Positions 1-64,000 of a stretch of 64,000 bases of DNA are shown here, one piece after another. The stretch is from Patescibacteria group bacterium (GTDB lineage Bacteria; Patescibacteriota; Microgenomatia; UBA1400; PJMF01). Where the stretch lies: contig BOKX01000001.1 in NCBI GenBank assembly GCA_016861205.1, forward strand, positions 72,539 through 136,538. The letters run 5' to 3'. The notes beneath the pieces are model-generated. The model saw only the letters and a list, made by a program, of their open reading frames with translations, was not told the origin of the DNA and did not search any database. Within the stretch, counting starts at the first letter, position 1; every line of letters begins with the position of its first letter. The position numbers and the translations under genes are program-made.

Positions 1-363
1 CCGCTGGCAAGGAATACAGCTCAATTTGCGACCAATTTTGGCTTTTGAGAAAAGTTGCTAATGCAGCGTAGACTTCTGTTGCCCGCGAAGCAGAGACGAT
101 AAAGTCCAAGTAGTCACTTTCCTCTGGTCCCCCGATAAGTTGCCAGTGGTCGTCTTGTCTGGATAGTGGAGCTATTCCCAGTAACTGATCCTCTTCCCAG
201 ATGGCGACAAGCTGCAGTTCACCTTGACCAAGATGTTCCCACCAAGCTGCTAAGTACGTTGGTTGCTGAAATGGGGTTGCTGTCTGGCTGTTGGCCAAGA
301 GTTCGCGCCATCGTTCTGAAGTGAGGCGGTTATCAAACCAAGTAGTGTGTGTTGTTACGGTCA
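1..363 (-). CDS. FemAB-like/GNAT-fold acetyltransferase, 5' part only (gene runs off window start)
   Basis: Minus-strand ORF starting ATG at 361-363 with no stop before position 1. Translation MTVTTHTTWFDNRLTSERWRELLANSQTATPFQQPTYLAAWWEHLGQGELQLVAIWEEDQLLGIAPL... resembles the N-terminus of Acetyltransf_6/FemAB-like proteins. Not in the ORF track because it is truncated. Confidence 0.45.
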
Positions 364-537
364 TACGAAAAGGTTATTTCGGCCAGTCATTATTTTCATA
401 TTATAGAGTACGTCAGAGTTTTACTGTGGCACTTTATAATGATCCTGTCTGATACAAGGGACCTTTTTCCAATCCACAACTACGCATTGAATGTGTATGA
501 AAGCGGGAGTATACTCGCGTTTTCGCTCACTTGTGAG

Positions 538-855
538 ATGAGTGAGTCAACACGAAAGGTAGTTATGGTAGCATCACTTGAACACGAAGTTGAACAGACA
601 TTGGCAGTTGTTGCTGAAACAGGTGCTCTGCCGACAGCAGAGCAAATTGAGGCCCAACTGGACATTATCAAACACAATCGCTTAGATGTGGCTGGCTGGT
701 TACGGAGTATTGCCACTGAACCGAAAGGTGAAGTTGCATTTGCTATGGCAGTGGCCGGTATGGTGGGCGGTGTGGTGTTAACTCCCTTTATTGCCATTCC
801 CGCTGCCATCGAACTAGCTCGCCAGGTCTACCTGGAAACTCGCCGCGACAAGTAA
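538..855 (+). CDS. hypothetical small protein with hydrophobic C-terminus
   Basis: The ORF track gives 349..855. The first 63 codons are low-complexity, so I prefer the internal ATG at about 538 (MSESTRKVV...). No recognisable domain. Confidence 0.3.
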   Translation: MSESTRKVVMVASLEHEVEQTLAVVAETGALPTAEQIEAQLDIIKHNRLDVAGWLRSIATEPKGEVAFAMAVAGMVGGVVLTPFIAIPAAIELARQVYLETRRDK

Positions 856-881
856 GCAAATAAGCCAAGTCTCAAGCAAGG

Positions 882-1502
882 CTAGTACTGGAACTTGCGA
901 ATCAGGCCCACCACTCTACCCTGGATCTGGACATTCGTGGCGTAGATTGGGCTCATGGTGGAGTTGGCTGGTTCGAGCCGGACTCGAGTCACTTCTTTGT
1001 AGAACCGTTTCAGCGTAGCCAGGCCGTTATCGAGCAGTGCAACTACGATGTCGCCGTTGTTGACCTCTTGAGTTTCTTCAATCACGACGTAGTCGCCGTC
1101 ATCGATATGATCCTCGATCATGGACTTGCCTTTGACCTGCAGCACGTAGGCACGACGTTTGCCAGTGATCATTTCAGGTGAAACTTTGAAAGCAGCGTTG
1201 GGATCGGTGTGAGGTTCAATCGGTGAACCTGCGGCGATGAAGCCCAAGAGCGGCAGATCAACACTGTCAGTCATCTTGACGAAAGTGCGATCAATCAGCT
1301 CGATACCGCGAACGGTGCCTTCAAACTTTTTGATGACTTTTTTGCGTTGCAAAGCTTGCAAGTGTTCATGAACCGTAGCTAAAGACGACACGCCGATGGC
1401 ATCAGCAATTTCTTGCAGCGTTGGTGAGTAACCATTTTTCTGGATGTACTGGGCAATGTAATCGACAATCTGGCGTTGGCGTTTGTACAGGGTGATAGGC
1501 AT
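882..1502 (-). CDS. lexA: LexA repressor (S24 peptidase)
   Basis: N-terminal winged-HTH (SPTLQEIADAIGVSSLATVHEHLQAL) and C-terminal S24 autopeptidase region with GKSM Ser and downstream Lys; 206 aa. Confidence 0.9.
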   Translation of the reverse strand: MPITLYKRQRQIVDYIAQYIQKNGYSPTLQEIADAIGVSSLATVHEHLQALQRKKVIKKFEGTVRGIELIDRTFVKMTDSVDLPLLGFIAAGSPIEPHTDPNAAFKVSPEMITGKRRAYVLQVKGKSMIEDHIDDGDYVVIEETQEVNNGDIVVALLDNGLATLKRFYKEVTRVRLEPANSTMSPIYATNVQIQGRVVGLIRKFQY

Positions 1503-1692
1503 GGGGTCCTTTCGTCTCTTTTACGGCGTAACTTTCCCGAATCTTGACCTAAGAGTACCGAATCAAGACCGAACTCGACAACTAGATCTTTACTACATTA
1601 AAATGCTCAAAATATATCAAATACACCCAGGTGGCGAAGGTAACCAGAAACTGGTATCACCAGGTCCCTTCAGTCTGCTAGAATAGCCATCT

Positions 1693-2343
1693 ATGCAACT
1701 TATTTCTTCCATTGTTAGTTTTATTCTGCACATCGATGTTCACTTAGCTGAACTGGTCGCTCAGTACGGTCCACTGACGTATGGCATCTTATTTAGCATT
1801 GTGTTTGCCGAGACTGGGTTTATTGTGACGCCGTTTTTACCTGGTGATTCGCTGCTTTTTGCAATTGGGGCCTTGTCAGCTCTTGGTTCATTTAACTTGT
1901 GGCTTTCATTGGCAGTGCTTGCTACAGCCGCCATTCTGGGTGACACCGTAAACTACTGGATCGGTCATTTTTTCGGCCAAAAAATTGTCGACAACCCTAA
2001 CATTCCCTTTATCAATCAAGAGCATATCGACAAAACCCAAGCTTTCTATAAGAAACATGGTGGCAAAACTATTGTGCTAGCTCGGTTTGTGCCGATTGTT
2101 CGCACTTTTGCTCCTTTTGTGGCTGGCATCGGCAAGATGGATTACAGCCAATTTTTCTTGTACAACATCGTTGGTGGTCTGACTTGGGTGTTTAGCTTTA
2201 CTTTGCTTGGCTACTTTTTTGGAAACTTGCCCGCAGTTAAAGAAAACTTTACCTTTGCCGTGTTAGGCATCATCGCCGTTTCGGTGCTGCCCATGGTATG
2301 GGAGTTTGTTAAAGAAAAAAGATCTGCCCAACACTCGAAGTAG
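1693..2343 (+). CDS. DedA/VTT-domain membrane protein
   Basis: LTYGILFSIVFAETGFIVTPFLPGDSLLFAIGAL is the classical DedA/SNARE-associated motif; multi-TM; divergent from lexA. Confidence 0.8.
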   Translation: MQLISSIVSFILHIDVHLAELVAQYGPLTYGILFSIVFAETGFIVTPFLPGDSLLFAIGALSALGSFNLWLSLAVLATAAILGDTVNYWIGHFFGQKIVDNPNIPFINQEHIDKTQAFYKKHGGKTIVLARFVPIVRTFAPFVAGIGKMDYSQFFLYNIVGGLTWVFSFTLLGYFFGNLPAVKENFTFAVLGIIAVSVLPMVWEFVKEKRSAQHSK

Positions 2344-2357
2344 TTCGAGTCGCAACT

Positions 2358-2738
2358 ATGTTAGAAGAACACAATACCTTGCTAAGGGTAGCTGGTCCTG
2401 TCTGGAATGAAGCACAGCAACTCTCGAGTTTAGAACAAAAACTGGAACGAAGTTTTTACATTCTGGCGACAGTATGTGGTGCTGAGGCGGCTATCGCATT
2501 CTTGTACATGGCTGGTGTTGACCTAGCACGAGAGGTGGCAAGAGCTGGCTTACTACTTGTTGCTCAAGCAACTCTTTATCATTGGTGGTCGTTTGGTAAA
2601 TATCTTAGCTCATCAATGAACATTGCTGCCCACATAGCTGGTAGCTCGATTGAAACAACTGAGCCAGATTACCAACCAGAAGCTGATGTCTACTCGTCAC
2701 TCTTGTCCCACGAAGATTTGTTTGGCGAACAGGTTTAG
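2358..2738 (+). CDS. hypothetical protein
   Basis: 126-aa ORF with no recognisable motif; a short gap separates it from dedA. Confidence 0.3.
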   Translation: MLEEHNTLLRVAGPVWNEAQQLSSLEQKLERSFYILATVCGAEAAIAFLYMAGVDLAREVARAGLLLVAQATLYHWWSFGKYLSSSMNIAAHIAGSSIETTEPDYQPEADVYSSLLSHEDLFGEQV

Positions 2739-4426
2739 ATTAACGCCCGGCCAGTCATACTTTCTGGTTTGTTGATGCCCATGATGTGAAGCATGGTTGG
2801 AGCTACGTCGGCCAAGATTCCCGTTGGTAACATGACTGGCTTGTTCATGAACTGTTTGCCAATGATGATGAATGGCACCGGATATGTTGAGTGTTCTGTG
2901 TCAACCTCACCGGTGGTGTTACTGATCATTTCCTCGGCGTTACCATGGTCTGCGGTAATCAAAACGACTCCTCCGCGGTGAAAGACTTCTTTGACGATAC
3001 TACCGACCACCTCATCCAGGATTTCACAGGCCTTGATGCCAGCTTCTAAGTTACCAGTGTGCCCAACCATGTCTGCATTGGCAAAGTTACAGATGATGAC
3101 ATCATAGGTTTCTTCTTGAATACGCTTAATCATCTCGGCCCCAATTTCACGAGCGCTCATCTCAGGAATTTGATCATATGACTTGGCACCTTTCGAAGGC
3201 ACGATGACTCGGTCTTCACCAGGGAACATCAGTTCTTGTTGACCGTTCATGTAGTAGGTGACGAACCGTTCTTTTTCGGTTTCTGCCATGCGCAGTTGCC
3301 GCAGTCCGTGCTCAGCCATGACCTTACAGATTGGGTTTTTGACGAACTGAGGCGGAAATGCCACATCAACTGCCAAGCCTTCTTCATAGCGGGTCATGGT
3401 GGTGAAGTACAAGTTGCTGAGTACTTTGCGGCGGGTAAACGTGCTTCCGCCCACCGACTGTTTCAAGTGAGACTTTTCGTACTTAATCGAGTACGGGTCA
3501 AAACCTTCTTGTTTTATACCTTGCTCAAAGTCTGGCAACACGAATGCTTTTGTGAGCTCACGAGGCCGGTCGATACGGTAGTTAAAGAAAATGACAGCAT
3601 CGTTATCTTGAATGATGCGAGGTTGACCATTGGGATCACAAATTTTGATTGGTTCAATAAACTCATCGGTGATGCCCTGATTGTATTGCTGTTGCATGGC
3701 TTCTGAAGCATTCTGAGTGCAAACCCCCACGCCGTCGGTCAAAGCATCGTACGCTTTTTGGACGCGTTCCCACCGTTTATCACGATCCATCGCATAGTAA
3801 CGACCCATCAAGGATGCAAACTGGCCCACGCCCAATTTTTTACAGTGAGCCTCGATTTGCTGAATATAGTTGATACCTGATGTCGGCGGTGAGTCGCGGC
3901 CATCGGTGAAGCCGTGAATGTACACATTGCTCACGCCCTCTTGTTTACACAAGTTCAACAGTGCATAGAGATGCTCAATATTGGAGTGGACGCCACCTGA
4001 TCCGATTAAACCCATCAGATGCAAGGTGGAGTTGTTTTGTTTAACATGATTAAAGGTGTTCATGAAAGCCGGGTTGGTATTAAAGGAGCCGTCAGCAATG
4101 GCCATGTTAATACGTGGCAAGTCTTGGTACACAATACTGCCGGCACCGATATTGAGATGGCCCGTCTCGGTGTTGCCATCTTCCCCGCGAGGTAAACCAA
4201 CTGCTTCACCGCTGGCAGCTAGCTGGGTGTGTGGAAACGACAGCCAATACTTGGTCATGTTGGGGGTTTTGGCCTGTGCAATAGCATTGCCGGCATTGTT
4301 GGGACCGATGCCCCAACCATCAAGGACCAGTAAAACAGCAGGACGTGGTCCACGATATGGTTGCTGCTGATGCGTGGCATCAAAAGGTAGACTGGTAATA
4401 ATGGGTTGAATCATGGAGTCGGTCAT
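2735..4426 (-). CDS. gpmI: 2,3-bisphosphoglycerate-independent phosphoglycerate mutase
   Basis: 563 aa; N-terminal LVLDGWG metal-binding motif; iPGM-length alkaline-phosphatase-superfamily protein; directly downstream of eno. Confidence 0.9.
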   Translation of the reverse strand: MTDSMIQPIITSLPFDATHQQQPYRGPRPAVLLVLDGWGIGPNNAGNAIAQAKTPNMTKYWLSFPHTQLAASGEAVGLPRGEDGNTETGHLNIGAGSIVYQDLPRINMAIADGSFNTNPAFMNTFNHVKQNNSTLHLMGLIGSGGVHSNIEHLYALLNLCKQEGVSNVYIHGFTDGRDSPPTSGINYIQQIEAHCKKLGVGQFASLMGRYYAMDRDKRWERVQKAYDALTDGVGVCTQNASEAMQQQYNQGITDEFIEPIKICDPNGQPRIIQDNDAVIFFNYRIDRPRELTKAFVLPDFEQGIKQEGFDPYSIKYEKSHLKQSVGGSTFTRRKVLSNLYFTTMTRYEEGLAVDVAFPPQFVKNPICKVMAEHGLRQLRMAETEKERFVTYYMNGQQELMFPGEDRVIVPSKGAKSYDQIPEMSAREIGAEMIKRIQEETYDVIICNFANADMVGHTGNLEAGIKACEILDEVVGSIVKEVFHRGGVVLITADHGNAEEMISNTTGEVDTEHSTYPVPFIIIGKQFMNKPVMLPTGILADVAPTMLHIMGINKPESMTGRALI

Positions 4427-5766
4427 GCGGGCGATTCTACGCTACTTGATGTTGATTCCGGTGCGGTTTGAGGAGCAGCTGTGGCAGCGGCTTGTTGCGA
4501 CATGATTTGCAAATCACTGTAGATCTGAGTCAAACGATTATATTTTTCGATTCGTTCACCTCTATTTGGTGGACCAAACTTAACATAATCACTGCCCATG
4601 CCGACAGCCAGGTCAGCTATTAAGTTATCATTCGTCTCGCCACTGCGGTGCGAGAAAATCACTTGCCACCCCGCGCTGCGGGCCAGCTGAATGACTTCCA
4701 CCGTTTCAGTAATAGTTCCGATCTGGTTCGGCTTGATCAAGATGGCGTTGCAGGTGCGATCTTTAATGGCCTGTTCAGTTTTTGCTTTGTTCGTTGCCAG
4801 CAAACTATCGCCAACGATCAAGGTGGTTTCCCCAAGCTCGGCGGTCAGAGCTTGCCAAGATTTGGCATCATCATCGTCAAAGGGGTCCTCTAGATAGAAA
4901 ACGTGGTACGAGTTGCGCATCGACTTGTAATACTCGATAAGTTCTTGCGATGAAAATGGTTGAGTTTTATCTTTTAGGTGGTACTTACCCGCCTCGAAAA
5001 ACTCGGCAGCAGCTATATCGACGCCAAAAAAGAGGTCCTGAGCTAAGGTGTACGGTGAAGTTTTAATAGTTTCGACCAAAATTTCCAGCGCATCAGTGTT
5101 GTTGTACAGATTCGGGGCGAAGCCACCTTGCAAACCAACTGAGTGAATAGCACCTTTGGCGATCAGCACTTCTTCAAGTTTGTGAAACAGCACCATAGCC
5201 ATGTTGAGTGATGCCAAGTAATCTACGTAGCTGGCGGGGATGATCTGAAACTCTTGAATGTCGAGGTTGTCCGCACCGTGCTCGCCACCGTTGATAAGAC
5301 AGTAAATACAGGTCGGGATACTCAAGCTTTGGGTCAACTGATACTTTTGTTGAACATAGTAGTACACAGGCCAGTTATTCGCAGCGGCTCCGGCTTTCAA
5401 GATAGCTTGTGAGGCAGCCAAGATACTGTTCGCACCCAACTTGGCTTTGTTGGCCGTGCCATCTAGACCGACGAGGAGCTGATCGAGTTCAGCTTGTTGC
5501 GTCGGATCCTTTCCGATTAGCTGGGGCGCGATGACCGTGTTGAGAGCTTCGACCGCGTGTAACACCCCCTGACCCAGCATTCTGCCAGTATCGCCATCTC
5601 GCAACTCGAGAGCTTCGTACTTACCCTTGGAAGTACCAGTTGGCACGCTGGTGGTGACACTTTGTCCAGAATCAAGCCACAGCGTACACTCCACGGTGGG
5701 GATACCGCGGGAGTCAAGAATTTCTCGTCCTTGCACGCTATGTATGGTTGGCATACGGTCGATCAA
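4423..5766 (-). CDS. eno: enolase
   Basis: SVQGREILDSRGIPTVECTLWLDSG N-terminus and full enolase-length C-terminal barrel; the true start is probably MPTIHS at about 5754. Confidence 0.95.
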   Translation of the reverse strand: MIDRMPTIHSVQGREILDSRGIPTVECTLWLDSGQSVTTSVPTGTSKGKYEALELRDGDTGRMLGQGVLHAVEALNTVIAPQLIGKDPTQQAELDQLLVGLDGTANKAKLGANSILAASQAILKAGAAANNWPVYYYVQQKYQLTQSLSIPTCIYCLINGGEHGADNLDIQEFQIIPASYVDYLASLNMAMVLFHKLEEVLIAKGAIHSVGLQGGFAPNLYNNTDALEILVETIKTSPYTLAQDLFFGVDIAAAEFFEAGKYHLKDKTQPFSSQELIEYYKSMRNSYHVFYLEDPFDDDDAKSWQALTAELGETTLIVGDSLLATNKAKTEQAIKDRTCNAILIKPNQIGTITETVEVIQLARSAGWQVIFSHRSGETNDNLIADLAVGMGSDYVKFGPPNRGERIEKYNRLTQIYSDLQIMSQQAAATAAPQTAPESTSSSVESPA

Positions 5767-7981
5767 GCCATTGGGCCTCGGTTACCATAATACTGGCTTT
5801 CAGCTGGCTTGCAAACTGGGGCTGGCACACAAAGCCGGTGGCTCCCAAACTGACACCCCACTCTACCCAACGTTGGTCAAGATGACCAAGCGAGAGATAC
5901 AAGGGTACTTGGTGAGTCTGATGAGAACCTGAAGGTGAAGAGCACTGTTTCAGATACTGCCATGTGGTAGCGAGCAAGTGTTGGGTAGGACCAAGCTCAG
6001 CTTGATAACGTTCAACCAGTTCTGGTTGGTGTGGGTCGATGCCAACCATTTTGGACTGGATCGCCTGAGTATTAAAAATAAACCCATGCATGGCCGGTAA
6101 TTGGCCGGTGAGGATCTCGATTACCAACTGTGGGTTATCGATTTGCAGCCAGGTCGCGTGCAGAACTCGATGGTAGGGTGAGTTGGCTAAGTAGGTTGTT
6201 AACCACTCCAACTCACTCAGCGTTCGGACACCAGTTATAAGCAGTTGCAACTGCGGTTGCTGGTGCCGCCAAGTTTCAAACAGCTCGAGCTCCCACTCGA
6301 GTAGCCACGGATGTTCGCGATAACGAGCAATGCCTCGAAGTCCAAAGTCTGGATTAGGTCCAGGACTTTCTGAGGACGTACCTTGTTCAGCTTGATTGAT
6401 ATCTCGCCAACTCCAGTCACCAAGCTGGTACCAGCTGTGGGCGGGATGCAATCCTGTCACAACGGTGGAGTCTGCAATAACTTTGTTGATTAAGATTGCC
6501 CGACGATCTGGATAGCGAGTGATCGCTGGATCAATACCTTGGCGAGTCAGCCAAGACTGAGACTCCCAGACCACACCTTGTGCCGCAAGTAAAATCTCAG
6601 TGGTTAAACTGGGGGTAACGTGGGTAATGACTTGGCTGGCGGTTGCGATTTGCCGAGTGGTGGTGTGAGTGGTCTCGGTTGCCCAAACTTCACCGCGATC
6701 AGCGCGCATCATAATGACCTCACCGGTTCTGATCCGAGTTGTTGCTTGTCGAGCCTTCATGATGGTGGGAATACCGGCTTGGGTGAGTACTTTCAGGACA
6801 ACTGGACTGGAGATGGCGCTTTCACAGATCAGGCCTGCCGCAGTTTGGAGACCAGAAAGCTGTGTGGGACTGACAGTGTCACAGATTGCAATTTCGCCTG
6901 GACGCAGTTGGTGCCAGTCAGCGCTATGGTTCGTGAGGACCCGAGCTTGGGCTTGAACTTGGCCGCTCACGACCGTTTGGCCGACGGCCACTCGCTTGGC
7001 TTTGGTATCAGCGAGTGGGTGAGCCTCACCCAACGGTTGTAAGTCCCAAATAAACCACTGGCCATTGATCAACCGCCAGTTGACCACTTGGTGCTCAAAC
7101 TGGGTTTGTTTGACACGATGGACAATGTCGCTTAGCTCCAGAATTTGTTCAGTAGTGAGTGGCGAGTGATCCCCCTTGAGGGTCAACGATTGCTCTTTCC
7201 AGCCACCAAGTACCGCGACTAGCTGGTGACTCTGAGGTCGAACAACACGCCTGACTAAAATGTGATTTCGCACATCGACCTCAAAACTCGATTGATCGAT
7301 GGCGCTTTTGACTTCATGGTACTCACCTCGCACCGCGTAGATGAGGACATGTTTAGCATGAGTGAAGGGTTGGTGGGTAAAAGCTACCCCGCTAGCTTGT
7401 GGTGTTTCGCGTAGCTGTAAGAGCCACGGTTGAGCCGGCAGTTGCTGGCCGAGGAGTTGCTGATAATTGCTGAGTAAAGTATCCGCTGTCCAAGTCTGCG
7501 CCCAAGCCAGTTGCAGTGACTCAAGTAGGTTCGCATCGCCTTGAATACACTCAAGCTCAGGTGAGCTGAGTTGTGATCGGGTCCATTCACCGAGTGCAGT
7601 TGGTGTTGGGTAACTTGGTCGCAAACTCACCATCGCTTGATGTCCCCAGTGATGATAAGCAGACCGCACGGCGGCTACTGCTGTTGACGGCCAGTGCCAC
7701 TGGCTCACTACACTTTTGACACGATCAGCCTGATCAGCGCGGTGGGCGGGGTTGTCCCACTCAGTTGATTCTAGAAGTAAGCGCAGCTGCGTAAGCTGAT
7801 CTGGTCCGCCAAGTTGTTGGAACAGTGTGCTGGGGACGACTAGAGTTGGAGTGATGGGAATGCCTTGGTCGGCTAGCGCAGCCAGCTGCTTTGCCTCCCC
7901 TCCGACCACGGCGGTTGGCCAAGCACTCAATTCAGCTAGGGACAGAATAGCCGGTGACTCCACACTTCTATAGTAGCGCAA
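5738..7981 (-). CDS. phosphoenolpyruvate synthase/pyruvate phosphate dikinase-like protein (canonical domain order; swivel His apparently substituted)
   Basis: N-terminal PPDK_N-type ATP-grasp (VVGGEAKQLAALADQGIPITP ... VVNWRLINGQWFIWDLQPL). Central PEP-utilising mobile domain (GEIAICDTVSPTQLSGLQTAAGLICESAISSPVVLKVLTQAGIPTIM), where the usual GG.TSHAAI His appears to be replaced. C-terminal about 300 aa compatible with a PEP-utilising TIM barrel. Confidence 0.55.
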   Translation of the reverse strand: MRYYRSVESPAILSLAELSAWPTAVVGGEAKQLAALADQGIPITPTLVVPSTLFQQLGGPDQLTQLRLLLESTEWDNPAHRADQADRVKSVVSQWHWPSTAVAAVRSAYHHWGHQAMVSLRPSYPTPTALGEWTRSQLSSPELECIQGDANLLESLQLAWAQTWTADTLLSNYQQLLGQQLPAQPWLLQLRETPQASGVAFTHQPFTHAKHVLIYAVRGEYHEVKSAIDQSSFEVDVRNHILVRRVVRPQSHQLVAVLGGWKEQSLTLKGDHSPLTTEQILELSDIVHRVKQTQFEHQVVNWRLINGQWFIWDLQPLGEAHPLADTKAKRVAVGQTVVSGQVQAQARVLTNHSADWHQLRPGEIAICDTVSPTQLSGLQTAAGLICESAISSPVVLKVLTQAGIPTIMKARQATTRIRTGEVIMMRADRGEVWATETTHTTTRQIATASQVITHVTPSLTTEILLAAQGVVWESQSWLTRQGIDPAITRYPDRRAILINKVIADSTVVTGLHPAHSWYQLGDWSWRDINQAEQGTSSESPGPNPDFGLRGIARYREHPWLLEWELELFETWRHQQPQLQLLITGVRTLSELEWLTTYLANSPYHRVLHATWLQIDNPQLVIEILTGQLPAMHGFIFNTQAIQSKMVGIDPHQPELVERYQAELGPTQHLLATTWQYLKQCSSPSGSHQTHQVPLYLSLGHLDQRWVEWGVSLGATGFVCQPQFASQLKASIMVTEAQWLDRPYANHT

Positions 7982-8047
7982 AACGTACCTACTCGGCTAG
8001 CCCAGGAACACCTGGCGCCTTATAGGACCAGCCCGCGAGCTGATATT

Positions 8048-9220
8048 TTAGGCTTGAGTGACAATGACGGTTGATGCCTGATCAGTTGTGAGCTGATACT
8101 GGCTCAGACCAGCCGGCACAAAGGCGGCTTGGCCCTTGGCGAGGGTTACTTCACCTGCCGAGGTAGTCAAAGTAACTTGACCGGTTTTCACAAACACATG
8201 GGCAAAGGAGTCGTCTAGTTCCAGCGTTGTAGCAGGTGTGGCTGCCGGCAAATCGAGTAAGGTTGTTCGGTAGAACTCGTTAGTGAACAACTCTGTCAAT
8301 GTGGCTGAGCCTTGGTGACGAGTTTGAGTGGTTTGGAAGAAGTGTTCCGGTTGATTAAAAGCTGCGTTTCGATCCAGGCCATGGAAGTAATCTTCAATTG
8401 ATAGCGGCCTGACTCCCCCATCATCTTTGATGCTACCCTGATCAAAAGATCGGAGCGTACAGTTCTCGTCGCGGACGTCGAGCTGGACTTCATAGACAAT
8501 GTTGCCAAGCGGTTGACCGGGATCAACTTCCCAAGAGTGGTGAATGCCTCCGCCGGAGAGATCGATAATGTGGTCGCGCTCGACTCGAACAGTGTTTACA
8601 AATCGGCGCGGATGATCTTCATCAATAAAAGCCTTCAATTCTTGTTTGCCAGCTGCGAGACTCAGTTCCCCGGCTTTGATTCGCCGACTGATGTCTTGGG
8701 CAAAAGCATGGATAGCCAAGCAGCGTTGCTGGTACTCAGCGACATCGCAACCCGGTGCCAAGCCGAGGGTGATCAGGCCAGGTTCGAAGTAGTACCACGA
8801 CTCTGGTTTTGGTTGCCAATGGCCGAACTCTTGGCCGATTTTGACGTGCGCCTGATACGAGTTGCTTTTAGCTTGGGTAAACTTGATGAGGGTTTTGAGT
8901 TGGCCCTGGGTTTTCTCAGTGACCCGGCGACCGAGCATGGCAGCCGCGTCTTCAGCTAGGAGCTTGCCGATGGGGAGTGCTGTTGTTGTCTCACCAAACA
9001 GCTCAGGATGAGCCACGTCAGTGGCGGTCGCCAGAGCAAACCGAGGTTCGCTGCTGGGTTCGGTTGCCAAAAGTGATTCGCCGTACAGTTCAAATGATTG
9101 ACCAATTTTCTGACCCTCGAGCTTTGCATGCTTGAGGTTTTTGAACTCAGCAATATACTCGCCACCCCAGGTCGGTTGTTCTACGAGCAAGGGAATAATG
9201 TAGTACGGTTTCAAGTTCAT
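8048..9220 (-). CDS. class I mannose-6-phosphate isomerase-like cupin protein
   Basis: N-terminal PLLVEQPTWGG matches the Bacillus-type PMI (FKEKIWGG), as do the HVKIGQE and ESWYYFEPG motifs; 390 aa. Confidence 0.5.
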   Translation of the reverse strand: MNLKPYYIIPLLVEQPTWGGEYIAEFKNLKHAKLEGQKIGQSFELYGESLLATEPSSEPRFALATATDVAHPELFGETTTALPIGKLLAEDAAAMLGRRVTEKTQGQLKTLIKFTQAKSNSYQAHVKIGQEFGHWQPKPESWYYFEPGLITLGLAPGCDVAEYQQRCLAIHAFAQDISRRIKAGELSLAAGKQELKAFIDEDHPRRFVNTVRVERDHIIDLSGGGIHHSWEVDPGQPLGNIVYEVQLDVRDENCTLRSFDQGSIKDDGGVRPLSIEDYFHGLDRNAAFNQPEHFFQTTQTRHQGSATLTELFTNEFYRTTLLDLPAATPATTLELDDSFAHVFVKTGQVTLTTSAGEVTLAKGQAAFVPAGLSQYQLTTDQASTVIVTQA

Positions 9221-9224
9221 GCGA

Positions 9225-10307
9225 TTACGTCTTCTTTAACTCCGCCTTAAACCAATCCACCCAAGGATTGGGGGTTGGGTTTTGATTATTGAGTAAGGCT
9301 AAGTAGTAACTGGCGTATGAACCAAGTACCAACAACTCAAAGGCTTGCTCAAGTTTGGTGCGACCAGTTGTGTTGTAGGTGACGAACTCAATGTGATTTT
9401 GATCTAAAACCTGTTCGGTTAGCTCGACACGTCGCTGATTTTGTGTCTGGTACAGATCTGAGCGAACGCTCAGCCACAGTAACGTGCTTTCATTGGCATC
9501 GGGAAACTGTAAACCCTCCATGAGGTGGTGATTCAGCTCAGGGACGACGCGGTACTCAGAGAACGTTTTGGCATTTTCGTTGATCTGGTTGGCAAAAACA
9601 TGAGCAACGCCTTCCAAGTGCTCAGCTACCAGCACAACTGGAATGCGTTTAACCATCTGGAACGCCAGGACTTTAGCTAAGTTTTCATCCTGAGGCACGC
9701 TGACAGCTGACTTGAGCTGGGCATCGGCAACAGCGGCCAAAACTTGCTCGTACTCGGCTTGACCGACGTTGAGCAAGCCCGCTTTGGCGAAGAGAGCAAT
9801 TTGGCCAAAGACGGAGTACCCGAGCGCCATGCGAGGTGAGTTGCAAGGGTTGTAAGTGGGTTCAAAAACGAGCGCGGGGTAGTTGTGTTCTCTGAGCCAC
9901 TCGGCAAGTTTACCACCAGAAGTGATACCGACAATCTTGGCACCCTTGGCATGTGCGTCGGCCGCGGCAGCTAAGGTTTCTTCGGTAGTTCCGGAGTAAC
10001 TGGATGCGATCACCAGCGTGTGCTCATTCACGAAGTGTGGCACGGTGTAATCTGGCGCGATTAAAACAGGTACTTTAAGCTCTTCTTTGAAAACAGTTTG
10101 GATAACGTGCGTGCCGAGGGCAGAACCACCCATCCCAGCTACTACCACTTGGGAGACTTGGCGATAGCTATCGTCGAGCTGGATGGCTTGAGCTAGTTCC
10201 CAAATATGTTGGACTTGGCTGCCCAACTGTTCGATTGAGCCGAGGGCGTTACTGACATCCAGCCGTAAAATTTCATCTCGATTGTCTAAAAAACTTGGGT
10301 TGGCCAT
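9225..10307 (-). CDS. bifunctional phosphoglucose/phosphomannose isomerase (SIS domain)
   Basis: VVAGMGGSALGTHVIQT ... VIASSYSGTTEETL SIS motifs; 360 aa, archaeal-type PGI/PMI length. Confidence 0.7.
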   Translation of the reverse strand: MANPSFLDNRDEILRLDVSNALGSIEQLGSQVQHIWELAQAIQLDDSYRQVSQVVVAGMGGSALGTHVIQTVFKEELKVPVLIAPDYTVPHFVNEHTLVIASSYSGTTEETLAAAADAHAKGAKIVGITSGGKLAEWLREHNYPALVFEPTYNPCNSPRMALGYSVFGQIALFAKAGLLNVGQAEYEQVLAAVADAQLKSAVSVPQDENLAKVLAFQMVKRIPVVLVAEHLEGVAHVFANQINENAKTFSEYRVVPELNHHLMEGLQFPDANESTLLWLSVRSDLYQTQNQRRVELTEQVLDQNHIEFVTYNTTGRTKLEQAFELLVLGSYASYYLALLNNQNPTPNPWVDWFKAELKKT

Positions 10308-10354
10308 AGAATCCTTTGATAGTACTACTACTGTCTGGCGACTGCCTGACAGGT

Positions 10355-11641
10355 TTATGACGTGATTTTGTCAGGTGTTAAGTTGGGACCCGTGCCTGAC
10401 TTGGTCGCTTTTTGGACTGCTTCGTGCTCCACGTTGCGGAACAAGGTTTGATCAGGATACACCACCGCTTTGGAACCAATGACGACACCGGGCATCGTGC
10501 CGATGCGAATACCGAGGTTGGCGTGGTCCCCGACCATAATCCCCAATTTCCGTCGACCTGACAGGATTTTTGTACCTTTCACATTGACTGGTACTGACTG
10601 CTCGTCTAGTCGCAAGTTGGCTGTGATTAAACCAGCTCCAGCATGAACATGCCGGCCCAAAATTGAGTCAGCGAGGTATGACTGGTGCAGTTCAGCGTGC
10701 TCCATGATGATTGATCGCACCACTTCGGTGTTGGCGCCGATTCTGACACCCGCCTCAATGCTGCCTCCACGCACAAAGCTGTACTCGCCGATCAGAGCCC
10801 CCTTGCCAATATAAGCAGGTCCAGAAATTTTGGCAAAATCTTTAATAACAGCAGCCTCGTCGATGATGACTGGGCCTGTGCTGTCGTCAATAATGGCCGT
10901 AGGCGCAATTTGCGCACTATCGGCTTGCCAGGAACTCTCAGTTTCAAAGATATGGCTCAATAGGTCGAACAAGTGCCAAGGATACTTCAAAGTGGCGAGG
11001 CTTTGTTCGAGCTGCAGCACCTTAATGTCCTGTTGTTGGGCTAACGTATTGAGAGTCGACTCAAAGTTGTATTCCTCAGTTGGTCGGGTTTTGAGCAGTT
11101 GCAAAAACTGCTGGTCCAGTAAGTACAAACTTTGAATAGCTAAGTTGGAAGGCTCAGTGCCTTTGGCCGGTTTTTCAACAATGCCTTTCAGTAAACCGTG
11201 TTCCACTGTCAAAATCCCAAAGTGCCAAGGTTCAGGTGTTGGATAGGCACAGACAGCGCTAGAGGTGCCGAACTTAAGCAGTTCATCAAGCACCTCGGCG
11301 GCTTGGTACTGATAGTTAGAAATGACGGCAAATTGGCCAGTGAGGTACTTGCCAGCTGTCACTACCGCATTTCCCATACCTAACGCCTCTTGTTGTTGCA
11401 CAATTTTGATGTTGTGACCCCAGTCTTGGTGCGCGAGTTGATCGACAAAACCACCAGGTACCATGTCTTTGGCTGACACGACCATCACTAAGTCGGTGTA
11501 GCCGTGTTCGCGCAAGTTTTCGACGGTGCGCTGAACGAGCGGCTTCCCCAGCAACGTTAGGTTGCCTTTATGGGTGGTGTGAAAAGGAAAAAATCGGGAG
11601 TTTTGGCCACCAGCTAACATGACCACGGTTGGACGAGACAT
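10355..11641 (-). CDS. sugar-1-phosphate nucleotidyltransferase with C-terminal left-handed beta-helix
   Basis: N-terminal VVMLAGGQNSRF (NTP_transferase G-x-G-x-R motif); C-terminal hexapeptide-repeat region (IGANTEVVRSIIMEHAELHQ, IGTMPGVVIGSKAVV). Confidence 0.65.
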   Translation of the reverse strand: MSRPTVVMLAGGQNSRFFPFHTTHKGNLTLLGKPLVQRTVENLREHGYTDLVMVVSAKDMVPGGFVDQLAHQDWGHNIKIVQQQEALGMGNAVVTAGKYLTGQFAVISNYQYQAAEVLDELLKFGTSSAVCAYPTPEPWHFGILTVEHGLLKGIVEKPAKGTEPSNLAIQSLYLLDQQFLQLLKTRPTEEYNFESTLNTLAQQQDIKVLQLEQSLATLKYPWHLFDLLSHIFETESSWQADSAQIAPTAIIDDSTGPVIIDEAAVIKDFAKISGPAYIGKGALIGEYSFVRGGSIEAGVRIGANTEVVRSIIMEHAELHQSYLADSILGRHVHAGAGLITANLRLDEQSVPVNVKGTKILSGRRKLGIMVGDHANLGIRIGTMPGVVIGSKAVVYPDQTLFRNVEHEAVQKATKSGTGPNLTPDKITS

Positions 11642-11844
11642 GCATCGATTGTAACATTCAGCGGACAGCTAGCCAGCTGTTAATAATTGGCTTCGCCAGA
11701 TTGGTTTGAGGTGGGTTTGTGACCGATTGTGTCTAAATATGTCAAAATAGATCTTTTATTATAAAAACGCCTCAAAATAGAATTAGCAGACAAGTCGTGA
11801 CTCTGCTAATTTAGCTTAAAATAAATAAGGATTGATTTATCAAC

Positions 11845-12552
11845 CTATTTTTGGACAACCTGCAGTTGCCACTGCTCGAGCCTGGTGCCGAACGGAATTG
11901 CGGTCAAACCCTGCTTCAGCTCCAGATCGAGCTGTACCAGCCCGGCGTGCAGCTTGAGCAAGTGTTCCAAGCTGAAAGCTTTAGCTTGTGAGCGCAGCTT
12001 GGTTTGCATGAACGGGGCTCCGGCAATTTTGCCACCTGAGGCGGCCGTTAGGAGCAGCCGGATCTGCCGACTGGCCATTGCCCAACATAGGCCGGCGTCC
12101 TCTTGGCTAATGGCAGCTCGCAGTAAGGTGAGTTGCTTGGTTAGGGTGGTGGGTTTGGGACTGAGTGAATCAAGCCAAGTAAAGACTGCGTTGCTGACCT
12201 TGAACTCTTGAGCCTGAGCACCCGCGAACTGTTTAATCATCGTAGCAGTCAGGGCGCGCTTTTCCCACAGCACCAACTGGAGTTGGTCAGATGAATTTTT
12301 GGTAGCTGCTGATAGCAGCTGGATGAGCTGTTTACGACGCGCACCCACCGGCAGTGAGTGCAGGCCTTCGATGACAATAGTTCGGTTGGGTTCAAACAGA
12401 CTAGAGCTACCTAAAGTGGTTTCAAGCTCAGCTACTGACAGTTGTGGAGCAGTGAGTGAAGTAACCAGCCGGCCAGCGGCTCGGGCAGCTTGCAACAGCT
12501 CAACCAGTTTTTGGCGGGAGGCGGCGTGGTGTTCACCGTGCAGAATAAGCAT
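11845..12552 (-). CDS. holA: DNA polymerase III delta subunit-like (short form)
   Basis: MLILHGEH and SLFEPNRTIVIEGLHSL resemble the HolA N-terminal motifs (LYLLYGED, sLF.errlvvl); 235 aa. Confidence 0.45.
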   Translation of the reverse strand: MLILHGEHHAASRQKLVELLQAARAAGRLVTSLTAPQLSVAELETTLGSSSLFEPNRTIVIEGLHSLPVGARRKQLIQLLSAATKNSSDQLQLVLWEKRALTATMIKQFAGAQAQEFKVSNAVFTWLDSLSPKPTTLTKQLTLLRAAISQEDAGLCWAMASRQIRLLLTAASGGKIAGAPFMQTKLRSQAKAFSLEHLLKLHAGLVQLDLELKQGLTAIPFGTRLEQWQLQVVQK

Positions 12553-12631
12553 GGGCTGATTATACCGGGGTTTCCAAGGAGTATCGGCTGCTAAAAAGGT
12601 ATTTTACGGTCAGCTTATTACAAACTTAACT

Positions 12632-12694
12632 TTCGCATTAATCTTGTTTGCCTGGATGCCTTCTTAGCAGCTAGGCAAACAAGATTAGTGCGAA
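12632..12694. promoter_or_regulatory. large near-perfect hairpin (22-bp arms, 19-nt loop) in divergent intergenic region
   Basis: TTCGCATTAATCTTGTTTGCCT ...loop... AGGCAAACAAGATTAGTGCGAA, seen directly in the sequence between the holA-like start and the 12769 ORF. Confidence 0.5.
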
Positions 12695-12768
12695 GACTTG
12701 CATATCACGTTGCAGATCTGTTACTTTAAAGGCACGGACAGTATTCAAAATAATCAAAAAAGGAAGCT

Positions 12769-13356
12769 ATGCCCAAAAAAAGTCGCACCTCAAAAACCAA
12801 AAAGACCAGTAAAAAAGCTCGCACATCACGAACCCGTGTTGCTGCGCCTCGCCGCAGCTCAGTGATGACCCAACCGATGAGTGGTGATTTGGCCTCAGCT
12901 ATGTCCAGTACTCAGCCAATGATGATGTCGGCTCCCGCAGCCTCAAACATGATGACGCCAATGCAACTAGTAGCTATGTTTGGTAGTTTGTTTGTAACCA
13001 ACGCGCTGGTTTTGGCCGGGGTTAACTGGCTCTTCCCCACTCAATTGGTACTGGGGACGAACTTGCTGTCACCGTTTTGGGCATTGTTGTATGCCACCGG
13101 TGTTTTGACGCTCATCATCGTCGGCTTAGTGCCAGTCATTGAACTGCTGGCTGCCCAACTACGCTTAAAGATCAGCGACATGCAGTGGATGGCCCTGTAC
13201 ATGGTGATTAACATTGGGGCGTTGTGGATTGTCGGCCGGTTTGCCGAAATCGTCGGCCTCGGTGTGGCGAGCTGGCTCGTAGTAGTGCTGGTTTCAGTGG
13301 TCCTCAACATGGTCCAAGGTTTGGTAGTGACCCAGTTTGTCAGCAAGGTGAAGTAG
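12769..13356 (+). CDS. membrane protein with Lys/Arg-rich N-terminus
   Basis: Basic N-terminus (KKSRTSKTKKTSKKARTSRTR), Met-rich linker, then 4-5 predicted TM helices; no family recognised. Confidence 0.4.
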   Translation: MPKKSRTSKTKKTSKKARTSRTRVAAPRRSSVMTQPMSGDLASAMSSTQPMMMSAPAASNMMTPMQLVAMFGSLFVTNALVLAGVNWLFPTQLVLGTNLLSPFWALLYATGVLTLIIVGLVPVIELLAAQLRLKISDMQWMALYMVINIGALWIVGRFAEIVGLGVASWLVVVLVSVVLNMVQGLVVTQFVSKVK

Positions 13357-13408
13357 CAGGTGGCGTTTGAAACCGAATGAAGTATAGTTTAAGGTACAAA
13401 GTACCTGG

Positions 13409-14291
13409 TTGACTTTGTTACTCTTGTGTATGGTCGAGCAATCCCAACCCATTGAAAAAAAACCGCGCTCAAACCTTGATCGTTGGTTGTCACTGGCGAA
13501 GAACGTCCTACGGCGGGAACGCGATTTCTCAGTTGATCCCACCCGAGCACACGAATATTACCTGTTGGAAAGGTATTATGAGTTCCACCCTGATGTGCAC
13601 ATTCCTTTAGGGAAGTATGACTCTGTGCACTACTTTGGTGAAGAACGAGGTGGTACTAATGATCGGGACATATTTGACTATTTGATTGCGCTATTTGGAG
13701 ATGATTACTCCGGTAAAAAAATGAGTGAAACACTTAGTGATTACATGCGGGAACATGGTATTGAGGCACCACATCCCGATCTGTTTAAGGTTGATTTTCC
13801 GAAGCGTGACAACGCGAAAAGCATTTTTGGTGGCTATGACGAAGTAATGAAACCAGGGAAAACTGTCTTAGATTTAGGACCTGGGCAGGCTTTAGGTTTA
13901 ATGCAGTTTGCTGAAAAACATCCAGAGACATCATTCATTGGGATCGATAGTCTCTATCAAGAGAAAAGAAAGGTGCGCCCTGGGCAACCAGGCTTGCAGT
14001 TGACTCATGGCAACTGGAATGATCTTGCGCCAATTCCAAACAACAGCATTGACACTATCATTTTGGGGATTACCAGGATTTGGTGGTAGGCGAGGTGTGA
14101 AGCCAGACGATGAGTTGACTGATCGCATAGTCAAATCCTTGTACAGAGTGCTGAAGGTGGGAGGTACTATCAGACTAGATACCTTAGGTGAAGGTGATCC
14201 GGTTGCGGATTATCTAACTAGCCGAATGGATCCACGTGTTTGGCAGTTCGGTACTGATTCAGGCATATTTATTGCTAAGAAAATTGCTTAG
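13409..14291 (+). pseudogene. class I SAM-dependent methyltransferase, split by a frameshift near 14065-14100
   Basis: ORF 13409..14089 carries motif I (VLDLGPGQALGLMQ) and ends ...SIDTIILGITRIWW*. The overlapping ORF in another frame (14007..14291) supplies the post-II motif (DDELTDRIVKSLYRVLKVGGTI). The frame change lies near the run cattttggggattaccaggatttggtgg. Confidence 0.5.
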
Positions 14292-14316
14292 CAGCTGTAG
14301 CTGAGTGTCAGCGATC

Positions 14317-14340
14317 AGCTGATTTATCGATAAATCAGCT
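14317..14340. repeat. 24-bp perfect palindrome AGCTGATTTATCGATAAATCAGCT between convergent genes
   Basis: Read directly from the sequence; it overlaps the stop codon of the 14335..15051 gene. Confidence 0.6.
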
Positions 14341-15051
14341 CAAGTTCAGCCCGCGGCGCTTCAGCCAACCTTGGTGTTCAGCGTAGGCAGGGTCGTACTG
14401 TTTGACGATGGTCCAAAACGCACGCGAGTGGTTCATCTCGCGGCGATGGGCTAGCTCATGCACGATCACGTAGTCGATAACGGCTGGTGGGTGGTGGACG
14501 AGCCGCCAGTTGAAGTTGAGGTTGCCCTGGCTACTGCAGCTACCCCAGCGACTTTTCTGTTCTCGCAGAGTGATACGGCCATAGGTAATGTGCATGGTTT
14601 TGGCCAGTTGGTGGGTGCGGGGCAAAAGGTATTTTTCGGCAGTGCGTTTCAAAAAAGCCTCGATAGCTGTTTTAGCAGCAGTGGGAAATGGTTGTCCGGT
14701 TGCCTCGGTCAGCGTTTGGTTGGCTTTAGTCGGTGGAGTTCTGAGTGTGACCTGGAGCTGGGCATTCACCACTTGGACTTTGGTTGCGGCGTGCGCTGAA
14801 GTGATGATGGTAACCGGGTAACTTTGGCCAAAAATGGCCACTTGCCAAGGGTTGGCTTTTTTATGATGAGCTTGGAGTTTGGCTTGGTGGGTAGAAATCC
14901 AGTCCTGATGACTTTCCACAAACTTTCTGACCATGAACTTGGGCACTAACGGGGGTGTGGTGACCACCACGGTCCCGTCGCTCTTGAGGCTGAGTTTCAG
15001 TTGGCGAGCGCGTCGGGAAACACAGTGGGTAAACTCGATCATAGGACTCAT
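14335..15051 (-). CDS. YgjP/DUF45 (M48-like) zinc-dependent hydrolase
   Basis: C-terminal VIVHELAHRREMNHSRAFW, an HExxH...E.NHS motif typical of the YgjP family. Confidence 0.7.
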   Translation of the reverse strand: MSPMIEFTHCVSRRARQLKLSLKSDGTVVVTTPPLVPKFMVRKFVESHQDWISTHQAKLQAHHKKANPWQVAIFGQSYPVTIITSAHAATKVQVVNAQLQVTLRTPPTKANQTLTEATGQPFPTAAKTAIEAFLKRTAEKYLLPRTHQLAKTMHITYGRITLREQKSRWGSCSSQGNLNFNWRLVHHPPAVIDYVIVHELAHRREMNHSRAFWTIVKQYDPAYAEHQGWLKRRGLNLS

Positions 15052-15169
15052 TATATGGGGGCCAGTATACTACAGGCTCAACTATACTCCGAAACTGTCA
15101 CTCGCATGCTTTTTTGAAAAATTTCGGTTACAATACCTCTGGTTCAACCAGATTAACGGTGAACAACGT

Positions 15170-15256
15170 GCCGAAGTGGCGAAACTGGTAGACGCGTACG
15201 GCTTAGAACCGTATGCCAGCAATGGCTTGTGGGTTCGAGTCCCACCTTCGGCACCA
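15170..15256 (+). tRNA. tRNA-Leu (anticodon TAG), type II with long variable arm, encoded CCA
   Basis: GCCGAAGTGGCGAAACTGGTAGACGCGTACGGCTTAGAACCGTATGCCAGCAATGGCTTGTGGGTTCGAGTCCCACCTTCGGCACCA: 7-bp acceptor stem, anticodon loop CTTAGAA, long variable arm, TPsiC GTTCGAGTC. Coordinates +/-2. Confidence 0.85.
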
Positions 15257-15277
15257 TTGACATGAAAATGAAAGGTA

Positions 15278-15838
15278 TTGTTTATGCACGGTCCCATTGA
15301 GAGCAGGTTTGCAGACGTTGATAAGCAAATAATTGCTCAAATGATAACAGCTGTATCTAAGGATATGCCTGAAATGAATGCTGACACGAAAAAGATGTTT
15401 GATGTTGTTATGGAGTTTGTTGCAGAAGCACTTCACAAAGCTACAGAGGAGCTAAAAATACCTGCTAGATGGTTTCAGTTGAAAGTCTCTGCCGATGTTG
15501 ATGGCTTTGTTCAGTACGCTAAGTTCCGAGTTACTGGTGAGCGCAGTTTCATTGTTTTACTCAGTTTGAACAGATTACTCTCAACCTTAGAATTGATGCG
15601 GCAATCTCCATTTCGGCGACCAGAATATGTAAAATCACTCCTAGTTGATGTGGGACACGAAATGTATCACGGTTTTCAGTTGATTAACGCAAAGGATCAG
15701 TTAACAGGTATTCCCTTGCCTGATGATGATTTTGAAAAATACTGGACGAGTCAAGGTGAGCAAATGGCAGAAGCTTATGGTCACTCCCTTAGTGAGTACA
15801 TTGCCAGTCAGCCAAACTTTTCTGGGAGATTACTATAA
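15278..15838 (+). CDS. hypothetical protein with HExxH motif (possible metallopeptidase-like)
   Basis: VDVGHEMYHGF HExxH motif; TTG start; lies immediately 3' of tRNA-Leu. Confidence 0.35.
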   Translation: MFMHGPIESRFADVDKQIIAQMITAVSKDMPEMNADTKKMFDVVMEFVAEALHKATEELKIPARWFQLKVSADVDGFVQYAKFRVTGERSFIVLLSLNRLLSTLELMRQSPFRRPEYVKSLLVDVGHEMYHGFQLINAKDQLTGIPLPDDDFEKYWTSQGEQMAEAYGHSLSEYIASQPNFSGRLL

Positions 15839-15863
15839 CGAGTAATTTTGTCAGCGCAAAAAC

Positions 15864-16237
15864 CTAATCCAAATAACTCATGCGCATCAGATTTGTGGTT
15901 TGATCATCAGATTCACCCAGTCTTTGATAGCGAACTGCGTCAAGTTGCCAAATGTTGTTGGGTAAGTCCATCAGATAGTGTAAAAATTTTTCAACATGTT
16001 CCGGGTTGGCGCGACCGCTCTTGAGGTCATCCAAGCACCGCATGAGATTAGTGGCATACACCCGGAGGGTCAGGTTTTGCCAGGCAAAGCTATTGAGTAA
16101 AGCTACATCTTTGAGTTTGGGAAACCGGTATTTGAGAACCTGGCTGGTGTTTCATTCGTTGCGATTTCTTCCAGTTTCTGTTCATGTATGAATCCGGACT
16201 TTGCCGCTTCGGTTAACTCAGTGTTTAAACTGTACAT
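15864..16237 (-). pseudogene. small gene apparently split by a -1 frameshift (two overlapping ORFs), preceded by a strong GGAGGAGG Shine-Dalgarno
   Basis: ATG at about 16237 follows ggggaggaggtatttATG. Frame A is 44 aa (MYSLNTELTEAAKSGFIHEQKLEEIATNE...), and frame B continues (…KYRFPKLKDVALLNSFAWQNLTLRVYATNLMRCLDDL... to 15864). Both frames are open over an overlap of about 48 nt. Confidence 0.25.
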
Positions 16238-16353
16238 AAATACCTCCTCCCCCTAGAGATATTTTTTTGGCGGAGGGAGAATATACTTCCGCTGTGGCTA
16301 AATTGTTAAAGGTCATTTTGGTTGGTTGTTTACTATGATTAGAAGCTTGCCGG

Positions 16354-16905
16354 TTGGTTGCAAATCTTGTATATTCAGCACTTATGTCTACAGAGTCTAA
16401 CCCCATCCAACTACCACGACAATTTTTATGGCACATACTTCACGAACTGCCAGCTGCCTTGTCTATCGATCTTGGTCCAGGTGTGGAACTGCCCACGTAT
16501 GACACCGATATTCGTTTTCACGCGACCATGACGTTTTTAGAAAACGTCTTACTCCCATTGGTGTTTGAACATGGCTTGCAGACTGATATTGATCAAGTTC
16601 TGGAAGTGACAACGAGCTTTGTGCTTGACCCAGCCAACAACTATCCTTCTGATCCAGAAGACGATAGTGTTGAAGATATTCTGATGGATGCTGAGTTCTT
16701 TCTTTTTCCTTTGAAGGCCCTTGGTAATTTACTGGCTCGTTTGGATAGTCAAAGAAGTCTCTCACCTCAAGAAATCCATTTAATTAATCAGACCATTAGT
16801 GTCCTAGCGGAAGTTAATGCCTTGAGTGATGCTGACGAAGATGATGATGACCCTGACAGTATTGATCCCCCAGCTTGGTCCAGCGGCCCAGTTAACTTAA
16901 ACTAA
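16354..16905 (+). CDS. hypothetical acidic protein
   Basis: 183 aa with Asp/Glu-rich C-terminus (SDADEDDDDPDSIDPP); no family recognised. Confidence 0.35.
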   Translation: MVANLVYSALMSTESNPIQLPRQFLWHILHELPAALSIDLGPGVELPTYDTDIRFHATMTFLENVLLPLVFEHGLQTDIDQVLEVTTSFVLDPANNYPSDPEDDSVEDILMDAEFFLFPLKALGNLLARLDSQRSLSPQEIHLINQTISVLAEVNALSDADEDDDDPDSIDPPAWSSGPVNLN

Positions 16906-16938
16906 CCACCTTCTTGTGTCTATTTCTCTACAACAAAA

Positions 16939-16961
16939 AGCCCCCACCAGAGGTGAGGGCT
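16939..16961 (-). terminator. rho-independent terminator-like hairpin for the 17142..17828 gene
   Basis: AGCCCCCACCagaGGTGAGGGCT; on the minus strand the hairpin is followed by TTTTTGTTG. Confidence 0.45.
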
Positions 16962-17141
16962 ATTAGGCTCAGAACGTGATATCCGGTGAGGACAGGACCT
17001 TCTGAGATACTGTTAATATATCAAAAATATGTATAAATGTCAAGAAATAGATCAATCAATACCATGATTTCAAGAGTTGCATTTCCCCTGGAAATAAGCA
17101 GGTACTGGCAATTTTAGCCTGGAAAAGCACAGGAAACCCAG

Positions 17142-17828
17142 TTAGGGTTCTGGTACAAACTCGAGGACGTTTTGGTTAGCTTTTTTCTCGATACCTAAGG
17201 CTCGGTCGTCATAACGCATTTCGGTCATCCACTGGTTCACCGAGGCGGCCCAACTGCCATTGCTCGAGGGGGTGTACTTTTGCATGATATCTTCAGGGGT
17301 CAAACGGCCTTGATCAATGTAGAACTTCTTCAGTTCTCGAGCGGCTCGGTCAAAGTTGGCTTCAAAACTGTCAAACTCGAGAGTGCCGCGTTCATGGATG
17401 CCAAAACCCAGACAGTTGTGACTGCCCTCGGGAATACTTTTACAGAGGTTGCTTTCCTGCATAGCGATGGCTGGAAGCAAACGGAAGTCGATGCCATATT
17501 TGTCAGCTACATCCACGAATTTCTGACCCCACTCATCATGTGGGCTCAGCGGTGAGTTGTAGCGATCCAAGAACCGAGCCACAATTTCAGCGCGGCCGTC
17601 ACCGGTTTCCAGGACTGTTTCTACCCCTTTGACCTGACCAGTTGAGCTATTTTCGGCTGGTTGTGAAGCTGGCGCGGAGATGAAAACGACTGGTGAAATT
17701 AAGCTAGCCTGATCAATTTCGGGCAAAGCGCTGGCAAATCCGCTGGAACCGATCATGACGAGCATGACCCCGGCCACCGACAGAACCCAGCCTGAAACAA
17801 GTGCCAACTGACGATATAACTTCGGCAT
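17142..17828 (-). CDS. membrane-anchored lysozyme-like/lytic transglycosylase-like protein
   Basis: N-terminal TM helix; LLPAIAMQESNLCKSIPEGSHNCLGFG resembles the SLT-domain catalytic Glu-Ser region. Confidence 0.4.
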   Translation of the reverse strand: MPKLYRQLALVSGWVLSVAGVMLVMIGSSGFASALPEIDQASLISPVVFISAPASQPAENSSTGQVKGVETVLETGDGRAEIVARFLDRYNSPLSPHDEWGQKFVDVADKYGIDFRLLPAIAMQESNLCKSIPEGSHNCLGFGIHERGTLEFDSFEANFDRAARELKKFYIDQGRLTPEDIMQKYTPSSNGSWAASVNQWMTEMRYDDRALGIEKKANQNVLEFVPEP

Positions 17829-17960
17829 TGAACTCCAGTATACCAGATTTTATCCTCACCAGATTAGCGTCAAAAACATCCTAGTTTGTCCCAGTCTGAA
17901 GCAGTGCTTTTATCTCGACAAATGGCCAATTTTATGATATCCTATAATATATAGGACGGT

Positions 17961-18974
17961 ATGAATTACCTCTGGAAAAAGCTACTATTTATCGCTCTGT
18001 TAAGCCTCTGGTTACCAGTGGCTAGCTTGGTGATGGCTGTTCCAGTTCAAGCTGCTGAAGGGCAGGTGCTAGGTGTCCACATTTTGCATCCGAGCGAACT
18101 TGACGCGGCAGATGAGCTGTTCCAGCTCGACAAAGCAGATCCCAACCAGTGGCACTACGTGACCATTCCGCTCTCACTCAATGATTTGGAGAAAAATGAT
18201 GAGTGGCAACGGTTTTTTACGGAAGCCAAACGTCGCCAGATTATTCCTTTGGTTCGGTTAACAACTCGATTTGAAGATGGTGCCTGGGTAGCTCCAAGCC
18301 GTCGTGATATCACCAAGTTAGTCAGTTTTTTGTCAAAACTCGACTGGCCGACCGACCAGCGCCATATTATCGTTTTCAACGAAGTGAACCACTCCAAGGA
18401 GTGGGGTAACCACCTCTCCCCTGCTGAGTACGCGGAAGTGTTACGTTTTACTGCTCAGTGGGCCAAAACCGAAAACAAAGGCTTCGTGGTGATGCCCGCG
18501 GCCATGGACTTGGCGGCTCCCAATGGCAAACAAACTATGGAGGCCTTTACTTATCTTGATGGCATGGTGGCGGCTGATCCAGAGATTTTTAGTGTGGTCG
18601 ACATCTGGAACTCACACTCGTATCCCAATCCAGGTTTTAGTGCTGCTCCTACCCGAGTAGCCCAGAATTCACTACGTGGTTTTGAGTATGAGTTGAAGTA
18701 CGTTAAAGCTAAATCTGGCCGGGACCTAGAAGTGTTTATTACAGAAACTGGCTGGGTGGAAAACGCCGCGACACGTCGCTGGCTGGAGTCATACTATCGC
18801 TACGCGGCGCAACACATCTGGTCTGACCCACGGGTCAAAGGGGTGACGCCATTTGTGCTTAAAGGCGATCCAGGACCCTTTTCGGCCTTTTCACTGCTTG
18901 ATCGAAACAACCAACCGACTCGCCAATACTCGGCGTTTAAGACTGCCCTGCAGGCAGTACCATTCGGGTCTTAA
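17961..18974 (+). CDS. secreted glycoside hydrolase, clan GH-A-like TIM barrel
   Basis: Signal peptide; IIVFNEVNHS (NE acid/base motif) and VFITETGW (E nucleophile motif), both typical of GH5-like enzymes. Confidence 0.5.
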   Translation: MNYLWKKLLFIALLSLWLPVASLVMAVPVQAAEGQVLGVHILHPSELDAADELFQLDKADPNQWHYVTIPLSLNDLEKNDEWQRFFTEAKRRQIIPLVRLTTRFEDGAWVAPSRRDITKLVSFLSKLDWPTDQRHIIVFNEVNHSKEWGNHLSPAEYAEVLRFTAQWAKTENKGFVVMPAAMDLAAPNGKQTMEAFTYLDGMVAADPEIFSVVDIWNSHSYPNPGFSAAPTRVAQNSLRGFEYELKYVKAKSGRDLEVFITETGWVENAATRRWLESYYRYAAQHIWSDPRVKGVTPFVLKGDPGPFSAFSLLDRNNQPTRQYSAFKTALQAVPFGS

Positions 18975-19701
18975 GTTCTGGTGGCTGAGTGGCAATCCCT
19001 GCTGGGTTTAGCTCAGGCAGCGTAATCACCGAACCTTGCACAGAGCCTTCTTGAAGTTGCTTTACACGATATAAAAACGACCGGTGCCAGTCGGCATATT
19101 TTTGCTCAAACGCTTCAATGTTGGGAATCCCAAAGCTGGAGGCTAGCTGTCGAAATCGCTCGAGTTTGTCGCCACCATAACGAGTCAGGGCGGCTTCGAT
19201 ATCCTGGACTGTTTTGAACTTAGGGGCTTTGCTGTGATACTTGGCTGAGTACACGATCAACCACTCCAGTGGGCAGGTTGGTAAGTAGTCGCCTGGTGGC
19301 AGTTGCAAGCCAAACTGGGCGATATCCTCTGGTGTCAGTCCGACACCTTCGTGGGTCAGGGCCACCCGCACAATATCCTCACGAAAGCCCTCTTGGCGCA
19401 GGATTTCGGCTCCTACCAAGCTATGTTGAATGTATGGCTTGTCATAGGGCAGCTGCCCAGGCATCCACTCAAAACCGCCGCACTGGTAGACACCGATCTC
19501 GAATAACAAACCAGCCTTGATGACCAGATTGCGATCAAGCTGCGAGGTATCAAACAGGCCTGAGTCGTAGAGGCTCAGGGCAATTTCCATCACGATGTGG
19601 GAGTGGGTCCAGACCAGGTCAAGTAACAGCTCTGAGCTGGCGTACTTTTTGTGGAGCGTGAACTCCGTCAGGTACTGATCTTGATTGATGTACTGGGCCA
19701 T
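18937..19701 (-). CDS. hypothetical protein (HD-domain-like helical protein, motif degenerate)
   Basis: THSHIVMEIALSLYDSGLFD ... AGLLFEIGVYQ resembles the HD phosphohydrolase layout but lacks the HD dyad. Confidence 0.3.
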   Translation of the reverse strand: MAQYINQDQYLTEFTLHKKYASSELLLDLVWTHSHIVMEIALSLYDSGLFDTSQLDRNLVIKAGLLFEIGVYQCGGFEWMPGQLPYDKPYIQHSLVGAEILRQEGFREDIVRVALTHEGVGLTPEDIAQFGLQLPPGDYLPTCPLEWLIVYSAKYHSKAPKFKTVQDIEAALTRYGGDKLERFRQLASSFGIPNIEAFEQKYADWHRSFLYRVKQLQEGSVQGSVITLPELNPAGIATQPPELKTRMVLPAGQS

Positions 19702-19709
19702 GGCGCTGA

Positions 19710-20270
19710 CTACTCGGTCAACTCAGCCGCTGGTTGACTCGACAAGTAAGCTTGCCAGGCTGAGTCATGGAGTAGCCCATATAGCTTACCATAGTCAGCC
19801 CAAGAAAATCCCGAGTTGGGATCGGTTTCTTGAGGTAATTGTCGGTACCGTTCTACCAGTTGTCGATATTGGTCGGTGTCTAAGTGGACTACTCCCTGAA
19901 TATCAGAACCGGGTTTGAGATCGGCTGTGGCGACTCGAGCCGCAAAGACGTGGGTAGTAAAAGTAAACTGCCCTTCTGGTGAGTTGAGATTGGCCGAGGT
20001 GGTCAACAGCATCTTGAACCGCTCAGTTGGTAACTGAATACCTGTTTCCTCAGCTAGCTCGCGTTGTGCCGCTTGGAGTGGGGTTTCGCCTTGGTCAATG
20101 CCGCCACCCAGCATACGGTAAATGCCCTCGGGATAGATATCTTTGCGAGCCAGCACAAACTGGCCATGTTCATCGATCAGGAATAACAAAACGTGCTCAC
20201 CTCGCTTCATAACTGGCGGCACGGTGTTGAGGCCAATATCGAGTTGGTGGTGAACAGGTTGGTTGGGCAT
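19710..20270 (-). CDS. NUDIX hydrolase
   Basis: Nudix box GGGIDQGETPLQAAQRELAEETGI. Confidence 0.85.
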   Translation of the reverse strand: MPNQPVHHQLDIGLNTVPPVMKRGEHVLLFLIDEHGQFVLARKDIYPEGIYRMLGGGIDQGETPLQAAQRELAEETGIQLPTERFKMLLTTSANLNSPEGQFTFTTHVFAARVATADLKPGSDIQGVVHLDTDQYRQLVERYRQLPQETDPNSGFSWADYGKLYGLLHDSAWQAYLSSQPAAELTE

Positions 20271-20339
20271 ATGTCAGAAAGATGTCTAGTATTTCAAAAT
20301 CTATCTGGCCTATACTACACGGAACTACCGATTTCCGCC

Positions 20340-20744
20340 ATGGTGGAGTTGTTGACTACTCATCACCACCGTTCACAATCAACGCTCAGTGAGCGGGATT
20401 TAGATCGGTTCACGGCTGAGTTTCACCGAGCTGAACTGAGTGACGTTATGTACCAGCAGCGGTTGCTGAGGTTGCGAGCGGCGGTGGGGTTGTTTCTGTC
20501 GATGGTTACCTTGGTGGGTTTGGTAACTTGGGGGCCAGAGTACTTGGGTGATGAAGTGCTGAGTGCGGTGATGAAGCTCAATCTTGGTTGGCTGTTGGTG
20601 ACCTGTTTTGGCTTGGTTTTGGCAGAAGCTGAGTGCAAAAATCTCGATCTTGAGGTAAAATCCTTTACGGTGGCAGCTAGTGTGCAGCATTCGCGCTCAG
20701 ATGAGTTGTTACCACCGGCGGGTCAAACCAGCCCACCGGACTAA
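20340..20744 (+). CDS. hypothetical two-TM membrane protein
   Basis: The ORF track gives 20193..20744, but its first about 49 codons overlap the divergent NUDIX gene. I prefer the internal Met at about 20340 (MVELLTTHHH...). Confidence 0.3.
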   Translation: MVELLTTHHHRSQSTLSERDLDRFTAEFHRAELSDVMYQQRLLRLRAAVGLFLSMVTLVGLVTWGPEYLGDEVLSAVMKLNLGWLLVTCFGLVLAEAECKNLDLEVKSFTVAASVQHSRSDELLPPAGQTSPPD

Positions 20745-20785
20745 CGTGGGTCGGTCAATTTTGCCGGCGCTCGTCGGAAATACGT

Positions 20786-20859
20786 GGGTCGGTAGCTCAG
20801 TCGGTTAGAGCATCTGCCTCTTAAGCAGAGTGTCGTGGGTTCGAGTCCCACCCGACTCA
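20786..20859 (+). tRNA. tRNA-Lys (anticodon CTT)
   Basis: GGGTCGGTAGCTCAGTCGGTTAGAGCATCTGCCTCTTAAGCAGAGTGTCGTGGGTTCGAGTCCCACCCGACTCA: cloverleaf with anticodon loop CTCTTAA and TPsiC GTTCGAGTC; no encoded CCA. Confidence 0.85.
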
Positions 20860-20865
20860 CAGGTA

Positions 20866-20891
20866 CAAAAAATCCCGTTAGGGATTTTTTT
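20866..20891 (+). terminator. rho-independent terminator after tRNA-Lys
   Basis: AAAAAATCCCgttaGGGATTTTTTT, a hairpin followed by a T-run. Confidence 0.6.
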
Positions 20892-21011
20892 GTGCCTGTT
20901 GGGATTGGGTACTGGAGTCAAATGCGTGGTTCGTTCTGTGCAGTTTAGTATTTTTACCTTAAAAAACCTGCACAGCGCGCAGCACCGCTGAAAATCTAGT
21001 CAGGCGAGCAT

Positions 21012-21028
21012 GTCCCACCCGACTCACA
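21012..21028 (+). repeat. 17-bp exact direct repeat of the tRNA-Lys 3' end (GTCCCACCCGACTCACA; first copy 20845..20861)
   Basis: Seen directly in the sequence; att-site-like duplication of the tRNA 3' end. Confidence 0.7.
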
Positions 21029-21052
21029 AAACATTGAAAACTGATTGATCAA

Positions 21053-21532
21053 CTAAGTTATCTTCTTTAGTTCGAGAGTTTCTAGTTTATAGCCAAGTTT
21101 TTGGTAAAAAGATTGTGAGGGATTGTTTGCTAACACAGCAACTCTTATGGTGGAGGTGTTTTTTTCTTTGGCAAAATGCTCTGCATTTTTCATCAATTTG
21201 GCTGCCACTCCCTGACCACGGTATTTTTTGTTAACCACTAAGTCAGAAATATATAAATGACCCTGTTCGTTTAATATGTCCTTTTCCAGGTAATAGGCAA
21301 TGAAACCCACTACAATTCCCTCCATCTCTGCTATCACTACGTCACCATTTTTTTCTTTGATGTCATTATTTAGCTCTTGCCAATATGAATCGAATATTAG
21401 CTCGCCGCTTGCTCTATCAGGTAGCAACCCCTTTTCATACGATTGGAGTTCAATAAAAAGAATTTTCAGTGAAGGCAAGTCTTTTGCTTGAAAAGACCTA
21501 ATGATTAACTTCATGTATGAATTATATCCCAC
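21053..21532 (-). CDS. GNAT family N-acetyltransferase
   Basis: VVNKKYRGQGVAAKLMKNAEHFAKE is the acetyl-CoA-binding motif A (R/Q-x-x-G-x-G/A); 159 aa. Confidence 0.85.
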   Translation of the reverse strand: MGYNSYMKLIIRSFQAKDLPSLKILFIELQSYEKGLLPDRASGELIFDSYWQELNNDIKEKNGDVVIAEMEGIVVGFIAYYLEKDILNEQGHLYISDLVVNKKYRGQGVAAKLMKNAEHFAKEKNTSTIRVAVLANNPSQSFYQKLGYKLETLELKKIT

Positions 21533-21608
21533 TTGTTAATCCACTAATTTTTAAACCGAGAAACATGGGGTTTCATTAAAGCACTTGTAATATCAAGGTC
21601 GTAGTGAC

Positions 21609-22097
21609 CTAGAAGTTTTTCTCTGAAATTTCCGATTTAACTACTTTTAAGTCGTTGCTGAAGGTGAAAGTACCTTCTAAACTATGACCATTTAAAATAG
21701 CAGGCAGCCAAAACTGGGCATCGTCCCACATCTTCAGCAATGGGAGTTTTTGTTTGTCTATCCATTCAGGTCTTATTTCGTCAGTTTCAACTGGTTTGCC
21801 ATCCCATTTTTCACACAAAAATACATGAACTTGCTGACTCCAGACGGGTTTTTGGGGGAATAAAAATGTTAAGTTGCCAACTTTCTTAAGGACAGGTTTA
21901 GTGACTTTAGTTTCTTCACTAAGCTCGCGGATCGCAGCTTCAAGCTCTGATTCATCAGCTTCAATTTTTCCGCCGATTCCCAGGTAATTTCCAGTTCCAA
22001 AACCAGTTTTCTTGTATCCCAATAAAACTTCACTTTCTTTAATTAAAAAAGCAACGGTTCGTTGACTGAGTTGGCTCATATTGGTCGATTGTAACAA
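21609..22097 (-). CDS. NUDIX hydrolase (MutT/MTH1-like 8-oxo-dGTPase family)
   Basis: Nudix box GGKIEADESELEAAIRELSEETKV and C-terminal WDDAQFWLP. Confidence 0.8.
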   Translation of the reverse strand: MLQSTNMSQLSQRTVAFLIKESEVLLGYKKTGFGTGNYLGIGGKIEADESELEAAIRELSEETKVTKPVLKKVGNLTFLFPQKPVWSQQVHVFLCEKWDGKPVETDEIRPEWIDKQKLPLLKMWDDAQFWLPAILNGHSLEGTFTFSNDLKVVKSEISEKNF

Positions 22098-22118
22098 AGT
22101 CGGTTAGTAATACATTTT

Positions 22119-22676
22119 TCACACGAAAGCTGCTGGGAACCTACTCCGAGCCCACAGCAACAATGCCACGGTGTCCGATGCATGAAGTTCACCTGATGCT
22201 AGCCACTCATCCAATTTCTCGATTGGGACCAACACGAGCTCGATGTCTTCAGTTTTTTCCAACTCCTGCTGTTCGGTAATACTCACATCTTTAACCAAAA
22301 AACCAAACACCCGGACTGTACTTTTACTCGGTTCTGTCCAGAGTTCAATCAAGCCGATTAAGTCACTCTCGCTTACCTCGATGCCGGTTTCTTCTTTGAG
22401 TTCCCTGACAGCCGTTTGTTGCGGGGTGTGGCCAGCCTCAATTCGGCCGGCGGGAAACTCTAGGCAGACCTCACCCACACCGTGTTTGTACTGTCGGACC
22501 AGCACCACTTCTCGGTTCTTGGTGATGGGTACAATCATCGACACGTTTGCCAAGTTTGACTTGTAGTAGTCGATCACACTACCGTCTGGCAATCTGACCT
22601 CGTCTTGGACCACTGGGAACCACGGACTTGGGGAGACGTCGTGTTGATTGATAATGTGCCATTTTTTGTTCACCAT
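22119..22676 (-). CDS. NUDIX hydrolase (ADP-ribose pyrophosphatase-like)
   Basis: Nudix box AGRIEAGHTPQQTAVRELKEETGI. Confidence 0.8.
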   Translation of the reverse strand: MVNKKWHIINQHDVSPSPWFPVVQDEVRLPDGSVIDYYKSNLANVSMIVPITKNREVVLVRQYKHGVGEVCLEFPAGRIEAGHTPQQTAVRELKEETGIEVSESDLIGLIELWTEPSKSTVRVFGFLVKDVSITEQQELEKTEDIELVLVPIEKLDEWLASGELHASDTVALLLWARSRFPAAFV

Positions 22677-22681
22677 GTTTG

Positions 22682-23413
22682 TTACTCGCCCTTTCTCAAA
22701 ACCAACCGGTAATTGGTGGCTGTAAAATCTCGACCCAGCTTGTGCGCTTTTTTGTTAATTTTTTGGAGTTCTAGAATTTCAAACTGGCTATAAAACTCAC
22801 GAAGTTCTTGTTCATCATAATTTTTTTGAAATTTGCCATTTTGCGGCCAAATGCTGCTGTTTTTCTCGCCGCCGGGTGACTGTTTCATCATTTCAGCTTC
22901 CATTTCATCTTCGGCAGCGACTACACTGACCATGGCTATACCCCCGGGTCGTAATGTTCGGTACAGCTCACGACAATACACTTCTCTACCGAGTTTCGTT
23001 TCAATATCGATGGAGGCAAAACTATCGATAGCGATGTCGAAAAAATTATTTTCAAATGGCCACTTTTGGTCCATGGCGTGGCAACTGGTATGTATGTTTT
23101 CTGCTAAACCTCTGCTAATAGTCTCGTTGGAGATAAAGGCAATCGCCTCTGGGATGTAATCCATGGCGAAAACCTCGTATCCCTGTTCGGCCATAAAAAA
23201 AGTGTTTCTACCTTTTCCAGCCCCGATATCTATAACTTTTCCCGAGAGCAAACCCATTTTTTTAAGTAAATTATGAAACTGAACCACTAAACCTGAGGGT
23301 TCCAGCTGTTTGGTGCTGCTCATTTCGCTGGGCAAGGCTTGAGCAGTCTTATGTTCATCCGCCCAAATTTGCTGTTGTTTTCTCATTGAACCGCATTGTA
23401 ATGCCCTACTCAT
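22682..23413 (-). CDS. class I SAM-dependent methyltransferase
   Basis: Motif I VIDIGAGKGRNTFFMAEQG; motif post-II LYRTLRPGGIAMV. Confidence 0.8.
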   Translation of the reverse strand: MSRALQCGSMRKQQQIWADEHKTAQALPSEMSSTKQLEPSGLVVQFHNLLKKMGLLSGKVIDIGAGKGRNTFFMAEQGYEVFAMDYIPEAIAFISNETISRGLAENIHTSCHAMDQKWPFENNFFDIAIDSFASIDIETKLGREVYCRELYRTLRPGGIAMVSVVAAEDEMEAEMMKQSPGGEKNSSIWPQNGKFQKNYDEQELREFYSQFEILELQKINKKAHKLGRDFTATNYRLVLRKGE

Positions 23414-23506
23414 GACTGGTGCAAGTCTGGCTTGAATTTTCGATCTCCTTTAACCCTTTCCCAACCAAACTTTGACAAATCGACTCGTTGGTGCCTACAG
23501 TAAAGT

Positions 23507-24550
23507 ATGAAGTCCACCAACCCCCGTTCCTTTTTCATCGACGAGTCACTCCTCAAGTCCCTCAAGTTAGTCGCCGTGGCTTACTCAGAAGTTCGTCGGG
23601 AAGATTTTGCGACTGAAGGTGCTTACATCGCTGAAGTGGAAGTGGAAGAGCGGGCTGAAAGTGTCATCAAAGTTATCTCCGACCTCGGTATGACTGTCAA
23701 AGGGTATGTGGCCGATCAGTACTTCTTCACCAATATTTTGGTGGATAAACCAGATATTGTTTTGAATTTGGTGGACACCGTCCGAGGCCGTGACAGTTTG
23801 CAGCCGGCTATCCCGGGAGCTTTGGAACTCTCCAACATTCAGTACACTGGTGCCGGTTTGCGCGGCTTGGTGGTTGGTAATGACCGGCACTTGTTTAAGC
23901 AACTGCTGATAGCTCATGACATTCCCACCCCTCGTTACAAGTTCATTCGCGACCTGCGGTCCAAAGTGCCTGAAGATTTGGGCACTCCCTTGATCGTCAA
24001 ACTCAACGAAAGTGGCGGCAGTGTCGGCATCGATAACAAAGCCGTCAAAGACACGTTGGCTGCGGCCACCACCAAAGTGCAAAAAATGATCGAAACCTAC
24101 AAGATTCCGGTTATCGTCGAGCAATTTATCGGTGGGCCGGAAATCACCGCCGTGATTTATGATGATGGTCAGAAGCGACATGTCTTTTTGGGGCAGAAAA
24201 TTTTCAAAGTCAAACCAGATGGTAAGCACGACTTCACCAGCCTCGAAAGTTACGACGACGCGCATGCCTACGAGTACACAGAGCCGACGGTAGAGGTCGC
24301 TGATAAGATCAACCCACTCGTTACCCGCGCGTTTGAAGTCTTGGGGTATCGAGATTACGCTAAGTTCGATATTCGTTGGGACGAAGAGAACGGGATCCCC
24401 TACTTTATTGACTGTAATCCCAACACGGCGCTCGGACCAGACAAGGGTTTGCCGATGACTGAAGTACTAGCCATGCATGGGGTCAGTTTTGAGATCTTAC
24501 TCAAGAGTATGCTCAGCAAGCATGCTAAACTCCTGCAGCGTAAAGAGTAA
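23507..24550 (+). CDS. ATP-grasp ligase of the D-alanine--D-alanine ligase family
   Basis: PLIVKLNESGGSVGIDNKAV, VIVEQFIGGPEITAVIYDDG and AKFDIRWDEENGIPYFIDCNPNTALGPD resemble the Ddl C-terminal (Dala_Dala_lig_C) motifs. The N-terminus lacks the canonical Ddl GG.S.EhEVS motif. Confidence 0.6.
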   Translation: MKSTNPRSFFIDESLLKSLKLVAVAYSEVRREDFATEGAYIAEVEVEERAESVIKVISDLGMTVKGYVADQYFFTNILVDKPDIVLNLVDTVRGRDSLQPAIPGALELSNIQYTGAGLRGLVVGNDRHLFKQLLIAHDIPTPRYKFIRDLRSKVPEDLGTPLIVKLNESGGSVGIDNKAVKDTLAAATTKVQKMIETYKIPVIVEQFIGGPEITAVIYDDGQKRHVFLGQKIFKVKPDGKHDFTSLESYDDAHAYEYTEPTVEVADKINPLVTRAFEVLGYRDYAKFDIRWDEENGIPYFIDCNPNTALGPDKGLPMTEVLAMHGVSFEILLKSMLSKHAKLLQRKE

Positions 24551-24559
24551 AATATCTAT

Positions 24560-25168
24560 ATGACAGCCACTATTCGCCAAATTACTCAAATTAGTGAACA
24601 CCACTGTGGACCAGCCGTGATTGAGATGTTGCTTGATGCCCAAGGAGTGCAGGTGTCCCAAGCTGCCATAACTAGAGCCGCCGGTGTCACAGCCACCATT
24701 CAAACCCATGGCACGCGTGTTGACCAACTGGCCAAAGCGGTGAGTCAGGTCGCGCCCCACTTGTTGTTTTGGTACAAGTATCGCGCCTCAATTGATGACA
24801 TCAAACAAGTGTTGAATCGAGGTTATGGTGTGGCTGTGGAGTGGCAAGGGATTTTTTACGAAACCTTGGAAGAACAGTTGCGGCACGGTGATCAGGATGC
24901 CGGTCACTATAGTATTGTTTCACACTATGATGATCAGACCGACCAGCTCGTCATCATTGATCCGTACCTGGATTTTGTTGATCGTGACCGAATTATTTCA
25001 GCAGCTGACTTTCTGGAACGCTGGTGGGATGACAACGAAGTGACTGATGAAGACACCGGTCGCTCGCGCTTTCAGCGAGACGAGCAGTTGCTGTTTTTTG
25101 TGACGCCTGAGACCGAAAACTTTGCAGTTGAGGATGGCTTCAAACAGTACGTGTCACTGGATGAGTAG
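24560..25168 (+). CDS. standalone peptidase C39-like (papain-fold Cys/His) domain protein
   Basis: SEHHCGPAVIEMLLDAQG matches the C39 catalytic Cys motif (xCGxAxLxM); GHYSIVSHYDD...VIIDP matches the His motif (HfvVl...DP); 202 aa, soluble. Confidence 0.5.
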   Translation: MTATIRQITQISEHHCGPAVIEMLLDAQGVQVSQAAITRAAGVTATIQTHGTRVDQLAKAVSQVAPHLLFWYKYRASIDDIKQVLNRGYGVAVEWQGIFYETLEEQLRHGDQDAGHYSIVSHYDDQTDQLVIIDPYLDFVDRDRIISAADFLERWWDDNEVTDEDTGRSRFQRDEQLLFFVTPETENFAVEDGFKQYVSLDE

Positions 25169-25239
25169 CTCTGGAAACTTTGCTTTCTTTGCCATGCTTC
25201 ATGAAATACCCAAACTCTCTTTGAGAGCTCGTAAAAAAG

Positions 25240-25944
25240 TTACTGCGTCATAAGCTCATTTACACTAGCTTCAGCAAGTATTTTCATGCTATCAAACACT
25301 CTATCAACTGGTCGTGGTGGCATGGATAACTGTAGATCAGTGCAAGCCAACACAACAGTATCAGCTCCAGCTTTTTTGACTCGATCAATAACACCCATAA
25401 GTAAGGAAGTATCTTCAGTGTTATTTTTCCATGATAGCGTTCGTTGAATAATACCTTCGATGATCAATTGATCTTGCTCGTGTGGGTAGATTGCAATCAG
25501 ATTTTGTTTTTGACAAGCGATATCATAGATGCCTGCTGTTTTTGTTACTCTTGTTCCTAAAATGCCAACTACGTGAGCCTGTTCCCTTTTCACTTTTTTG
25601 GCAACTTCTTCAGTAATGCTCAGCATAGGGACACTAATCGCAGATCGAACCGCGTCAATATGGACATGAGCTGTGTTACAAGGTAAGACAACTAACGTAG
25701 CTCCACCAACTTCCAAATTTTGGGCGGCACAACTAAGGAAATCACGAAGCTCATCAACTCGACTGACAGCTTGTGTCAGTGATTGTTCAAGAGCAAAAGG
25801 TGACTGAGTATTCTCAAGCATTAATGGAATGTGACTTGTTGCGCCCGAGGCGTGCCACAGGCGTTCTGTAGCAACGTAGAATTGAGCTGCTGTATCAGTT
25901 CCTAATCCACCAATAACACCTAATTTTTTCTGCCGATTTTTCAT
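25240..25944 (-). CDS. Asp/Glu/hydantoin racemase family protein (aspartate racemase-like)
   Basis: GVIGGLGTDTAAQFY, VVLPCNTAH and VVLACTDL are the two catalytic Cys regions of PLP-independent racemases. Confidence 0.8.
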   Translation of the reverse strand: MKNRQKKLGVIGGLGTDTAAQFYVATERLWHASGATSHIPLMLENTQSPFALEQSLTQAVSRVDELRDFLSCAAQNLEVGGATLVVLPCNTAHVHIDAVRSAISVPMLSITEEVAKKVKREQAHVVGILGTRVTKTAGIYDIACQKQNLIAIYPHEQDQLIIEGIIQRTLSWKNNTEDTSLLMGVIDRVKKAGADTVVLACTDLQLSMPPRPVDRVFDSMKILAEASVNELMTQ

Positions 25945-25961
25945 ATTTATCCTTTTGGCAT

Positions 25962-25987
25962 AAAAAAACCTCCCATTTGGGAGGTTT
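25962..25987 (-). terminator. strong hairpin followed by a T7 run on the minus strand, 20 nt upstream of the racemase start
   Basis: AAACCTCCCAtttTGGGAGGTTT; the minus-strand hairpin is followed by TTTTTTTA. It may terminate the 26170..26784 transcript or act as an attenuator. Confidence 0.45.
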
Positions 25988-26169
25988 GTTCTTACTTACT
26001 GTTTTTTTTCAGCGCAAGACCATCCTCCCCGAAGGCAGAAGGAAATACCACAAACTGGTCAGCGCTAAACTTTTAACCATGACGGCATTTTACTCTTTTT
26101 CATATGTGCTGTAAAGCTAATGGAGTTACCTCGGCTTCCTGTTGCCCCGGACATTGTGATAGAAAGCTT

Positions 26170-26784
26170 TCACCCAGCATTTTTTACTACCCGATCTTTG
26201 AGCAAAAAGTCGCCAAACAACTCGCGCCCAAACGCTCTAATCCAAGGGTCGTCGTCTTCGAGGGCTGCCGCGATGGCTTGTTTCGTCAATGGATTTTGGT
26301 ATGGTAGCAACCTGCACATCGCGTCCAGTGCCGCCTCGCGAATTTCTGACTGGAGCTGTGGATTGCTGAACATAGTCCAAAGATACTCGTGTGCATCGTG
26401 ATTTTCCCGAAACCATTCCTTATGGAGCCTGAAAAGCCCTGGCAAAGTTTGGTGGACTTCAGGGAACTTCACTGGGTCCCAATCACGATAGTGCGTGAAA
26501 ACTTCAGCAGGACTGAGTACTCTCGACAAACCGAGCGCGATAGTACTAGCTGCGCCCAGCCGAATCTCCTCTTCTTGGTCGCAGAGCAGTTGGTCGAGGA
26601 TAGTTTGAGCCTGTGCAAAGTGGAGAATGTTATGAAAAAAAACCTGTAAAGCTGCGAGTCGCAGTGGCAACTCTTGGCTGGTTAACAGGTTGACAGTAAT
26701 AGCCTCTGCTGCCACCAATGGACTCGGTTCCGTTTGAAAGCAGCGGTAGATGCGGCGGAGTTCAGAGTCATGAGGTGTGTTCAT
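26170..26784 (-). CDS. HEAT/PBS-lyase-like repeat protein
   Basis: Repeated helical units with LRLAALQVF, IRLGAASTIALG and IREAALDAMCRLL patterns. Confidence 0.4.
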   Translation of the reverse strand: MNTPHDSELRRIYRCFQTEPSPLVAAEAITVNLLTSQELPLRLAALQVFFHNILHFAQAQTILDQLLCDQEEEIRLGAASTIALGLSRVLSPAEVFTHYRDWDPVKFPEVHQTLPGLFRLHKEWFRENHDAHEYLWTMFSNPQLQSEIREAALDAMCRLLPYQNPLTKQAIAAALEDDDPWIRAFGRELFGDFLLKDRVVKNAG

Positions 26785-26797
26785 AGGGAAATCATCA

Positions 26798-28339
26798 TCA
26801 TTTTCTGGCTACAAGGTACGATCCGATAACCAGTAAGTCAACATCTGGTAAAGCACGGAAAATTTCAATTGCTTGGGAAGGGTTTTCGGCTGGTGGTAAC
26901 CCACTAATATTTAAGGAGGATTTGTACACCGCCCCAATGCCTGTGTAGTCACGGATCGTGTTCAGTAACTGCCAGAACAGCGGGTTTTGTGATTGAGTCA
27001 CAGCATGTGGCCGAGTAGCTTGATGGAGCCAAGGATGTTGAGCCAGAAAATCAGCTGTGTACATTTGAGAATACTGCATGTGGGTCGATGGGTGATAATT
27101 GGCAAAGACTTGTCGTGCATCTTCGTTGGTTATTGCAATGGCACACTCCTTTGTTGGCTTCGTTTGCTTGGCGCGGTTGAGTTTCTGAGCACCATTTTTG
27201 TCCATGAAGTTAGAGATGATAGTTCTGTTGCCTAAAGCTCTGGGTCCCAACTCTGCACCTCCTTGAAACCAGGCAATAACTTTTCCAGCTGCTATTAATT
27301 GTGCAACGCGATCACAGAGGCTACTCGGATCTTCAATGCACTCAAAAGTTAGATCTGCGGATTTTTCCAGACTGGCAAGAACTGCTTCTGAACTATAACT
27401 GTGTGAGTAGCTAACTTCAGACAGGTGTGGAACGTCGTGGTTCTGGTTACGCAACCACGCCAGTCCGGCTCCCACATAACTGGCGATACCACATGGGAAT
27501 GGTGTAACTGCGAGAGTTGTCTCTGACATCAAACCACTGTCGAGAAGATACGAGTTGAGTTCAGCACTTAGTGCAACGTTCCCAGCTAGGCATAAGTGCG
27601 TGCAGTTGGTCGTGACCATAAACCGTCGGTAGGTATCAGCGTAGGTGTGATAAATATGGTTGATGCAGGCTTGCACAGCACTAGCTAAAACGACTGGGGC
27701 GCCGGTACCAGCAGCAATTAAGTCATCAATTAAGGCATTAAAACGGGTTTCGACTGGCTGGTTTGTACCGGTTGTTTCTTGCTGATCGATTGCTTGGCAT
27801 GATTGCAATATTGAATAAAAATGAGCTACAAATTCTTGTTTGCAAAGTTGAGTAGTGAACTTTTGCAATGTGGTCAGAGAGTTAAGGTTCTCAATTTTTT
27901 CGTCGAACACTTTTTCAATAAAGGCTAATGAGCTGGCACAGTGATTGGTGATAGAGTCACAGGCATGCAACGTCAGTTTCCCATCATATCCAACCCAGTA
28001 GCTACCAAATGACTCGCAAGAGTTTAAGTCGGTAACTGCTATCAGTGTTCGATCGTTCGGCGCAAAACCAGAACAGGCATACGCCAGCTCGGCTTCAGCA
28101 CGGTGCTGTGATAAGGGTGCTTGATCAGTATCAACCTGATGAACTGTTTGAGCATCAATCTGGGGATAACTTGAGCGCAGGTAGTCCAGTGACAGTGTCG
28201 GAACTTCCTTGGCATCATTTTTTATTCGGGACAAATACTCTTCTCTAATTGCCAACAGCAGTGTATTGCCATCAAAAATTGCAGCACCTGCAGTCTGATT
28301 TCGGCCATTGATAAAGATGTGATGATTTTCCGCTGGCAT
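26798..28339 (-). CDS. carbamoyltransferase (NodU/CmcH/TobZ family)
   Basis: WFQGGAELGPRALGNRTII, the hallmark of the carbamoyltransferase C-terminal domain; 513 aa. Confidence 0.7.
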   Translation of the reverse strand: MPAENHHIFINGRNQTAGAAIFDGNTLLLAIREEYLSRIKNDAKEVPTLSLDYLRSSYPQIDAQTVHQVDTDQAPLSQHRAEAELAYACSGFAPNDRTLIAVTDLNSCESFGSYWVGYDGKLTLHACDSITNHCASSLAFIEKVFDEKIENLNSLTTLQKFTTQLCKQEFVAHFYSILQSCQAIDQQETTGTNQPVETRFNALIDDLIAAGTGAPVVLASAVQACINHIYHTYADTYRRFMVTTNCTHLCLAGNVALSAELNSYLLDSGLMSETTLAVTPFPCGIASYVGAGLAWLRNQNHDVPHLSEVSYSHSYSSEAVLASLEKSADLTFECIEDPSSLCDRVAQLIAAGKVIAWFQGGAELGPRALGNRTIISNFMDKNGAQKLNRAKQTKPTKECAIAITNEDARQVFANYHPSTHMQYSQMYTADFLAQHPWLHQATRPHAVTQSQNPLFWQLLNTIRDYTGIGAVYKSSLNISGLPPAENPSQAIEIFRALPDVDLLVIGSYLVARK

Positions 28340-28342
28340 TTT

Positions 28343-30853
28343 TTAGGTAGTAGTGATCGGCCGAGCCTGGAAGAGATAGACAGTATCCCCTACAATTCCC
28401 CACTCAAGATCAGCTGGTTTTTTTTGAAAAGCATCTTGCATCGTTTGCTCAATAAACAAACCAAGAGTAGCTAACTTCTGTAAATGTTGAGAAGTTAGCA
28501 GCGCCTGACTCGTGCCGGGAATTATCTGACGAATGTTACCCGAGTGGGCACTATCTCTATCGAGGATAAAGCGAGTTGGCTTGACGTTTCCGCTGGTCAC
28601 TCCTCGATTTTGACCGTTAACGGCTTCAATGATCATACTGTTATGTCCAAGTCCGTTCGAGGGTGTCGGGTTTTTTGTGAACATAACACCAGACAACGTT
28701 GGATTCACTTGTTCTTGGATGATAATGCTGCCTTCGTATGGTGAACGTCCATTCTTGCCCCGAGAGTTAATGAAAATATATGACCGAAGTTGTTCAATAA
28801 TGTTACTGATGGTTAGATCAGGAATACTATCAAAGTAACCAGCCGCGGCAGACCCATTCGTGTCTTCCAATCTGCAGCTACTTCTGATCATGATTTCTGC
28901 TAAATCAGTCCAATTCAAACCACGGCATGATTGATAGATCATTTGAATAAGTTCATCGCCAAATGCGTAGTTTTTAACTGATTTATGGCGACGAGCTTTT
29001 TGGAGTTCATCAGCCACTAAATCTGGAGGCAAGAAGAATGCCGGTGTGATTTTATAGTTTCCAACATCTTGGTGCTGATGTAAAAGAGCTAAGTTAAATG
29101 CTTTGACACCAAGGTCAGAAGCGGTTAATCCAAACGTGTCTGTTACATTGGGAAATGGAATTACCTTGTTAATATTTTGGGCAGTTTCCAAACGAGATAC
29201 CCAACCCTCATCGGCGTTGACTTTGACGCGGTCGCCTGTTGAGAGCGCTTTGAGTAAGCCAGAAATGCCGACAATAGTGGGAATTTCTTGTTCCCGAGCC
29301 GTAATAGCAGCATGACAAGTGATGCCGCCTGTTTCAGTCAGAATAGCACCCACTTGGTATTTTTTTTGCTGGCGCCATTCATTTATGGCATACATTAGGT
29401 CGGGATCAGTAGAACCACTAACAATTACGACGATGGTATTTGGTGGAACGATAGCTTTTTTGAGATCATCAGGCCTAAAGGCAACAATCACTGTTCCCTC
29501 AGTTTGTCCTGGCCAAACCTGTGATCCAGTTAAGTATCTGGGATCAATCTCGGCTTCGTAACTAGCGCTAATACGTGCCAGGATATCAGCCACCAAATCA
29601 GGATTATCAATCACGCCGTGTGTTAGGTCTTTGATGTAGTACAAAAAATTTTGAGTATGCCGTGTCTGAAGCTTTGTGTGAATGTCATGCTGAAGCTCTG
29701 GCTGGGAACTATCAAGTAAAGCACTCAGCTCGGGGGGAATAGCGCCTCTCACGGCAGCTTCAGGTAAGTTATGACGACGAGCAATTTCGTACAGTAGCTT
29801 GTCCAGAAACATGAAATTAACAAGTTGTGCATTGCGTCGATACATTTTGGCTAGACCAATTTGGGGATAGAGCTTAAACAGGTCTTGCCAATTTTTGTCG
29901 ATTTGATAGTGATCAAATGCAGCCTCTCGTTCAGACTCATTGGAGATAAGCCGGTCTTTTTTGCGGGCGATAACTTGGTGGGGAGCATTGTTAATTAGAC
30001 TACGAATTTTATCTATCACTTCGGTTTCCGTCATTGCTTGCCTGTTTGCATAACCATGATAGATGGTGCTGCCATAGCGATGAACAAAATCTTTAATTCT
30101 TTCGCGGTAGCTTGGTTGTAGGTAAAGCCAGACAAATTTAAGTGGTTGATCTAAAAGATCTGCTTGTCTCTGACCAATGGTCAGAGTTGGATCATCGATG
30201 ATATCGGCCGCCAATTGGAGTAGAGTTAGTTCAGCCTGATCCAAAACTGAGGATTCAGTGGGTGCAATGAGAGTCGAGAAAGCTCTATTGAGCTCTTTTG
30301 GTGATGGGGCTGATAACGCTTGTTTTGTCATGGCAAACTGTAGGTGATTTTTCAAAAGTTTGCTAAACAGTTCGTAGCCGCGATCCAGTGCTTCGGGAAT
30401 ACGAGCATAGTTGTAAACAGCTAGATGCAACTGAGTGTGTGTGTCAAAAAGTGCTTTTAGCTCTGAATCTGATAATTCAGAAAATGAAGTTTTTTTTAAA
30501 TGTTGACGCGAGAAATCTTCTAACTGATCACAAGTGGCATAGATTTGTTGCAAAACCTCAGTCATCCAACTGGGGTTTTCTCGTAGTTTAGCGATAATGT
30601 GATCGGCAACTTTTTTAACGTCAGCTTCTGGTGCCCAGTACATTTCATTAAATTGTGAAAAGTGAGAGATTAGGGTGGTGTAAGCCAGGTCGATTTCACC
30701 AAGGGGTGGCAGTATCTGACTGGATGTACATAAATAGTACCAGGCAATATTGACATCATTATCAAGATTGGGGTTGCCATCTGTCCAACGGCCGGTGTTG
30801 AGCGAGCCTTCTAAAGGCGTTAGAGCATTATATTCAAAGGTGTTTAGCGACAT
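28343..30853 (-). CDS. PEP-utilising enzyme with permuted domain order (unknown N-terminal 450 aa, then His-swivel domain, then PPDK_N-type ATP-grasp)
   Basis: TETGGITCHAAITAREQEIPTIVG is the canonical mobile-domain His motif at about residue 500. The C-terminus GVMFTKNPTPSNG...MIIEAVNGQNRGVTSGNVKPTRFILDR...DLEWGIVGDTVYLFQARPIT matches the nucleotide-binding PPDK_N domain. Confidence 0.6.
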   Translation of the reverse strand: MSLNTFEYNALTPLEGSLNTGRWTDGNPNLDNDVNIAWYYLCTSSQILPPLGEIDLAYTTLISHFSQFNEMYWAPEADVKKVADHIIAKLRENPSWMTEVLQQIYATCDQLEDFSRQHLKKTSFSELSDSELKALFDTHTQLHLAVYNYARIPEALDRGYELFSKLLKNHLQFAMTKQALSAPSPKELNRAFSTLIAPTESSVLDQAELTLLQLAADIIDDPTLTIGQRQADLLDQPLKFVWLYLQPSYRERIKDFVHRYGSTIYHGYANRQAMTETEVIDKIRSLINNAPHQVIARKKDRLISNESEREAAFDHYQIDKNWQDLFKLYPQIGLAKMYRRNAQLVNFMFLDKLLYEIARRHNLPEAAVRGAIPPELSALLDSSQPELQHDIHTKLQTRHTQNFLYYIKDLTHGVIDNPDLVADILARISASYEAEIDPRYLTGSQVWPGQTEGTVIVAFRPDDLKKAIVPPNTIVVIVSGSTDPDLMYAINEWRQQKKYQVGAILTETGGITCHAAITAREQEIPTIVGISGLLKALSTGDRVKVNADEGWVSRLETAQNINKVIPFPNVTDTFGLTASDLGVKAFNLALLHQHQDVGNYKITPAFFLPPDLVADELQKARRHKSVKNYAFGDELIQMIYQSCRGLNWTDLAEIMIRSSCRLEDTNGSAAAGYFDSIPDLTISNIIEQLRSYIFINSRGKNGRSPYEGSIIIQEQVNPTLSGVMFTKNPTPSNGLGHNSMIIEAVNGQNRGVTSGNVKPTRFILDRDSAHSGNIRQIIPGTSQALLTSQHLQKLATLGLFIEQTMQDAFQKKPADLEWGIVGDTVYLFQARPITTT

Positions 30854-30894
30854 AGCCTGGTACCAGGCTCGTATTCTACACCTTGGGTGAAGTT

Positions 30895-31350
30895 CTAGTT
30901 AGTATTTGCCTCAAGTAACTGATCAATGCGTTTTTTTTCTGCATCTGCGACGTTATGGGTTTTTGACCCAGGGTAGTAACGCCGCAGGAACTCACGAACC
31001 CAGATTCTGGCACGTTGCTCCAAGTTTTGAAGTAGATAGCGATCGTAGCTATCATCATCGCGCTGGTTTTTTCTAACATCCAAGAGCAACTGTAACGTTC
31101 GAGGATTTTGAGCTGCCGACGCATAGTAAAAGGCATGGGCGACCTCTTCCACCACCACCCGTTCCATTCTGATGGCCTCTTCGTCCAAAGATCCGCGTTC
31201 ACTGCTCAAGATATAGTCGGTGGCTGATTCCTCAGACTCACCATCATCGACTAGTGCCGAAATACGATCTTGACGTGGTTGGAGAGTCCGAACGACTTTG
31301 TCGCAAATATGGTCCCAGTTGATTTGAACACTAATGTGTTCAAGTACCAA
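30895..31350 (-). CDS. hypothetical protein
   Basis: 151-aa ORF; the overlapping 30876..31202 ORF in another frame is rejected as the shorter one. Confidence 0.35.
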   Translation of the reverse strand: MVLEHISVQINWDHICDKVVRTLQPRQDRISALVDDGESEESATDYILSSERGSLDEEAIRMERVVVEEVAHAFYYASAAQNPRTLQLLLDVRKNQRDDDSYDRYLLQNLEQRARIWVREFLRRYYPGSKTHNVADAEKKRIDQLLEANTN

Positions 31351-31407
31351 TCGATGTAAATCCTGAGGACTAACCTCAGCTAATAAGACAGGTTGGTTAT
31401 CAATGGA

Positions 31408-31710
31408 TCAGGTATCTAAGCAGTAACCTAAAGTATCTGGATCCTCAATGGCTAGTTTGTCGAAGGTAACTTCGCAAGGAAATGAAATTGGGGTGTGGTC
31501 AACCATGTACTGATAAACGAAACCACATCTGTTAATAATGGTGGCTGCCCACGTAACTTCTTCGGTGGTCAGGTCGTACTTCTCAGCCAGTTCCTCCACT
31601 ACCTCTTCAAGGTGGTCGCGAAGAAACTGTTCTTGCAGCTGAAAGAACTCAGCCGTAGCTGGCCAGTCAAACTTTGTGGTCTGTTTTTCTTGAGGGTATT
31701 CGTTGATCAT
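31408..31710 (-). CDS. hypothetical small acidic protein
   Basis: 100-aa ORF with no motif. Confidence 0.35.
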   Translation of the reverse strand: MINEYPQEKQTTKFDWPATAEFFQLQEQFLRDHLEEVVEELAEKYDLTTEEVTWAATIINRCGFVYQYMVDHTPISFPCEVTFDKLAIEDPDTLGYCLDT

Positions 31711-31779
31711 CGTTTTCTGCGCTCCGCTGCGTAGTAGGCGGACACACGCCGTTCTGAGCTGTATACTAGCACAGAGTGT

Positions 31780-32499
31780 ATGTCAGTTGTCACTTTCGAA
31801 ATCATCAACGGTAAGCAAGTTTTTGTGACTCGAAACCAAATCAGTTCGCGGCATTTGGTAATCATGAGCCACGGTTTTCGTGGGACTTCCACTGGGCCAG
31901 CTCGCAGTTTTGTGAACTTCGAGCGATTGCTAGCCGCCAATGGAATTTCTACCTTGCGCTTCGATCAGCCCAACTGTGGTAACTCAGAAGGTGACTTCTT
32001 GGATGCCTCGTTTGCTGAGTGGATTGGAGCGATCGTTTCCCTGGCTCAGCAGGCCGTGGCTGATGGCTTTCAGGTTATTTTGCTTGGTCAAAGTATGGGG
32101 GCAACTGCCAGTCTTGTGGCTGCAAGCCGGCCAGAGTTAAAGGACCAGATTCCCGCTGTTTTACTGTGGGTTCCCGATCCCAAGCTTGACCCACAAGTTG
32201 AAGCCAGCCAAGTTTACGAAGAAGCTGGTGAACAGTACCGAGGTCAGTTCTGGATTGAGGCCCAAGCCGCAGGTTTCATGAGCCGCTTGGATGAGTACTC
32301 TGGCGGGATTCATCTAGTGTATGGTGAACATGATCGTTATGTCACAGCGGCTGCCAAGCAGCAAGTGATGGAGAAAGTTACTGCCAAAGGTCAGCCGGTG
32401 ATGGTGCTGGCGAACCAGGATCACAGTCCGTGGGATTTTGATTCAGCGCAACAAGTCTTCCAAGCAGAGTTGGAGTTTGTGAAACGATACTTTAAATAA
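31780..32499 (+). CDS. alpha/beta hydrolase
   Basis: HGFRG oxyanion region, GQSMG nucleophile elbow, C-terminal QDHSPWD; 239 aa. Confidence 0.8.
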   Translation: MSVVTFEIINGKQVFVTRNQISSRHLVIMSHGFRGTSTGPARSFVNFERLLAANGISTLRFDQPNCGNSEGDFLDASFAEWIGAIVSLAQQAVADGFQVILLGQSMGATASLVAASRPELKDQIPAVLLWVPDPKLDPQVEASQVYEEAGEQYRGQFWIEAQAAGFMSRLDEYSGGIHLVYGEHDRYVTAAAKQQVMEKVTAKGQPVMVLANQDHSPWDFDSAQQVFQAELEFVKRYFK

Positions 32500-32515
32500 G
32501 CAAGTTTCCATGAAG

Positions 32516-33370
32516 CTAAACCAGTAGCAGCACACCGGCAAAAGCCAATGCGGTGCCGATGGCTTTTTGCCAAACTTTGTCACGCTCTTTGAGCAGCACG
32601 TAACTAAAGATCACGCTGAAGATGAGACTGGTTTGTTGAATCGGGGAAATGATAGATGCAGGGCCACCCAACTTGTACGCGGTAAAAATGGTCAAAGCCG
32701 CCAGCGCGTACAAAACGCAGCACAAGATCATTTTTTTGAGTACGCTCGGTTGAGCATAATGTGGCAGCGCTAACACTGATTTCGGTCGGTACACCAGGCT
32801 CGCCAGCCCTGGCAACGTGAAGGCCAACGCCATGTAAGCCGCGACACTTTGGTAGTGGTTGAGAATGTACGCGTCATTGGTGAAAGCTACGCCGAACAAC
32901 ACGGCACCCAGCAACGCGAAAGCGTGGCCGCGGTTCAGTTTCCACGCCGACCGAGTGTAGTTAATCGCGATCATACTGCCGACGATGAGGACAATCCCTA
33001 GGATATTTAATCCTGTCACCCGCTCCCCTAGCATGATCAACGCTGCGATGACAGCCCAGACAGTGCTGGTAGCCATCACGATTGACACCTCCGAAGCTTC
33101 CGCCAGCTTGAAGGCTTTAAAGACACAGATGTTTCCCAAGCTATAGAACACAGTTAGCACGATTAGGTTGGGCCAAACACTACGCAAATCTGGCAGTTCC
33201 AGCGACTGTGTTACCAGCGCGTATAAGAAGAATAAACCAGCCACCATTAGCTGAAACACAAATCCAAAAGCGAACGTATCGCTTTGGTCATCTTTCAACA
33301 TGATTTTTTGCAGAATTCTCGATAAAGCCAAGGTGATTGCACTCGTCAGAGTTAGGAGGAGCCAGTTCAT
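32516..33370 (-). CDS. EamA/DMT-family transporter
   Basis: 10 predicted TM helices in two EamA-like halves; 284 aa. Confidence 0.7.
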   Translation of the reverse strand: MNWLLLTLTSAITLALSRILQKIMLKDDQSDTFAFGFVFQLMVAGLFFLYALVTQSLELPDLRSVWPNLIVLTVFYSLGNICVFKAFKLAEASEVSIVMATSTVWAVIAALIMLGERVTGLNILGIVLIVGSMIAINYTRSAWKLNRGHAFALLGAVLFGVAFTNDAYILNHYQSVAAYMALAFTLPGLASLVYRPKSVLALPHYAQPSVLKKMILCCVLYALAALTIFTAYKLGGPASIISPIQQTSLIFSVIFSYVLLKERDKVWQKAIGTALAFAGVLLLV

Positions 33371-33382
33371 AGATAATCCGTT

Positions 33383-34108
33383 CTAGCCTTGTTGGTGATT
33401 AATAAGGTCCATGCGTTTAACAACAACTTTTGGCGAGCGAGTTAACATGAACATGATGGCATCGACTGATTCCTGAGGGTCGAACATCCAGGGTTCATGT
33501 TGTTTGTAGGTGTGACCGGCTTTGACGAATAGCTGAGTTTCCATGCCACCTGGGTAGTAACCCATCACCCGAACGTTGCTGTTATCAAACTCTTTAGCCA
33601 AGGCTTCACTAAAAGCCTGAATACCAAACTTGCTGGCCGAGTAAACGGTGTGGAAGAAGCCACTGGGGATTTCTACCCCGGCGATGCTTGAGACGTTGAC
33701 GATTTGACTAAACTCAGCATGCTTGAGTACTGGTAGGAGGAGCCGCGTGATCAAGACCGGGGCGGTCAAATTGACACCAAGTACTTCCAGGATTTTCTCG
33801 GGGTTACCGTCGATAGTGTTCCCTTCCAACCAAACTCCAGCATTATTCACCAGGATGTCGAGTTTCTTGATAGTTGCGAACTGTGTTTCAATTGCCGCCG
33901 GTTGAGTTAAATCACAGACTAGCTCGGTGACCGAAACTTCGGGTGCAAGCTTTTGCACTTCTTGGCAAGTTTGTGTGACTTTTTGGACATCGCGACCATG
34001 AACAATAACGTCAGCTCCAGCTTGAGCTAGGGCTATAGCAATTTTTTTGCCTAGTCCATCGGTGGCACCAGTGACTAAGGCTACTTGTTTGCGGAGTGAA
34101 AACGACAT
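33383..34108 (-). CDS. SDR family oxidoreductase
   Basis: VALVTGATDGLGKKIA (TGxxxGxG), NNAG, YSASK (YxxxK). Confidence 0.85.
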   Translation of the reverse strand: MSFSLRKQVALVTGATDGLGKKIAIALAQAGADVIVHGRDVQKVTQTCQEVQKLAPEVSVTELVCDLTQPAAIETQFATIKKLDILVNNAGVWLEGNTIDGNPEKILEVLGVNLTAPVLITRLLLPVLKHAEFSQIVNVSSIAGVEIPSGFFHTVYSASKFGIQAFSEALAKEFDNSNVRVMGYYPGGMETQLFVKAGHTYKQHEPWMFDPQESVDAIMFMLTRSPKVVVKRMDLINHQQG

Positions 34109-34152
34109 GGCACTATCGTATCACTTTCGGGTAGAAAAAAGTTTTTGGAAAG

Positions 34153-34338
34153 TTACTTCTCTACCCTGAATCCGACCACAGCCATGATTAAGGTCACCAC
34201 CATGTTTGTGACAATAATGTTCAGAACAGGCAGCTGATCATCGAGTACTAACAGTGCAGCTGAACCTAACCAAACTAGGCCGATGATGGCAGCCGTCCAT
34301 GGGTACTTAACGAGGGCAACCATGCCATTTTTTAACAT
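34153..34338 (-). CDS. small two-TM membrane protein
   Basis: 61 aa, hydrophobic, 11 nt downstream of the ABC1 kinase gene. Confidence 0.35.
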   Translation of the reverse strand: MLKNGMVALVKYPWTAAIIGLVWLGSAALLVLDDQLPVLNIIVTNMVVTLIMAVVGFRVEK

Positions 34339-34348
34339 ACTCGCCTTT

Positions 34349-35797
34349 CTAAATTTGTATTAGCCGCTGATACAAAAGTGCATCATGTTCTATAAGATTT
34401 GTGAGCCAATCGGCGACAACTTCGAGAGCTGTCTCTGGATCTGCCAGGGTTGAACTCTGCTTCGTTGGTTCAGAAAGCGAATGAACATCAATCGAGGTGG
34501 TGATTTCGTGATACACATCTTTCATTACAAAAACATCAGGTTGCAGTAGTGACGTAAACGACTTGATCAAAAAGGCACTACGTAATGCGGCAAACATGCC
34601 AGCCGGTAACTGCATTTGAAACTGTTCACCAAGCTGCAACAATTCTTGCCAAATATACGCATAGTCACCACGATGTGTGTGACGACATTTGTCTAAAAGC
34701 TGAGGATTTTTCATTATTTGCTTCTCATACTGTTTAATCACTTTGGGAGTGACAGCTGACTTAGTTAATTGAAACTCGTCACAAACTTCTAGGGCAGAAA
34801 GCAGTGACTGGCCAGCAAACTCAAAAAAAGCCCGACTCAAACTGCTGGTATCAATGGTATCTTGGGTTGCCACCATACTTTTTAAAATCTGATAGTAACT
34901 GCGTTTATTTGAGGGCGAGTCAGCCATAATCCCAAAATCAATAAAAGCGAACTGATTGTTGGGTAGGATTTTAATATTGCCAGGATGCGGATCAGAGTAA
35001 AAGCGATCAAGCAAAAAAGATTGTTCCAAAAGTGAGTAACTAAGCGATTTATTGATAAAGCTCAAATCAGTCTGAAAAGTGTCAGCCAGCCATTGATCTT
35101 GCCGGCCATTGGTCAGTGTTTGTCGGAGAAGATCTGTGACTGACACTCCGCCGATATATTCTTGGACCACTAGATTTTTAGTCGACAGCTCAGCGTAGGT
35201 GTGCGGGATGACAACCGTGGGATGATGACGGTAAAAATCAGCTAGAGCTAGTGCGTTTTTAACTTCCTGTTGATAGTCAAGTTCGCGCCAAGTAATTTCT
35301 TGAAACTCCCGAGCCAGGCGTTTGAGATTTACAATCTTAGGATCAAGTACCCAAGATGCTAGCCAAGAGATAACTTGAATCAGAAATAAATCAAAAGCTA
35401 AAGCAGCACTCAAGTTTTGCCGTTTAACTTTGATAATAACTTTTTGCCCTGTTTGCAAGGTGGCTAGGTAGACTTGGCCGAAGGTGCCCGCTGCAAATGG
35501 TTGAGGTTCAATTGAGGTAAATGTTTTGGTAGCTATCGTTCCAATTTCTGCGGCCAGAAACGACTCTATATCAATTTTTTGGGCTGGGACCTGATCAAAA
35601 AAGCCGAGGAACTCAAGTTTGTCAGCTGTTGAAAAAACTTCCGTTCGCAACATCAAAAACTGCATCATCTTGACGTATACCCCACCAAGTGAGGCTACTG
35701 AAGTTTTAAGGACCTGGCGTTTTTGGTCATGGCGACCAGTGATGAGATAGAAACAGTAAGCGAGGCAAGATTGAATCAGCAAGCCAAGTCGGGACAT
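34349..35797 (-). CDS. ABC1/UbiB-family atypical protein kinase
   Basis: GVYVKMMQ, AAGTFGQVYLA, VQEYIGG, DPHPGNI motifs. Confidence 0.85.
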   Translation of the reverse strand: MSRLGLLIQSCLAYCFYLITGRHDQKRQVLKTSVASLGGVYVKMMQFLMLRTEVFSTADKLEFLGFFDQVPAQKIDIESFLAAEIGTIATKTFTSIEPQPFAAGTFGQVYLATLQTGQKVIIKVKRQNLSAALAFDLFLIQVISWLASWVLDPKIVNLKRLAREFQEITWRELDYQQEVKNALALADFYRHHPTVVIPHTYAELSTKNLVVQEYIGGVSVTDLLRQTLTNGRQDQWLADTFQTDLSFINKSLSYSLLEQSFLLDRFYSDPHPGNIKILPNNQFAFIDFGIMADSPSNKRSYYQILKSMVATQDTIDTSSLSRAFFEFAGQSLLSALEVCDEFQLTKSAVTPKVIKQYEKQIMKNPQLLDKCRHTHRGDYAYIWQELLQLGEQFQMQLPAGMFAALRSAFLIKSFTSLLQPDVFVMKDVYHEITTSIDVHSLSEPTKQSSTLADPETALEVVADWLTNLIEHDALLYQRLIQI

Positions 35798-35958
35798 TAT
35801 TTATTTTTCCAGAATCCAATTAGAAATAAGACCAGTGAGAAGACAACGGTTAATCGATACAGATTCAGAGCCAGCTGGGTACTTTGGTAGATTTGAGAGA
35901 TAACAAGAATAGCTAGCCAGATGCAGAATAACGCCAAGAAGACGGAAGGGTATTTCAT
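35797..35958 (-). CDS. 53-aa hydrophobic mini-protein translationally coupled (TAATG) to the ABC1 kinase start
   Basis: MKYPSVFLALFCIWLAILVISQIYQSTQLALNLYRLTVVFSLVLFLIGFWKNK. Its stop overlaps the kinase ATG as TAATG. Below the ORF-track length cutoff; coordinates +/-2. Confidence 0.35.
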   Translation of the reverse strand: MKYPSVFLALFCIWLAILVISQIYQSTQLALNLYRLTVVFSLVLFLIGFWKNK

Positions 35959-35986
35959 AGCTCTTACGGCTACTATACCAAGTTTA

Positions 35987-36316
35987 TTACCACATAAAAG
36001 CGATGGTTAATAATCGCTCGGCTTTGATTTGTTCTTGGAGACTTAACTTTTGCCGATTTTCAAAACCAGCAATAGCTTCTGTCATTTCGGCCCAGATCCC
36101 ACGAGGTTCTCTGATGGGCTTGGGTTCTAACACCTGTGGCTGATTTGGTACTTCGGCGGGTAGCAATTGAGGTGCTGGTGGTTTATCCAGTTCAACGCTA
36201 GCTTGCCGTGGTGCGACCACGAATCGACCAGGCTGAACTACCGTGGTTCTGAAAGACCCAACCGCAGCCTGAGTATCTAGGTATCGTTGCAAGGTAGCAC
36301 CTTCACTACTGACCAT
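35987..36316 (-). CDS. hypothetical protein
   Basis: The ORF track gives 35987..36388; I chose the internal Met (MVSSEGATLQRY) to avoid a long overlap with the upstream gene. Confidence 0.3.
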   Translation of the reverse strand: MVSSEGATLQRYLDTQAAVGSFRTTVVQPGRFVVAPRQASVELDKPPAPQLLPAEVPNQPQVLEPKPIREPRGIWAEMTEAIAGFENRQKLSLQEQIKAERLLTIAFMW

Positions 36317-37358
36317 CTTCGTCCTCAAACTCATCGTCCACTTCGATGATCGGCAGTTGCTGCCGGTAGACTTCAGGTGGAGTAACACCCAACCGTTCTT
36401 GTAAATAAGCGTTGAGGTGTTGCTGCGAGCCTTCGCTCATCATGAACATAATCAGTTGAATGGCCACCACAGGATCGTTAGCTAGTGTTTCAATAACGGC
36501 GGCTGAGGTACTTTCAATGAGCGGTTGGTCATGGTCGGTGTACATAATTATGTCACCGGCTGGCAAGAAACCTTCTTCATAGGCAGCCGCCTGAATTTTT
36601 GGGTCAGTTAAATTATTGACGAGAGCATGTAGCTGTGGCAAAAGTGCCTGGCGAGCAGCGGCATTATCGAGTACTGCTAGGACACTATGATAGAGACTTT
36701 GGACATCACCGTTGGGATAGAGCCACTGATGAAGAAGGTGAGACTTTTCAACTACTAAGATAGCAGTCTCGTAGTGCTCGCCCGTAACACCTAAGCTGTG
36801 TGCAGCTCGATCAAAGCAAGTACAAGCCATGTCAGGTTTTTGGTCATTTTTTCGCAAAGCCGCCAATACCAACTTAAACAAACCTTGAATAAGAGTGGCT
36901 ATACAAGCTTCGCGGTTACCGTCGAACAAATCTAGAACAGTAATGGTTACTCCATCTTTGTCAGTGACTGGCAGTTCCATCTGTGTGGCTGCATTTACTC
37001 GTGCCACAATTTCACTCGTTTTTAAAAAACCATCTTTTTCAGTGAATAAACCTAAACTCAAGACTAAGGTGATCGCACGACTCTCATAGGCCTGGTTGAT
37101 GAGTTGTTCAGCCCAGTTTTCCAGAGCGCCTTGATCGACATTGAGTTCCATCATTGGCAAGTTGTTTTCTGGGCCAACAGTCTCGCGGATGCGAGCTTTT
37201 TCTTGGGCAGTGAATTGCCCGGCTCCAGCTAAGATGGTAACTGTCCCATCGTTATTGAGACGAATATGTGGCCCAACTGGAGTGGGAATTGCAAAGTGAT
37301 CGGGAGATAAAACGAAGTGAGGATTTGGTTCTTGTTCGAGAAATTTGGTTAATGACAT
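36306..37358 (-). CDS. hypothetical protein with acidic C-terminus
   Basis: 350 aa ending EVDDEFEDEDGQ; no family recognised. Confidence 0.4.
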   Translation of the reverse strand: MSLTKFLEQEPNPHFVLSPDHFAIPTPVGPHIRLNNDGTVTILAGAGQFTAQEKARIRETVGPENNLPMMELNVDQGALENWAEQLINQAYESRAITLVLSLGLFTEKDGFLKTSEIVARVNAATQMELPVTDKDGVTITVLDLFDGNREACIATLIQGLFKLVLAALRKNDQKPDMACTCFDRAAHSLGVTGEHYETAILVVEKSHLLHQWLYPNGDVQSLYHSVLAVLDNAAARQALLPQLHALVNNLTDPKIQAAAYEEGFLPAGDIIMYTDHDQPLIESTSAAVIETLANDPVVAIQLIMFMMSEGSQQHLNAYLQERLGVTPPEVYRQQLPIIEVDDEFEDEDGQ

Positions 37359-37451
37359 AGGCCAGGTTGGTCACTGATTAATTTATTATAAGATGGGTAT
37401 TATACCCTATCGTTATCGAGTGACTTCCCTGGCCTAGTAGGTATCAGAGCT

Positions 37452-37712
37452 TTATCGTGTCCATCTCATCATTAATTGGCCGATCACTACGTTTTGAGCA
37501 GTGACACTGCCATCTTGATTCTGTGGACCAAAAGCAGTGATTTGATCACCAACTTTCAAGCTAGACTTAGCAGCTTCACTAGCTTGAGTATAAGCGGTTT
37601 GGTCTGTGACGAGCACGATTTTAGTGCTGCCGTCACTTAACTTCACCGTCACACTCGTCTCATCCTGATTGATGATTTCTCCAGCGATGGGGCCGTTGCC
37701 CATCATGCCCAT
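37452..37712 (-). CDS. hypothetical small protein with Gly/Met-rich N-terminus
   Basis: 86 aa; GGTGG SD-like sequence before the ATG. The frame stays open upstream into the NUDIX 3' end but has no alternative start there. Confidence 0.3.
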   Translation of the reverse strand: MGMMGNGPIAGEIINQDETSVTVKLSDGSTKIVLVTDQTAYTQASEAAKSSLKVGDQITAFGPQNQDGSVTAQNVVIGQLMMRWTR

Positions 37713-37804
37713 GCCACCACGAACGCCGGTGCCAAATGCCCCATTTGGGTTATTCTGGCCGCGAGCAGCAACAAAACGGGCCCCTGAGGAAATCTGAAAG
37801 TCAG

Positions 37805-38332
37805 TTACTCTTCAATGGTGAACTCGATGAGTTCATTGCCTTTTTCGTACACAGCCGAGTATGACACCACGTGGTCATTGTCGCTAAAAATATGGTCGGC
37901 TGCCTGTTTGATCTCAGCAAGCAAATTATCGAGTTTGACAATCTCAGCTGGAGTCAACCATCGTAGCTCACCATCGGCCGGGTCTTGTATGACCTCGCCA
38001 CTGGCCCAGTCTGCCATCACAAAATTGAAAAAAACCTCCTGATCGAGGTCTTTGAGATAGGCGTTGCCAACCACTTTGACTTTTAAATTTTTGATTTCCA
38101 AGCCAGTCTCTTCACGAATTTCTCGCCGAGCGGCCGCAAACAAACCTTCGTTGAACTCCCGTTTGCCACCTGGAGCCATCCAGACACCCGGCATGATTCT
38201 TTTGTCGGGGTTGCGGTGAAGCATCAGGTACTTACCATCTTTTTTAACAAAACACTCGAGTGTGACAATGATGTGGCGATCAGACATGGGGTCATTATAC
38301 ACATTGGCAGTGGTGACAACTTCTGATTGCAT
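37805..38332 (-). CDS. NUDIX hydrolase
   Basis: Nudix box GGKREFNEGLFAAARREIREETGL. Confidence 0.85.
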   Translation of the reverse strand: MQSEVVTTANVYNDPMSDRHIIVTLECFVKKDGKYLMLHRNPDKRIMPGVWMAPGGKREFNEGLFAAARREIREETGLEIKNLKVKVVGNAYLKDLDQEVFFNFVMADWASGEVIQDPADGELRWLTPAEIVKLDNLLAEIKQAADHIFSDNDHVVSYSAVYEKGNELIEFTIEE

Positions 38333-38362
38333 TTGTCTGAACTGTAGTAGAATTGGAGGGTT

Positions 38363-39211
38363 ATGTCACTTGATCCTGCTCGTCTCAGAATTGTTACCTA
38401 CAACATTCTTTTCTCCCGTAATGCCAGCCAAATTATTCAAAACTTAGTTAAACTGGCTCGGGCTGGGGTAGATGTCTTCTGTTTGCAAGAAGTAACGCAC
38501 TTCGATGATCGGCCATTTATTATTGATGAGCTACTGACGCAGCTCAACTCAAATGGTGAAACCTGGGCTGCTACTGGACATTTGGGTGAAGAGCGAACGC
38601 GCCTCGGTATGGGTACGTATTTAGTTTGGAACACGGCCCGTTTGCAACTCACCTCAGAGGCAAAGTTTGAACTTCCCAAGCGCGAAAAACTTCATTTTCA
38701 TGAGTGGCTGTTTGCCAAAGTCATGGGTGGAGCTGGTGTCTCGTACCAGCGTCGTTCCACCACTGGCCAGTTCACCTTCCAAGGTCAGCCGATTCGGATT
38801 TCTAGTTTGCACTTAGATCACATTGGTGGGATTCCCAATCGGCAGAATCAACTGAAGTTTTTCCTGAAACAGCTGGACACCCTACCCGCTTGCTCCACTG
38901 ACATTATTGCCGGCGACTTTAACAGTTTTGACTTACTCAAAACCAAGCAAGAACTCAAGGCTATCACGGCCACGTTGGGACCGCAGTTTATTGATGCAGC
39001 CGCGCAGATCCCCTGGACAGGCGATTTGTATGACGTTGATCTCTCGACCGCTTGGCCAATCACCAAGTTTGCGATCCGGGTGCTACACATTCATATCCAA
39101 CGTAAGCTGGACTACTTATGGGTTAAAGGCTGGTCAGTGAAACACTGCGAAAAAGTGCAGGCAACTGGTTCGGACCACTCGCCGCTGGTGGCGGAGTTGG
39201 AGTTGTTGTAG
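38363..39211 (+). CDS. endonuclease/exonuclease/phosphatase (EEP) family protein
   Basis: VTYNI N-terminus, GDFN, and C-terminal GSDHSPLVAEL. Confidence 0.8.
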   Translation: MSLDPARLRIVTYNILFSRNASQIIQNLVKLARAGVDVFCLQEVTHFDDRPFIIDELLTQLNSNGETWAATGHLGEERTRLGMGTYLVWNTARLQLTSEAKFELPKREKLHFHEWLFAKVMGGAGVSYQRRSTTGQFTFQGQPIRISSLHLDHIGGIPNRQNQLKFFLKQLDTLPACSTDIIAGDFNSFDLLKTKQELKAITATLGPQFIDAAAQIPWTGDLYDVDLSTAWPITKFAIRVLHIHIQRKLDYLWVKGWSVKHCEKVQATGSDHSPLVAELELL

Positions 39212-39212
39212 C

Positions 39213-39716
39213 TCATTGAGAGAGTAGCTCTAGATATTCATCAAAGTCTTTTTCGAAGGCAACATGCAGTTGAGTTTCAGGTTTATCGTTCTCATGAGAA
39301 TGTTCTTTAAGAAAGGTGTGAATTGTTTCAAGAGTTTTCACTTGTTTCTCTCGTGCTCGGCACATTTCGGTGACCTTAATTGCTAGCTGGTAGAGTTCGT
39401 TTTGAGAGACGTTTAGTTCATAACCATTAATACTTAACATCAGTAACAATCCCATAGTTGCTAATCTTTTATTACCATTTGTCGGTAAAATGTGGTTCTC
39501 GATCAGAAGAAAAAAAGTCAAAGCTGTTTTTTCAAACAATGTATCAGAAAAGCTGGCTTTCTTTGGTCGTTGAAACGGGGCAGCCAACGATGCATGGAGC
39601 TTACTCAGGTTACAGACGGAAAAGGCATCTACCGGTTCGTCAGTCCGCAAATTCTGTCTTAAAAAATCAATAATCGTATGAATGGCTAAAGGGGTTAAAC
39701 CAATAACCCTACGCAT
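39213..39716 (-). CDS. Fic/Doc-family protein, Doc (death-on-curing)-like toxin
   Basis: ENHILPTNGNKRLATMGLL carries the GNKR signature of the Doc branch (Doc consensus HxFxDGNKR), with one extra residue. Confidence 0.55.
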   Translation of the reverse strand: MRRVIGLTPLAIHTIIDFLRQNLRTDEPVDAFSVCNLSKLHASLAAPFQRPKKASFSDTLFEKTALTFFLLIENHILPTNGNKRLATMGLLLMLSINGYELNVSQNELYQLAIKVTEMCRAREKQVKTLETIHTFLKEHSHENDKPETQLHVAFEKDFDEYLELLSQ

Positions 39717-39858
39717 TTCTCAGCTGTGAGCTGTCACCCAGCATTTCAAATGTTTTTTTGAATTGCAGAAAGAGACTTTTGGTTTTAGTTTGATACAGCT
39801 TGCGAAGTTCGGCGGGTTTCTGTGCAGCTCGTTTTTTTGTTACAGATTTCATTTTCAT
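39710..39858 (-). CDS. putative antitoxin, 49-aa Lys-rich protein overlapping the doc start
   Basis: MKMKSVTKKRAAQKPAELRKLYQTKTKSLFLQFKKTFEMLGDSSQLRNA. Its TAG stop overlaps the Doc ATG (aATGcgTAG). It starts directly after the stop of the SGNH hydrolase gene and is below the ORF-track cutoff. Confidence 0.4.
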
Positions 39859-40521
39859 TCATATTGATTCTAGCATATTTGCTAGCTTTTCAGCGATAAG
39901 TTTATGACTCACGCTATCGAGATGATAGCCATCAATTAAGCTTGGTTGAGCTATCTTGGCCAGGTCAAGAAAATGGCATTTCTCAACTTCAGCAACTTGT
40001 TGCAACAAAGCCCCGAGGGCTTGCGATTTCTGACCGGCACCGAGGTATTTGTCTGTGACTCCTGGAACAGTTTCATCAATCAAAGGTGGTGACAGCAAAA
40101 CAACAACTGGTGGCTGCCCATCAGAGTTAACCGCAAACTCGCGGATGCGGCGAATTAAACCTTGGACACTAGCAGCAACTTGCTGGGGTGTTCGGTTAAA
40201 GCGGGCTTTTAAATCATTGGTGCCGAGGGCAAGTAGCACGATATCAATGGGGTTGTGGGTTTCTAAACAAGGTCGCAGATAGGTCGCCCCATTTCGGTCT
40301 GGTCGTTGATCGTCATCAAGATCGGTAGTTCGAGCGCTCAAACCTTCTTCAATAACTTCATACGACTCGCCAAGTTTTCGTTGAAGCTGGCCAGTCCAAC
40401 GCACATCAGCTGGATAGCGGACACCCGAGCTGACTGGATTTCGTCCCCAGGTATTTGAGTCGCCGTAGCAGAGAATACGGATGGCGGTGGGATTGAAGTT
40501 CATAAGTGAATTGTAACGCAT
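39859..40521 (-). CDS. SGNH/GDSL hydrolase
   Basis: ILCYGDSNTWG (block I), GTND (block III), DGYH (block V). Confidence 0.85.
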   Translation of the reverse strand: MRYNSLMNFNPTAIRILCYGDSNTWGRNPVSSGVRYPADVRWTGQLQRKLGESYEVIEEGLSARTTDLDDDQRPDRNGATYLRPCLETHNPIDIVLLALGTNDLKARFNRTPQQVAASVQGLIRRIREFAVNSDGQPPVVVLLSPPLIDETVPGVTDKYLGAGQKSQALGALLQQVAEVEKCHFLDLAKIAQPSLIDGYHLDSVSHKLIAEKLANMLESI

Positions 40522-40614
40522 CGAAGATTGGAACTGTCACAAAAGGCAGTTTGGTTGTACAGCGAAAACGTGGTATGGTTTACAGCAAATAAATGATTTT
40601 CGAGAGGATCGCAC

Positions 40615-41169
40615 ATGGTTTCAGAAATTTTTTCCCGACTTGCAGAAGAAAATGAAGCTTGGTGGTCACGGCGCGTATCCGCTAGCCAGCCAGAACAGCA
40701 GCCAACTCAGCAGGTAAAAATTGAGACGATGCTAAAACCAGCGATTGCAGAACTACAAACTGTCATGCTCGATGCAGCCATGGCTATCAAAACCGCAGAT
40801 GTGGCTATCAAGAGACAAGTTATTCAACAGTTGATGGAAAGATGCCCCGTGGCGTTTGTTTCTGACATGCCCGAAGATAATCCAACGAACTTACTACATA
40901 CGGGTGGACAGTGGGAGATTCAAGCCGATGCCAAGTTTCAAATGCCGGACCAGTACGACACTTTTATTAGAGAGTTAGTGCATGAGCTTGGCGCAATGCT
41001 GATCTTGGAAAAAATGCAGACACTCAGGGAAAAACAAGGTGAACAAATTGATCTAAACGACCAAGAACAACTCTATCAGCTCAAAGCTGATCTGGTTTTT
41101 GATAACAAATTTAGTTTGACGCATCTTATCGATCGTTTGCTAGAAGAGCTGGTCGTGTCGTTGCCGTGA
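40615..41169 (+). CDS. hypothetical protein
   Basis: 184 aa with no motif. Confidence 0.35.
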   Translation: MVSEIFSRLAEENEAWWSRRVSASQPEQQPTQQVKIETMLKPAIAELQTVMLDAAMAIKTADVAIKRQVIQQLMERCPVAFVSDMPEDNPTNLLHTGGQWEIQADAKFQMPDQYDTFIRELVHELGAMLILEKMQTLREKQGEQIDLNDQEQLYQLKADLVFDNKFSLTHLIDRLLEELVVSLP

Positions 41170-41203
41170 GCACGACCAAAACTGTGTTACGATTCAGCTA
41201 TCT

Positions 41204-42241
41204 ATGGCCCAGTTCCCCATCTCCAGCAACCTCTTTTTTTTGTACGGTTACTCAGGCTCTGGTAAAAGCTCGCTGGGTCGCGAGTTGCAGATTGTGTTCA
41301 AGGATCGTGGCTACCAAGTTTTAAGTTTGTCATCTGGAGATTTGTTCCGATCTGCGATGGCCGATCCAGTTATTGCTGAGCAGATGAAAGCCGGTCAGTT
41401 CATTGAGAGCCTGGATGCTATCCAGCCGCAAATCAAAGCTGCATTTGCTAAGTTCTTTAGGTTATTTGAAGAAACCGACGGCCAGATAGTCATGATCTTA
41501 GATGGCCTAATTCGTCGGTCTGGGTTTACCAATGCAGAAGGAACATGGATTCCATCACAAGTCGACCAAGTAGCTTCGGCCTTAAGGTGGGCAGTGACTG
41601 AGCAGGAACAGGCTATCAGCTCTGCCGCAGCTCGACGTATTATTGAGTACTCAAGACATATTTTAGTTGATTTGACTCCCCAAGATGCTGAGCGACAATT
41701 GAAAGCTAGGACAAATCGAGCTTTGGATGTGGTATATAGCCAGCTCAAACAACGAGAAGCCAGTCATGGTTTGAGCCGAGAGTGGCGAGCTACTTTCGAT
41801 TATATTCACTATTTTTTTGCCAACAACTTGGACTTAGGGGCAGAAGAAAAAGCTGCGGTGGCCGAGTTACAGCGACTCATCGATGAGTATCACATTGAAA
41901 CCGAGTTGCGACTTGAGAATCTTGACCCAGCTGGTCGTCGCAAGTTGCTAAGCAATTTTTTGGGGCGGGACGCTGAAGGCGGTTTGGTGCCTGGACCTGG
42001 TGCTGAGGCTTTAATTAATGATCTGGGTTTTCAATTAACGCCTTGGGGTGAACTAACCACAGCTCGTGAAAATGCTGTGCGGATACCCAATGGTGAAAGT
42101 CGTGGCTATACCTTCGAAGTCTTTCTCGATCACTGCCGTCGGGAAGGTGCTCTCTTAGCACAAGAGACCAGTGAAACACTGCTAACGTTAAGTAGCTTGG
42201 AAGCCGAGCTGGGTGGCGGTTTAAAGGTGGAACGACGATGA
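41204..42241 (+). CDS. P-loop NTPase, kinase-like
   Basis: Walker A FFLYGYSGSGKSSLGREL; Walker B-like MILDGL; overlaps the downstream epimerase start by 4 nt. Confidence 0.5.
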   Translation: MAQFPISSNLFFLYGYSGSGKSSLGRELQIVFKDRGYQVLSLSSGDLFRSAMADPVIAEQMKAGQFIESLDAIQPQIKAAFAKFFRLFEETDGQIVMILDGLIRRSGFTNAEGTWIPSQVDQVASALRWAVTEQEQAISSAAARRIIEYSRHILVDLTPQDAERQLKARTNRALDVVYSQLKQREASHGLSREWRATFDYIHYFFANNLDLGAEEKAAVAELQRLIDEYHIETELRLENLDPAGRRKLLSNFLGRDAEGGLVPGPGAEALINDLGFQLTPWGELTTARENAVRIPNGESRGYTFEVFLDHCRREGALLAQETSETLLTLSSLEAELGGGLKVERR

Positions 42242-43218
42242 GTGACCGAGTTCTCATCACGGGAGTGGCTGGTTTTGTGGGCAGCAACTTGGTGCGCGAA
42301 CTCCTGGCTAACACCAAAGCTGAAGTACATGGCTTGCTGCGGCCAAACACCAACACATGGCGTTTGAAAGATATAAACTCGGAGTCTCGTTTGCATCTGC
42401 ACCAGGTTGATTTACTCGATCGCGATGCCTTAGTGAAGGTTATTTCTCAGATTAAACCCACGGTGATTTACCACTTGGCGGCTCATGGGGCTTATCACTG
42501 GCAAACTGAGTTTGAACCAATTTTTACCACCAACGTGTTTGCAACGTGGTATCTGCATCAAGCATTAGCAGACCATTCCTACCGCGCCTTTATCAATGTG
42601 GGTAGTTCATCCGAGTATGGTTGGTCGACACAGCCGATGCGGGAAACTGATCGACTCAGTCCCAATAGTTTGTATGCCGTTGCCAAGGCTGCTCAGACAC
42701 AACTGGTAGGTTACTTGGGACAAGTGGAGCACAAACCGATACTCACTGTCAGATTGTTTTCGGTTTTCGGGCCGTATGAAGATCGAGGAAAATTGTGGCC
42801 GACAGTTTGGCAGTCTACTCTCACCCACCAGCCGCTCAAGCTGGCTGACCCGCAAGCGGCCCACGACTTTATTTACGTTGACGATGTGACAGCGGCGTTG
42901 AGACAACTGAGTCAGGCTGCTTTTAAGCCAGGTTCAGTTTTTAATTTGGGCACCGGTCGTCAAACAACTCTTGGTGAGGTAGCTGCGTGTGTGGAGCAAG
43001 TCGCTGGCCAAACCTTAGCAGTTGAGTGGTCGACCCATCCAGCACATCGATGGGATACCCATCACTGGGTAGCCAATCCGCGCCAGCTTCAGCGTTTACT
43101 TCACTGGAAACCACGGTATGATCTAACTACTGCTGCCCAAGCGTATTGGCGTTGGTTCCAAACCAACCATCATATCTATGACCACCACTTGCCGGCACCA
43201 GCCTCATCTGATTCCTAA
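42238..43218 (+). CDS. NAD-dependent epimerase/dehydratase (extended SDR)
   Basis: VLITGVAGFVGSNLVREL Rossmann motif; YAVAK (YxxxK). Confidence 0.85.
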   Translation: MSDRVLITGVAGFVGSNLVRELLANTKAEVHGLLRPNTNTWRLKDINSESRLHLHQVDLLDRDALVKVISQIKPTVIYHLAAHGAYHWQTEFEPIFTTNVFATWYLHQALADHSYRAFINVGSSSEYGWSTQPMRETDRLSPNSLYAVAKAAQTQLVGYLGQVEHKPILTVRLFSVFGPYEDRGKLWPTVWQSTLTHQPLKLADPQAAHDFIYVDDVTAALRQLSQAAFKPGSVFNLGTGRQTTLGEVAACVEQVAGQTLAVEWSTHPAHRWDTHHWVANPRQLQRLLHWKPRYDLTTAAQAYWRWFQTNHHIYDHHLPAPASSDS

Positions 43219-44104
43219 TCCTTGTCCATTGTGCGGGAGTACACAGGTTCACCATTCAGAGATTTTGTATCCGGTGAACTTTCGTCCAGAACACCTGACA
43301 GCCACAACTTTTTCAGCCCGCCGGCTACCTGACAAGCTCCACTACCAACTAGTGAAATGTCAGCATGATGGGTTAGTTCGGTCTACCCCAATTTTGCCAG
43401 CCAAGGCTTTAGCGAAGCTTTACGAGCGCAGTCAGGTGACGTATCAACAAGAGGTGCCTTTTTTGCAAGCCACGTACATGCGTGCTTTACAGCCAGTCCT
43501 CACTATCTTGCCCAAATCGGCGCGGATTTTAGAGTTGGGCAGTGGTAATGGGTTTATGCTGGCTGCACTGCGCGAACAAGGATTCCGACAAGTGACTGGT
43601 ATTGAACCCAGCCGATCAGCGATTGCTCAGGCGCCAGCTGCCATCCGGCGACAGCTTATGAATGGTACTTTTGAATCGATCAAACTCAAAGCAAACAGTT
43701 TTGACCTTATTTTTATTTTGCAAACACTGGACCACTTGCCAGACCCCAATGCGGTTTTAGCCAAAGCATACCGACTATTGAAGCGAGGTGGCTACATCGT
43801 GACCTACCATCACAATATCGAAAGTTGGTCACATCGGCTGCTGCGTGAACGTCATCCGATTATCGATATCGAACACACCCATCTTTACTCACCCAAAACA
43901 ACGGCGGCTCTTTTTGAGGCCCAAGGTTTTATTGTCAAAAAAATCTGGTCACCAGCAAATGTACTATCACTCCAACACTTGGCCTGGTTGTTGCCGCTCC
44001 CAAAGTTTTTAAAGAAATGGTACTTAAATCAAAACTGGCCATGGTCGAGACTGTCGCTCACGCTACAATTGGGCAATACGGCGGCTATTGTTCAGAAGCC
44101 TTAG
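43178..44104 (+). CDS. class I SAM-dependent methyltransferase with N-terminal Cys-rich zinc-ribbon-like segment
   Basis: CPLCGS...C..H N-terminus; motif I ILELGSGNGFMLAAL; LKRGGYIV. Confidence 0.7.
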   Translation: MTTTCRHQPHLIPNPCPLCGSTQVHHSEILYPVNFRPEHLTATTFSARRLPDKLHYQLVKCQHDGLVRSTPILPAKALAKLYERSQVTYQQEVPFLQATYMRALQPVLTILPKSARILELGSGNGFMLAALREQGFRQVTGIEPSRSAIAQAPAAIRRQLMNGTFESIKLKANSFDLIFILQTLDHLPDPNAVLAKAYRLLKRGGYIVTYHHNIESWSHRLLRERHPIIDIEHTHLYSPKTTAALFEAQGFIVKKIWSPANVLSLQHLAWLLPLPKFLKKWYLNQNWPWSRLSLTLQLGNTAAIVQKP

Positions 44105-44113
44105 GACACAGAC

Positions 44114-44866
44114 ATGCAATTTTCGCTTACCAATTTAACTGTGACGCAACGTCGTTGGCGACAGCGACTGCTGACAGTTAGCTTTGAACAAAAACTGTCC
44201 CATCTGGGATCTTGCCTTAGTTCATTGGACATCATCGGAGCTGTCTACTCTGTCAAAAAACCACATGACAGTTTTGTGTTATCAAACGGTCACGCTGCAT
44301 TTGCGTGGTATGTGATATTAGAAGACCACAAATTACTAAAATCTGATATCACCACGTTGAGTGTTCATCCTACCCGGGTTGAATGCCCAGCGATTTCAGT
44401 TTCAACTGGTAGTTTGGGTCACGGGTTGCCAATCGCAGTGGGGATGGCTTTAGCTAACCCACGCCAAACAATTTACTGCTTGGTCAGTGACGGTGAGTGT
44501 TATGAAGGTAGCATTTGGGAAGCGGTGAAAGTGATCACTGAACACAATGTGAAAAATCTCCAACTATTGGTGAATGCCAACGGCTGGGCTGCTTATCAAG
44601 CAACCAATAGTGAGCGATTAAAAAAACAGTTCAACGGTTTTGGAATGAAGGTTAAAACCTGCCAGGGTCATGATTGGCGCTCACTGATTCGGCAATTAAA
44701 ACTTGCGAAACCCTCACAATCAAACTCTATTCGTCCAGTACTTTTTTGCCAAACAACAGTTGAACAACTGCCTTTTTTGCATGGTCAGTCTGCTCATTAT
44801 CACGTCATGTCAGCTGCTGACTATGCCACGGCCACAACGTTACTGCTACCGAAAGGTGCCGTATGA
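44114..44866 (+). CDS. transketolase, N-terminal (TPP-binding) subunit
   Basis: SNGHAAFAWY, STGSLGHGLPIAVGMAL, VSDGECYEGSIWEA. Confidence 0.85.
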   Translation: MQFSLTNLTVTQRRWRQRLLTVSFEQKLSHLGSCLSSLDIIGAVYSVKKPHDSFVLSNGHAAFAWYVILEDHKLLKSDITTLSVHPTRVECPAISVSTGSLGHGLPIAVGMALANPRQTIYCLVSDGECYEGSIWEAVKVITEHNVKNLQLLVNANGWAAYQATNSERLKKQFNGFGMKVKTCQGHDWRSLIRQLKLAKPSQSNSIRPVLFCQTTVEQLPFLHGQSAHYHVMSAADYATATTLLLPKGAV

Positions 44867-45345
44867 ACTTGCGAGCTGAGTTTGCCAAACTTACCTTTGA
44901 TGCCATGGCTAGCGATCCCCGGGTTTGGGTGCTTACTGGTGATTTGGGATTTGGTGTGTGGGACAGCGTTCGCGATCGGTACCCGCGGCGGTTTTTAAAT
45001 GTCGGGGCGGCTGAGCAAGCCATGGTCGATATTGGGGTTGGCTTGGCTTTGCAAGGTCAGATTCCGATTATCTACTCAATTACCCCATTCGTGTTGTATC
45101 GACCGTTTGAGTCATTGCGGAACTATCTCCATCATGAGCAAATTCCGGTCAAACTAGTCGGTAGCGACCGAGATCGGGATTATGGCCACAACGGATTTTC
45201 ACACTGGGCCGAAGAAGACCAACACGTGTTAGCTACACTGCCAAACATTGCCACATTTCGGCCCAGCTCAGAACGTCAGTTGCAGACACAGTTCCGGAAG
45301 TTTATAACATCAACCAAATCTGCCTACCTGAACCTATGCCGGTAG
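44863..45345 (+). CDS. transketolase C-terminal-subunit-like protein (pyrimidine-binding domain only, short)
   Basis: FLNVGAAEQAMVDIGVGLALQG; only 160 aa, so it lacks the usual C-terminal TKC domain. Confidence 0.7.
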   Translation: MNLRAEFAKLTFDAMASDPRVWVLTGDLGFGVWDSVRDRYPRRFLNVGAAEQAMVDIGVGLALQGQIPIIYSITPFVLYRPFESLRNYLHHEQIPVKLVGSDRDRDYGHNGFSHWAEEDQHVLATLPNIATFRPSSERQLQTQFRKFITSTKSAYLNLCR

Positions 45346-46307
45346 CGAGGACGTCCAAACCGTTTATTTCTGCAGTTGTTGCTTGTTATGGTGATGAGTT
45401 GGCGATTCCAATTATGTATCGTCGGTTGGTGCGGGTTTTTGAACTTGTTGGAGCTAAGTTTGAGATTATTTTTGTCAACGATGGTAGCCCCGATAACTCA
45501 CGATCAGTTATAGACGCACTGGCAAAAAAAGATCAGCATGTTGTTGGCGTTCATCACAGTCGGAATTTCGGATCGCAGCTGGCATTCAGCAGCGGTTTAG
45601 AACAGGCGCGCGGACAAGCAGTGGTGTTGCTAGATGGAGACTTGCAGGATCCGCCTGAGCTAATACCAACGATGATCGATCGGTGGCAAGCTGGTTATCA
45701 AGTAGTGTATGGCCAACGAGTTGACCGAGTTGCACCCTGGTACATGCGCTGGGCTTACAAACTTTTTTATCGAATTTTTCAACGCTTATCGTATGTGAGA
45801 GTTCCGGTTGATGCTGGTGATTTCTCACTGATGGATAGACAGGTTGTCGAAGTTTTACAACTGTTCCCAGAACGCGACAGATTTTTGCGAGGTTTGCGGG
45901 CATGGGTTGGTTTCCGACAGATAGGTGTCCCCTATGTTCGTTCTGACCGGGTGTTTGGTCACAGCACCAACAACTTGTTAAAAAATATTCAGTGGGCAAG
46001 CAAAGGCATTTTCTCGTTTTCATTTGTGCCACTGCAGCTGATAACTTGGTTGTCGCTGGTTACATTCTGTATTTCACTCGCCGGCATCGTGGTGCAAGTC
46101 GTTTTACGATGGCTATTGCCTGACACACCACACGGGATTACAACCGTGATTGTGGTAGTTATGTTTTTGGGTGCAATACAACTGCTTGGAATTAGTGTGC
46201 TTGGCGAGTATATCGGCCGAATTTTTGAAGAAGTTAAACAACGACCGCGATTCGTGGTGGAGAAAGTGACACGCCATGGGCGTTCGACTCACCGCCCCAA
46301 CCGCTAA
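45336..46307 (+). CDS. GT2 polyprenyl-phosphate sugar transferase (DPM1/ArnC-like)
   Basis: ISAVVACYGDE, IIFVNDGSPD, LDGDLQDPPE (DxD), C-terminal TM helices. Confidence 0.85.
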   Translation: MPVARTSKPFISAVVACYGDELAIPIMYRRLVRVFELVGAKFEIIFVNDGSPDNSRSVIDALAKKDQHVVGVHHSRNFGSQLAFSSGLEQARGQAVVLLDGDLQDPPELIPTMIDRWQAGYQVVYGQRVDRVAPWYMRWAYKLFYRIFQRLSYVRVPVDAGDFSLMDRQVVEVLQLFPERDRFLRGLRAWVGFRQIGVPYVRSDRVFGHSTNNLLKNIQWASKGIFSFSFVPLQLITWLSLVTFCISLAGIVVQVVLRWLLPDTPHGITTVIVVVMFLGAIQLLGISVLGEYIGRIFEEVKQRPRFVVEKVTRHGRSTHRPNR

Positions 46308-48174
46308 ACAGGCCGATACTGGTGAAGTCCAGTCTCGGCTAGCTTGGTTTGTGTCATGGACGCCTCTCAGCATGCTTGTCGTCTATCTGATGGTGCGATG
46401 GAACTTGGGCGTGGATTGGTGGTTAGTTGTTAAGGTTTTGGGTTGGAGTTGGTTCTGGCTACTTGTGCCAGTTCAACTGGCGACGACCAGAGCAAAACGA
46501 GTGCCAGCTGAGCTGATAGCCTTCATGGCTGTGGTGGTGGTGGCAGCAACGGGCTATGTCGGTAATGAGCATTTAAAGCTGTTTGAGTGGGTTATTCCCG
46601 GATGTGGTGTTTTTTCTTGGTTGCTGTCTACCTATTACTGGAGATCCAGGATTGTCCGGAGTGAATGGATAACTCTGCCTTGGTTGGTGTGGCTGAGTAG
46701 CTGGTTCGCGCTCCGTGTTTGGGGTAGCGAGTACTTATCACCCTTATTTCGCGAGAACGTGGCTACGATGGCTGCCCATCCAGACACTCTTTTTCACTTA
46801 GCTATCGCCAACATGCTGAAAACATACGGGGTGGTGACAACAGGGTTGGATGGTTTGGTAGCTCTGCCCTATCACGCAGGCAGCCACTGGTTGCTGGCTG
46901 GTTGGAGCTGGTGGCTGGCTGCCCCAGTTATCGAAACCTACAATGTTTTGTATCCTGTGGTTTGGTTACCCTTGCTACTTTTAGTGAGTTGGTGGCTGAG
47001 TGTCAGGATTGCAGCCACTTGGTCAACCAATCTATCGTCAGTTACAAATTGGCTGAGTTGGTTGGTTCTAATCAGTTGGATTGGATGGGTTCAACCATGG
47101 CCGCTGAGTTGGCAGAACCATTGGCAGTTAGAAACTGTCCTAATGTTTAGTGAGTCATACACCATTGGTTTAGCTGTAACCGGTTTAATTGCCGGCTGGT
47201 GGCTGAGTAGTAGTCGAAAAGACACACATCGTTGGCCTTGGTTAGTGCTCAATCTGGGTGTGTGGCTGTTTGTGGGTTGGATCAAAATTTCATTTTTGTA
47301 CTTTGGTTTAGTACTTAGCTGGTGGTGGCTGTTTCATAGCTGGCGAACCACCAGTAAAAAACAATGGTTTATGGCTGGAGTCTTATCGGCGCTAGCGGTG
47401 GTCGTTTACCGGCTTACAAGTTTACCGGATCATGCAGTGACATGGCAGCCTGGTGCCTTCTGGGTGAGCAAATTGGCAGCCAACTGGCGATTAAGCTGGT
47501 GGCCAGTGGCTCTAGCTGACTGGCTAATAGTGTTGGGTTGGTGGTGGCAGCAGCCACAGCGCTGGCGTTTGCTAAAGACCTGGCCGGCACAAGCTTCGAC
47601 GCTCATTATTGGAGCAGGTTTGTTACCAGCTTTTTTATTACTTATGCCAGGCGGGAATGAAGTGTACTTTTTGGAAGTTCAGCGATGGTGGGCAGTTGCC
47701 CTTTTGGGAGCAGCTTGGTTCAGGCTGAAGTCCAATGGGGTTTTCTTTCGCAACAACAAGACGAAGTCACTAGGCAGGTTGGTCATTGGTGTACTGCTAG
47801 TGGCTGGTTTGACTGTTAACTATCTGTGGGCAACCAAAATTTTGGTAGTACAAGTGAGTACACGTCAGGCCCGCTATCACCAACTTTACGACGACCCACG
47901 TGCTGAGTTTCAGGAAATTATGAGGTGGTTGCAACAGGTTTCAGAGTTGTCACTGAGCCAGAAACAACAGCTGGCCCTCTCGATTTCTCCAACATCGAAG
48001 TATTGGCGCCTAAGTAGCCGATGCGATGTCGTTTCTCTAATTGCCCCAGCGTGGACTGGAGTCCAGCTGGCGGAAGGTCTCCCAAAGTCTGGTTGTTCTC
48101 GTTCGTTATTTGGTCACCGACTTTACCCAAACTACTCGAGTGTGACAGTCACTGATCGGTTGCTGAGCCCATAA
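46276..48174 (+). CDS. large polytopic Trp-rich membrane protein, putative GT-C-type glycosyltransferase/polymerase
   Basis: 632 aa with about 14 or more TM helices. It lies directly downstream of the polyprenyl-P sugar transferase and overlaps its 3' end. Confidence 0.4.
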   Translation: MGVRLTAPTAKQADTGEVQSRLAWFVSWTPLSMLVVYLMVRWNLGVDWWLVVKVLGWSWFWLLVPVQLATTRAKRVPAELIAFMAVVVVAATGYVGNEHLKLFEWVIPGCGVFSWLLSTYYWRSRIVRSEWITLPWLVWLSSWFALRVWGSEYLSPLFRENVATMAAHPDTLFHLAIANMLKTYGVVTTGLDGLVALPYHAGSHWLLAGWSWWLAAPVIETYNVLYPVVWLPLLLLVSWWLSVRIAATWSTNLSSVTNWLSWLVLISWIGWVQPWPLSWQNHWQLETVLMFSESYTIGLAVTGLIAGWWLSSSRKDTHRWPWLVLNLGVWLFVGWIKISFLYFGLVLSWWWLFHSWRTTSKKQWFMAGVLSALAVVVYRLTSLPDHAVTWQPGAFWVSKLAANWRLSWWPVALADWLIVLGWWWQQPQRWRLLKTWPAQASTLIIGAGLLPAFLLLMPGGNEVYFLEVQRWWAVALLGAAWFRLKSNGVFFRNNKTKSLGRLVIGVLLVAGLTVNYLWATKILVVQVSTRQARYHQLYDDPRAEFQEIMRWLQQVSELSLSQKQQLALSISPTSKYWRLSSRCDVVSLIAPAWTGVQLAEGLPKSGCSRSLFGHRLYPNYSSVTVTDRLLSP

Positions 48175-48224
48175 TTATAAATTTAGAACTTGCTTAAACC
48201 CAGATGATTGGGTAGGATGATTCG

Positions 48225-50213
48225 ATGCGCAGATCCTCCTACCCCATACGCATTCTAACTAGCATTTTGGCGGTTGGTCTGTGGCTGTTGCTTGCACCCC
48301 TCTCGAAGGCTTTTGCAGCTACGTACTACGTTTCACCAAGTGGTAATGACAGCAATACTGGAACAACTGAAGCACAGTCCTGGCGAACGATTCAACGGGC
48401 GGGTGATGCTGTTTCTCCTGGTGATACTGTCCTGATCGCTCCGGGAACATATAATGGCAGCTCAGGACAACAGTCAGTTTTGTACCCAAGAACTTCTGGA
48501 ACAGCCTCAGCTCCTATTACCTTTAAGTCGCTCAACAGTACCAGACCAGTGTTGTCTGGTATTAACACGGGCAAAGATGTCATCAACTTGACCGATCGCA
48601 ACTATATTGTCATTGATAATTTACAGTTACAAGATCCTTGTAGTAACTGGTGCCGATGGTTAACTTTGGAGAACGCTAATCACAATACAGTGAATAACAC
48701 TCGATTTGTGATGACACGTGCTTCCACTGGAGTTGACTGGATTGGTATCAACTTTCAGAATGCCACTTACAACAAACTAACCAACTGTCACGTTGATGGT
48801 TGGGGGGTGTACGGTGATCCCTACAACAATGGTGGAGACGCGGTTCAACTCAATGGTGCCAGTCACCATAATCTGATTGAAGGTTGTTTTATTGGTGCAG
48901 CAGGTCACGCCGGTTTGCAGCTGGACGGTGGTGATACTTACTTTAATGTAATTCGTAACAATACCTTTCAGAATCGTCTGGAGAAGGCTTTTGAAACTAC
49001 CCAGCGCCGGGCCGGTCGTTTTGAGTACAACTTGTTCGAAGGTAACACGTGTATTGATTCACGTTACAACTCTGAGTTGCACGGAGGCATGTGTTTACAC
49101 ATCAATGCCAACCGCAACATTATCCGCCGTAACGTCCTGAGAGGTGCGCTCGGTTGGGCAATTGATATGCAGGTGTGGGGCGCAGAAACCTTGAACAACA
49201 TTGGTAACCATGTTTTCCACAACACCATTGTCAACAATGGTATCGATCAGTCTGTATACCATGTTCAAGCAACCACAGGTATTGCTATTGAAGATTTTGG
49301 TTACACCGCGGCTCCGCATCGCGATCACCGAATCAAAAATAATATTATTTACGATAACAAACCCCAAACCAACTTCAGCCCACCTCGAAACGTGCAGATC
49401 TTGCTCGGCTTCGATGGAAGCCGATCTGGTGCTCCATTCAGCGGCGTCCAAGTGGCGGGTAACTTACTCCATGGTAACAGTGACACCAATGAGACCATCA
49501 CTGTTTACGGTATGGCTGAAGGTACAGCCCAGTCATACAATCAAAGCCACCCAAATAATTTCTGGGGTAACATCTCGCAAGCTCCGCAATTTGTGGCCTA
49601 CGACCAGGGCGTAGCAAACAATCCGCTTGATGGCACGTTTGATCTAAGACTGCAGGCTGGATCACCAGGCATTGATCAAGGCGTTAGTTTGACACAAACC
49701 ACTGCAGCTGGATCTGGAACGGTGGTTCCTGTGCAGGATGCTGGCTATTTCCAAGATGGCTTTGACGGCATTATTGCTCCAGATCAGATTCGCGTCGGCA
49801 ACAATTTGGTAACGATTTCAGATATTGATTATGGCAACAACCGTATCACCGTTGACCGCTCAATTTCTTGGGCTGCTGGTGATGGTGTTAACTTACCCTT
49901 TTCAGGGAATGCTCCAGATATAGGGGCCTATGAGGCTAACGGTAGTGGAGGCCCTCAAACAAGCAGTACACCGAGCCCAGTAGCTAGTGTTGTGCCTTCC
50001 CCATCGCCTTCCGCTACGCCAAACACGCAGGCCTGCCGCGCGGCCGATATTAATCAAGACAACACTGTTAATCAGACAGACCGGACCTTGCTTATTAATG
50101 ATTTCTTTAAGCGTTTGCCGGTCACACCTCGAGCTGACATTAATGCTGACGGAATTGTCGACATTACAGATTATGGTCTGCTCGTCCAGTCATACCAACA
50201 AACCTGCCAATAA
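48225..50213 (+). CDS. secreted right-handed parallel beta-helix protein with Pro/Ser linker and C-terminal dockerin module
   Basis: Signal peptide. The N-terminus resembles pectate-lyase-fold/DUF1565 proteins (YYVSPSGNDSNTGT...). The C-terminus has two Ca-binding dockerin-type repeats (DINQDNTVNQTDRTLLINDFF, ADINADGIVDITDYGLLVQSY). Confidence 0.65.
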   Translation: MRRSSYPIRILTSILAVGLWLLLAPLSKAFAATYYVSPSGNDSNTGTTEAQSWRTIQRAGDAVSPGDTVLIAPGTYNGSSGQQSVLYPRTSGTASAPITFKSLNSTRPVLSGINTGKDVINLTDRNYIVIDNLQLQDPCSNWCRWLTLENANHNTVNNTRFVMTRASTGVDWIGINFQNATYNKLTNCHVDGWGVYGDPYNNGGDAVQLNGASHHNLIEGCFIGAAGHAGLQLDGGDTYFNVIRNNTFQNRLEKAFETTQRRAGRFEYNLFEGNTCIDSRYNSELHGGMCLHINANRNIIRRNVLRGALGWAIDMQVWGAETLNNIGNHVFHNTIVNNGIDQSVYHVQATTGIAIEDFGYTAAPHRDHRIKNNIIYDNKPQTNFSPPRNVQILLGFDGSRSGAPFSGVQVAGNLLHGNSDTNETITVYGMAEGTAQSYNQSHPNNFWGNISQAPQFVAYDQGVANNPLDGTFDLRLQAGSPGIDQGVSLTQTTAAGSGTVVPVQDAGYFQDGFDGIIAPDQIRVGNNLVTISDIDYGNNRITVDRSISWAAGDGVNLPFSGNAPDIGAYEANGSGGPQTSSTPSPVASVVPSPSPSATPNTQACRAADINQDNTVNQTDRTLLINDFFKRLPVTPRADINADGIVDITDYGLLVQSYQQTCQ

Positions 50214-50233
50214 ATAACAATAGAAACCTATTT

Positions 50234-51262
50234 ATGACCGATACAAATCCTTGGCAACCTACACCTCATGTTGATTATGAACCCAACATTACAGTCGATC
50301 CCAAACCCGGCTTGAGACGTTTGTGGCCGGTGGTGGGGGTAGTAGTGGTTTCGTTAGTGGCAACAGGGATTATCAGTTTTATGCAGCTGGCGAACAAATC
50401 TGAGCCTGACGGCCAGGTAGCTGCTGCTAGCAATGCAGGGACAGCTACGTTGCAGCTGCAACCTGCCAGTCAAAGCTACACAGCTGGACAAGCAGTCTCT
50501 GTGGATATCGTGGCTAATTACGGACTGTCGACGATTGACGGAATGCAGCTCTATGCCAACTTGAGCGGAGCTGTGCCGAGTGATTTACAACTGACACTGA
50601 CCCCACCAGCAGGTTTTGAGGTGGCCAGTAAAGAAGTTGCTTTGAGTGGTTCCAGTCCCCAGTTTAAGTTTGCTTTAGTTTCTCAGAATCCGACAACTGG
50701 CGTAGCAGGTCAAAACCAACCAGTTGTGGTTGGGTCGCTGACGTTTACTGCTCCGACCAGCGGTTCACTGCAAGTTGCCTTTGATAGCAGCTTATCAAAA
50801 TTAATGCAACACAGTAGTAACACCGATATCCTGCGGACGCCAACCAATGGCCAGTTCAGCTTTGTGGCGCCGGCAGTCACCCCAACACCTGTCGCCACTC
50901 CAGTTTTACCGACCCCAACTATAATTGCCACGGCTAAGCCAACGCCAAGTATCATTCCTACTCCGGTGCCTTCCCCATCACCCAGTCCCAGCCCTTCACC
51001 GACGTCTGGAATGACAGTATTACTGGCGCGTTGGCGTGAGTGGCCATGGCGATGGAATCAGCTTAATGTGCAAGTGAAAGCCAACTTTGCACCCCCTACC
51101 ACCATTGAGGTAGTTGGTTTTGGCAAGTTATCGTACAACAAACGAACGAAGATATATCAGAAGGTTTTCTACACCAATCAAAAGCCGACACAGATTGTGA
51201 TCAAGGCAAGTAATGGTGATCAGATTACTGTCCCAGTCGAGATTATTAAGTTTGGCAAATAG
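50234..51262 (+). CDS. N-terminally membrane-anchored protein with cohesin-like beta-sandwich domain and Pro/Thr/Ser linker
   Basis: TM anchor at residues 28-50; the domain QAVSVDIVANYGLSTIDGMQLYANLSGAVP resembles a cohesin; TPTPVATPVLPTPT...SPSPSPSPSP linker. Confidence 0.4.
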   Translation: MTDTNPWQPTPHVDYEPNITVDPKPGLRRLWPVVGVVVVSLVATGIISFMQLANKSEPDGQVAAASNAGTATLQLQPASQSYTAGQAVSVDIVANYGLSTIDGMQLYANLSGAVPSDLQLTLTPPAGFEVASKEVALSGSSPQFKFALVSQNPTTGVAGQNQPVVVGSLTFTAPTSGSLQVAFDSSLSKLMQHSSNTDILRTPTNGQFSFVAPAVTPTPVATPVLPTPTIIATAKPTPSIIPTPVPSPSPSPSPSPTSGMTVLLARWREWPWRWNQLNVQVKANFAPPTTIEVVGFGKLSYNKRTKIYQKVFYTNQKPTQIVIKASNGDQITVPVEIIKFGK

Positions 51263-51285
51263 TTGAAATTGCCTGCTCAAAGTCT

Positions 51286-52530
51286 ATGGTTTCACGGATC
51301 AGTGCCGAAGGCGAGTCATGTTTTCATCAAAGTACTGTTGGCACGGTGCTTCTCGAACTTGGTTTGGCTGGTCAGTTCCCAAATTGGTTGAATGTTCCAC
51401 TAGTTCTTGAGTCAGTTGATCATGGTGACAGAACTGAGTATGTGGCAACAGTTCTCAGAACACTTGACTCAAAGAGTTTGTATGACTTTTTAAGGGCGAC
51501 GACCAACAACCGTTTTGACCCGGGAGTGGTCGATGTACGCTCAGATTGGGAAATGCCAGATAGAGCTCATGGTCGCCCTGGCTCAGGAGTTGAGTACTTC
51601 CGAAGACTGCTTCACCTTCACGAGGCAATGGGGACAAGTTGGTTGGCTTTCGAGACTGTTCGGCGTGAGTTTATTACCGCTATCGAGCCACCACTTGAGA
51701 CACAAATTCGAACTACCTTGCCCTGCCCGTTTTTGATTGAGCCACAAATAGCAGCTGATTTGAAGAGCAAGTTATATCGACATGGTAAGGCAACCAACCA
51801 ACTATTTGCAGAGTTACTTCGCGAAACTACTCGAGCTAATCTTCAGGTGATCTTAGCGAATTCTCGAGTTCAACATGAATTGTTGCCACATGAACGAAAA
51901 ATGGATGCAACCGAGTTGCAGCGGCAAATTCTGGGTAGGATTCGCCACTCACAATGGTACAGCCAGCGTTTTTTTGACTCAGAACTTTGGTCGGCGTTGT
52001 TACGGCGCTATCGGGAGCAGTTTTTCGAAGCTACTGAGGTTCAACTGTTGACCGGTGAGAAGGTGACAGCGTATCAGATGCGAGCTCAAGATAGTAGCAA
52101 CCTTAATCTCAGACTTCATCAAAATGGTCGGTGGTATGACTTGGTTCTCGAGCATGATCGCTTGCTCTACCGGACAAACCAAGATGGTGCAACGGTAAGT
52201 TTGGTGCCTAGTATTCACTGGACTAAAGTTGAAAGTTCAGTGGCCCGTCACACGCGAGAGCTACATGTGAGTAGCTTGCTGGGAAAAAGCGCAGAGACTG
52301 TGGCTGGCGTGAGCATCAATCGCAACTCACTGATGGGTATCTTATTGGTCGCTTTATTTTCTCCTGAGGAACGCCAATTGTGGCCTACCAAAATGGGTTT
52401 GCCAGGTGGTAACTATGAGCAAGCAATTGGACCAGGACAAGCTCCTGTTATGGCTCACCTTCGTGCTACACAACTCAGTGAATCGGCTATCTTGCCGGCC
52501 ATGGAAGCTTTGCTATCACAGGAAGGTTAG
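51286..52530 (+). CDS. hypothetical protein
   Basis: 414 aa with no motif; last gene of the plus-strand block. Confidence 0.35.
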   Translation: MVSRISAEGESCFHQSTVGTVLLELGLAGQFPNWLNVPLVLESVDHGDRTEYVATVLRTLDSKSLYDFLRATTNNRFDPGVVDVRSDWEMPDRAHGRPGSGVEYFRRLLHLHEAMGTSWLAFETVRREFITAIEPPLETQIRTTLPCPFLIEPQIAADLKSKLYRHGKATNQLFAELLRETTRANLQVILANSRVQHELLPHERKMDATELQRQILGRIRHSQWYSQRFFDSELWSALLRRYREQFFEATEVQLLTGEKVTAYQMRAQDSSNLNLRLHQNGRWYDLVLEHDRLLYRTNQDGATVSLVPSIHWTKVESSVARHTRELHVSSLLGKSAETVAGVSINRNSLMGILLVALFSPEERQLWPTKMGLPGGNYEQAIGPGQAPVMAHLRATQLSESAILPAMEALLSQEG

Positions 52531-53054
52531 TTTTCAGTTGCAGCAGGCGAAGCTGAAGGAATGGGGCTCTCTTCAGTCGTGTCAGCCCGATTGTTACCCT
52601 CGGTAGCCGGTTCAGCCGTCCCATTTTCGTTATCAAGGACTAATGGACCAGAATTGACAATGATATTTCGCTCAGGACTGTAGACAAAAGCTTTTTGTGC
52701 CTGTGGATAGATAACGAGTTTGTCACCGTTCTGGGCTTGGGCATAAAAGGCTGATTGAGTGGCTAAAAAGGCAGAATCAATGATTGTAGCAACCACTGGC
52801 TCTTCTTCTGGAAGCAACACCAATTTGCCTAGCCGTTGCACAACGGCTTGAATTTCACGCTTAGCCAGTTCCTCTTGGGCACCAGGCTGGGTTAACTGCC
52901 TAAGTTGCTGACGAGTTTGGTAGTACATGAACCCAGTTGCAGCTAAGCCTCCAAGTAAAAGCAGAATCAAGAAAGCCAAAAAGATAGTAAACTTACCACC
53001 TTTTTTCTTGGTTTTTGGACTTACTGTGGGAGTTGATTCGGTTTGTTCATTCAT
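52527..53054 (-). CDS. membrane-anchored hypothetical protein
   Basis: Basic N-terminus, single TM (FTIFLAFLILLLLGGLAATGF), Ser/Thr/Pro-rich C-terminus. Confidence 0.4.
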   Translation of the reverse strand: MNEQTESTPTVSPKTKKKGGKFTIFLAFLILLLLGGLAATGFMYYQTRQQLRQLTQPGAQEELAKREIQAVVQRLGKLVLLPEEEPVVATIIDSAFLATQSAFYAQAQNGDKLVIYPQAQKAFVYSPERNIIVNSGPLVLDNENGTAEPATEGNNRADTTEESPIPSASPAATEN

Positions 53055-53093
53055 ACAGTGCAGCTGCTATTGTGCAACGTCTCGGCAAGATCG

Positions 53094-56000
53094 TCAAGGT
53101 TCAAGCGGAATGCTTTCGGTGGTGCTTGGGGTTGGGGTAGGTACAGGGCTTACTTCCTGGCTTGGGGTTGGGGTAGGAGTTGGATCGATGGTTGGGCTCG
53201 GTGTCGGGCTGCTGGTAGGTGCCAGGCTAGCACTTGGGTTGGGTGTGGGCGAAGTTACTGAGGTTTCTAACTCAATCGAGCTACCCGCTACCGATTCAAC
53301 GACTCGTGGATCAGTAACTGCCACCGCCACCCAGTTAATCGTAACGTCCTCAGTGAGTGGCTCAGCTATTTGGATAGTGAAACTGTCTTGGGTGGTTTGG
53401 GTGACTCGCAGGCCAGAAACAGCTTTTTGGGCTGTTACCGTGACGACTGGTGGGGTGATAAAGCTGTGTTCGAAGGGCACCGTTACAGTCGTAGCACCGG
53501 CCTTAATTACTGCATAACCAGCTGCGTCTTTATCACTTAGATAGAGACGGCCACGGACGGTGACATCAGCCAAAAACTCAGCTGGCTTCTCAAAAATGGT
53601 TTTGCCAATGATGGTCAATACATCGCTGCCCCAGGTCATGAATGGATTGAGCTCTGCCCGGGCCACCCACTCTGCGTTATCGAGAGCTAATTCATGAGTT
53701 GATTGGTCAGCATAGAAATCGGTTAAGTCTTCACCGTTGGTGAGGTTTTTAATACGAACTAACTTTTCACCAGAAAGTTTTTCTACCACGCGCAGCGCTT
53801 TGGTCATGTCAGCATTGATGGCTAAGCCGTTGCGCTCTGAGTAAAAAGCCCAGGCAAGATCTTCACTGCGCTGGTTATCGAGCAGACTAAAGTTGTGCGG
53901 TGAGAGGGTGGTGACGTTCCCCGCTTCGTCCCGGACTTGGAGCTCGTGACTACCGGCGACATCCACTGCAAACAGTTGAATACCATCAGTGATACTAGTA
54001 GTAGGTGCTGTTGAGCTAGCAATGGCGAAGACTCTACTGGCATTAGTTCCAAATGCGAGTGTCGGTAAGAGCCCGACATTCTGAGCGCTATCAATCCGCA
54101 AAGCGGTGACGGTATTGGTGGCAAAGCCCATTGAGTCAGTATCGTGGTGGTAGGCGATCACGCCCATATCCTCACTATCTTCGTCTGAGAAGCTCAACAA
54201 TTGGTGGGCAGTATTATTGCTAACCCACTTCAAACGGTTAGTATCGAAGTGTTCCAGGACCAACGTATCGTTGCCGTCCAGGGTGTAGGCCCGATTCGTG
54301 GCGGTCCGGCGAATGTGGGTAAAGCCCTCAGGGTTGGAAGTGTTGATACCAATGCGCCCGCTTTCCCGCAGTACAAACCGTGTTGTACCTGAGGATGACG
54401 CAGTCAAAATATCATTGGTTCCAGTCTCATTGAGTACAGCCAATGCTTTGCCGGTCTGAGTCCCTGTTAGTTGTAGTCGATGGATGGGAGATGTGGTTCC
54501 CATGCCGATGTTTCCTCGATCTTGGACATATAGGCCTGAGTTGCCACCTGAGTCAGTAATATTCAGTGCTCCACCCGTGGTAGTGCCATTGCCACTCACC
54601 TGTAACCGAGCGCCAGGGACGTATGTTCCAATCCCGATATTACCAGCATTGTTGGGATTGAATAGGATGTCATACCCACTGCCGCCAGCGGCAGTCCGAC
54701 CGCCCAAAATATAGCCGTACTCACCTATCGCCTGACCACTGATGCGGATTCCACCAGAGTTATAGCCAAGGCCGGTGTCGACACCCAAGTTTTGTGACAA
54801 ATAGACCCGCGATACAAAATCCCACCGCACATCGATGGTGCCAGCACTGTGTCGAACGTGGCCGTCATTGTTGGGACCAACGTGAAGGGAGGCTTGAGGG
54901 CTGGTTTCGCCGATACCCAAGCGACCAGTCCCGGTGAAGGTGAACAGGTCACTGCTTCCGTAGAGTCTTAAATCATCACCTGTGTTGTTGTACCACTGGA
55001 AGTTGGTGCCTGAACCATCGCGAGAGTCCATCTGCACACCTCCATTTGCACCAGTGACACGGAGCAGCTCGGCCACCCGAGCAGTACCATTAACATCCAG
55101 TTTGTAACTGGTGGAGGTAGTTCCAACTCCCACGTTGCCACCGCTTGGGTTAAGAAGAATTGGTGTGTATTGATTATTATCGCCGCTCTGAATGATAGCG
55201 GCTGTGTTATTGCCAGTGTTCTTATTGAGGATGAGATACCCTCCGTGCGTAGTGTAACTGGTGCCCTTCAAAGCCAGAGCGGCGCCGTTATCGATATTGT
55301 CGGCTGTAGCCAATATATCGAGCATAAACCCTGGAGTACCAAGACCCAGGCCCATGCGGCCGCTATTGGCTAGGACCAGTTTGGTGGTGCCGCTGGCGCT
55401 GGCGGTGAGAATATCACCGGCATTCGTTTGATTGATAATAGCCGCAGCATTGGAGCCATATTTTCCATCTACATGCAAAGCAGCGGTAGGAGCAGAGTTA
55501 TTGATACCCATTAAACCTGAAGCCCCAATATCTAACCAAGCAGTTACGATGTTGTTGGAATTATCTTGAATGGTGAGTGGTGTACCTGCAAAGTTTTCGC
55601 GATCAAAAATAGCCCATTTTTGAACGTTAGCTGCCTTAAATGTAATTCCGTTTCCTGCCCCAGCGCCACCATCCATATACAGCCCGGTCCCCGTATTATT
55701 GCTTTTCACATAGATATCAGCAACAGAGGCGTCCCAGATGTAGATATCCGAAGTTGGAGCAGTGGTACCAATACCTAGCTGGCCGGAGTTGGAAAGCACC
55801 ATTTTGGTGGTACCACTGGCGCTAGCACTTAAAATATTCCCGCTCAAAGTCTGGTTAATTGTCAAAGCATCATTAGCACCGTAGCCGCCGTTGATGTGGA
55901 GGAGAGCGGTGGGTGTGGTGGTGCCGATGCCAACTAAGCCACTGGCATTAATTAATAATTGTGTTGTAGAACTTGTTCTCAATGCTAATGAGGTGTTTTC

Positions 56001-58433
56001 ATATCCCAATGACAGAGCTGATCCCGATAAGGTCATCGCAGAATAATTAACGCCACCAATATAGTAGATTCCAGAGTTATAGATACCCCCACCACTTGTA
56101 ATAGATGTAGTTGCACGCAAATTGCCAGTTATATCTACCTTGTATGTTGGTACTGTGGTGCCAATACCAATGTTACCGCCAAATTCATTCAAGATCAGGT
56201 TGGCGGCTCCCAATCCTGAAAATGCCTGGATGTTGGAGTATGTTGTGCCAGAGCTGGCACCAGGTCTAAAGTTGACTCCTGATACACCATCCGCATTCTT
56301 AAATTGTGCCCAACGTGTACTCGAAACACCCACAACTTCAAATTTTGTATCAGGCGTTGCCGTTCCTATCCCAACGTTTCCGGTCGAAGCATCACCATAA
56401 TAAAGGATGGCGCTACTTTGACCCAAAACTCTGGTGTCATAATTTTGTGCATCGTAGTTGAGCGTAATAATGGGCTGTGGATCGTTGACACTGTAGTGCA
56501 ACATTTTTAGGTTGCCCTGATTTTCAATCCAAAAGCCATTCATGGTGTGCAGTGATGATGTATCACCGTTAGTAGTGGAGAGATAGACATCATAACTACC
56601 ATCTCGCTTAACGCCGATTCTGTTTCCGCCACCACCGTTGGCGAAGATGTTGCCCTGTACAATCAGCTTCTCTGCGGGAGTGGCTGTACCAATTCCTAGA
56701 TTTCCAGCATTGGTGAGTACCATCCTTGTCGTCCCACTAGCACTCGCGCTCAAAATATTTCCACCCAAGGTTTGGTTGACAGTGAAAGCATCATTGGCAC
56801 CGTAGCCGCCGTTGACGTGCAAGAGAGCCGTGGGAGAAGTGGTGCCGATGCCCACGAGTCCATTGATACCGTTAATAATCATTCTGACACTAGGTGTTGC
56901 CCCACCTGTATAGAATCTCAGTTGTGCTGTGTCACCACCTGAATCAAGATAGCTATTTATTCTGGCAGAGCCAACAAAATTACCTGATCCCGCTCCATTG
57001 TTTCTATTTGTAAAATTAATGCCAATCTCGTCGAATGAAGTGGCATGAGTATTGTTTAATGTTAGGAAAGCTGTACCTGGAGCACTAGCACTACCCGCTC
57101 CATTAATCATAAGTTTTGATTGTGGTGTTGTGCCTCCTATGCCCAACCGCTTATTGGTATCATCCCAAAAGAAATTGGCATTATCCTGTGTAATGCCACT
57201 CGCTCCCTGGAACAGCACTGAACCACTCGTCAAACCTGGATTTAAGCTTCCAGCCACATTGGCACTTCCATTAAACACGCCATTAGCATCCACGTAGGAC
57301 AGCACTGAACCAGAAGCATCACGCCATTCGGTTAGGTTGGCAGTCTGGCCTGTGTAGCCTTGGATGATTTGACCAATTTTGGTGGCTAAGTTGGTAAAGA
57401 CATGAAAGCGCGAAACGGGACTGGTGGTCGAAATCCCCACACTGCCACCATCATGATACAAATTGTTACTCGATACCCAGTTAGTGCCATTAAAGTACAA
57501 GGTCATGCCGTTGGTGGCACTGGGCAAGACGGCCTCAGCACTGGGAGTAGCTGCACCGCCGCCGCCAGTTTGGTCTTCCACCAAGATCAGCTTGCCGCCA
57601 CTGTCCACCGATAACACCTTGCCACCACCTACTCCAGCCGCCGTGGAAGAAGTGACTCGGGTGAAGGTAATACCGGTTTCGCCATCGGTGCCAGAATCTA
57701 CCTCCAGTTTATTGGTCGGGCTGGAGGTGCCGATGCCGACACGGTTGCTACTGGTGATCAGGGCCACGTTGCTCGAGCTAGCCTTGTACCAGCCACTCAA
57801 GTTGTCTGCCGAGACTGTCAATTTCTTGTCAGAAGTATTAAGGCTCAACGCCACTCCTGATCCGGCAGTAAACTCAAAGGTATCTGTGTTAGAACCAGCA
57901 CTGGCTGTATCGTCACCGACTTTGATGGACTTGAAGATTTTTTGGTCAGAACCGCGGTCAGCGTTAGTGATCGTGATGTCTTGATCGCCACTGACCGTAA
58001 TGCCGCCACCGGCTACCACTGAGTAAACTAGATTTGAGGCAGTAATTTCGCCAGATCCGACGTCGATATCTATCCCATTGGCGTTTAAGTTGCCGAGTAG
58101 TTGTGCGCCGTTTTCCAAGATCACTTCATTAACGAATCTGGCTTGACCTTCAAAGACTGACTGCTCTTGAACCACCAGTGACGCTACGGTAACCGCATCA
58201 GCGAAGACGGCTGGAATGTTAACCTGAAAGAGTGGCGAGAGGATGGTGGCCTCTGATCCCGAGGTGGTGGGTAGGAAACTACTGCCTGTAGCAGGTAGAA
58301 CTTGGGCTAGTTGGGTCGAAAGTCCGAGCACTGAGCTGGATCTCATGTCACCAAGCACCTGGCGAGTCGTGACGAGAGCCAGTCCTAGTGACATTAGCAG
58401 TAAGCCAGTTGTTTTAGCTTTATTTAAACGCAC
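53094..58433 (-). CDS. giant (1779 aa) secreted repetitive fibre protein, tail-fibre-like Gly/Thr/Ser-rich beta-repeats, paralogue 1
   Basis: GTG start and signal peptide. Recurring (L/V)GIGT(T/S)SPT..L(H/E)V units. Conserved C-terminal module (TIFEKPAEFLADVTVRGRLY...), then a Pro/Thr/Ser tail. Confidence 0.7.
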   Translation of the reverse strand: MRLNKAKTTGLLLMSLGLALVTTRQVLGDMRSSSVLGLSTQLAQVLPATGSSFLPTTSGSEATILSPLFQVNIPAVFADAVTVASLVVQEQSVFEGQARFVNEVILENGAQLLGNLNANGIDIDVGSGEITASNLVYSVVAGGGITVSGDQDITITNADRGSDQKIFKSIKVGDDTASAGSNTDTFEFTAGSGVALSLNTSDKKLTVSADNLSGWYKASSSNVALITSSNRVGIGTSSPTNKLEVDSGTDGETGITFTRVTSSTAAGVGGGKVLSVDSGGKLILVEDQTGGGGAATPSAEAVLPSATNGMTLYFNGTNWVSSNNLYHDGGSVGISTTSPVSRFHVFTNLATKIGQIIQGYTGQTANLTEWRDASGSVLSYVDANGVFNGSANVAGSLNPGLTSGSVLFQGASGITQDNANFFWDDTNKRLGIGGTTPQSKLMINGAGSASAPGTAFLTLNNTHATSFDEIGINFTNRNNGAGSGNFVGSARINSYLDSGGDTAQLRFYTGGATPSVRMIINGINGLVGIGTTSPTALLHVNGGYGANDAFTVNQTLGGNILSASASGTTRMVLTNAGNLGIGTATPAEKLIVQGNIFANGGGGNRIGVKRDGSYDVYLSTTNGDTSSLHTMNGFWIENQGNLKMLHYSVNDPQPIITLNYDAQNYDTRVLGQSSAILYYGDASTGNVGIGTATPDTKFEVVGVSSTRWAQFKNADGVSGVNFRPGASSGTTYSNIQAFSGLGAANLILNEFGGNIGIGTTVPTYKVDITGNLRATTSITSGGGIYNSGIYYIGGVNYSAMTLSGSALSLGYENTSLALRTSSTTQLLINASGLVGIGTTTPTALLHINGGYGANDALTINQTLSGNILSASASGTTKMVLSNSGQLGIGTTAPTSDIYIWDASVADIYVKSNNTGTGLYMDGGAGAGNGITFKAANVQKWAIFDRENFAGTPLTIQDNSNNIVTAWLDIGASGLMGINNSAPTAALHVDGKYGSNAAAIINQTNAGDILTASASGTTKLVLANSGRMGLGLGTPGFMLDILATADNIDNGAALALKGTSYTTHGGYLILNKNTGNNTAAIIQSGDNNQYTPILLNPSGGNVGVGTTSTSYKLDVNGTARVAELLRVTGANGGVQMDSRDGSGTNFQWYNNTGDDLRLYGSSDLFTFTGTGRLGIGETSPQASLHVGPNNDGHVRHSAGTIDVRWDFVSRVYLSQNLGVDTGLGYNSGGIRISGQAIGEYGYILGGRTAAGGSGYDILFNPNNAGNIGIGTYVPGARLQVSGNGTTTGGALNITDSGGNSGLYVQDRGNIGMGTTSPIHRLQLTGTQTGKALAVLNETGTNDILTASSSGTTRFVLRESGRIGINTSNPEGFTHIRRTATNRAYTLDGNDTLVLEHFDTNRLKWVSNNTAHQLLSFSDEDSEDMGVIAYHHDTDSMGFATNTVTALRIDSAQNVGLLPTLAFGTNASRVFAIASSTAPTTSITDGIQLFAVDVAGSHELQVRDEAGNVTTLSPHNFSLLDNQRSEDLAWAFYSERNGLAINADMTKALRVVEKLSGEKLVRIKNLTNGEDLTDFYADQSTHELALDNAEWVARAELNPFMTWGSDVLTIIGKTIFEKPAEFLADVTVRGRLYLSDKDAAGYAVIKAGATTVTVPFEHSFITPPVVTVTAQKAVSGLRVTQTTQDSFTIQIAEPLTEDVTINWVAVAVTDPRVVESVAGSSIELETSVTSPTPNPSASLAPTSSPTPSPTIDPTPTPTPSQEVSPVPTPTPSTTESIPLEP

Positions 58434-58604
58434 GTGACAGTTTCAAAGTCCTAACACCAGACACACCACTCTGCCCCATCCCCGCCTCGGCGGATGGTTG
58501 GCAATGGCGTTGCTGGTTTAACACTTCACCCAGTGTACGGGATTTTGGTCGAGTGCAATAGACGAAAAAGAAGCGAAAATCAGCTGTGGAAATGTGACAG
58601 TACT

Positions 58605-61600
58605 TTACTGCGCATCAAGGTCGGGACTGGCGCTGATCGTTGCCGTGGTTGGGGTTGGCATCAGTTCTGGGCTGGGGCTACTGCTGTCAACAGCTGTCGG
58701 AGATGGATTGGGGCTAGCTGATGGTGTGGGTTGTTGTTGAGCCTGAGTCGGTGCTTCGGTAGGAGTGTTCTCGGTCCGCTTGAGTTGCTCAACAGAGATC
58801 GTACTCCAAACAACCTCAGTATCACTTGGCTGTGTCTCAGCCAAGAACACAACAAAACCAGTGGGAGTTACGTCTTTGACGGTCACTTTGGCAAAACTGT
58901 TCTGTGGGGTCAGGGTGATGACTGGGGTTTGCTTGAATGGTACCTCAAAGTTAACTGTCACCGTAGTTGAGCCTGCTTTCAGAACGGCCACTCCAGCTTT
59001 GTCTGGTTCACTGAAAGTGACCCGGGCTTTGAAAGTGACCTCAGCCAAGAACTCTGTGGGTTTTTCAAAGATGGTTTTGCCAATAATGGTCAGCACATTA
59101 CTACCCCAAGTCATGAAAGGGTTGAGCTCGGCTCTAGTAATCCATTCGGCATTATCTAGAGCTAGTTCTTGGCTTGACTGATCGGCGTAGAAATCGGTGA
59201 GGTCTTCGCCGTTGGTGAGATTCTTTATGCGGATGAGTTGCTCACCAGATAACTTTTCTACTACGCGCAGCGCTTTAGTCATGTCAGCGTTGATGGCCAG
59301 ACCATTGCGTTCAGAGTAAAAAGCCCAAGCCAAGTCTTCACTGCGTTGGTTATCCAGCAAGCTGAAGTTGTGAGGTGACAATGTAGTGACATTACCTGCC
59401 TCATCCCTAACTTGCAGCTCGTGACTACCTGTCACGTCCACGGCAAAAAGTTGGATGCCGTTAGTAAGTGAAGTGGTGGGTGCAGTAGAGTTGTAGATAG
59501 CGATGGTGTTGGCAGCCGTGTCTCCGTAGGTGTTAGTGCCGACGCCTACGTTTCCATTGTAGGAAATCGAAAACACGTCTTGGTTACTGTACAAACGCAT
59601 GGCGTTCCCATCCTGGTTATACCAGAGGAAACTGTAGGTGCCACCCCAGCGCGGCGTGGCATAGAATCCACCATCATTGCCGGTGACGCGGATGATGTTG
59701 TTAGAGCGAATTTCGCCATTCACATCCAGTTTATAGGAGGCGGTAGTGGTTCCAATGGCCACGTTGCCACCACCCGGGTTAAGCAGCAGCGGCAAGTGAA
59801 TGCTATTATCGCCCACTTGGATGAGACCTGGCGTGTCATCACCAGTGTTTTTGTTGAGAATCATGTAGCCACCGTGCGTACTGTAACTAGTACCTTTGAG
59901 CGCTAGTGCGGCACCATTGTCGGTGCCATCGGCAGTAGCCGTGACATCGACCATATAGTAAGCCAGCGAATTATTAACTCCCAGCCGACCTGCGTTGGTG
60001 AGGACCATTTTGGTGGTGCCACTGGCGCTGGCGCTCATAATATTGCCGCCCAAAGTTTGGTTAATAGTCAGAGCATCATTGGCGCCATAGCCGCCGTTGA
60101 TGTGCAAGCGAGCGGTGGGAGAAGTGGTGCCCATGCCAATGGTGCCATTTTCACGGACGTACAGTGCAGAAACGTAGTTGAGGTCGGTGGCGTTAAAGAC
60201 TGCGCCGGTGGTGGTGCCAAAGCCGGCCACATGCAACCGAGCGTTGGGAGCATAGTTACCCACACCCACACTGCCAGTTGAGCCAGGGTTGAAAATCAAG
60301 TCGTACCCACTGGCACCCCAAGCGGTGCGACCACCCAAGATGTAACCGTACTCATTGGCAGCTTGGCCACTGACTCGGATACCACCAGAGTTATAACCAA
60401 AACTACCTTCCACTCCCAAATTCTGAGATAAGTAGACACGAGACACGTAATCCCAGCGAACATCAATCGTGCCATTGCTGTGGCGAACGTGGCCATCATT
60501 GTTGGGACCGACGTGGAGCTGAGCCTGGGGGTTGGTTTCACCAATACCGACGTTGCCAGCGGCAGTAATTCTCATGCGTTCAGTTGCAGTGCCGTCCCCA
60601 GAGTTGTCACCAGTTAAAAATCTCAAACCATCTCGTGTGTCAGCTCCCAACTCCATGCCGACGAAGGTGCTGCCTGATGTTCTGGCCATACGCAAGTATC
60701 CATAAGCGTTATCAGAACTATTGTCAAAATCCATGTAAGTACCCAAATATGCGATAGTACTTCCCGCATTACCTGACAGGAGCATTCCTCCTTGTTGATC
60801 TAAAGATAATGATCCAACCGAGACATCAAGTTTTTTGTTGGGGATAGTAGTGCCGACACCTACATTTCCAGTGGATGCATCTCCATAAAGTAGAGTGCCC
60901 GTTGTGCCCTTTATCCACGTATCAAAATTTTGGCTGTTTTCATTCAAAGTAATAATGGGTTGAGCAATACTACTGTTATAGCTAAGTATTTTAAACGCGT
61001 TTGGTTCTTCTATCCAAAAACCAGCTTGAGTGTGGAGGAGGGATGTATCACCATTGGTTGTTTTGAGATAAATCTCATAAGAGCCATCTCTTGTTGAGCT
61101 TAATTTACCGCCATCTCCGGTATTATTTGCAACGATATTTCCCACCACGTTAAGCTTGTACGTTCCTGGGTTGGTTGTCCCAATACCCACATTTCCACCA
61201 TTGGTAATTACAAATTTAGTAGCTCCACTGGCACTGGCACTCAAGATGTTGCCACTCAAAGTTTGGTTGATGGTCAAGGCGTCGTTAGCGCCGTAGCCAC
61301 CAGTAATATGCATGAAGGCTGTAGGTGAAGTTGTCCCAACCCCAACGTTTCCACCCATAAACGTAGCAAGTATAGAGTGATTACTACCAGTCACCTGAAA
61401 AGGAATATTTTGGAATGGATAACCCGACGTTATTCGCAATGGATGATTGAAAGTGGAGTATGGTCCTCCATTTGCTGTATTAGCAGCAAAAGAGATACCA
61501 CCTGGACCATACAAACCTAAACCTTGACCGATACCAACACCATTTGCTCCACCGATATAGGCGTTTTGTCCACTTGAGTGATCAAAAACAATTCTGTTTG

Positions 61601-63278
61601 TCGTCGAGCTCCAAGGCAAGGTCAGCAAACCAGTTGCAGTGGTAGTCCCAATACTGACATTATTCCCTGCTGGATTTAAGGTAAGTGGTTGACTATTGTA
61701 TGACTGAATGGCTTTGGTTGTGAAATTAATACCCAAGCTATTTGCTTGAATGACTTGATCCGAGCTTAACAAGAGTGTTTCCGTAGCGGCGGCATTGGTA
61801 ATCGAAGCTCCATACGCTCCTGAACCTGCTGTCCTGCTTACAACAAAAATTGGCACATTTCCTGCATCAACAACTTCAAACAAGTTTGCAGAGGCGGCAC
61901 CTGCAGCTTTGATTCTCAATCCTTTTGTAGTTGCATCCGGTTCGAGTATTTCTAGTTGTGCCGTAGGTCCACTCGTTCCTATCCCCAGCCTATTCGTCGA
62001 GTTATCCCAAAATAAATTAGCATTATCCTGGGCGATGCCATTGGCATCCTGGAACAGCACCGAGCCGGTGGTCAAACCTGGGTTCAAGCTTCCCGACACA
62101 TTGGCCGTGCCGTTAAAGACACCGTTGGCGTCAATGTACGACAAGACATTGCCACTGACATCTTGCCACTCGGTCAGGTTGGCGGTCTGAGAAGTGTAGC
62201 CACGGAAAATAGCGCCAATTTTGGAAGCCAAGTTGGAGTTCACTTGGAAGCGAGATAGCGGATTGGTGGTAGAAATTCCCACACTGCCGCCATCGTGATA
62301 GAGATTATTGCTCGATACCCAGTTGGTGCCATTGTAGTAAATCGTCATACCACTGGTAGCACTGGGCAAAACCGCCTCGGCGCTGGGAGTGGCTGCACCG
62401 CCGCCGCCGGTTTGATCTTCCACCAGAATCAGTTTGCCACCACTATCCACCGAAAGGACCTTGCCGCCCCCCACACCCGCCGCCGTTGAAGAAGTGACGC
62501 GGGTGAAGGTAATACCGGTTTCGCCATCGGTGCCGGAATCAACTTCCAGTTTGTTGGACGGTGACGAAGTACCAATGCCTACTCGGTTGGTACTCGTGAT
62601 CAGGGCCACGTTACTGCTACTGGCTTTGTACCAACCCGACAAGTTGCTGGCGGTGAGGGTCATTTTTTTATCGCTCGTGTTGAGAGACAAACTGATGCCA
62701 TCGCCAGCTGAAAATTCAAAGGTGTCGGTATTGCTGCCAGCTTCAGCGGTGTCACTGCCCACTTTGACTTTGCTAAAGATTTTCTGAGCTGAGCCACGAT
62801 CAGCGTTAGTGATGGTCAAGTCTTGATCGCCACTGACCGTAATGCCGCTACCAGCAATCACCGAATAGACTAAGTTTGAGGCTGTAATCTCTCCAGTACC
62901 GACATCAATATCAATGCCGTTGGCATCCAAGTTACCCAGCAGCTGGGCTCCGTTCTCTAAAATTACCTCATCCACAAACCGAGCTTGACCATTGAATACT
63001 GATTCTTCTTCGACGATCAGTGATAATAGGGTGGCTGTATCGGTAAAAACTGCGGGAATATTGACCTGAAACAGCGGTGACAACCCACTCGCACCATCGG
63101 CCGAGCCACTCGGCAGGAAACTGGTGCCAGTGTTGGGCAAAACCTGGGCCAACTGAGTAGAAAGTCCCAGAACGCGACCTTCCTTTTGAGCAAAACCGAA
63201 TACCTGACCGACGGTTACCACCGCCAACCCCAGGGAGAGCAAAGCTAAGCCAGTCGTTTTTACAGCGTTCCGTTTCAT
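58605..63278 (-). CDS. giant (about 1557 aa) secreted repetitive fibre protein, paralogue 2
   Basis: The ORF track gives 58605..63341. I prefer start MKRNAVKTTGLALLSLGLAVV at about 63278 (signal peptide, parallel to the paralogue 1 start). Same repeat units and C-terminal module. Confidence 0.7.
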   Translation of the reverse strand: MKRNAVKTTGLALLSLGLAVVTVGQVFGFAQKEGRVLGLSTQLAQVLPNTGTSFLPSGSADGASGLSPLFQVNIPAVFTDTATLLSLIVEEESVFNGQARFVDEVILENGAQLLGNLDANGIDIDVGTGEITASNLVYSVIAGSGITVSGDQDLTITNADRGSAQKIFSKVKVGSDTAEAGSNTDTFEFSAGDGISLSLNTSDKKMTLTASNLSGWYKASSSNVALITSTNRVGIGTSSPSNKLEVDSGTDGETGITFTRVTSSTAAGVGGGKVLSVDSGGKLILVEDQTGGGGAATPSAEAVLPSATSGMTIYYNGTNWVSSNNLYHDGGSVGISTTNPLSRFQVNSNLASKIGAIFRGYTSQTANLTEWQDVSGNVLSYIDANGVFNGTANVSGSLNPGLTTGSVLFQDANGIAQDNANLFWDNSTNRLGIGTSGPTAQLEILEPDATTKGLRIKAAGAASANLFEVVDAGNVPIFVVSRTAGSGAYGASITNAAATETLLLSSDQVIQANSLGINFTTKAIQSYNSQPLTLNPAGNNVSIGTTTATGLLTLPWSSTTNRIVFDHSSGQNAYIGGANGVGIGQGLGLYGPGGISFAANTANGGPYSTFNHPLRITSGYPFQNIPFQVTGSNHSILATFMGGNVGVGTTSPTAFMHITGGYGANDALTINQTLSGNILSASASGATKFVITNGGNVGIGTTNPGTYKLNVVGNIVANNTGDGGKLSSTRDGSYEIYLKTTNGDTSLLHTQAGFWIEEPNAFKILSYNSSIAQPIITLNENSQNFDTWIKGTTGTLLYGDASTGNVGVGTTIPNKKLDVSVGSLSLDQQGGMLLSGNAGSTIAYLGTYMDFDNSSDNAYGYLRMARTSGSTFVGMELGADTRDGLRFLTGDNSGDGTATERMRITAAGNVGIGETNPQAQLHVGPNNDGHVRHSNGTIDVRWDYVSRVYLSQNLGVEGSFGYNSGGIRVSGQAANEYGYILGGRTAWGASGYDLIFNPGSTGSVGVGNYAPNARLHVAGFGTTTGAVFNATDLNYVSALYVRENGTIGMGTTSPTARLHINGGYGANDALTINQTLGGNIMSASASGTTKMVLTNAGRLGVNNSLAYYMVDVTATADGTDNGAALALKGTSYSTHGGYMILNKNTGDDTPGLIQVGDNSIHLPLLLNPGGGNVAIGTTTASYKLDVNGEIRSNNIIRVTGNDGGFYATPRWGGTYSFLWYNQDGNAMRLYSNQDVFSISYNGNVGVGTNTYGDTAANTIAIYNSTAPTTSLTNGIQLFAVDVTGSHELQVRDEAGNVTTLSPHNFSLLDNQRSEDLAWAFYSERNGLAINADMTKALRVVEKLSGEQLIRIKNLTNGEDLTDFYADQSSQELALDNAEWITRAELNPFMTWGSNVLTIIGKTIFEKPTEFLAEVTFKARVTFSEPDKAGVAVLKAGSTTVTVNFEVPFKQTPVITLTPQNSFAKVTVKDVTPTGFVVFLAETQPSDTEVVWSTISVEQLKRTENTPTEAPTQAQQQPTPSASPNPSPTAVDSSSPSPELMPTPTTATISASPDLDAQ

Positions 63279-63367
63279 ACAAACACACACCATCTCGCTC
63301 CTCTTTTCCCAAGTAAGGTCAAGAAGCAATGGCGTACGCAAATGGTCACTGTTACCAATAGTACGTG

Positions 63368-63407
63368 GTTTTCGTCAAGTGCAACAGACGAAAAAGATGC
63401 GAAAGTG
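63368..63407 (-). promoter_or_regulatory. conserved inter-paralogue element (hairpin TTTTCGTCaagtgcaacaGACGAAAA plus GCAATGGCGT box at 63326..63335), also at 58540..58580 and 58501..58510
   Basis: The same two sequence blocks sit at the same spacing upstream of both giant genes; read directly from the sequence. Confidence 0.45.
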
Positions 63408-63417
63408 GGTACTTAAA

Positions 63418-64000
63418 TTACTCGGTGGGTGAAGGGGCGGGAGTTGGCGACAGAGTGGCTGAAGTGCTGGCTCCAGCTACCTCTGGAGAAGGGCTGGGGG
63501 CGGCTGAGCCGGTAGGACTGGATGAAGTGGTTGGGGTTGCTGTTGGTGATGGTTCAGTGCTGGCAGCTGGGGTGGTGACAGCCGCTGATGGTGCGGCTTG
63601 GCCCTGTGTGGTTCGGAGGCCGGTTACCGCCAGAGCGGTCCAGGTGATCTTGAGCTCGGTGGGTTGGGGCGATTCAATGGTGACCTTGAAGCCAGTTGGG
63701 CTGACCTCAGTCAAAGTGGCGCGAACATAACTATTTTGAGTGGTCAGCGTCACGGCTGGAGCCACCACAAAGGCATGTTCAAACGGCACTTCTGCCATGG
63801 TGTCGCCGGGTTTCATGATGATCTGGCCAGCGGCATCTTTGTCGCTGAAGTAGACTCGGCCACGGAAAGAGACTTCGGCCAAAAATTCGGCTGGTTTTTC
63901 AAACACTACTTGGCTGAGGAAAGTCCAAGTATTGTCGGTCCATTTTACTAACGGTGAGAGCTCAGATTGGGTCACAAACTGGGCGACTTGGAGATTAGCC
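63418..64000 (-). CDS. 3' part of a third paralogous fibre-protein gene (continues beyond window end)
   Basis: C-terminal module VVFEKPAEFLAEVSFRGRVYF... is homologous to those of paralogues 1 and 2, followed by a Pro/Thr/Ser tail. The track ORF starts at an internal Met, but the homology continues upstream. Confidence 0.55.
   Translation of the reverse strand, partial: ANLQVAQFVTQSELSPLVKWTDNTWTFLSQVVFEKPAEFLAEVSFRGRVYFSDKDAAGQIIMKPGDTMAEVPFEHAFVVAPAVTLTTQNSYVRATLTEVSPTGFKVTIESPQPTELKITWTALAVTGLRTTQGQAAPSAAVTTPAASTEPSPTATPTTSSSPTGSAAPSPSPEVAGASTSATLSPTPAPSPTE

Follow-up and report, generated by a model that had tools for sequence, protein, structure and literature searches.

PEP synthase (PEPS) and pyruvate phosphate dikinase (PPDK) share an ATP-grasp domain, a swivel domain and a dikinase chemistry that depends on a swivelling histidine. 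The third of their domains is a TIM barrel for PEP/pyruvate, and the swivel occupies the center of the chain, with a linker on each side. In the rifampin phosphotransferase RPH-Lm (PDB 5FBS/5FBT/5FBU and 5HV1-3), which has no TIM barrel, the order is ATP-grasp domain, helical substrate domain, and swivel. The prodigiosin and undecylprodigiosin ligases PigC, RedH, and HapC, which catalyze an ATP-dependent condensation in a pigment pathway, have the same domain set in this conventional order. A third arrangement is found in HpeHI, the phenylphosphate synthase PpsAB, and CreHI, where the substrate domain and swivel form one chain and the ATP-grasp domain another (PMC12167813). The 64-kb stretch of DNA analyzed here (the window) encodes a protein, referred to below as the dikinase, that contains the same three types of domain as RPH-Lm in a single chain but in rotated order (Table 1).

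Table 1. Features of the dikinase locus, in coordinates of the window
Feature	Coordinates	Strand	Basis or remark
Dikinase gene, 836 aa, ATG start	28343..30853	-	Open reading frame; stop codon 28343-28345
N-domain, aa 1-440, helical, substrate binding	29534..30853	-	No Pfam match; model and profile comparison
Phosphohistidine swivel, aa 441-560	29174..29533	-	Pfam PEP-utilizers 475-550
His514 codon, putative catalytic phosphate carrier, equivalent to RPH His825	29312..29314	-	Alignment
Linker, aa 561-574, from swivel C terminus to ATP-grasp N terminus	29132..29173	-	Local domain HMMs
ATP-grasp nucleotide-binding domain, aa 575-836	28346..29131	-	Pfam PPDK_N 624-835
Divergent TobZ/NodU-like carbamoyltransferase homolog (partner), 513 aa	26798..28339	-	Carbam_trans_C 346-511
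HEAT-repeat protein, third in the closely spaced row of same-strand genes, after a gap of 13 nt	26170..26784	-	
Two small strain-variable upstream genes (151 aa, 30895-31350; 100 aa, 31408-31710)	30895..31710	-	

Domain order and conserved residues of the dikinase

Two of the three domains were recognized by Pfam, with the PEP-utilizers match scoring 57 bits (cutoff, 23.1) and the PPDK_N match scoring 65 bits (cutoff, 27) over profile positions 70 to 311 of 328. Local domain HMMs extended these assignments to residues 441 to 560 for the swivel (SW) and 575 to 836 for the ATP-grasp domain (GR). Residues 1 to 440 matched no Pfam or NCBIfam model, and the PEP-utilizers_C TIM barrel was absent from the dikinase in the Pfam scan. 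An earlier sequence-only reading of this DNA had described a swivel with an intact histidine, N-terminal to a PPDK_N-type ATP-grasp domain and preceded by a long unassigned region, and these matches bear it out. The findings that it had named as possible refutations, a C-terminal region other than PPDK_N or a TIM barrel at the N terminus, were both looked for; the C terminus is PPDK_N and the N terminus is not a TIM barrel.

The swivel carries the sequence T506-x-x-G-G-x-x-x-H514 (with G509-G510; residues 507 to 522 read ETGGITCHAAITAREQ), which matches the T/S-x-x-G-G-x-x-x-H motif defined for such domains (PMC12167813). It aligns to RPH residues 810 to 866, a span that includes His825, and H514, G510, R520, and E521 are invariant in 35 family members. 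In the ATP-grasp domain, profile-to-RPH alignments equate K584 with Lys22, R657 with Arg117, S676 with Thr136, and E817 with Glu297; across the same 35 sequences, there is no variation at K584 or R657, and E817 is nearly invariant (at least 90%). Mutagenesis of these ATP-site contacts in RPH found Lys22, Arg117, and Thr136 to be required for rifampin resistance, and the Glu297Ala variant kept activity (PMC4844700). Residues 815 to 834 of the dikinase (DLEWGIVGDTVYLFQARPIT) lie near its C-terminal end, RPITTT, which corresponds to the domain boundary at RPH 311 to 315.

Cyclic rotation of the RPH order yields that of the dikinase: N-domain, swivel, ATP-grasp. The family profile follows this rotation, with positions 348 to 518 aligning to RPH-Lm 703 to 866, positions 530 to 589 to RPH-Lm 8 to 67, and positions 596 to 766 to RPH-Lm 111 to 315. 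The sequence-only reading was correct in that the linear order differs both from that of PEPS/PPDK and from that of RPH, but its treatment of the order as unrelated to RPH is not supported. The linker at residues 561 to 574 is the junction made by the permutation, and, because the domain order is rotated with respect to RPH, the swivel of the dikinase is tethered on both sides. The central, doubly linked swivel of PEPS and PPDK is similar in this respect, although their flanking order is opposite to that of the dikinase, whose ATP-grasp domain is C-terminal. A full-length AlphaFold model of the dikinase (pLDDT, 88.7; pTM, 0.72), in which residues 560 to 564 of the junction region have pLDDT values below 50, had RPH-Lm as its top Foldseek matches in the PDB, with approximately 600 aligned columns.

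The dikinase thus has neither the linear single-chain order of RPH and PigC nor the two chains of the HpeHI type. [quoted passage not shown] HpeI (9GOJ) is a structural match for its ATP-grasp domain. Compared with that of the 71-kDa HpeH, however, the N-domain of the dikinase lacks some 100 aa in length and falls into another subfamily, and no aromatic-catabolism gene context surrounds the dikinase gene.

Relationship of the N-domain to the substrate domain of RPH

The N-domain alone was modeled with confidence (pLDDT, 92.1; pTM, 0.90), and the only matches with a probability of 1.00 in a fold comparison against the PDB were six RPH-Lm entries (437 to 463 columns; TMq, 0.38 to 0.45), the next best match having a probability of at most 0.35. 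The relationship is a distant one, with 10 to 12% identity to RPH and a TM score of about 0.4. Since the N-domain profile had zero sequence-level matches to PDB sequences, sequence alone does not link it to RPH. Proteins with the conventional order bridge this gap. The central domain of one such CPR protein (P0151), flanked by ATP-grasp and swivel domains confirmed by Pfam, aligned to the N-domain with an hhalign probability of 100 (E value, 7.8e-49; 373 columns), and local domain HMMs placed an N-type domain between the ATP-grasp and swivel domains in three others (P0281, P0299, and P0359). Only the center of the P0151 type matches; hhalign comparison of the N-domain with the central domains of the conventional enzymes P0004 to P0006 gave no match. 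The profile alignments also extend from the swivel back into RPH 703 to 766, which is part of the RIF-binding domain, and the NCBIfam Rph and PigC matches of relatives reach into the N-domain, by about 150 residues for PigC in one relative (P0013).

The N-domain is therefore a distant homolog of the helical RIF-binding domain of RPH and not a new kind of domain; the dikinase, like RPH-class enzymes, has a helical second-substrate domain in place of the TIM barrel. The sequence-only reading was consequently right in part. The dikinase is most likely a phosphotransferase, as it had proposed, and the structure prediction that it suggested for the N-terminal region yielded a confident model, but that model is RPH-like and the region is not the novel substrate domain that had been proposed. 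A phosphotransferase of a new class, with some 450 novel N-terminal residues unrelated to PEP-utilizing or RPH-type enzymes, would account for the lack of any Pfam or NCBIfam model over residues 1 to 440, for the lack of PDB sequence matches to the profile, and for the very low identity to RPH. It is highly improbable in view of a fold search that matches RPH alone, the central position of the same domain in conventional-order enzymes, and the profile and Rph/PigC matches that run into it.

Ten N-domain residues (Y147, Y265, G267, K336, R339, Q343, F347, D351, E375, and R398) are invariant in the 35 family members. When RPH residues Arg666, Glu667, and Lys670 are extrapolated to the dikinase, they fall about 5 residues from K336/R339/R340, on the same helix. 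The equivalence of these two sets of residues is only an extrapolation.

Class assignment

The N-domain-only model, the bridging proteins of conventional order, and the rotated profile alignment all support the assignment of the dikinase to the RPH class as a circularly permuted member. It is probably a single-chain small-molecule dikinase of the RPH/PigC/HpeHI class in which the substrate domain comes first, followed by the swivel and the ATP-grasp domain. Against this assignment stand its scores, which are far below the cutoff of every curated NCBIfam dikinase model. The rifamycin equivalog models NF041857 and NF000283 gave 63.8 bits (cutoff, 999) and 28.6 bits (cutoff, 1700), with matches confined to the swivel and ATP-grasp stretches. 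Because these scores are so far under the cutoffs, the dikinase is not an Rph ortholog, and rifamycin is not expected to be its substrate. The PigC and RedH models matched the same two domains with about 70 bits (cutoffs, 1300 to 1350), and the pigment pathway of these ligases is absent at the locus.

The best NCBIfam names for the dikinase were PEP synthase models, and its relatives are labeled "phosphoenolpyruvate synthase" or "PEP/pyruvate-binding domain-containing protein." These names would fit a standard PEP synthase or pyruvate phosphate dikinase working in central metabolism, yet we give that reading next to no credence: the scores were 94 to 98 bits against cutoffs of 598 to 883 (among TIGR01418, NF005057, and TIGR01828, for example, 94.3 versus 739.75 and 96.6 versus 598), the matches were limited to the swivel and ATP-grasp domains, the PEP-utilizers_C barrel is missing, and the third domain is RPH-like. 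Many metagenomic proteins, a large number of them from CPR and DPANN organisms, carry the same labels, and the architecture described here gives a basis for reannotating them; lacking a pyruvate domain, they almost certainly do not make PEP. MarK is an unrelated UPF0261 kinase, and PMC9503650, in which "swivel" concerns DNA ligase, has no bearing on the dikinase.

Distribution of the permuted order

A word-indexed homology search with the dikinase returned only 3 full-length relatives, which made the family appear misleadingly rare; an exhaustive HMMER search with the N-domain profile corrected this to 896 representatives of clusters at 50% identity. The sequence-only reading had called for homologs with the same order and an inspection of their contexts, and both are now available. 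Architectures were read from the 150 best-scoring of the 896 representatives; 57 of these 150 have the order of the dikinase (N-SW-GR), another 57 consist of N-domain and swivel only (N-SW), and 1 has the conventional order (GR-N-SW). The rotated order is also present in homologs at 40%, 44%, and about 28 to 30% identity. Nature thus uses it repeatedly rather than in a single exceptional protein, which shows that the three-domain swivelling-histidine machinery of the RPH class tolerates rotation, the carrier then having a linker at each end like that of PPDK.

Among the best 150 of 896 representatives, split N-SW forms and fused ones are equally frequent, and the linker is of low confidence at residues 560 to 564, both of which might point to mis-joined split genes (N-SW plus ATP-grasp) or to a decayed, inactive pseudoenzyme. 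Such an artifact is hardly credible here. The open reading frame has no interruption, at least 8 independent contigs from different runs and samples (including a 1.15-Mb NCBI contig) carry the identical protein, the same fusion is seen down to about 28% identity, and K584, R657, E817, and His514 are invariant or nearly so in 35 sequences. Fusion of split genes is a plausible origin of the permuted form, by analogy with the two-chain precedent of HpeHI and PpsAB. No ATP-grasp gene adjoins the split relatives in L028, L029, and L036 to L039, and because split relatives often lack a nearby ATP-grasp gene, some family members may not draw phosphate from ATP.

Gene neighborhood and the carbamoyltransferase-like partner

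The gene for the TobZ/NodU-like partner begins 3 nt past the stop codon of the dikinase. It is directly downstream of the dikinase gene in three lineages, represented by the window and L001 to L004, by L005 and L009 (40% identity), and by L035 (44% identity), and the two genes overlap or lie 3 nt apart across all three. Only this carbamoyltransferase-like gene travels with the dikinase clade; the HEAT-repeat, C39-like, Ddl-like, and racemase neighbors are kept in near-identical strains at most. The HEAT-repeat gene is conserved only in near-identical strains, no homolog of it was detected in L005 or L035, and a different gene follows the partner there. A CPR origin of the window is likely, its nearest relative among genomes being a Patescibacteria MAG. 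Upstream, the two small genes were called as genes on contig L040 and are absent from L001 to L004, which have a gap of some 120 bp in their place; they had no Pfam match and no similarity to the UP or CAP proteins of the cassettes described below, and whether they form part of the dikinase unit is uncertain.

The partner passed the Carbam_trans_C cutoff with 110 bits, while Carbam_trans_N scored 19.7 (cutoff, 24) and NodU scored 62.9 (cutoff, 1000). It aligned only to TobZ residues 284 to 572, a span that takes in the YrdC-like domain's GPRALGNR motif, and its first approximately 220 residues were unaligned. The HHxAH motif of O-carbamoyltransferases (TobZ, NodU, NovN, and GdmN) reads xHxAE in the partner, and DGxGE, QPAAxD, and KxRExxRPFAP are replaced, so that neither the Kae1-like metal site (HxxxH, D, D) nor the YrdC-like KxRExxRPFAP sequence is present as in those enzymes. 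All three partners linked to a dikinase have these replacements in common. With the canonical motifs replaced, carbamoyl transfer by this protein is doubtful.

Predicted reaction

By analogy with the dikinases described above, we infer an ATP-driven phosphotransfer. The C-terminal ATP-grasp domain would bind Mg-ATP through K584, R657, S676, and E817 (by homology), and His514 would attack the β-phosphate to give pyrophospho-His and AMP, after which the γ-phosphate would be hydrolyzed to Pi. The swivel, which like that of PPDK and PEPS is linked at both ends, would then bring the phosphate over to the helical N-domain, where a bound small-molecule acceptor, probably close to the invariant basic helix (K336/R339/R340/Q343), would receive it. 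The predicted net reaction is ATP + X + H2O → AMP + Pi + X-P. In the subclade of the dikinase the partner would be cotranscribed with it, and X is presumably also the metabolite that the partner acts on or presents.

Cassettes of distant relatives and a possible role in conflict

Relatives at 28 to 30% identity occur in a conserved cassette of coupled genes for an HD protein, a Cap15-type 2TM effector, and the dikinase, seen at 15 loci (about 10 nonredundant); with HMMs made from its proteins, the HD and Cap15 genes are detected upstream beside most of these relatives. The CAP protein of the cassette matched the CBASS "2TM effector" models of PADLOC (approximately 1e-33) and Pfam Cap15_CD_rec (63 to 73 bits). 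In one lineage the cassette lies on an integrative element with an integrase, a relaxase, and RelB/ParE, and in another a faint integrase match lies near it. In long-form relatives the dikinase is fused both to a domain resembling a PNP nucleosidase (PADLOC "PN-superfamily effector") and to the HD protein of the cassette.

These contexts raise the possibility that the dikinase of the window belongs to a nucleotide-signaling or conflict (anti-phage-type) system in which it makes or modifies a signal resembling a phosphorylated nucleotide, with the TobZ-like protein standing in for the Cap15-type or PNP effector and for the HD protein. The coupling of HD, Cap15-type, and dikinase genes, the integrative element and faint integrase, and the PNP and HD fusions, which resemble effector swapping, all favor such a role, as does the invariance of N-domain core residues across both clades. 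TobZ/YrdC-type domains, moreover, bind nucleotides. The window itself argues otherwise: local HMMs from the cassette proteins found no HD or Cap15-like cassette gene in its 64 kb, PADLOC gave no defense-system match for the dikinase, its partner, or their neighbors, no integrase or other mobility marker lies near the dikinase gene, and no literature support was found. A conflict role for this dikinase therefore appears unlikely. A broader proposal, that the permuted family supplies the signal-making or signal-editing enzyme of unrecognized nucleotide conflict systems, is speculative and quite unlikely to be correct; here a swivelling-histidine dikinase, and not a CD-NTase-type cyclase, would control Cap15-type pore effectors or PNP nucleosidase effectors, the HD hydrolase would reset the system, and in the subclade of the window a remodeled TobZ/YrdC-like nucleotide-binding protein would have taken the place of the HD protein and the effector.

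Literature searches turned up nothing on either the permuted form or the HD/Cap15/dikinase cassette. The wider family, which is undescribed in the literature, often adjoins CBASS-type membrane effector genes. The pairing with a remodeled carbamoyltransferase-like protein and the HD/Cap15 cassettes of the relatives offer concrete leads toward new chemistry of small-molecule phosphorylation and, possibly, toward a new kind of immune signaling.

Domain order of the dikinase

Pfam placed a PEP-utilizers swivel at residues 475 to 550 of the dikinase and a PPDK_N ATP-grasp domain at residues 624 to 835, with the catalytic His514 intact. Both peptides quoted in the sequence-only reading occur in the translation, and its description of a swivel followed by a C-terminal ATP-grasp domain of the PPDK_N type was confirmed. 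Residues 1 to 440 had no Pfam match, and the Pfam scan found no PEP/pyruvate TIM barrel in the protein. Matches to NCBIfam models (PEP synthase, PigC/RedH, Rph, and PRK08296) were confined to the swivel and ATP-grasp domains, and every one scored far under its curated cutoff. Identification as a PEP synthase was rejected on the missing TIM barrel and the low NCBIfam score. The C terminus, RPITTT, corresponds to the domain boundary at residues 311 to 315 of rifampin phosphotransferase (RPH), and a newly formed linker, roughly 18 residues long (557 to 574, with low pLDDT at 560 to 564), joins the C terminus of the swivel to the N terminus of the ATP-grasp domain.

Features of the window around the dikinase gene and farther away, with cassette loci of relatives
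Feature	Position	Strand	Remarks
Permuted dikinase ORF	28343-30853	minus	836 aa
Catalytic His514 codon	29312-29314	minus	residue 514 of dikinase
TobZ/NodU-like partner	26798-28339	minus	513 aa; starts 3 nt after dikinase
HEAT-repeat gene			13 nt past TobZ-like partner
Asp/Glu/hydantoin racemase gene	25240-25944	minus	between HEAT and C39-like peptidase genes
D-Ala-D-Ala-ligase (Ddl)-like ATP-grasp gene, then C39-like papain-fold peptidase gene	23507-25168	plus	9 nt apart
Two small acidic ORFs	30895-31350, 31408-31710	minus	151 and 100 aa; no family match
SAM methyltransferase	22682-23413
NUDIX hydrolases	21609-22097, 22119-22676		Pfam-confirmed
Apparent NUDIX hydrolases	19710-20270, 37805-38332		synteny with same-length NUDIX-annotated L001 genes
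GNAT acetyltransferase	21053-21532
tRNA-Lys(CTT)	20786-20860
Two adjacent giant ORFs	53094-58433, 58605-63341	minus	1779 and 1578 aa
Cassettes of relatives	L032:4728-8325, L028:4706-7581

Identity of the N-terminal domain

The N-terminal domain (residues 1 to 440) is a relative of the RPH substrate-binding (RIF-binding) domain, as four independent lines of evidence indicate, and not the novel domain proposed from sequence alone. The relative P0151 has a PPDK_N domain at residues 15 to 319 and a swivel at 741 to 811 (Pfam), and the region between them matched an N-domain alignment built solely from permuted and split members (hhalign probability 100%, E 7.8e-49, 373 columns). That P0151 is a chimera was rejected, given same-length relatives with a central N-domain (P0281 at 59% identity, P0299, and P0359). 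An AlphaFold model of residues 1 to 440 alone (pLDDT 92.1, pTM 0.90) matched only the six entries of the structure-solved RPH-Lm with probability 1.00 in a Foldseek search of the PDB (E 3e-4 to 3e-3, 437 to 463 columns, TMq 0.38 to 0.45); the best non-RPH match had a probability of at most 0.35. This restriction is informative because the RPH authors reported finding no structural homologues for the RIF-binding domain (PMC4844700). About 600 columns of the full-length model (pLDDT 88.7) aligned with RPH, compared with about 320 for the ATP-grasp domain alone. Three stretches of the family profile align to RPH-Lm in rotated order, with 348 to 518 corresponding to RPH-Lm 703 to 866 (the end of the RIF-binding domain and the swivel), 530 to 589 to 8 to 67, and 596 to 766 to 111 to 315, and the Rph/PigC NCBIfam matches of relatives start ahead of the swivel, inside the N-domain.

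The dikinase thus has the RPH architecture in circularly permuted form; the order, previously read as unrelated to RPH, is a cyclic rotation of it. RPH has the same domain types in a different order, whereas HpeHI, PpsAB, and CreHI share the succession of substrate domain and swivel but carry the ATP-grasp domain on a separate chain; PigC/RedH is also among the closest characterized systems. Its scores fall so far short of all curated cutoffs that orthology with each of these was rejected. The most fitting description is a new architectural variant, with a distinct substrate-domain subfamily, of a known enzyme class. The sequence-only reading was right about the domain order and in leaving the substrate unassigned.

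Distribution of the permuted order

A word-indexed search returned only three full-length relatives, at 99%, 40%, and 30% identity, and each showed the identical order. An exhaustive HMMER search with a profile of the N-terminal 440 residues gave 896 cluster representatives at E <= 1e-3, 96 of them at E <= 1e-30. Sorting of the best 150 of the 896 with local domain HMMs assigned 57 to the order N-domain, swivel, ATP-grasp (N-SW-GR), about 20 of which are long forms of roughly 1000 to 1540 aa with extra flanking regions, and another 57 to split N-SW forms of about 500 to 530 aa without the ATP-grasp domain. A few of the best 150 were tandem N-SW repeats, and one, P0151, had the conventional order (ATP-grasp, N-domain, swivel). 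Invariant residues were present in all three domains across 35 full-length permuted proteins.

Catalytic residues and proposed mechanism

Alignments equate RPH Lys22, Arg117, Thr136, Glu297, and His825 with dikinase K584, R657, S676, E817, and H514; the roles of the RPH residues were established by mutagenesis (PMC4844700). Across the 35 proteins, no variation was seen at K584, R657, and H514, and almost none at E817. The motif described for HpeH (PMC12167813), T/S-x-x-G-G-x-x-x-H, is present in the swivel. A basic helix in the N-domain (K336 and R339 invariant, R340 and Q343 nearly so) lies within about 5 residues of the extrapolated position of RPH Arg666/Glu667/Lys670, which is suggestive of a counterpart. 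By homology, we infer that the ATP-grasp domain would bind ATP, that His514 would accept the beta-phosphate while the gamma-phosphate leaves as Pi and AMP remains, and that the swivel would then hand this phosphate on to an acceptor held by the helical N-domain. As a result of the permutation, the swivel has a tether on either side, an arrangement known from PPDK/PEPS; that of RPH hangs from a single linker.

Operon partner and neighboring genes

The dikinase and TobZ-like genes are kept as a pair in three lineages: the window with its near-identical contigs, loci L005 and L009 (40% identity, genes overlapping), and a Patescibacteria MAG (L007 and L035) in which the partner is P0157 and the dikinase is 43.9% identical to the target over residues 326 to 835. 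The window partner aligns to TobZ from its residue 219 onward only and lacks the canonical Kae1-type metal ligands but keeps GPRALGNR. All three dikinase-linked partners share replacements of HHxAH by xHxAE and of KxRExxRPFAP by KxxKPxKxxAIA, and have lost DGxGE and the aspartate of QPAAxD. Conservation of these replacements argues for changed function rather than decay, and the partner may be a carbamoyltransferase fold with a different activity or a noncatalytic role. In the MAG lineage, a 1011-aa gene (L035:3184-6219) with weak Glyco_tran_28_C/EryCIII-like glycosyltransferase matches overlaps the end of the pair, which hints at small-molecule or glycan tailoring there.

Among the remaining neighbors, the genes for the C39-like peptidase, the Ddl-like protein, and the racemase, like the two small ORFs upstream, are kept in close strains only or are strain variable. 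The Ddl-like/C39-like pair is transcribed toward the dikinase operon and is conserved in close strains, and the racemase gene is missing from the otherwise syntenic contigs L001 to L003. The small ORFs occupy the space between the dikinase and a divergent alpha/beta-hydrolase gene. L040, a contig of the same strain type, has gene calls for both, and L041 has one, truncated where the contig stops. Contigs L001 to L004, at 99% identity, lack them and have about 120 bp of intergenic sequence there. The surroundings of the dikinase in the window contained neither an integrase nor any other mobility gene.

Cassettes and fusions among relatives

Relatives at 28 to 30% identity lie almost always in a conserved, translationally coupled three-gene cassette in which an HD-domain gene (product about 215 aa) and a gene for a 2TM/beta-barrel effector of the Cap15 type (about 205 aa) precede the dikinase gene (N-SW-GR or N-SW), at L006, L010, L012, L015, L016, L017, L020, L022, L025, L026, L028/29, and L032-34. 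With Pfam Cap15_CD_rec the effector reached 63 to 73 bits, and its matches to the PADLOC CBASS "2TM effector" models were at about 1e-33; four of four cassette-type dikinases scanned had no PADLOC match. The L032-34 cassette is on an integrative element with integrase, relaxase, and RelB/ParE genes. We found no paper describing this cassette, and neither partner gene occurs within the 64-kb window.

Long forms of about 1000 to 1540 aa include P0010, P0016, P0020, and similar proteins (L011, L014, L018, and L030). In P0010 and P0016, Pfam placed PNP_UDP_1 N-terminal and HD C-terminal to the N-SW-GR core. The HD part is the same protein as the separate cassette gene (also at L011, L014, L018/19, and L030/31), and the PNP nucleosidase-like domain matches the PADLOC "PN-superfamily effector" and PDC-M60C. 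Judging from gene content, the alternation of Cap15 and PNP partners may reflect an exchange of effectors in a putative conflict system, a pattern on which we found no literature. This Cap15/HD/PNP association is more surprising than the window gene and belongs to relatives elsewhere.

More distant split N-SW forms (L036-L039; L037:103-3250) lie between a 303-aa protein, which shares the motif EIEYWSRL and overlaps the start of the N-SW gene, and a 223-aa multipass membrane protein, with no adjoining ATP-grasp gene at these loci. The P0151 group sits inside a very large CPR/DPANN family that includes GR-(N-SW)n and N-SW-N-SW-GR forms. Very many CPR/DPANN proteins (P0282-P0399) are 1000 to 1400 aa long, with one ATP-grasp domain followed by two or three swivels. 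The local N-domain model was detected in some (GR-(N-SW)n; one N-SW-N-SW-GR), and some match Epimerase_2 (PF02350) or the AcnX swivel (PF01989). Their annotations all read PEP synthase or PEP/pyruvate-binding; P0151, the sole member of the CPR/DPANN group scanned with Pfam, had no pyruvate-binding domain.

Other genes of the window

The two giant ORFs had no Pfam match at E <= 1e-3. NUDIX hydrolase genes are unusually abundant in the flank (19710-23413 and 37805-38332), and the gene content of the NUDIX-rich stretch is unlike that of L001.

What the first reader, a model, noticed from the sequence alone, without database searches (positions are those of the whole stretch)
48225..51262. Adjacent dockerin-bearing beta-helix enzyme and cohesin-like membrane-anchored protein, just upstream of the fibre genes
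The 662-aa secreted parallel-beta-helix protein ends with two canonical Ca-binding dockerin repeats (DINQDNTVNQTD…, DINADGIVDITD…). The next gene encodes an N-terminally anchored protein whose extracellular region resembles a cohesin beta-sandwich followed by a PT/SP linker. This looks like a minimal cohesin-dockerin surface-display pair in what appears to be a small-genome organism. It sits between a glycan-synthesis cluster and the giant fibre genes, so the whole 41-64 kb region reads as one cell-surface-building locus.
Basis: partly seen in the sequence, partly recalled or inferred. Interest (0 to 1): 0.65.

Follow-up and report, generated by a model that had tools for sequence, protein, structure and literature searches.

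The report
Dockerin enzyme beside divergent cohesin-like anchor
A tiny-genome (candidate phyla radiation) bacterium encodes, side by side, a secreted polysaccharide-lyase-like enzyme ending in a calcium-binding "dockerin" plug and a membrane-anchored protein whose outer domain has the fold of the matching "cohesin" socket, so the pair probably tethers the enzyme to the cell surface, although binding has not been shown.

Summary
ORF 48225-50213 (662 aa) has a signal peptide and a PL6/PL9-like right-handed beta-helix. It also has a Pro/Thr/Ser linker and a canonical two-repeat dockerin (Pfam Dockerin_1, 29.9 bits against a cutoff of 22.9).

ORF 50234-51262 (342 aa) has an N-terminal membrane anchor, a 150-aa beta-sandwich, a PT linker and a small C-terminal domain. 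No Pfam, NCBIfam or PDB-sequence profile recognises the beta-sandwich. An AlphaFold2 model (pLDDT 93.7) nevertheless gives solved cohesins as its 39 best Foldseek hits (E down to 1e-7).

The domain defines an unannotated family of at least 160 clusters. It almost always sits just after an N-terminal anchor. A third of sampled members (49/150) carry a dockerin, 48 at the extreme C-terminus, and five carry the same Cys-flanked subtype as the enzyme.

The gene pair stays adjacent in one relative at 68%/52% identity with different flanks. Three other relatives of the enzyme lack the adjacent partner. Direct binding is untested.

The "single 41-64 kb surface locus" reading is not supported, because the fibre genes vary between strains and the glycan cluster is absent in the relative.

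Verdict: a plausible minimal non-cellulosomal cohesin-dockerin display pair, and a new variant of a known kind.

The parts
48225..50213 (+). P1: gene for a 662-aa secreted beta-helix (polysaccharide-lyase-like) protein with a C-terminal dockerin
   Evidence: ORF. Pfam Dockerin_1, Beta_helix and DUF1565. Precomputed Pel9A-like_beta_helix. Homologues are 'right-handed parallel beta-helix repeat' proteins.
48225..48317 (+). P1 signal peptide (res 1-31, predicted cleavage AFA|ATYYV)
   Evidence: Read from the sequence. The conserved mature N-terminus ATYYV is nearly invariant in the homologue alignment A4. The cleavage site is inferred.
48318..49934 (+). P1 right-handed parallel beta-helix region plus a conserved C-terminal cap (res 32-570)
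   Evidence: A 40-sequence family profile hits these solved structures: a parallel beta-helix protein 9rx2 (6.6e-19), PL6 alginate lyases 7o7a/6kfn (~1e-16), PL9 rhamnogalacturonan lyase 5olq (1.2e-15), PL9 pectate lyase Pel9A 1ru4 (2.3e-15) and chondroitinase B 1ofl (3e-11). NCBIfam PelN gives a partial hit at 8.5e-14.
49935..50030 (+). P1 Pro/Thr/Ser-rich linker (res 571-602)
   Evidence: Sequence ANGSGGPQTSSTPSPVASVVPSPSPSATPNTQ.
50031..50210 (+). P1 dockerin module (res 603-662). Ca-binding loops are at res 608-619 (nt 50046-50081) and res 638-649 (nt 50136-50171). Cys604 and Cys661 flank the module.
   Evidence: Pfam Dockerin_1 29.9 bits, above the 22.9 cutoff. Alignment to PDB dockerins across both repeats. 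Motif positions. The same Cys-flanked subtype is kept in orthologues P0152-P0155. Sub-threshold NCBIfam GC-type dockerin hit.
50234..51262 (+). P2: gene for a 342-aa N-terminally anchored surface protein with a cohesin-fold domain
   Evidence: ORF. The identical protein occurs in at least 10 metagenome contigs, and in every contig examined that contains the upstream region it lies directly downstream of P1.
50321..50389 (+). P2 signal-anchor transmembrane helix (res 30-52, preceded by R28-R29; predicted N-in/C-out)
   Evidence: Read from the sequence. 132 of 150 family members have an uncharged hydrophobic stretch in their first 100 residues. In homologue P0030 the N-terminal segment is modelled as a long helix, res 3-37. 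Topology is inferred.
50396..50878 (+). P2 cohesin-like beta-sandwich (modelled segment res 55-215; ordered core res ~68-213)
   Evidence: AF2 pLDDT 93.7, pTM 0.85, 11 strands. Foldseek against PDB ranks cohesins at positions 1-39, best E 1.1e-7. 160 representative homologues at E<=1e-3. No Pfam, NCBIfam or PDB-sequence hit.
50879..51010 (+). P2 Pro/Thr/Ser linker (res ~216-259)
   Evidence: Sequence VTPTPVATPVLPTPTIIATAKPTPSIIPTPVPSPSPSPSPSPTSG.
51011..51259 (+). P2 C-terminal 83-aa domain of unknown function
   Evidence: Shared with family members P0002, P0124 and P0132. It is 65% identical in the L009 orthologue. No family hit.

Best explanation
P1 and P2 form a minimal, non-cellulosomal cohesin-dockerin surface-display pair in a Patescibacteria (CPR) bacterium.

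Proposed mechanism:
1. P1 is exported by Sec.
2. Its beta-helix is a polysaccharide-lyase-like or glycanase-like catalytic or binding module.
3. Its C-terminal dockerin folds around two Ca2+ ions.
4. P2 stays in the membrane through an uncleaved N-terminal signal anchor and exposes a divergent cohesin-fold domain.
5. The dockerin plugs into that domain, so the enzyme is held on the cell's own surface, where it could act on host or environmental glycans.

The two genes are probably co-transcribed.

What is shown: domain identities, the fold, the gene arrangement, and the family-wide association of the cohesin-like domain with dockerins.

What is inferred: topology, Ca2+ binding, the P1-P2 interaction itself, and the enzyme's substrate.
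For: Dockerin:
- Pfam match above the gathering score, with canonical Ca-loop residues in both repeats.

Cohesin fold:
- High-confidence model whose 39 best PDB matches are cohesins of types I, II and III.
- An independent model of homologue P0030 gives the same result.

Sequence bridge:
- Family member P0096 has a second domain that passes Pfam Cohesin (25.1 bits against a cutoff of 24.1) and is weakly similar to the P2 domain.

Association with dockerins:
- 29 of 111 family members hit Pfam Dockerin_1.
- 49 of 150 hit a dockerin HMM, 48 of them at the extreme C-terminus.
- Five members (P0025, P0030, P0061, P0077, P0148) carry the same Cys-flanked dockerin subtype as P1.

Gene linkage:
- A 20-nt gap with no terminator between the genes.
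- The pair is adjacent in all strain-level contigs examined.
- It is also adjacent in L009, where P1 is 68% and P2 52% identical, the gap is 12 nt, and the flanking genes differ.

Cis-model:
- In the natural cohesin-like plus dockerin protein P0030, the dockerin is confidently folded (pLDDT 93-95, two helices).
- The whole-chain pTM is 0.73 despite a 40-residue disordered linker. This fits a defined cohesin-dockerin arrangement but is only indirect evidence.
Against: - No experiment or multimer model shows binding.
- No cohesin HMM recognises P2, and hhalign to the one Pfam-positive relative is weak (probability 3.8%, E 0.011).
- Three P1 orthologues with intact dockerins (P0153, P0154, P0155) have no cohesin-like gene within ~6 kb.
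- Other cohesin-like family genes have no dockerin gene nearby: L024, and L026 with five tandem paralogues.
- The cohesin-like domain sits right at the membrane, the reverse of classical anchoring scaffoldins.
- The rest of the 1.15-Mb genome could not be searched for other cohesin-like or dockerin genes.
Confidence: 0.55

Rival explanations
1. Both modules are real but they are not each other's partners. P2 belongs to a large family of membrane-anchored CPR surface proteins. Its cohesin-fold domain would bind something else (glycan, host surface, another family member's dockerin) or be purely structural. The P1 dockerin would bind another cohesin-like paralogue elsewhere in the genome, or serve only as a Ca-stabilised module. 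The adjacency would then reflect co-expression of surface proteins or chance in a variable region.
For: - Adjacency is lost in three of four diverged P1 orthologues that keep the dockerin.
- Cohesin-like genes occur alone or as five tandem paralogues with no dockerin gene nearby.
- No cohesin HMM match for P2.
- The Foldseek list also includes non-dockerin-binding look-alikes lower down: CLIPPER adhesin domain 9ifr, YcnI and BslA.
- The region is strain-variable.
Against: - The pair is kept with a 12-20 nt spacing across 68%/52% protein divergence while all neighbours changed.
- A third of the family carries a dockerin in the same chain, including P1's own subtype. That is hard to explain unless the domain belongs to the dockerin system.
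- It is the only cohesin-like domain and the only dockerin in 64 kb.
Confidence: 0.3
2. Network version. The cohesin-like family and its Cys-flanked dockerins form a self-assembling surface lattice or daisy chain. Each anchored protein's dockerin would bind a neighbour's membrane-proximal cohesin-like domain, or its own in cis as an autoinhibited state. P1 would be only one of several clients that compete for these sockets, and P2 would be a dockerin-less terminal acceptor.
For: - 48 of 150 family members combine an N-terminal cohesin-like domain with an extreme C-terminal dockerin.
- Tandem paralogue clusters exist.
- The P0030 whole-chain pTM of 0.73 is compatible with a cis-docked dockerin.
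- The same dockerin subtype occurs on enzymes (P1, P0152-P0155) and on family members.
Against: - There is no structural or interaction data.
- pTM alone cannot separate docking of the dockerin from packing of the N-terminal helix.
- The number of family members in this genome is unknown.
- This reading overlaps with the best explanation rather than excluding it.
Confidence: 0.12
3. Artefact: the cohesin-like ORF or the dockerin motif is a chance feature of non-coding or mis-framed sequence.
For: None found. Considered only because P2 has no HMM hit.
Against: - The identical P2 protein occurs on at least 10 independent contigs.
- It has 160 homologous cluster representatives.
- The AF2 model reaches pLDDT 93.7.
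- The dockerin passes Pfam's curated threshold.
Confidence: 0.01

Closest known systems
Type I cohesin-dockerin pairs of cell-surface anchoring proteins in Clostridia (e.g. Acetivibrio thermocellus OlpA/OlpC with enzyme dockerins, PDB 3ul4 and 4dh2; Clostridium acetobutylicum CaCohA2-Doc0917, PDB 6kgf)
   Same: - A single cohesin on a cell-bound protein receives a dockerin-bearing enzyme directly, with no multi-cohesin scaffoldin.
- These cohesins are the best structural matches to P2.
- The P1 dockerin aligns with type I dockerins and has canonical Ca loops.
   Different: - P2 shares only 9-17% sequence identity with them and is invisible to the Cohesin HMM.
- Anchoring is by an N-terminal membrane helix directly before the cohesin-like domain, not by C-terminal SLH or sortase motifs.
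- The client is a PL6/PL9-like beta-helix, not a cellulase.
- The organism is a CPR bacterium with a ~1.15-Mb genome.
- No CBM and no multi-enzyme complex are evident.
Non-cellulosomal cohesin/dockerin modules (Clostridium perfringens cohesin-like module, PDB 2jh2; from my own knowledge, the survey of such modules across the three domains of life by Peer et al. 2009 and the Archaeoglobus fulgidus pair)
   Same: Cohesin-fold and dockerin modules are used outside cellulose degradation to assemble extracellular proteins. 2jh2 is among the Foldseek hits (rank 38).
   Different: - Those modules are recognisable by the existing sequence models.
- The P2 family is not, and it has a characteristic position next to the N-terminal anchor.
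- One third of its members add a C-terminal dockerin.
Dockerin-domain protein SEML1_0315 of the saccharibacterium Southlakia epibionticum (Wang et al. 2023, PMC10633639)
   Same: A dockerin-bearing envelope protein in a Patescibacteria epibiont. It was reported as essential and speculated to target host glycans.
   Different: - No cohesin partner is mentioned in that paper's text or in its held supplementary tables.
- SEML1_0315 was not compared with P1 here, so any relationship is untested.
Polysaccharide lyase families PL9 (Pel9A 1ru4, rhamnogalacturonan lyase 5olq) and PL6 (alginate lyases 7o7a/6kfn, chondroitinase B 1ofl)
   Same: The P1 family profile matches these right-handed beta-helix lyases at E 1e-11 to 1e-16. 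Pel9A-like Pfam and NCBIfam PelN give partial hits.
   Different: - The matches are partial and spread over several lyase and glycosidase families, including GH120 3vst and GH136 6kqs N-terminal caps.
- Catalytic residues were not checked.
- No CAZy family can be assigned.

Membership tests
Dockerin type I (Pfam PF00404) | Match to the family HMM above the curated gathering score | tested here: met
   29.9 bits against a cutoff of 22.9, E 6.4e-7. Only one repeat is aligned by Pfam, but PDB dockerins align over both repeats.
Dockerin type I (Pfam PF00404) | Two tandem ~22-residue segments, each a 12-residue EF-hand-like Ca loop with D/N at positions 1, 3, 5, 9 and D at 12, followed by a helix | tested here: met
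   DINQDNTVNQTD plus RTLLINDFF, and DINADGIVDITD plus YGLLVQSY, spaced 30 residues apart. The pattern is conserved in orthologues.
Dockerin type I (Pfam PF00404) | Two-helix F-hand fold in three dimensions, with bound Ca2+ | tested here: inconclusive
   P1 itself was not modelled. The same dockerin subtype in P0030 is modelled at pLDDT 93-95 with helices 242-250 and 272-280. Ca2+ occupancy cannot be assessed with these tools.
Dockerin type I (Pfam PF00404) | Binds a cohesin | not testable with these tools
This needs AF-Multimer or biochemistry.
Cohesin (Pfam PF00963) | Match to the family HMM or to sequences of solved cohesins | tested here: not met
   - No Pfam hit at E<=1.
- No cohesin among PDB sequences with a single-sequence or 40-sequence profile.
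- Only 2 of 111 family members hit PF00963. For the one examined, P0096, the hit lies in an extra second domain.
- hhalign to that domain gives probability 3.8%.
Cohesin (Pfam PF00963) | Flattened beta-sandwich (jelly-roll) fold superimposable on solved cohesins | tested here: met
   - Model pLDDT 93.7.
- Foldseek ranks 1-39 are cohesins of types I, II and III, E 1e-7 to 1e-4, TM up to 0.69 on the target.
- Repeated with homologue P0030.
Cohesin (Pfam PF00963) | Occurs together with dockerins (same proteome or same polypeptide) | tested here: met
   - The gene is adjacent to a dockerin gene.
- 49 of 150 family representatives carry a dockerin, 48 at the extreme C-terminus.
Cohesin (Pfam PF00963) | Binds a dockerin through the 8-3-6-5 sheet | not testable with these tools
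   No coordinates, PAE or multimer prediction were available. The pTM of 0.73 for the natural cis protein is only suggestive.
Cellulosome / scaffoldin system | Scaffoldin with several cohesins, a CBM, and many dockerin-bearing plant-cell-wall enzymes | tested here: not met
   - P2 has one cohesin-like domain and no CBM.
- Only one dockerin lies in the 64 kb window.
Polysaccharide lyase beta-helix (PL9 / PL6) | Right-handed parallel beta-helix related to solved PL9/PL6 enzymes | tested here: met
   - Profile hits to 1ru4, 5olq, 7o7a, 6kfn and 1ofl at E 1e-11 to 1e-16.
- Pfam Beta_helix 25.5 bits against a cutoff of 25.9, and Pel9A-like precomputed.
Polysaccharide lyase beta-helix (PL9 / PL6) | Catalytic Ca2+-binding acidic cluster and Lys/Arg Bronsted base in the right positions | not tested
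Invariant Asn/Asp/Arg columns exist in A4 but were not mapped onto a lyase active site.

The most novel reading that the evidence does not exclude
The P2 domain may represent a Patescibacteria-wide cohesin-like family that has not been annotated. Together with a lineage-specific Cys-flanked dockerin, it would form a general surface-assembly system of ultrasmall epibiotic bacteria.

In this reading, membrane-anchored sockets hold lytic enzymes and adhesins, and a third of the sockets carry their own plug, allowing chains or lattices.

It would supply the missing partner for dockerin proteins such as the one reported as essential for epibiotic growth in Saccharibacteria.
Probability: 0.3. Interest if true: 0.7.

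Novelty: new variant of a known kind. Interest (0 to 1): 0.5.

Why it matters
CPR/Patescibacteria live attached to host cells, and how they build and arm their surface is largely unknown. A dockerin-domain protein has been reported as essential in a cultivated saccharibacterium (PMC10633639), with no cohesin partner described there.

This work points to a large family that current HMMs miss, has a cohesin fold, is membrane-anchored, and is frequently fused to dockerins. One member sits directly beside a dockerin-bearing lyase-like enzyme. That gives a concrete, testable candidate for how these organisms tether enzymes, possibly ones that degrade host walls or EPS, to their own surface.

It also extends the sequence range of the cohesin fold, which is useful for annotation and for orthogonal protein-assembly parts. 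If the two proteins do not bind, the finding reduces to an ordinary pair of surface-protein genes.

Tried and rejected
Searches on P2 that found nothing useful:
- Pfam and NCBIfam gave no relevant hit.
- phmmer and a 40-sequence profile against PDB sequences gave only chance hits to granzyme, antibody light chains and fibronectin.
- The word-indexed homologue search with full-length P2 found only one relative, probably because the PT linker dominates the words. The exhaustive HMMER search on the domain alone was needed.
- hhalign of the family against the Pfam-positive second domain of P0096 was weak: probability 3.8%, 43 columns.

Attempts to locate the source genome:
- Genome-collection scans with P2 and then P1 did not recover the source genome or close relatives.
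- The NCBI 1.15-Mb contig could not be fetched. No whole-genome census was therefore possible, and taxonomy rests on enolase neighbours.

Other checks:
- The promoter/terminator scan was no better than shuffles.
- A type IV pilin reading of the P2 family (N-terminal helix plus beta domain) was considered and rejected. There is no G|F-x-x-x-E class III signal, and the conserved motif lies after the hydrophobic helix, not before it.
- A sortase substrate was rejected because P2 has no LPXTG.
- Checked whether the window comes from Patescibacterium danicum. It does not: that genome has 35% GC and is under 1 Mb, against 48% GC and 1.15 Mb here.


Full report
**1. What is in the sequence**

They lie in a run of closely spaced, co-directional genes from about 41.2 to 52.5 kb. 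The P1-P2 gap is 20 nt with no terminator-like hairpin. The promoter/terminator scan of the region is no better than shuffled sequence, so it says nothing further.

**2. P1**

- The N-terminus is a typical Sec signal peptide (…LAPLSKAFA|ATYYV). The ATYYV start of the mature protein is nearly invariant among homologues.
- Pfam gives Dockerin_1 (29.9 bits, cutoff 22.9), DUF1565 (24.3, cutoff 20.3) and Beta_helix just under threshold (25.5, cutoff 25.9). The precomputed annotation adds Pel9A-like_beta_helix.
- A profile of 40 homologues matches several solved right-handed beta-helix enzymes:
  - a parallel beta-helix protein (9rx2, 6.6e-19);
  - PL6 alginate lyases (7o7a and 6kfn, ~1e-16);
  - PL9 rhamnogalacturonan lyase (5olq) and pectate lyase Pel9A (1ru4, 2e-15);
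  - chondroitinase B.
- NCBIfam PelN matches the N-terminal third.
- P1 is therefore a secreted protein resembling a polysaccharide lyase or glycanase. Its substrate and catalytic residues were not established.
- After a Pro/Thr/Ser linker, the last 60 residues contain two F-hand loops, DINQDNTVNQTD (608-619) and DINADGIVDITD (638-649). Both have the canonical ligand pattern at positions 1, 3, 5, 9 and 12, and each is followed by a short amphipathic helix.
- Solved type I dockerins (1ohz_B, 2y3n_B, 1daq) align over both repeats.
- The module is bracketed by Cys604 and Cys661. Orthologues P0152-P0155 keep this feature. It is echoed by a sub-threshold hit to NCBIfam 'GC-type dockerin'.

**3. P2**

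- Residues 30-52 are a hydrophobic helix preceded by Arg-Arg, which predicts an uncleaved N-in/C-out signal anchor.
- A beta-rich domain follows (about res 66-213), then a 45-residue PT/SP linker and an 83-residue C-terminal domain.
- No Pfam family hits at E<=1 and NCBIfam gives nothing relevant. Neither the single sequence nor a 40-sequence profile finds a cohesin among PDB sequences.
- The structural half succeeds. AlphaFold2 on the family alignment A3 gives an all-beta model with mean pLDDT 93.7 and pTM 0.85.
- Foldseek against the PDB returns cohesins at ranks 1-39. These include CaCohA2 6kgf (E 1.1e-7), OlpC 4dh2, OlpA 3ul4 (TM 0.69 on the target), CipA 1aoh, R. flavefaciens type III cohesins and type II cohesins. 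Sequence identity is 8-17%.
- A second, independent model of family member P0030 gives the same hit list.

**4. The family behind P2**

- An exhaustive HMMER search of 1.8 billion cluster representatives with the domain alone finds 160 relatives at E<=1e-3 and 71 at E<=1e-10.
- In nearly all of them the domain starts 20-100 residues from the N-terminus, just after a hydrophobic segment.
- A conserved juxtamembrane motif Q-x-x-R-x-(K/R)-A-(A/S) precedes the domain.
- None of the sampled members carries a source name.
- Scanning 111 full-length members against Pfam gives 29 with Dockerin_1 and only 2 with Cohesin. The rest have assorted Ig, PA14, fn3 or CBM domains, or nothing.
- With a dockerin HMM built from the clear cases, 49 of 150 members have a dockerin, and 48 of those are at the extreme C-terminus.
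- Five members (P0025, P0030, P0061, P0077, P0148) carry the same Cys-flanked subtype as P1, with nearly identical second repeats (DINGDGIVDxTDYSxLV).
- One member, P0096, has the architecture anchor, P2-like domain, Pfam-positive Cohesin (25.1 bits, cutoff 24.1), then dockerin. Its Pfam-positive domain is weakly similar to P2's domain. A profile comparison is too weak to count as proof of homology.
- Such frequent co-occurrence of a domain with dockerins in the same chain is the hallmark of cohesins in scaffoldins. This is my main argument that the fold match reflects function and is not just a shared beta-sandwich shape.

**5. Is the pair a pair?**

Evidence for a functional link:
- The two genes are adjacent in every strain-level contig examined that contains the upstream region.
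- They are also adjacent in a clearly diverged relative, L009 from GCA_964421945.1. There P1 is 68% identical, P2 is 52% identical (cohesin-like domain 49%, dockerin 61%), and the gap is 12 nt. All surrounding genes differ.
- In the window they are the only dockerin and the only cohesin-like domain.
- In P0030, a natural protein with both modules, AF2 folds the dockerin confidently (pLDDT 93-95, two helices). The whole-chain pTM is 0.73 although 40 linker residues are disordered. That is the value expected if the cohesin-like domain and the dockerin have a defined mutual arrangement. Without PAE or coordinates I cannot exclude that the N-terminal helix contributes instead.

Evidence against a strict link:
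- P1 orthologues P0153, P0154 and P0155 (64-66% identical, dockerins intact) have no cohesin-like gene within about 6 kb.
- P0156 (53% identical) lacks both the dockerin and such a neighbour.
- Conversely, the cohesin-like genes at L024 and L026 have no dockerin gene nearby. L026 carries five tandem paralogues around secE-nusG-rplKAJL.

I put the probability that P1 docks on P2 at about 0.55. I give about 0.3 to 'both modules real but partners differ', and about 0.12 to a broader self-assembling network in which P1 is one client.

**6. The wider locus claim**

- The upstream genes do look like a glycan-synthesis set: an NAD-dependent epimerase/dehydratase, a methyltransferase, a split transketolase, a GT2 and a Trp-rich polytopic membrane protein.
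- The two downstream giant ORFs are paralogous G/T/S/N-rich proteins with no family match.
- These parts do not travel together:
  - A strain 98.8% identical over 40235-52836 loses homology at 52836 and continues with ATP synthase epsilon and cytidylate kinase, so it has no fibre genes there.
  - Two other strains diverge inside the first fibre gene at 54588.
  - L009 keeps the pair without the glycan cluster or the fibres.
- The fibre proteins carry no dockerin.
- The region is better described as a variable surface-protein neighbourhood than as one locus.

**7. Organism**

- The identical P1 and P2 lie on an NCBI contig of 1,149,156 bp.
- GC content is about 48%.
- The closest named enolases (about 66-69% identity) are from Patescibacteria group, Woesebacteria and Pacebacteria MAGs.
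- Relatives' contigs carry typical CPR content.
- The class within Patescibacteria is unresolved. The genome-collection scans did not recover the source.

**8. Comparison with what is known**

- In mechanism, the closest analogues are single-cohesin anchoring proteins that receive an enzyme dockerin directly (OlpA and OlpC of A. thermocellus, CaCohA2). Non-cellulosomal cohesin-dockerin modules such as the C. perfringens cohesin-like module are also close.
- Differences:
  - extreme sequence divergence, invisible to PF00963;
  - anchoring by an N-terminal membrane helix immediately before the domain;
  - a lyase-like beta-helix as the client;
  - frequent cis combination with a Cys-flanked dockerin;
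  - a CPR host.
- In the papers I could search, dockerins in Patescibacteria are mentioned once. This is the essential SEML1_0315 in Southlakia (PMC10633639). No cohesin appears in that paper's text or in its held supplements. Other searches found nothing specific.
- The library is incomplete, so I do not claim that this family has never been described.

**9. Verdict**

- Novelty: a new variant of a known kind, namely a divergent cohesin-fold family with its own architecture, next to a canonical dockerin enzyme.
- Interest is about 0.5. Specialists would find it useful and moderately surprising, and it is directly testable, but the key interaction is still inferred.

Noticed in passing
window 53094-58433 (-) and 58605-63341 (-); also 63418-63975 (-): There are two giant paralogous ORFs of 1779 and 1578 aa. 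They are 79% identical over the first ~443 residues and 41% over the rest. They are G/T/S/N-rich with PT-rich C-terminal tails. Neither has a Pfam or NCBIfam match or a dockerin motif. The next ORF has a weak H-type lectin hit (E 0.002). The fibre genes vary between strains: L003 (98.8% identical up to 52836) lacks them at this site, and L001 and L002 diverge at 54588.
   Followed up: partly
L026 6610-8001, 7986-9137, 9177-10637, 15457-16071, 16290-17138 (GCA_964406075.1, CAYOQI010000004.1): Five paralogues of the cohesin-like family lie within 17 kb. They flank the secE-nusG-rplK-rplA-rplJ-rplL cluster, and no dockerin motif is nearby. The family can therefore expand in tandem independently of dockerin genes.
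   Followed up: partly
window 50390-50440 (P2 res ~53-68) and alignment A3 columns 7-20: A family-wide conserved motif, Q-x-x-R-x-(K/R)-A-(A/S), lies between the N-terminal hydrophobic helix and the cohesin-like domain. It could be a processing or recognition site, or part of a juxtamembrane helix. It is weakly preserved in P2 itself (…GQVAAAS…).
   Followed up: no
window 46276-48174 (+): A 632-aa polytopic membrane protein with 9.5% tryptophan and no Pfam or NCBIfam match. It overlaps the end of a GT2 glycosyltransferase gene. It may be a GT-C-like or polymerase-like component of the glycan cluster.
   Followed up: no
window 51286-52530 (+): A 414-aa ORF with no signal peptide and no family hit starts 23 nt after P2. 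It is present with the pair in all strain-level contigs long enough to include that position, but absent after the pair in the diverged relative L009.
   Followed up: partly
L006 6001-7956 and 8028-10037 (GCA_025993785.1, JAMQHK010000008.1): Two tandem beta-helix genes that both end in the Cys-flanked dockerin (P0155 and a 669-aa paralogue). They sit next to ATP synthase epsilon, with no cohesin-like gene within 6 kb.
   Followed up: partly
window 44114-44866 (+) and 44863-45345 (+): A split transketolase-like pair (TPP-binding N-terminal part and pyrimidine-binding part) lies inside the sugar-modification cluster. It sits between a methyltransferase and a GT2.
   Followed up: no
window 5738-7981 (-) and 28343-30853 (-): Two large proteins match PEP-utilising enzyme / PEP synthase models only in part and far below cutoff. 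They are unusual multidomain dikinase-like proteins in a reduced genome.
   Followed up: no
window 50031-50210 (P1 res 603-662): The dockerin gives a sub-threshold match over the full length of NCBIfam NF041540 'GC-type dockerin domain' (18.2 bits, cutoff 29). The conserved flanking cysteines suggest a disulfide clasp joining the two ends of the module.
   Followed up: partly

Follow-up and report, generated by a model that had tools for sequence, protein, structure and literature searches.

A tandem array of tail-fibre-like genes as candidate strain-variable adhesins in a member of the Patescibacteria

What three giant, related genes standing head to tail are for, and how their products came to share their ends while differing in their centres, is the question raised by one end of a 64,000-nt stretch of Patescibacteria DNA (the window; positions 72,539 to 136,538 of contig BOKX01000001.1, assembly GCA_016861205.1). 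The Patescibacteria in culture live as epibionts, for which adhesins are a necessity (PMC10633639), and little is known of how members of the group recognise host cells beyond type IV pili (PMC12206443, PMC10633639). A first-pass annotation of the window, made from the sequence alone, proposed secreted fibres with adhesin-like repeats that were diversified by gene conversion or cassette exchange. Literature searches on tail-fibre-like fibres in Patescibacteria and on the sample accessions returned nothing relevant.

The list of open reading frames and their translations gave three fibre genes, all on the minus strand and at the places reported in the first pass (g1, g2 and g3; Table 1). The source annotation starts the g1 product (P0001, 1766 aa) at an ATG 13 codons downstream of the GTG, with 100% identity between the two calls. 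For g2 (P0003), an ATG at 63293 is preceded by GAGGAG and an alternative ATG is located at 63278. The full g3 product (P0004, 1849 aa), encoded on the same 1,149,156-bp contig, has the same architecture as the other two. Sugar-metabolism, glycosyltransferase and dockerin genes neighbour the array. Among named proteins, those of Patescibacteria, Woesebacteria and Pacebacteria come nearest to the enolase. The conserved element found upstream of both g1 and g2 is a putative, promoter-like one, and it aligns with the region upstream of the allele of a second strain (contig L007, described below).

Table 1. Positions of the fibre genes and their parts within the window.
Feature	Position	Strand	Details and basis
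g1 fibre gene	53094-58433	minus	1779 aa, GTG start; ORF list and translation
g1 putative signal peptide or membrane anchor, RLNKAK followed by hydrophobic TTGLLLMSLGLALVTT	58353-58433	minus	read from sequence, compared with g2 and g3
g1 conserved N-terminal domain, aa ~50-443	57105-58286	minus	paralogue alignment; presumed cell-proximal end
g1 variable centre of shuffled modules; beta-helix body, capping-loop motifs of the VGIGTTSPTALLHV type	54156-57104	minus	motif count, PHROG matches, alignments with Bd2133, Bd3182 and Bd1334
g1 pre-tip domain, aa 1427-1560	53754-54155	minus	conserved 125-aa domain ending many phage tail fibres
g1 C-terminal beta-sandwich, aa 1590-1715, H-type-lectin/discoidin-like 'foot', putative ligand-binding tip	53289-53666	minus	AF2, Foldseek, Pfam
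g1 Pro/Thr/Ser-rich C-terminal tail	53097-53288	minus	translation
Promoter-like element (TTTCGC.TCTTTTTCGTCT.TTGCACT.GAC.AAAA), upstream of g1	58528-58578	minus	direct repeat D7, 82% identical
g2 fibre gene	58605-63278 or 58605-63293	minus	MKRN..., 1557 aa, or source's own call, 1562 aa
g2 N-terminal domain	61953-63128	minus	
g2 pre-tip domain	59229-59555	minus	
g2 beta-sandwich	58782-59141	minus	
Promoter-like element, second copy, upstream of g2	63354-63404	minus	direct repeat D7
g3 fibre gene, 3' end (stop codon at 63418)	63418-64000	minus	last 193 aa; window edge cuts gene
g3 beta-sandwich	63607-63972	minus	

Each of the three proteins consists of a putative signal or anchor peptide, an N-terminal domain of ~400 aa, a beta-helix body, a 125-aa domain termed here the pre-tip, a beta-sandwich and a Pro/Thr tail, in that order. 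A hydrophobic N-terminus was read in 3/3 sequences, with MKRNAVKTTGLALLSLGLAVVTV as the g2 counterpart of the g1 segment, and a Pro/Thr/Ser-rich tail was present in every homologue aligned. The N-terminal domain had no match in Pfam, PHROG or PDB. Its amino acid identity is 79–82% among the three paralogues and only 50–63% to other genomes, and N-terminal domains cluster within genomes. Pattern scans detected the domain at only 5 loci in genomes, the source genome not being among the species representatives, and at 2 in metagenomes, and essentially no real match was found in the 2.9 million viral contigs of IMG/VR. On these sequence comparisons the N-terminal domain is lineage-specific.

The body that follows carries the GIGT..P..L motif 10 times in g1, 7 times in g2 and 10 times in g3, and one module of 189 nt from the variable centre occurs 4 times. 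Two PHROG tail-fibre families, 18345 and 9942, matched g1 with E values of 2.9e-27 and 2.9e-26 and g2 with 5e-7 and 1e-8. Within the PDB, the only sequence matches were the mosaic adhesive trimer (MAT) fibres of Bdellovibrio, led by 8ond (Bd2133; E 3.8e-8 with phmmer, 3.2e-19 with the family profile) and followed by 8ojn, 8oml, 8on4 and 8ol4, with Bd3182 and Bd1334 among the proteins aligned. In that predatory bacterium the fibres (Bd2133, Bd1334, Bd3182 and Bd2439) act as adhesins on the cell surface (Caulton et al. 2024, PMC10769870). The repeats share with Bd2133, Bd3182 and Bd1334 both sequence homology and the capping-loop motif V-G-G/N-pi-x-x-P-x-x-x-L, and the tail-fibre likeness suspected in the first pass is thereby borne out.

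Between body and sandwich lies the pre-tip, which has no entry in Pfam, PHROG or PDB; it ends many tail fibres of uncultivated phages and comprises a family of 7417 representative clusters with 132 viral loci. At this position, paralogues or homologues elsewhere (P0008, P0010, P0011, P0013 and P0015-17) carry a peptidase S74 domain. The first-pass annotation had offered an auto-chaperone as one identity of the C-terminal module, and a peptidase S74 of this kind was rejected for g1 to g3: PF13884 gave no Pfam match in any of the three, no SDxxxK was present at the pre-tip position (g3 has a chance SDAGLK 124 aa upstream), and hhalign of the pre-tip against the S74 domains of homologues returned a probability of 11%. 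The 125-aa pre-tip is a large unannotated family in the place of the S74 chaperone, and merits a structure.

The sandwich was the only part well modelled in the first AF2 model, a monomer built on an 8-sequence alignment, with a pLDDT of ~90 over this segment. Foldseek placed it in the H-type lectin/discoidin-like jellyroll fold, with Helix pomatia agglutinin (2ccv) as the top match (probability 1.00, TM 0.54 on target, E 2e-3) and further matches to 4q56, 7eea, 6cl6, 6ct8, discoidin II, the R-pyocin foot and the C-terminal domains of Sf6 and other tailspikes. The receptor-binding 'foot' of R-pyocins has been matched to the same set of structures, and in pyocins this foot lies at the distal end, binds the receptor and differs between subtypes (Salazar et al. 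2019, PMC6363177). By sequence, 27 of the 43 family members matched Pfam H_lectin (PF09458) at E<=0.1, with a best E of 3.4e-6. The g1 and g3 products scored 13.7–16.3 and 18.6 bits, below the gathering score of 24 bits, and g2 was without a match in the whole-protein scan. The lectin-like alternative raised in the first pass is supported in so far as the sandwich is H-type-lectin-like. With the fold shown by the model, the sandwich is a putative glycan-binding tip. In homologues with an S74 domain the sandwich lies downstream of the self-cleavage site, and cleavage there would free it from the fibre, a poor fit with a distal tip. Between strains the sandwich gave no signal of positive selection (dN/dS ~0.19). 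Two further points speak against the tip assignment: the Foldseek E value is marginal, and in some tailspikes this fold does no more than cap the C-terminus structurally.

A comparison between strains, made with a single short-read contig (L007) of the same species, showed flanks 98–100% identical and a different N-terminus and centre. The junction is sharp and falls inside g1 at window position ~54164, the 5' edge of the pre-tip, upstream of which everything is replaced by a deeply diverged allele (P0002); it is followed by an exact match of 380 nt in a background of 98–100% identity. The N-terminal domains of g1 and this allele are 91% identical in amino acids, with 45% identity at third codon positions. 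Variability of the locus between strains, anticipated in the first pass, is hence seen in this pair, and the number and composition of array genes also differ among relatives: three fibre genes stand in one array (L092), two are accompanied by LamG and TPR genes in a second (L001), and a single fibre gene adjoins an unrelated 2116-aa gene in a third (L091).

Taken together, these features suggest that the array encodes strain-variable, MAT-like adhesins of an episymbiont, constructed on the tail-fibre/MAT plan, with which the cell would recognise a partner or host and attach to it, a reading to which we give a probability of roughly 0.6. The very different array of the sister strain fits a role in partner-cell choice. 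The strongest competitor, and in our estimate an improbable one, holds that the proteins form a structural or protective coat (a fuzz resembling an S-layer, a spacer, or a decoy for phages) and that they vary because phages or grazers with the fibres as their receptors are thereby evaded. Phage pressure is the classical explanation of strain-variable surface islands, of which a locus replaced between strains would be an example, and the Pro/Thr tails and adjoining glycosyltransferase genes would suit a glycosylated coat. Binding is indicated instead by the lectin-like terminal domain and by homology with specialised adhesins (MAT fibres and the R-pyocin foot), and three lectin variants per genome are more easily explained by several ligands.

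That a prophage, a tailocin or a contractile injection system takes its structural tail fibres from these genes, and that they do not encode cellular adhesins, is very unlikely. The repeats and the pre-tip are indeed common to tail fibres of uncultivated phages; however, all three products begin with a putative signal or anchor peptide, the N-terminal domain is essentially absent from viral contigs, and the neighbours are cellular genes, with no phage genes in the 10 kb downstream. Moreover, arrays with this architecture are found again on the chromosome, in varied contexts, in other genomes of 1.2–1.4 Mb.

The conserved ends and diverged centres described in the first pass were recovered when the paralogues were compared. 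Amino acid identity over the N-terminal ~440 aa was 79% between g1 and g2, 77% between g1 and g3 and 74% between g2 and g3, and over the C-terminal ~330 aa it was 54–60%, with the sandwich the most divergent shared module (42–52%). The centres could be aligned only as shuffled, permuted modules, g1 aa 1136-1366 corresponding to g2 879-1103 and g1 961-1175 to g2 1033-1246. The DNA identity of the conserved ends, put at 85–90% by eye in the first pass, was lower when measured, at 74% for the N-terminal (1108 nt) and 77% for the C-terminal end (456 nt) and 72–77% overall. By blastn, the part of g3 inside the window matched neither g1 nor g2, and its protein identity to them was only 39–41%.

Intragenomic antigenic variation by gene conversion among the copies would account for tandem paralogues whose ends agree while their centres differ, and for N-terminal domains that cluster within genomes, and had been the expectation of the first pass. 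It is nevertheless highly improbable on the present DNA, at least as a recent process among the three copies. Between g1 and g2 no exact DNA match is longer than 35 nt, and identity at third codon positions is ~45%, close to saturation, so that the conserved ends reflect purifying selection rather than a recent conversion event or a collapsed assembly. Within the window no repeat is more than 82% identical, and all direct repeats of at least 40 nt lie inside the array. Every copy is also a full-length open reading frame, preceded by a conserved promoter-like element of its own, and no silent-cassette repeats were seen in the window. Diversification of the DGR type was considered separately and rejected, no template/variable repeat pair being present among direct repeats of at least 40 nt, which are at most 82% identical.

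Conserved termini produced by repeat collapse or a chimeric assembly can practically be dismissed. Repeat-rich loci are error-prone in principle, but nothing specific was found in favour of this reading. Against it, the copies differ by 23–28% in DNA, no open reading frame is broken, the architecture is that of homologues in other genomes, and independent Logan contigs (DRR258780/DRR258781) are 100% identical to window 46853-57687 and so reproduce g1, one of them ending at 57687, 5 nt from the start of the only shared 35-mer (g1 copy 57658-57692).

For the preferred reading, that of MAT-like adhesins, the following arrangement is envisaged. The fibres are probably secreted, trimeric and displayed at the surface, where the signal or anchor peptide and the ~400-aa N-terminal domain would hold them at the cell. 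The intertwined beta-helix body, with its 7–10 capping-loop motifs and its homology by sequence to known fibres, would provide length, and the phage-derived 125-aa domain followed by the H-type-lectin-like sandwich would present the putative glycan-binding tip to a surface or glycan of the partner or host cell, which would thereby be recognised and attached to. Because the three paralogues have three bodies and three lectin variants of 42–52% identity, one cell could display several specificities. Variation would arise where diverged alleles and lineages recombine at the edges of domains, and not by homogenisation among copies. A narrower proposal, which we hold only tentatively and consider rather doubtful, is that the array is a host-range determinant of a Patescibacteria episymbiont, its phage-derived, lectin-tipped fibres having whole bodies and N-termini swapped between lineages through recombination at the boundary of the pre-tip, which would take the place of the S74 chaperone as a folding cap and serve as a universal recombination joint. 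If the proteins are adhesins, the logic of phage receptor-binding proteins extends beyond Bdellovibrio, the only experimentally characterised case, to a second, unrelated group of bacteria living on other bacteria, and the locus offers a concrete, strain-variable place from which host range might be predicted.

Among known systems, peptidase S74 (PF13884) of endosialidases and tail fibres resembles the pre-tip in position, since each follows the final turn of the beta-helix and precedes the sandwich. The foot of R-type pyocins and myophages and the C-terminal domains of podophage tailspikes resemble the sandwich in matching the same structures. They differ from it in sequence, with an identity of only 12–25%, and in setting: here the sandwich follows another conserved domain and precedes a Pro/Thr tail, in a cellular protein that is probably secreted through a signal peptide.

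The closest parallel is with the MAT fibres. Both families share a sequence-homologous beta-helix body with the same capping-loop motif, a signal peptide (putative here), N-termini that are alike between paralogues while C-terminal parts vary, members with and without S74, several paralogues per genome, and carriers that presumably must recognise other bacteria. All 21 Bdellovibrio MATs have a signal peptide followed by a conserved beta-rich N-terminal domain of ~130 aa (PMC10769870), their PDB entries spanning C-terminal parts only, and Bd2133 and Bd1334 have N-termini that are 75% identical and exchanged tips; a comparable mosaic is seen here in N-terminal domains far more alike than the sandwiches, with shuffled centres between them. 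In contrast to the MATs, the present host is a monoderm-type member of the Patescibacteria, a group absent from the MAT carriers in Table S3 of PMC10769870, and its N-terminal domain is about 400 instead of about 130 aa long. Variation is found here in the middle, between two conserved ends, and in MATs mainly at the tip, and the array is further set apart by a strongly conserved pre-tip domain near the C-terminus and by a strictly tandem arrangement of its genes.

The three fibre genes lie head to tail. In a protein search, the only hits from the source's NCBI contig (1,149,156 bp) were the source's calls for their own products, P0001, P0003 and P0004 (g1, g2 and g3 respectively). Both protein ends are conserved, with pairwise identities of 79% (g1/g2), 77% (g1/g3) and 74% (g2/g3) over the first ~440 aa, and 60%, 54% and 54% over the last ~330 aa. 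Between the ends the three align as shuffled modules only: g1 residues 1136–1366 resemble g2 residues 879–1103, whereas g1 961–1175 resemble g2 1033–1246. A 189-nt unit is present in two copies in g1 and two in g2. The conserved ends and variable centres described in the first-pass annotation are thus borne out by the protein identities and module alignments, but the 85–90% DNA identity it gave for the ends was an overestimate, the measured values being 74% (N-terminal, 1108 nt) and 77% (C-terminal, 456 nt), with no blastn match between the visible part of g3 and either g1 or g2.

Features of the fibre array (window coordinates unless given as amino acids of g1)
Feature	Position	Strand	Description
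g1	53094-58433	minus	ORF, GTG start, 1779 aa
g2	58605-63278, or 58605-63293 from ATG preceded by GAGGAG	minus	ORF, 1557 or 1562 aa
g3	stop codon 63418, extends past window edge	minus	ORF; full length (P0004) 1849 aa
Promoter-like element, g1	58528-58578 (upstream)		~50 nt, TTTCGC.TCTTTTTCGTCT.TTGCACT.GAC.AAAA
Promoter-like element, g2	63354-63404 (upstream)		same element
N-terminus			basic then hydrophobic, RLNKAK-TTGLLLMSLGLALVTT; same type in g2 and g3
N-domain	aa ~50-443		
Beta-helix body	aa ~444-1426		motif [VILMA]G[VILM][GN]..P...L
Pre-tip, g1	aa 1427-1560 (53754-54155)		STAPTTSITDGIQLFAVD..GSHELQVRDEAGNVTTLSPHNFS..EDLAWAFYSERNGLAINADMTKALRVVEKLSGE
Pre-tip, g2	59229-59555		
Linker	between pre-tip and sandwich		~30 aa
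Beta-sandwich	aa 1590-1715		
C-terminal tail			64 aa, Pro/Thr/Ser-rich

The conserved ends are old and maintained by purifying selection on the protein, because identity between g1 and g2 at third codon positions is ~45% in the N-domain and pre-tip alike, their longest common exact stretch is 35 nt, and no repeats above 82% identity exist anywhere in the 64-kb window. The same values argue against recent intragenomic gene conversion, which had been put forward for these copies. Assembly collapse, raised by the first-pass annotation as a possible artefactual source of the conserved termini, is made unlikely by independent Logan assemblies (runs DRR258780 and DRR258781) with 100% identity to window positions 46853–57687, 50807–53636 and 2423–7766. 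One of these contigs, L094, ends at 57687, ~5 nt away from where the 35-nt g1/g2 repeat begins (g1 copy 57658–57692), which is the break expected of a k=31 assembler meeting two real paralogues. This end also provides a handy internal check on the presence of both paralogues in the sample.

Between strains, the sequence upstream of the pre-tip appears to have been replaced. The 17-kb Logan contig L007 (run SRR27676189), from a sister strain, is syntenic with window positions 43847–54164 and has the eight downstream genes in common with it, 98–100% identical in nucleotides (dS 0.02–0.05). The gene for its 1944-aa fibre protein, P0002, is 96–100% identical to g1 from the first pre-tip codons onward, including a 380-nt exact run with a chance probability of ~1e-4 at 2.3% divergence. 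Directly upstream of window position ~54164 identity drops to 73% or less, and the centres are unrelated (~35% aa). The N-domains of P0002 and g1 share 91% protein identity but only 45% identity at third positions. Since a Logan contig ends where a 31-mer is shared, as seen in L094, one that reads through the junction points to a real molecule, and allele replacement upstream of ~54164, seen in this one contig, is therefore well supported but not proven. On these alignments, the difference is read as population-level cassette exchange via homologous recombination at a domain boundary, not intragenomic conversion. Between strains, dS is 0.10–0.28 in the linker, sandwich and tail (window 53289–53753) versus 0.03 in the pre-tip, suggesting that the 3' part of g1 is pieced together from small recombination tracts. 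Upstream of P0002 lies a gene, cut at the contig end, with a g3-like and not g2-like C-terminus (sandwich 88% aa), so either the g2 equivalent is absent or the array has a different arrangement.

Each fibre begins with a predicted Sec signal peptide or signal anchor. The N-domain that follows has no match in Pfam, PHROG or PDB, and its signature peptides have no real match in 2.9 million viral contigs. The body, which contains 10, 7 and 10 motif copies in g1, g2 and g3 respectively, is homologous to PHROG tail-fibre families 18345 and 9942 (E 1e-27). Its only PDB matches are fibres of Bdellovibrio bacteriovorus, namely Bd2133 (8ond; E 3.2e-19 for the family profile), 8ojn, Bd1334 (8oml, 8on4) and 8ol4, with which it has in common the G-x-G-T-x-x-P-x-x-x-L-H-V loop described there as a 'capping loop'.

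A secondary finding is that the 125-aa pre-tip defines a large, unannotated family of tail-fibre terminal domains. Searching 1.84 billion representative proteins with its profile gave 7417 matches at E<=1e-3, of which 581 reach E<=1e-30; in the top 151, 87 proteins (137–1151 aa) terminate exactly at the pre-tip and 39 also contain the sandwich. The remainder of the pre-tip proteins tested is tail-fibre-like and without a Pfam family. The domain is encoded at 132 IMG/VR loci, and on a 57-kb viral contig it forms the end of an 837-aa tail fibre adjoining tail and distal-tail proteins. The family (g1, g2 and loci L008–L087) has no counterpart in Pfam, PHROG or PDB, and the domain was not found in 50,697 deposited phage genomes. 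Eight homologues (P0008, P0010, P0011, P0013, P0015, P0016, P0017 and P0022) have a canonical Peptidase_S74 domain with SDxxxK in the pre-tip position, followed by the sandwich, and profile–profile comparison of the pre-tip with these S74 domains gave a probability of only 11%. The pre-tip thus stands as an alternative to S74, with no detectable derivation from it. Its conservation is uniform (75–91% aa) inside and across genomes, which would fit a role in folding, trimerisation or capping better than one in ligand binding.

Of the shared modules, the sandwich has diverged most (42–52% identity among g1, g2 and g3, 30–55% across genomes). It was the only part modelled well in the first AlphaFold2 job (pLDDT about 90), and it gave as best Foldseek PDB matches the Helix pomatia and Helix aspersa agglutinins (2ccv, 4q56; probability 1.00, target TM 0.51–0.54), with further matches to the cyanophage Pam1 and Sf6 tailspike C-terminal domains, R1/R2 pyocin fibres, the K1 lyase C-terminus and discoidin II. 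This set of structures is also the one described as related to the R-pyocin 'foot', a distal, subtype-specific receptor-binding domain (PMC6363177). Pfam H_lectin is matched by 27 of 43 family members (best E 3.4e-6), with g1 (13.7–16.3 bits) and g3 (18.6 bits) scoring under the cutoff of 24. The earlier suggestion of a lectin-like tip holds at the level of fold, and sugar binding is putative. In the eight S74-type homologues, including P0013 (L001 4–2481), the sandwich and Pro/Thr tail lie downstream of the SDxxxK self-cleavage site and should therefore be freed together with the chaperone. Either the freed fragment stays bound, or the sandwich is something other than a distal tip in these proteins; this order fits the distal-tip model poorly.

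The array recurs on a 1.21-Mb JGI contig (L092), where three paralogues (1451, 1603 and 1412 aa) stand in tandem, with start/stop overlaps and the architecture of g1–g3. The 1.41-Mb MAG L001 encodes in a row an S74-type fibre, a 1714-aa LamG protein, a TPR protein and a pre-tip-type fibre, and L091 has one such fibre followed by an unrelated 2116-aa gene. N-domains cluster by genome, with identities of 79–82%, 66–83% and 72% within genomes versus 50–63% across them. This would fit N-domains co-adapted to an anchoring partner that differs from genome to genome, or duplications within each lineage. The organism is taken to be a member of the Patescibacteria (CPR) whose genome is about 1.15 Mb. 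The window holds glycolytic and sugar-nucleotide genes and two tRNAs, and its enolase is 66–69% identical to proteins named Patescibacteria group, Woesebacteria and Pacebacteria, and 74% identical to that of the 1.41-Mb 'Vitreimonas sp.' MAG, which has these fibres too. Two separate large PPDK_N/PEP-utilising proteins (5738–7981 and 28343–30853) are encoded within 64 kb of this very small genome. Patescibacteria-like enolase and these fibres are found together in MAGs of 1.1–1.4 Mb labelled 'Vitreimonas sp.' or 'Pseudomonadales bacterium' (L001/L090, L002, L003; proteins P0005, P0013, P0083, P0147, P0158), and these labels are probably mis-assignments.

Each fibre gene seems to have its own promoter, because the TTTCGC...AAAA element is conserved upstream of each; it also precedes the L007 allele (L007 ~2010–2060), with conservation above that of synonymous sites. 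A generic promoter/terminator scan performed no better than on shuffled sequence. A second shared motif, GGTGGTGTGTGT, lies close to the fibre start codons. Neighbouring genes at 45336–53054, mostly on the opposite strand, encode a GT2 glycosyltransferase, a 632-aa protein with about 7 TM segments, a secreted beta-helix protein with dockerin (48225–50213, opposite strand) and membrane-anchored proteins without annotated function, one of which, on the fibre strand, has 175 aa and a Pro/Thr-rich tail. These genes could serve the fibres as a glycosylation or envelope module. In Southlakia, epibiotic growth required a dockerin protein (PMC10633639).

Taken from sequence and fold, the fibres would be exported by Sec and retained through the N-terminus and N-domain, would trimerise, and may display a glycan-binding lectin trimer distally for attachment to a partner cell. 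In the searchable papers on the Patescibacteria cell surface, large surface proteins and adhesins are mentioned but tail-fibre-like fibres are not. Among described systems the nearest is the Bdellovibrio MAT superfamily, with 21 paralogues whose N-termini are conserved, whose ends are S74 or non-S74 and whose tips are mosaic; in it, Bd2133 and Bd1334 have exchanged C-termini (PMC10769870). In body and mosaic design, g1–g3 resemble this superfamily. However, they differ in host phylum (Table S3 of PMC10769870 contains no Patescibacteria), in the size and identity of the N-domain and in the terminal block, and in g1–g3 both ends of the fibre are conserved.
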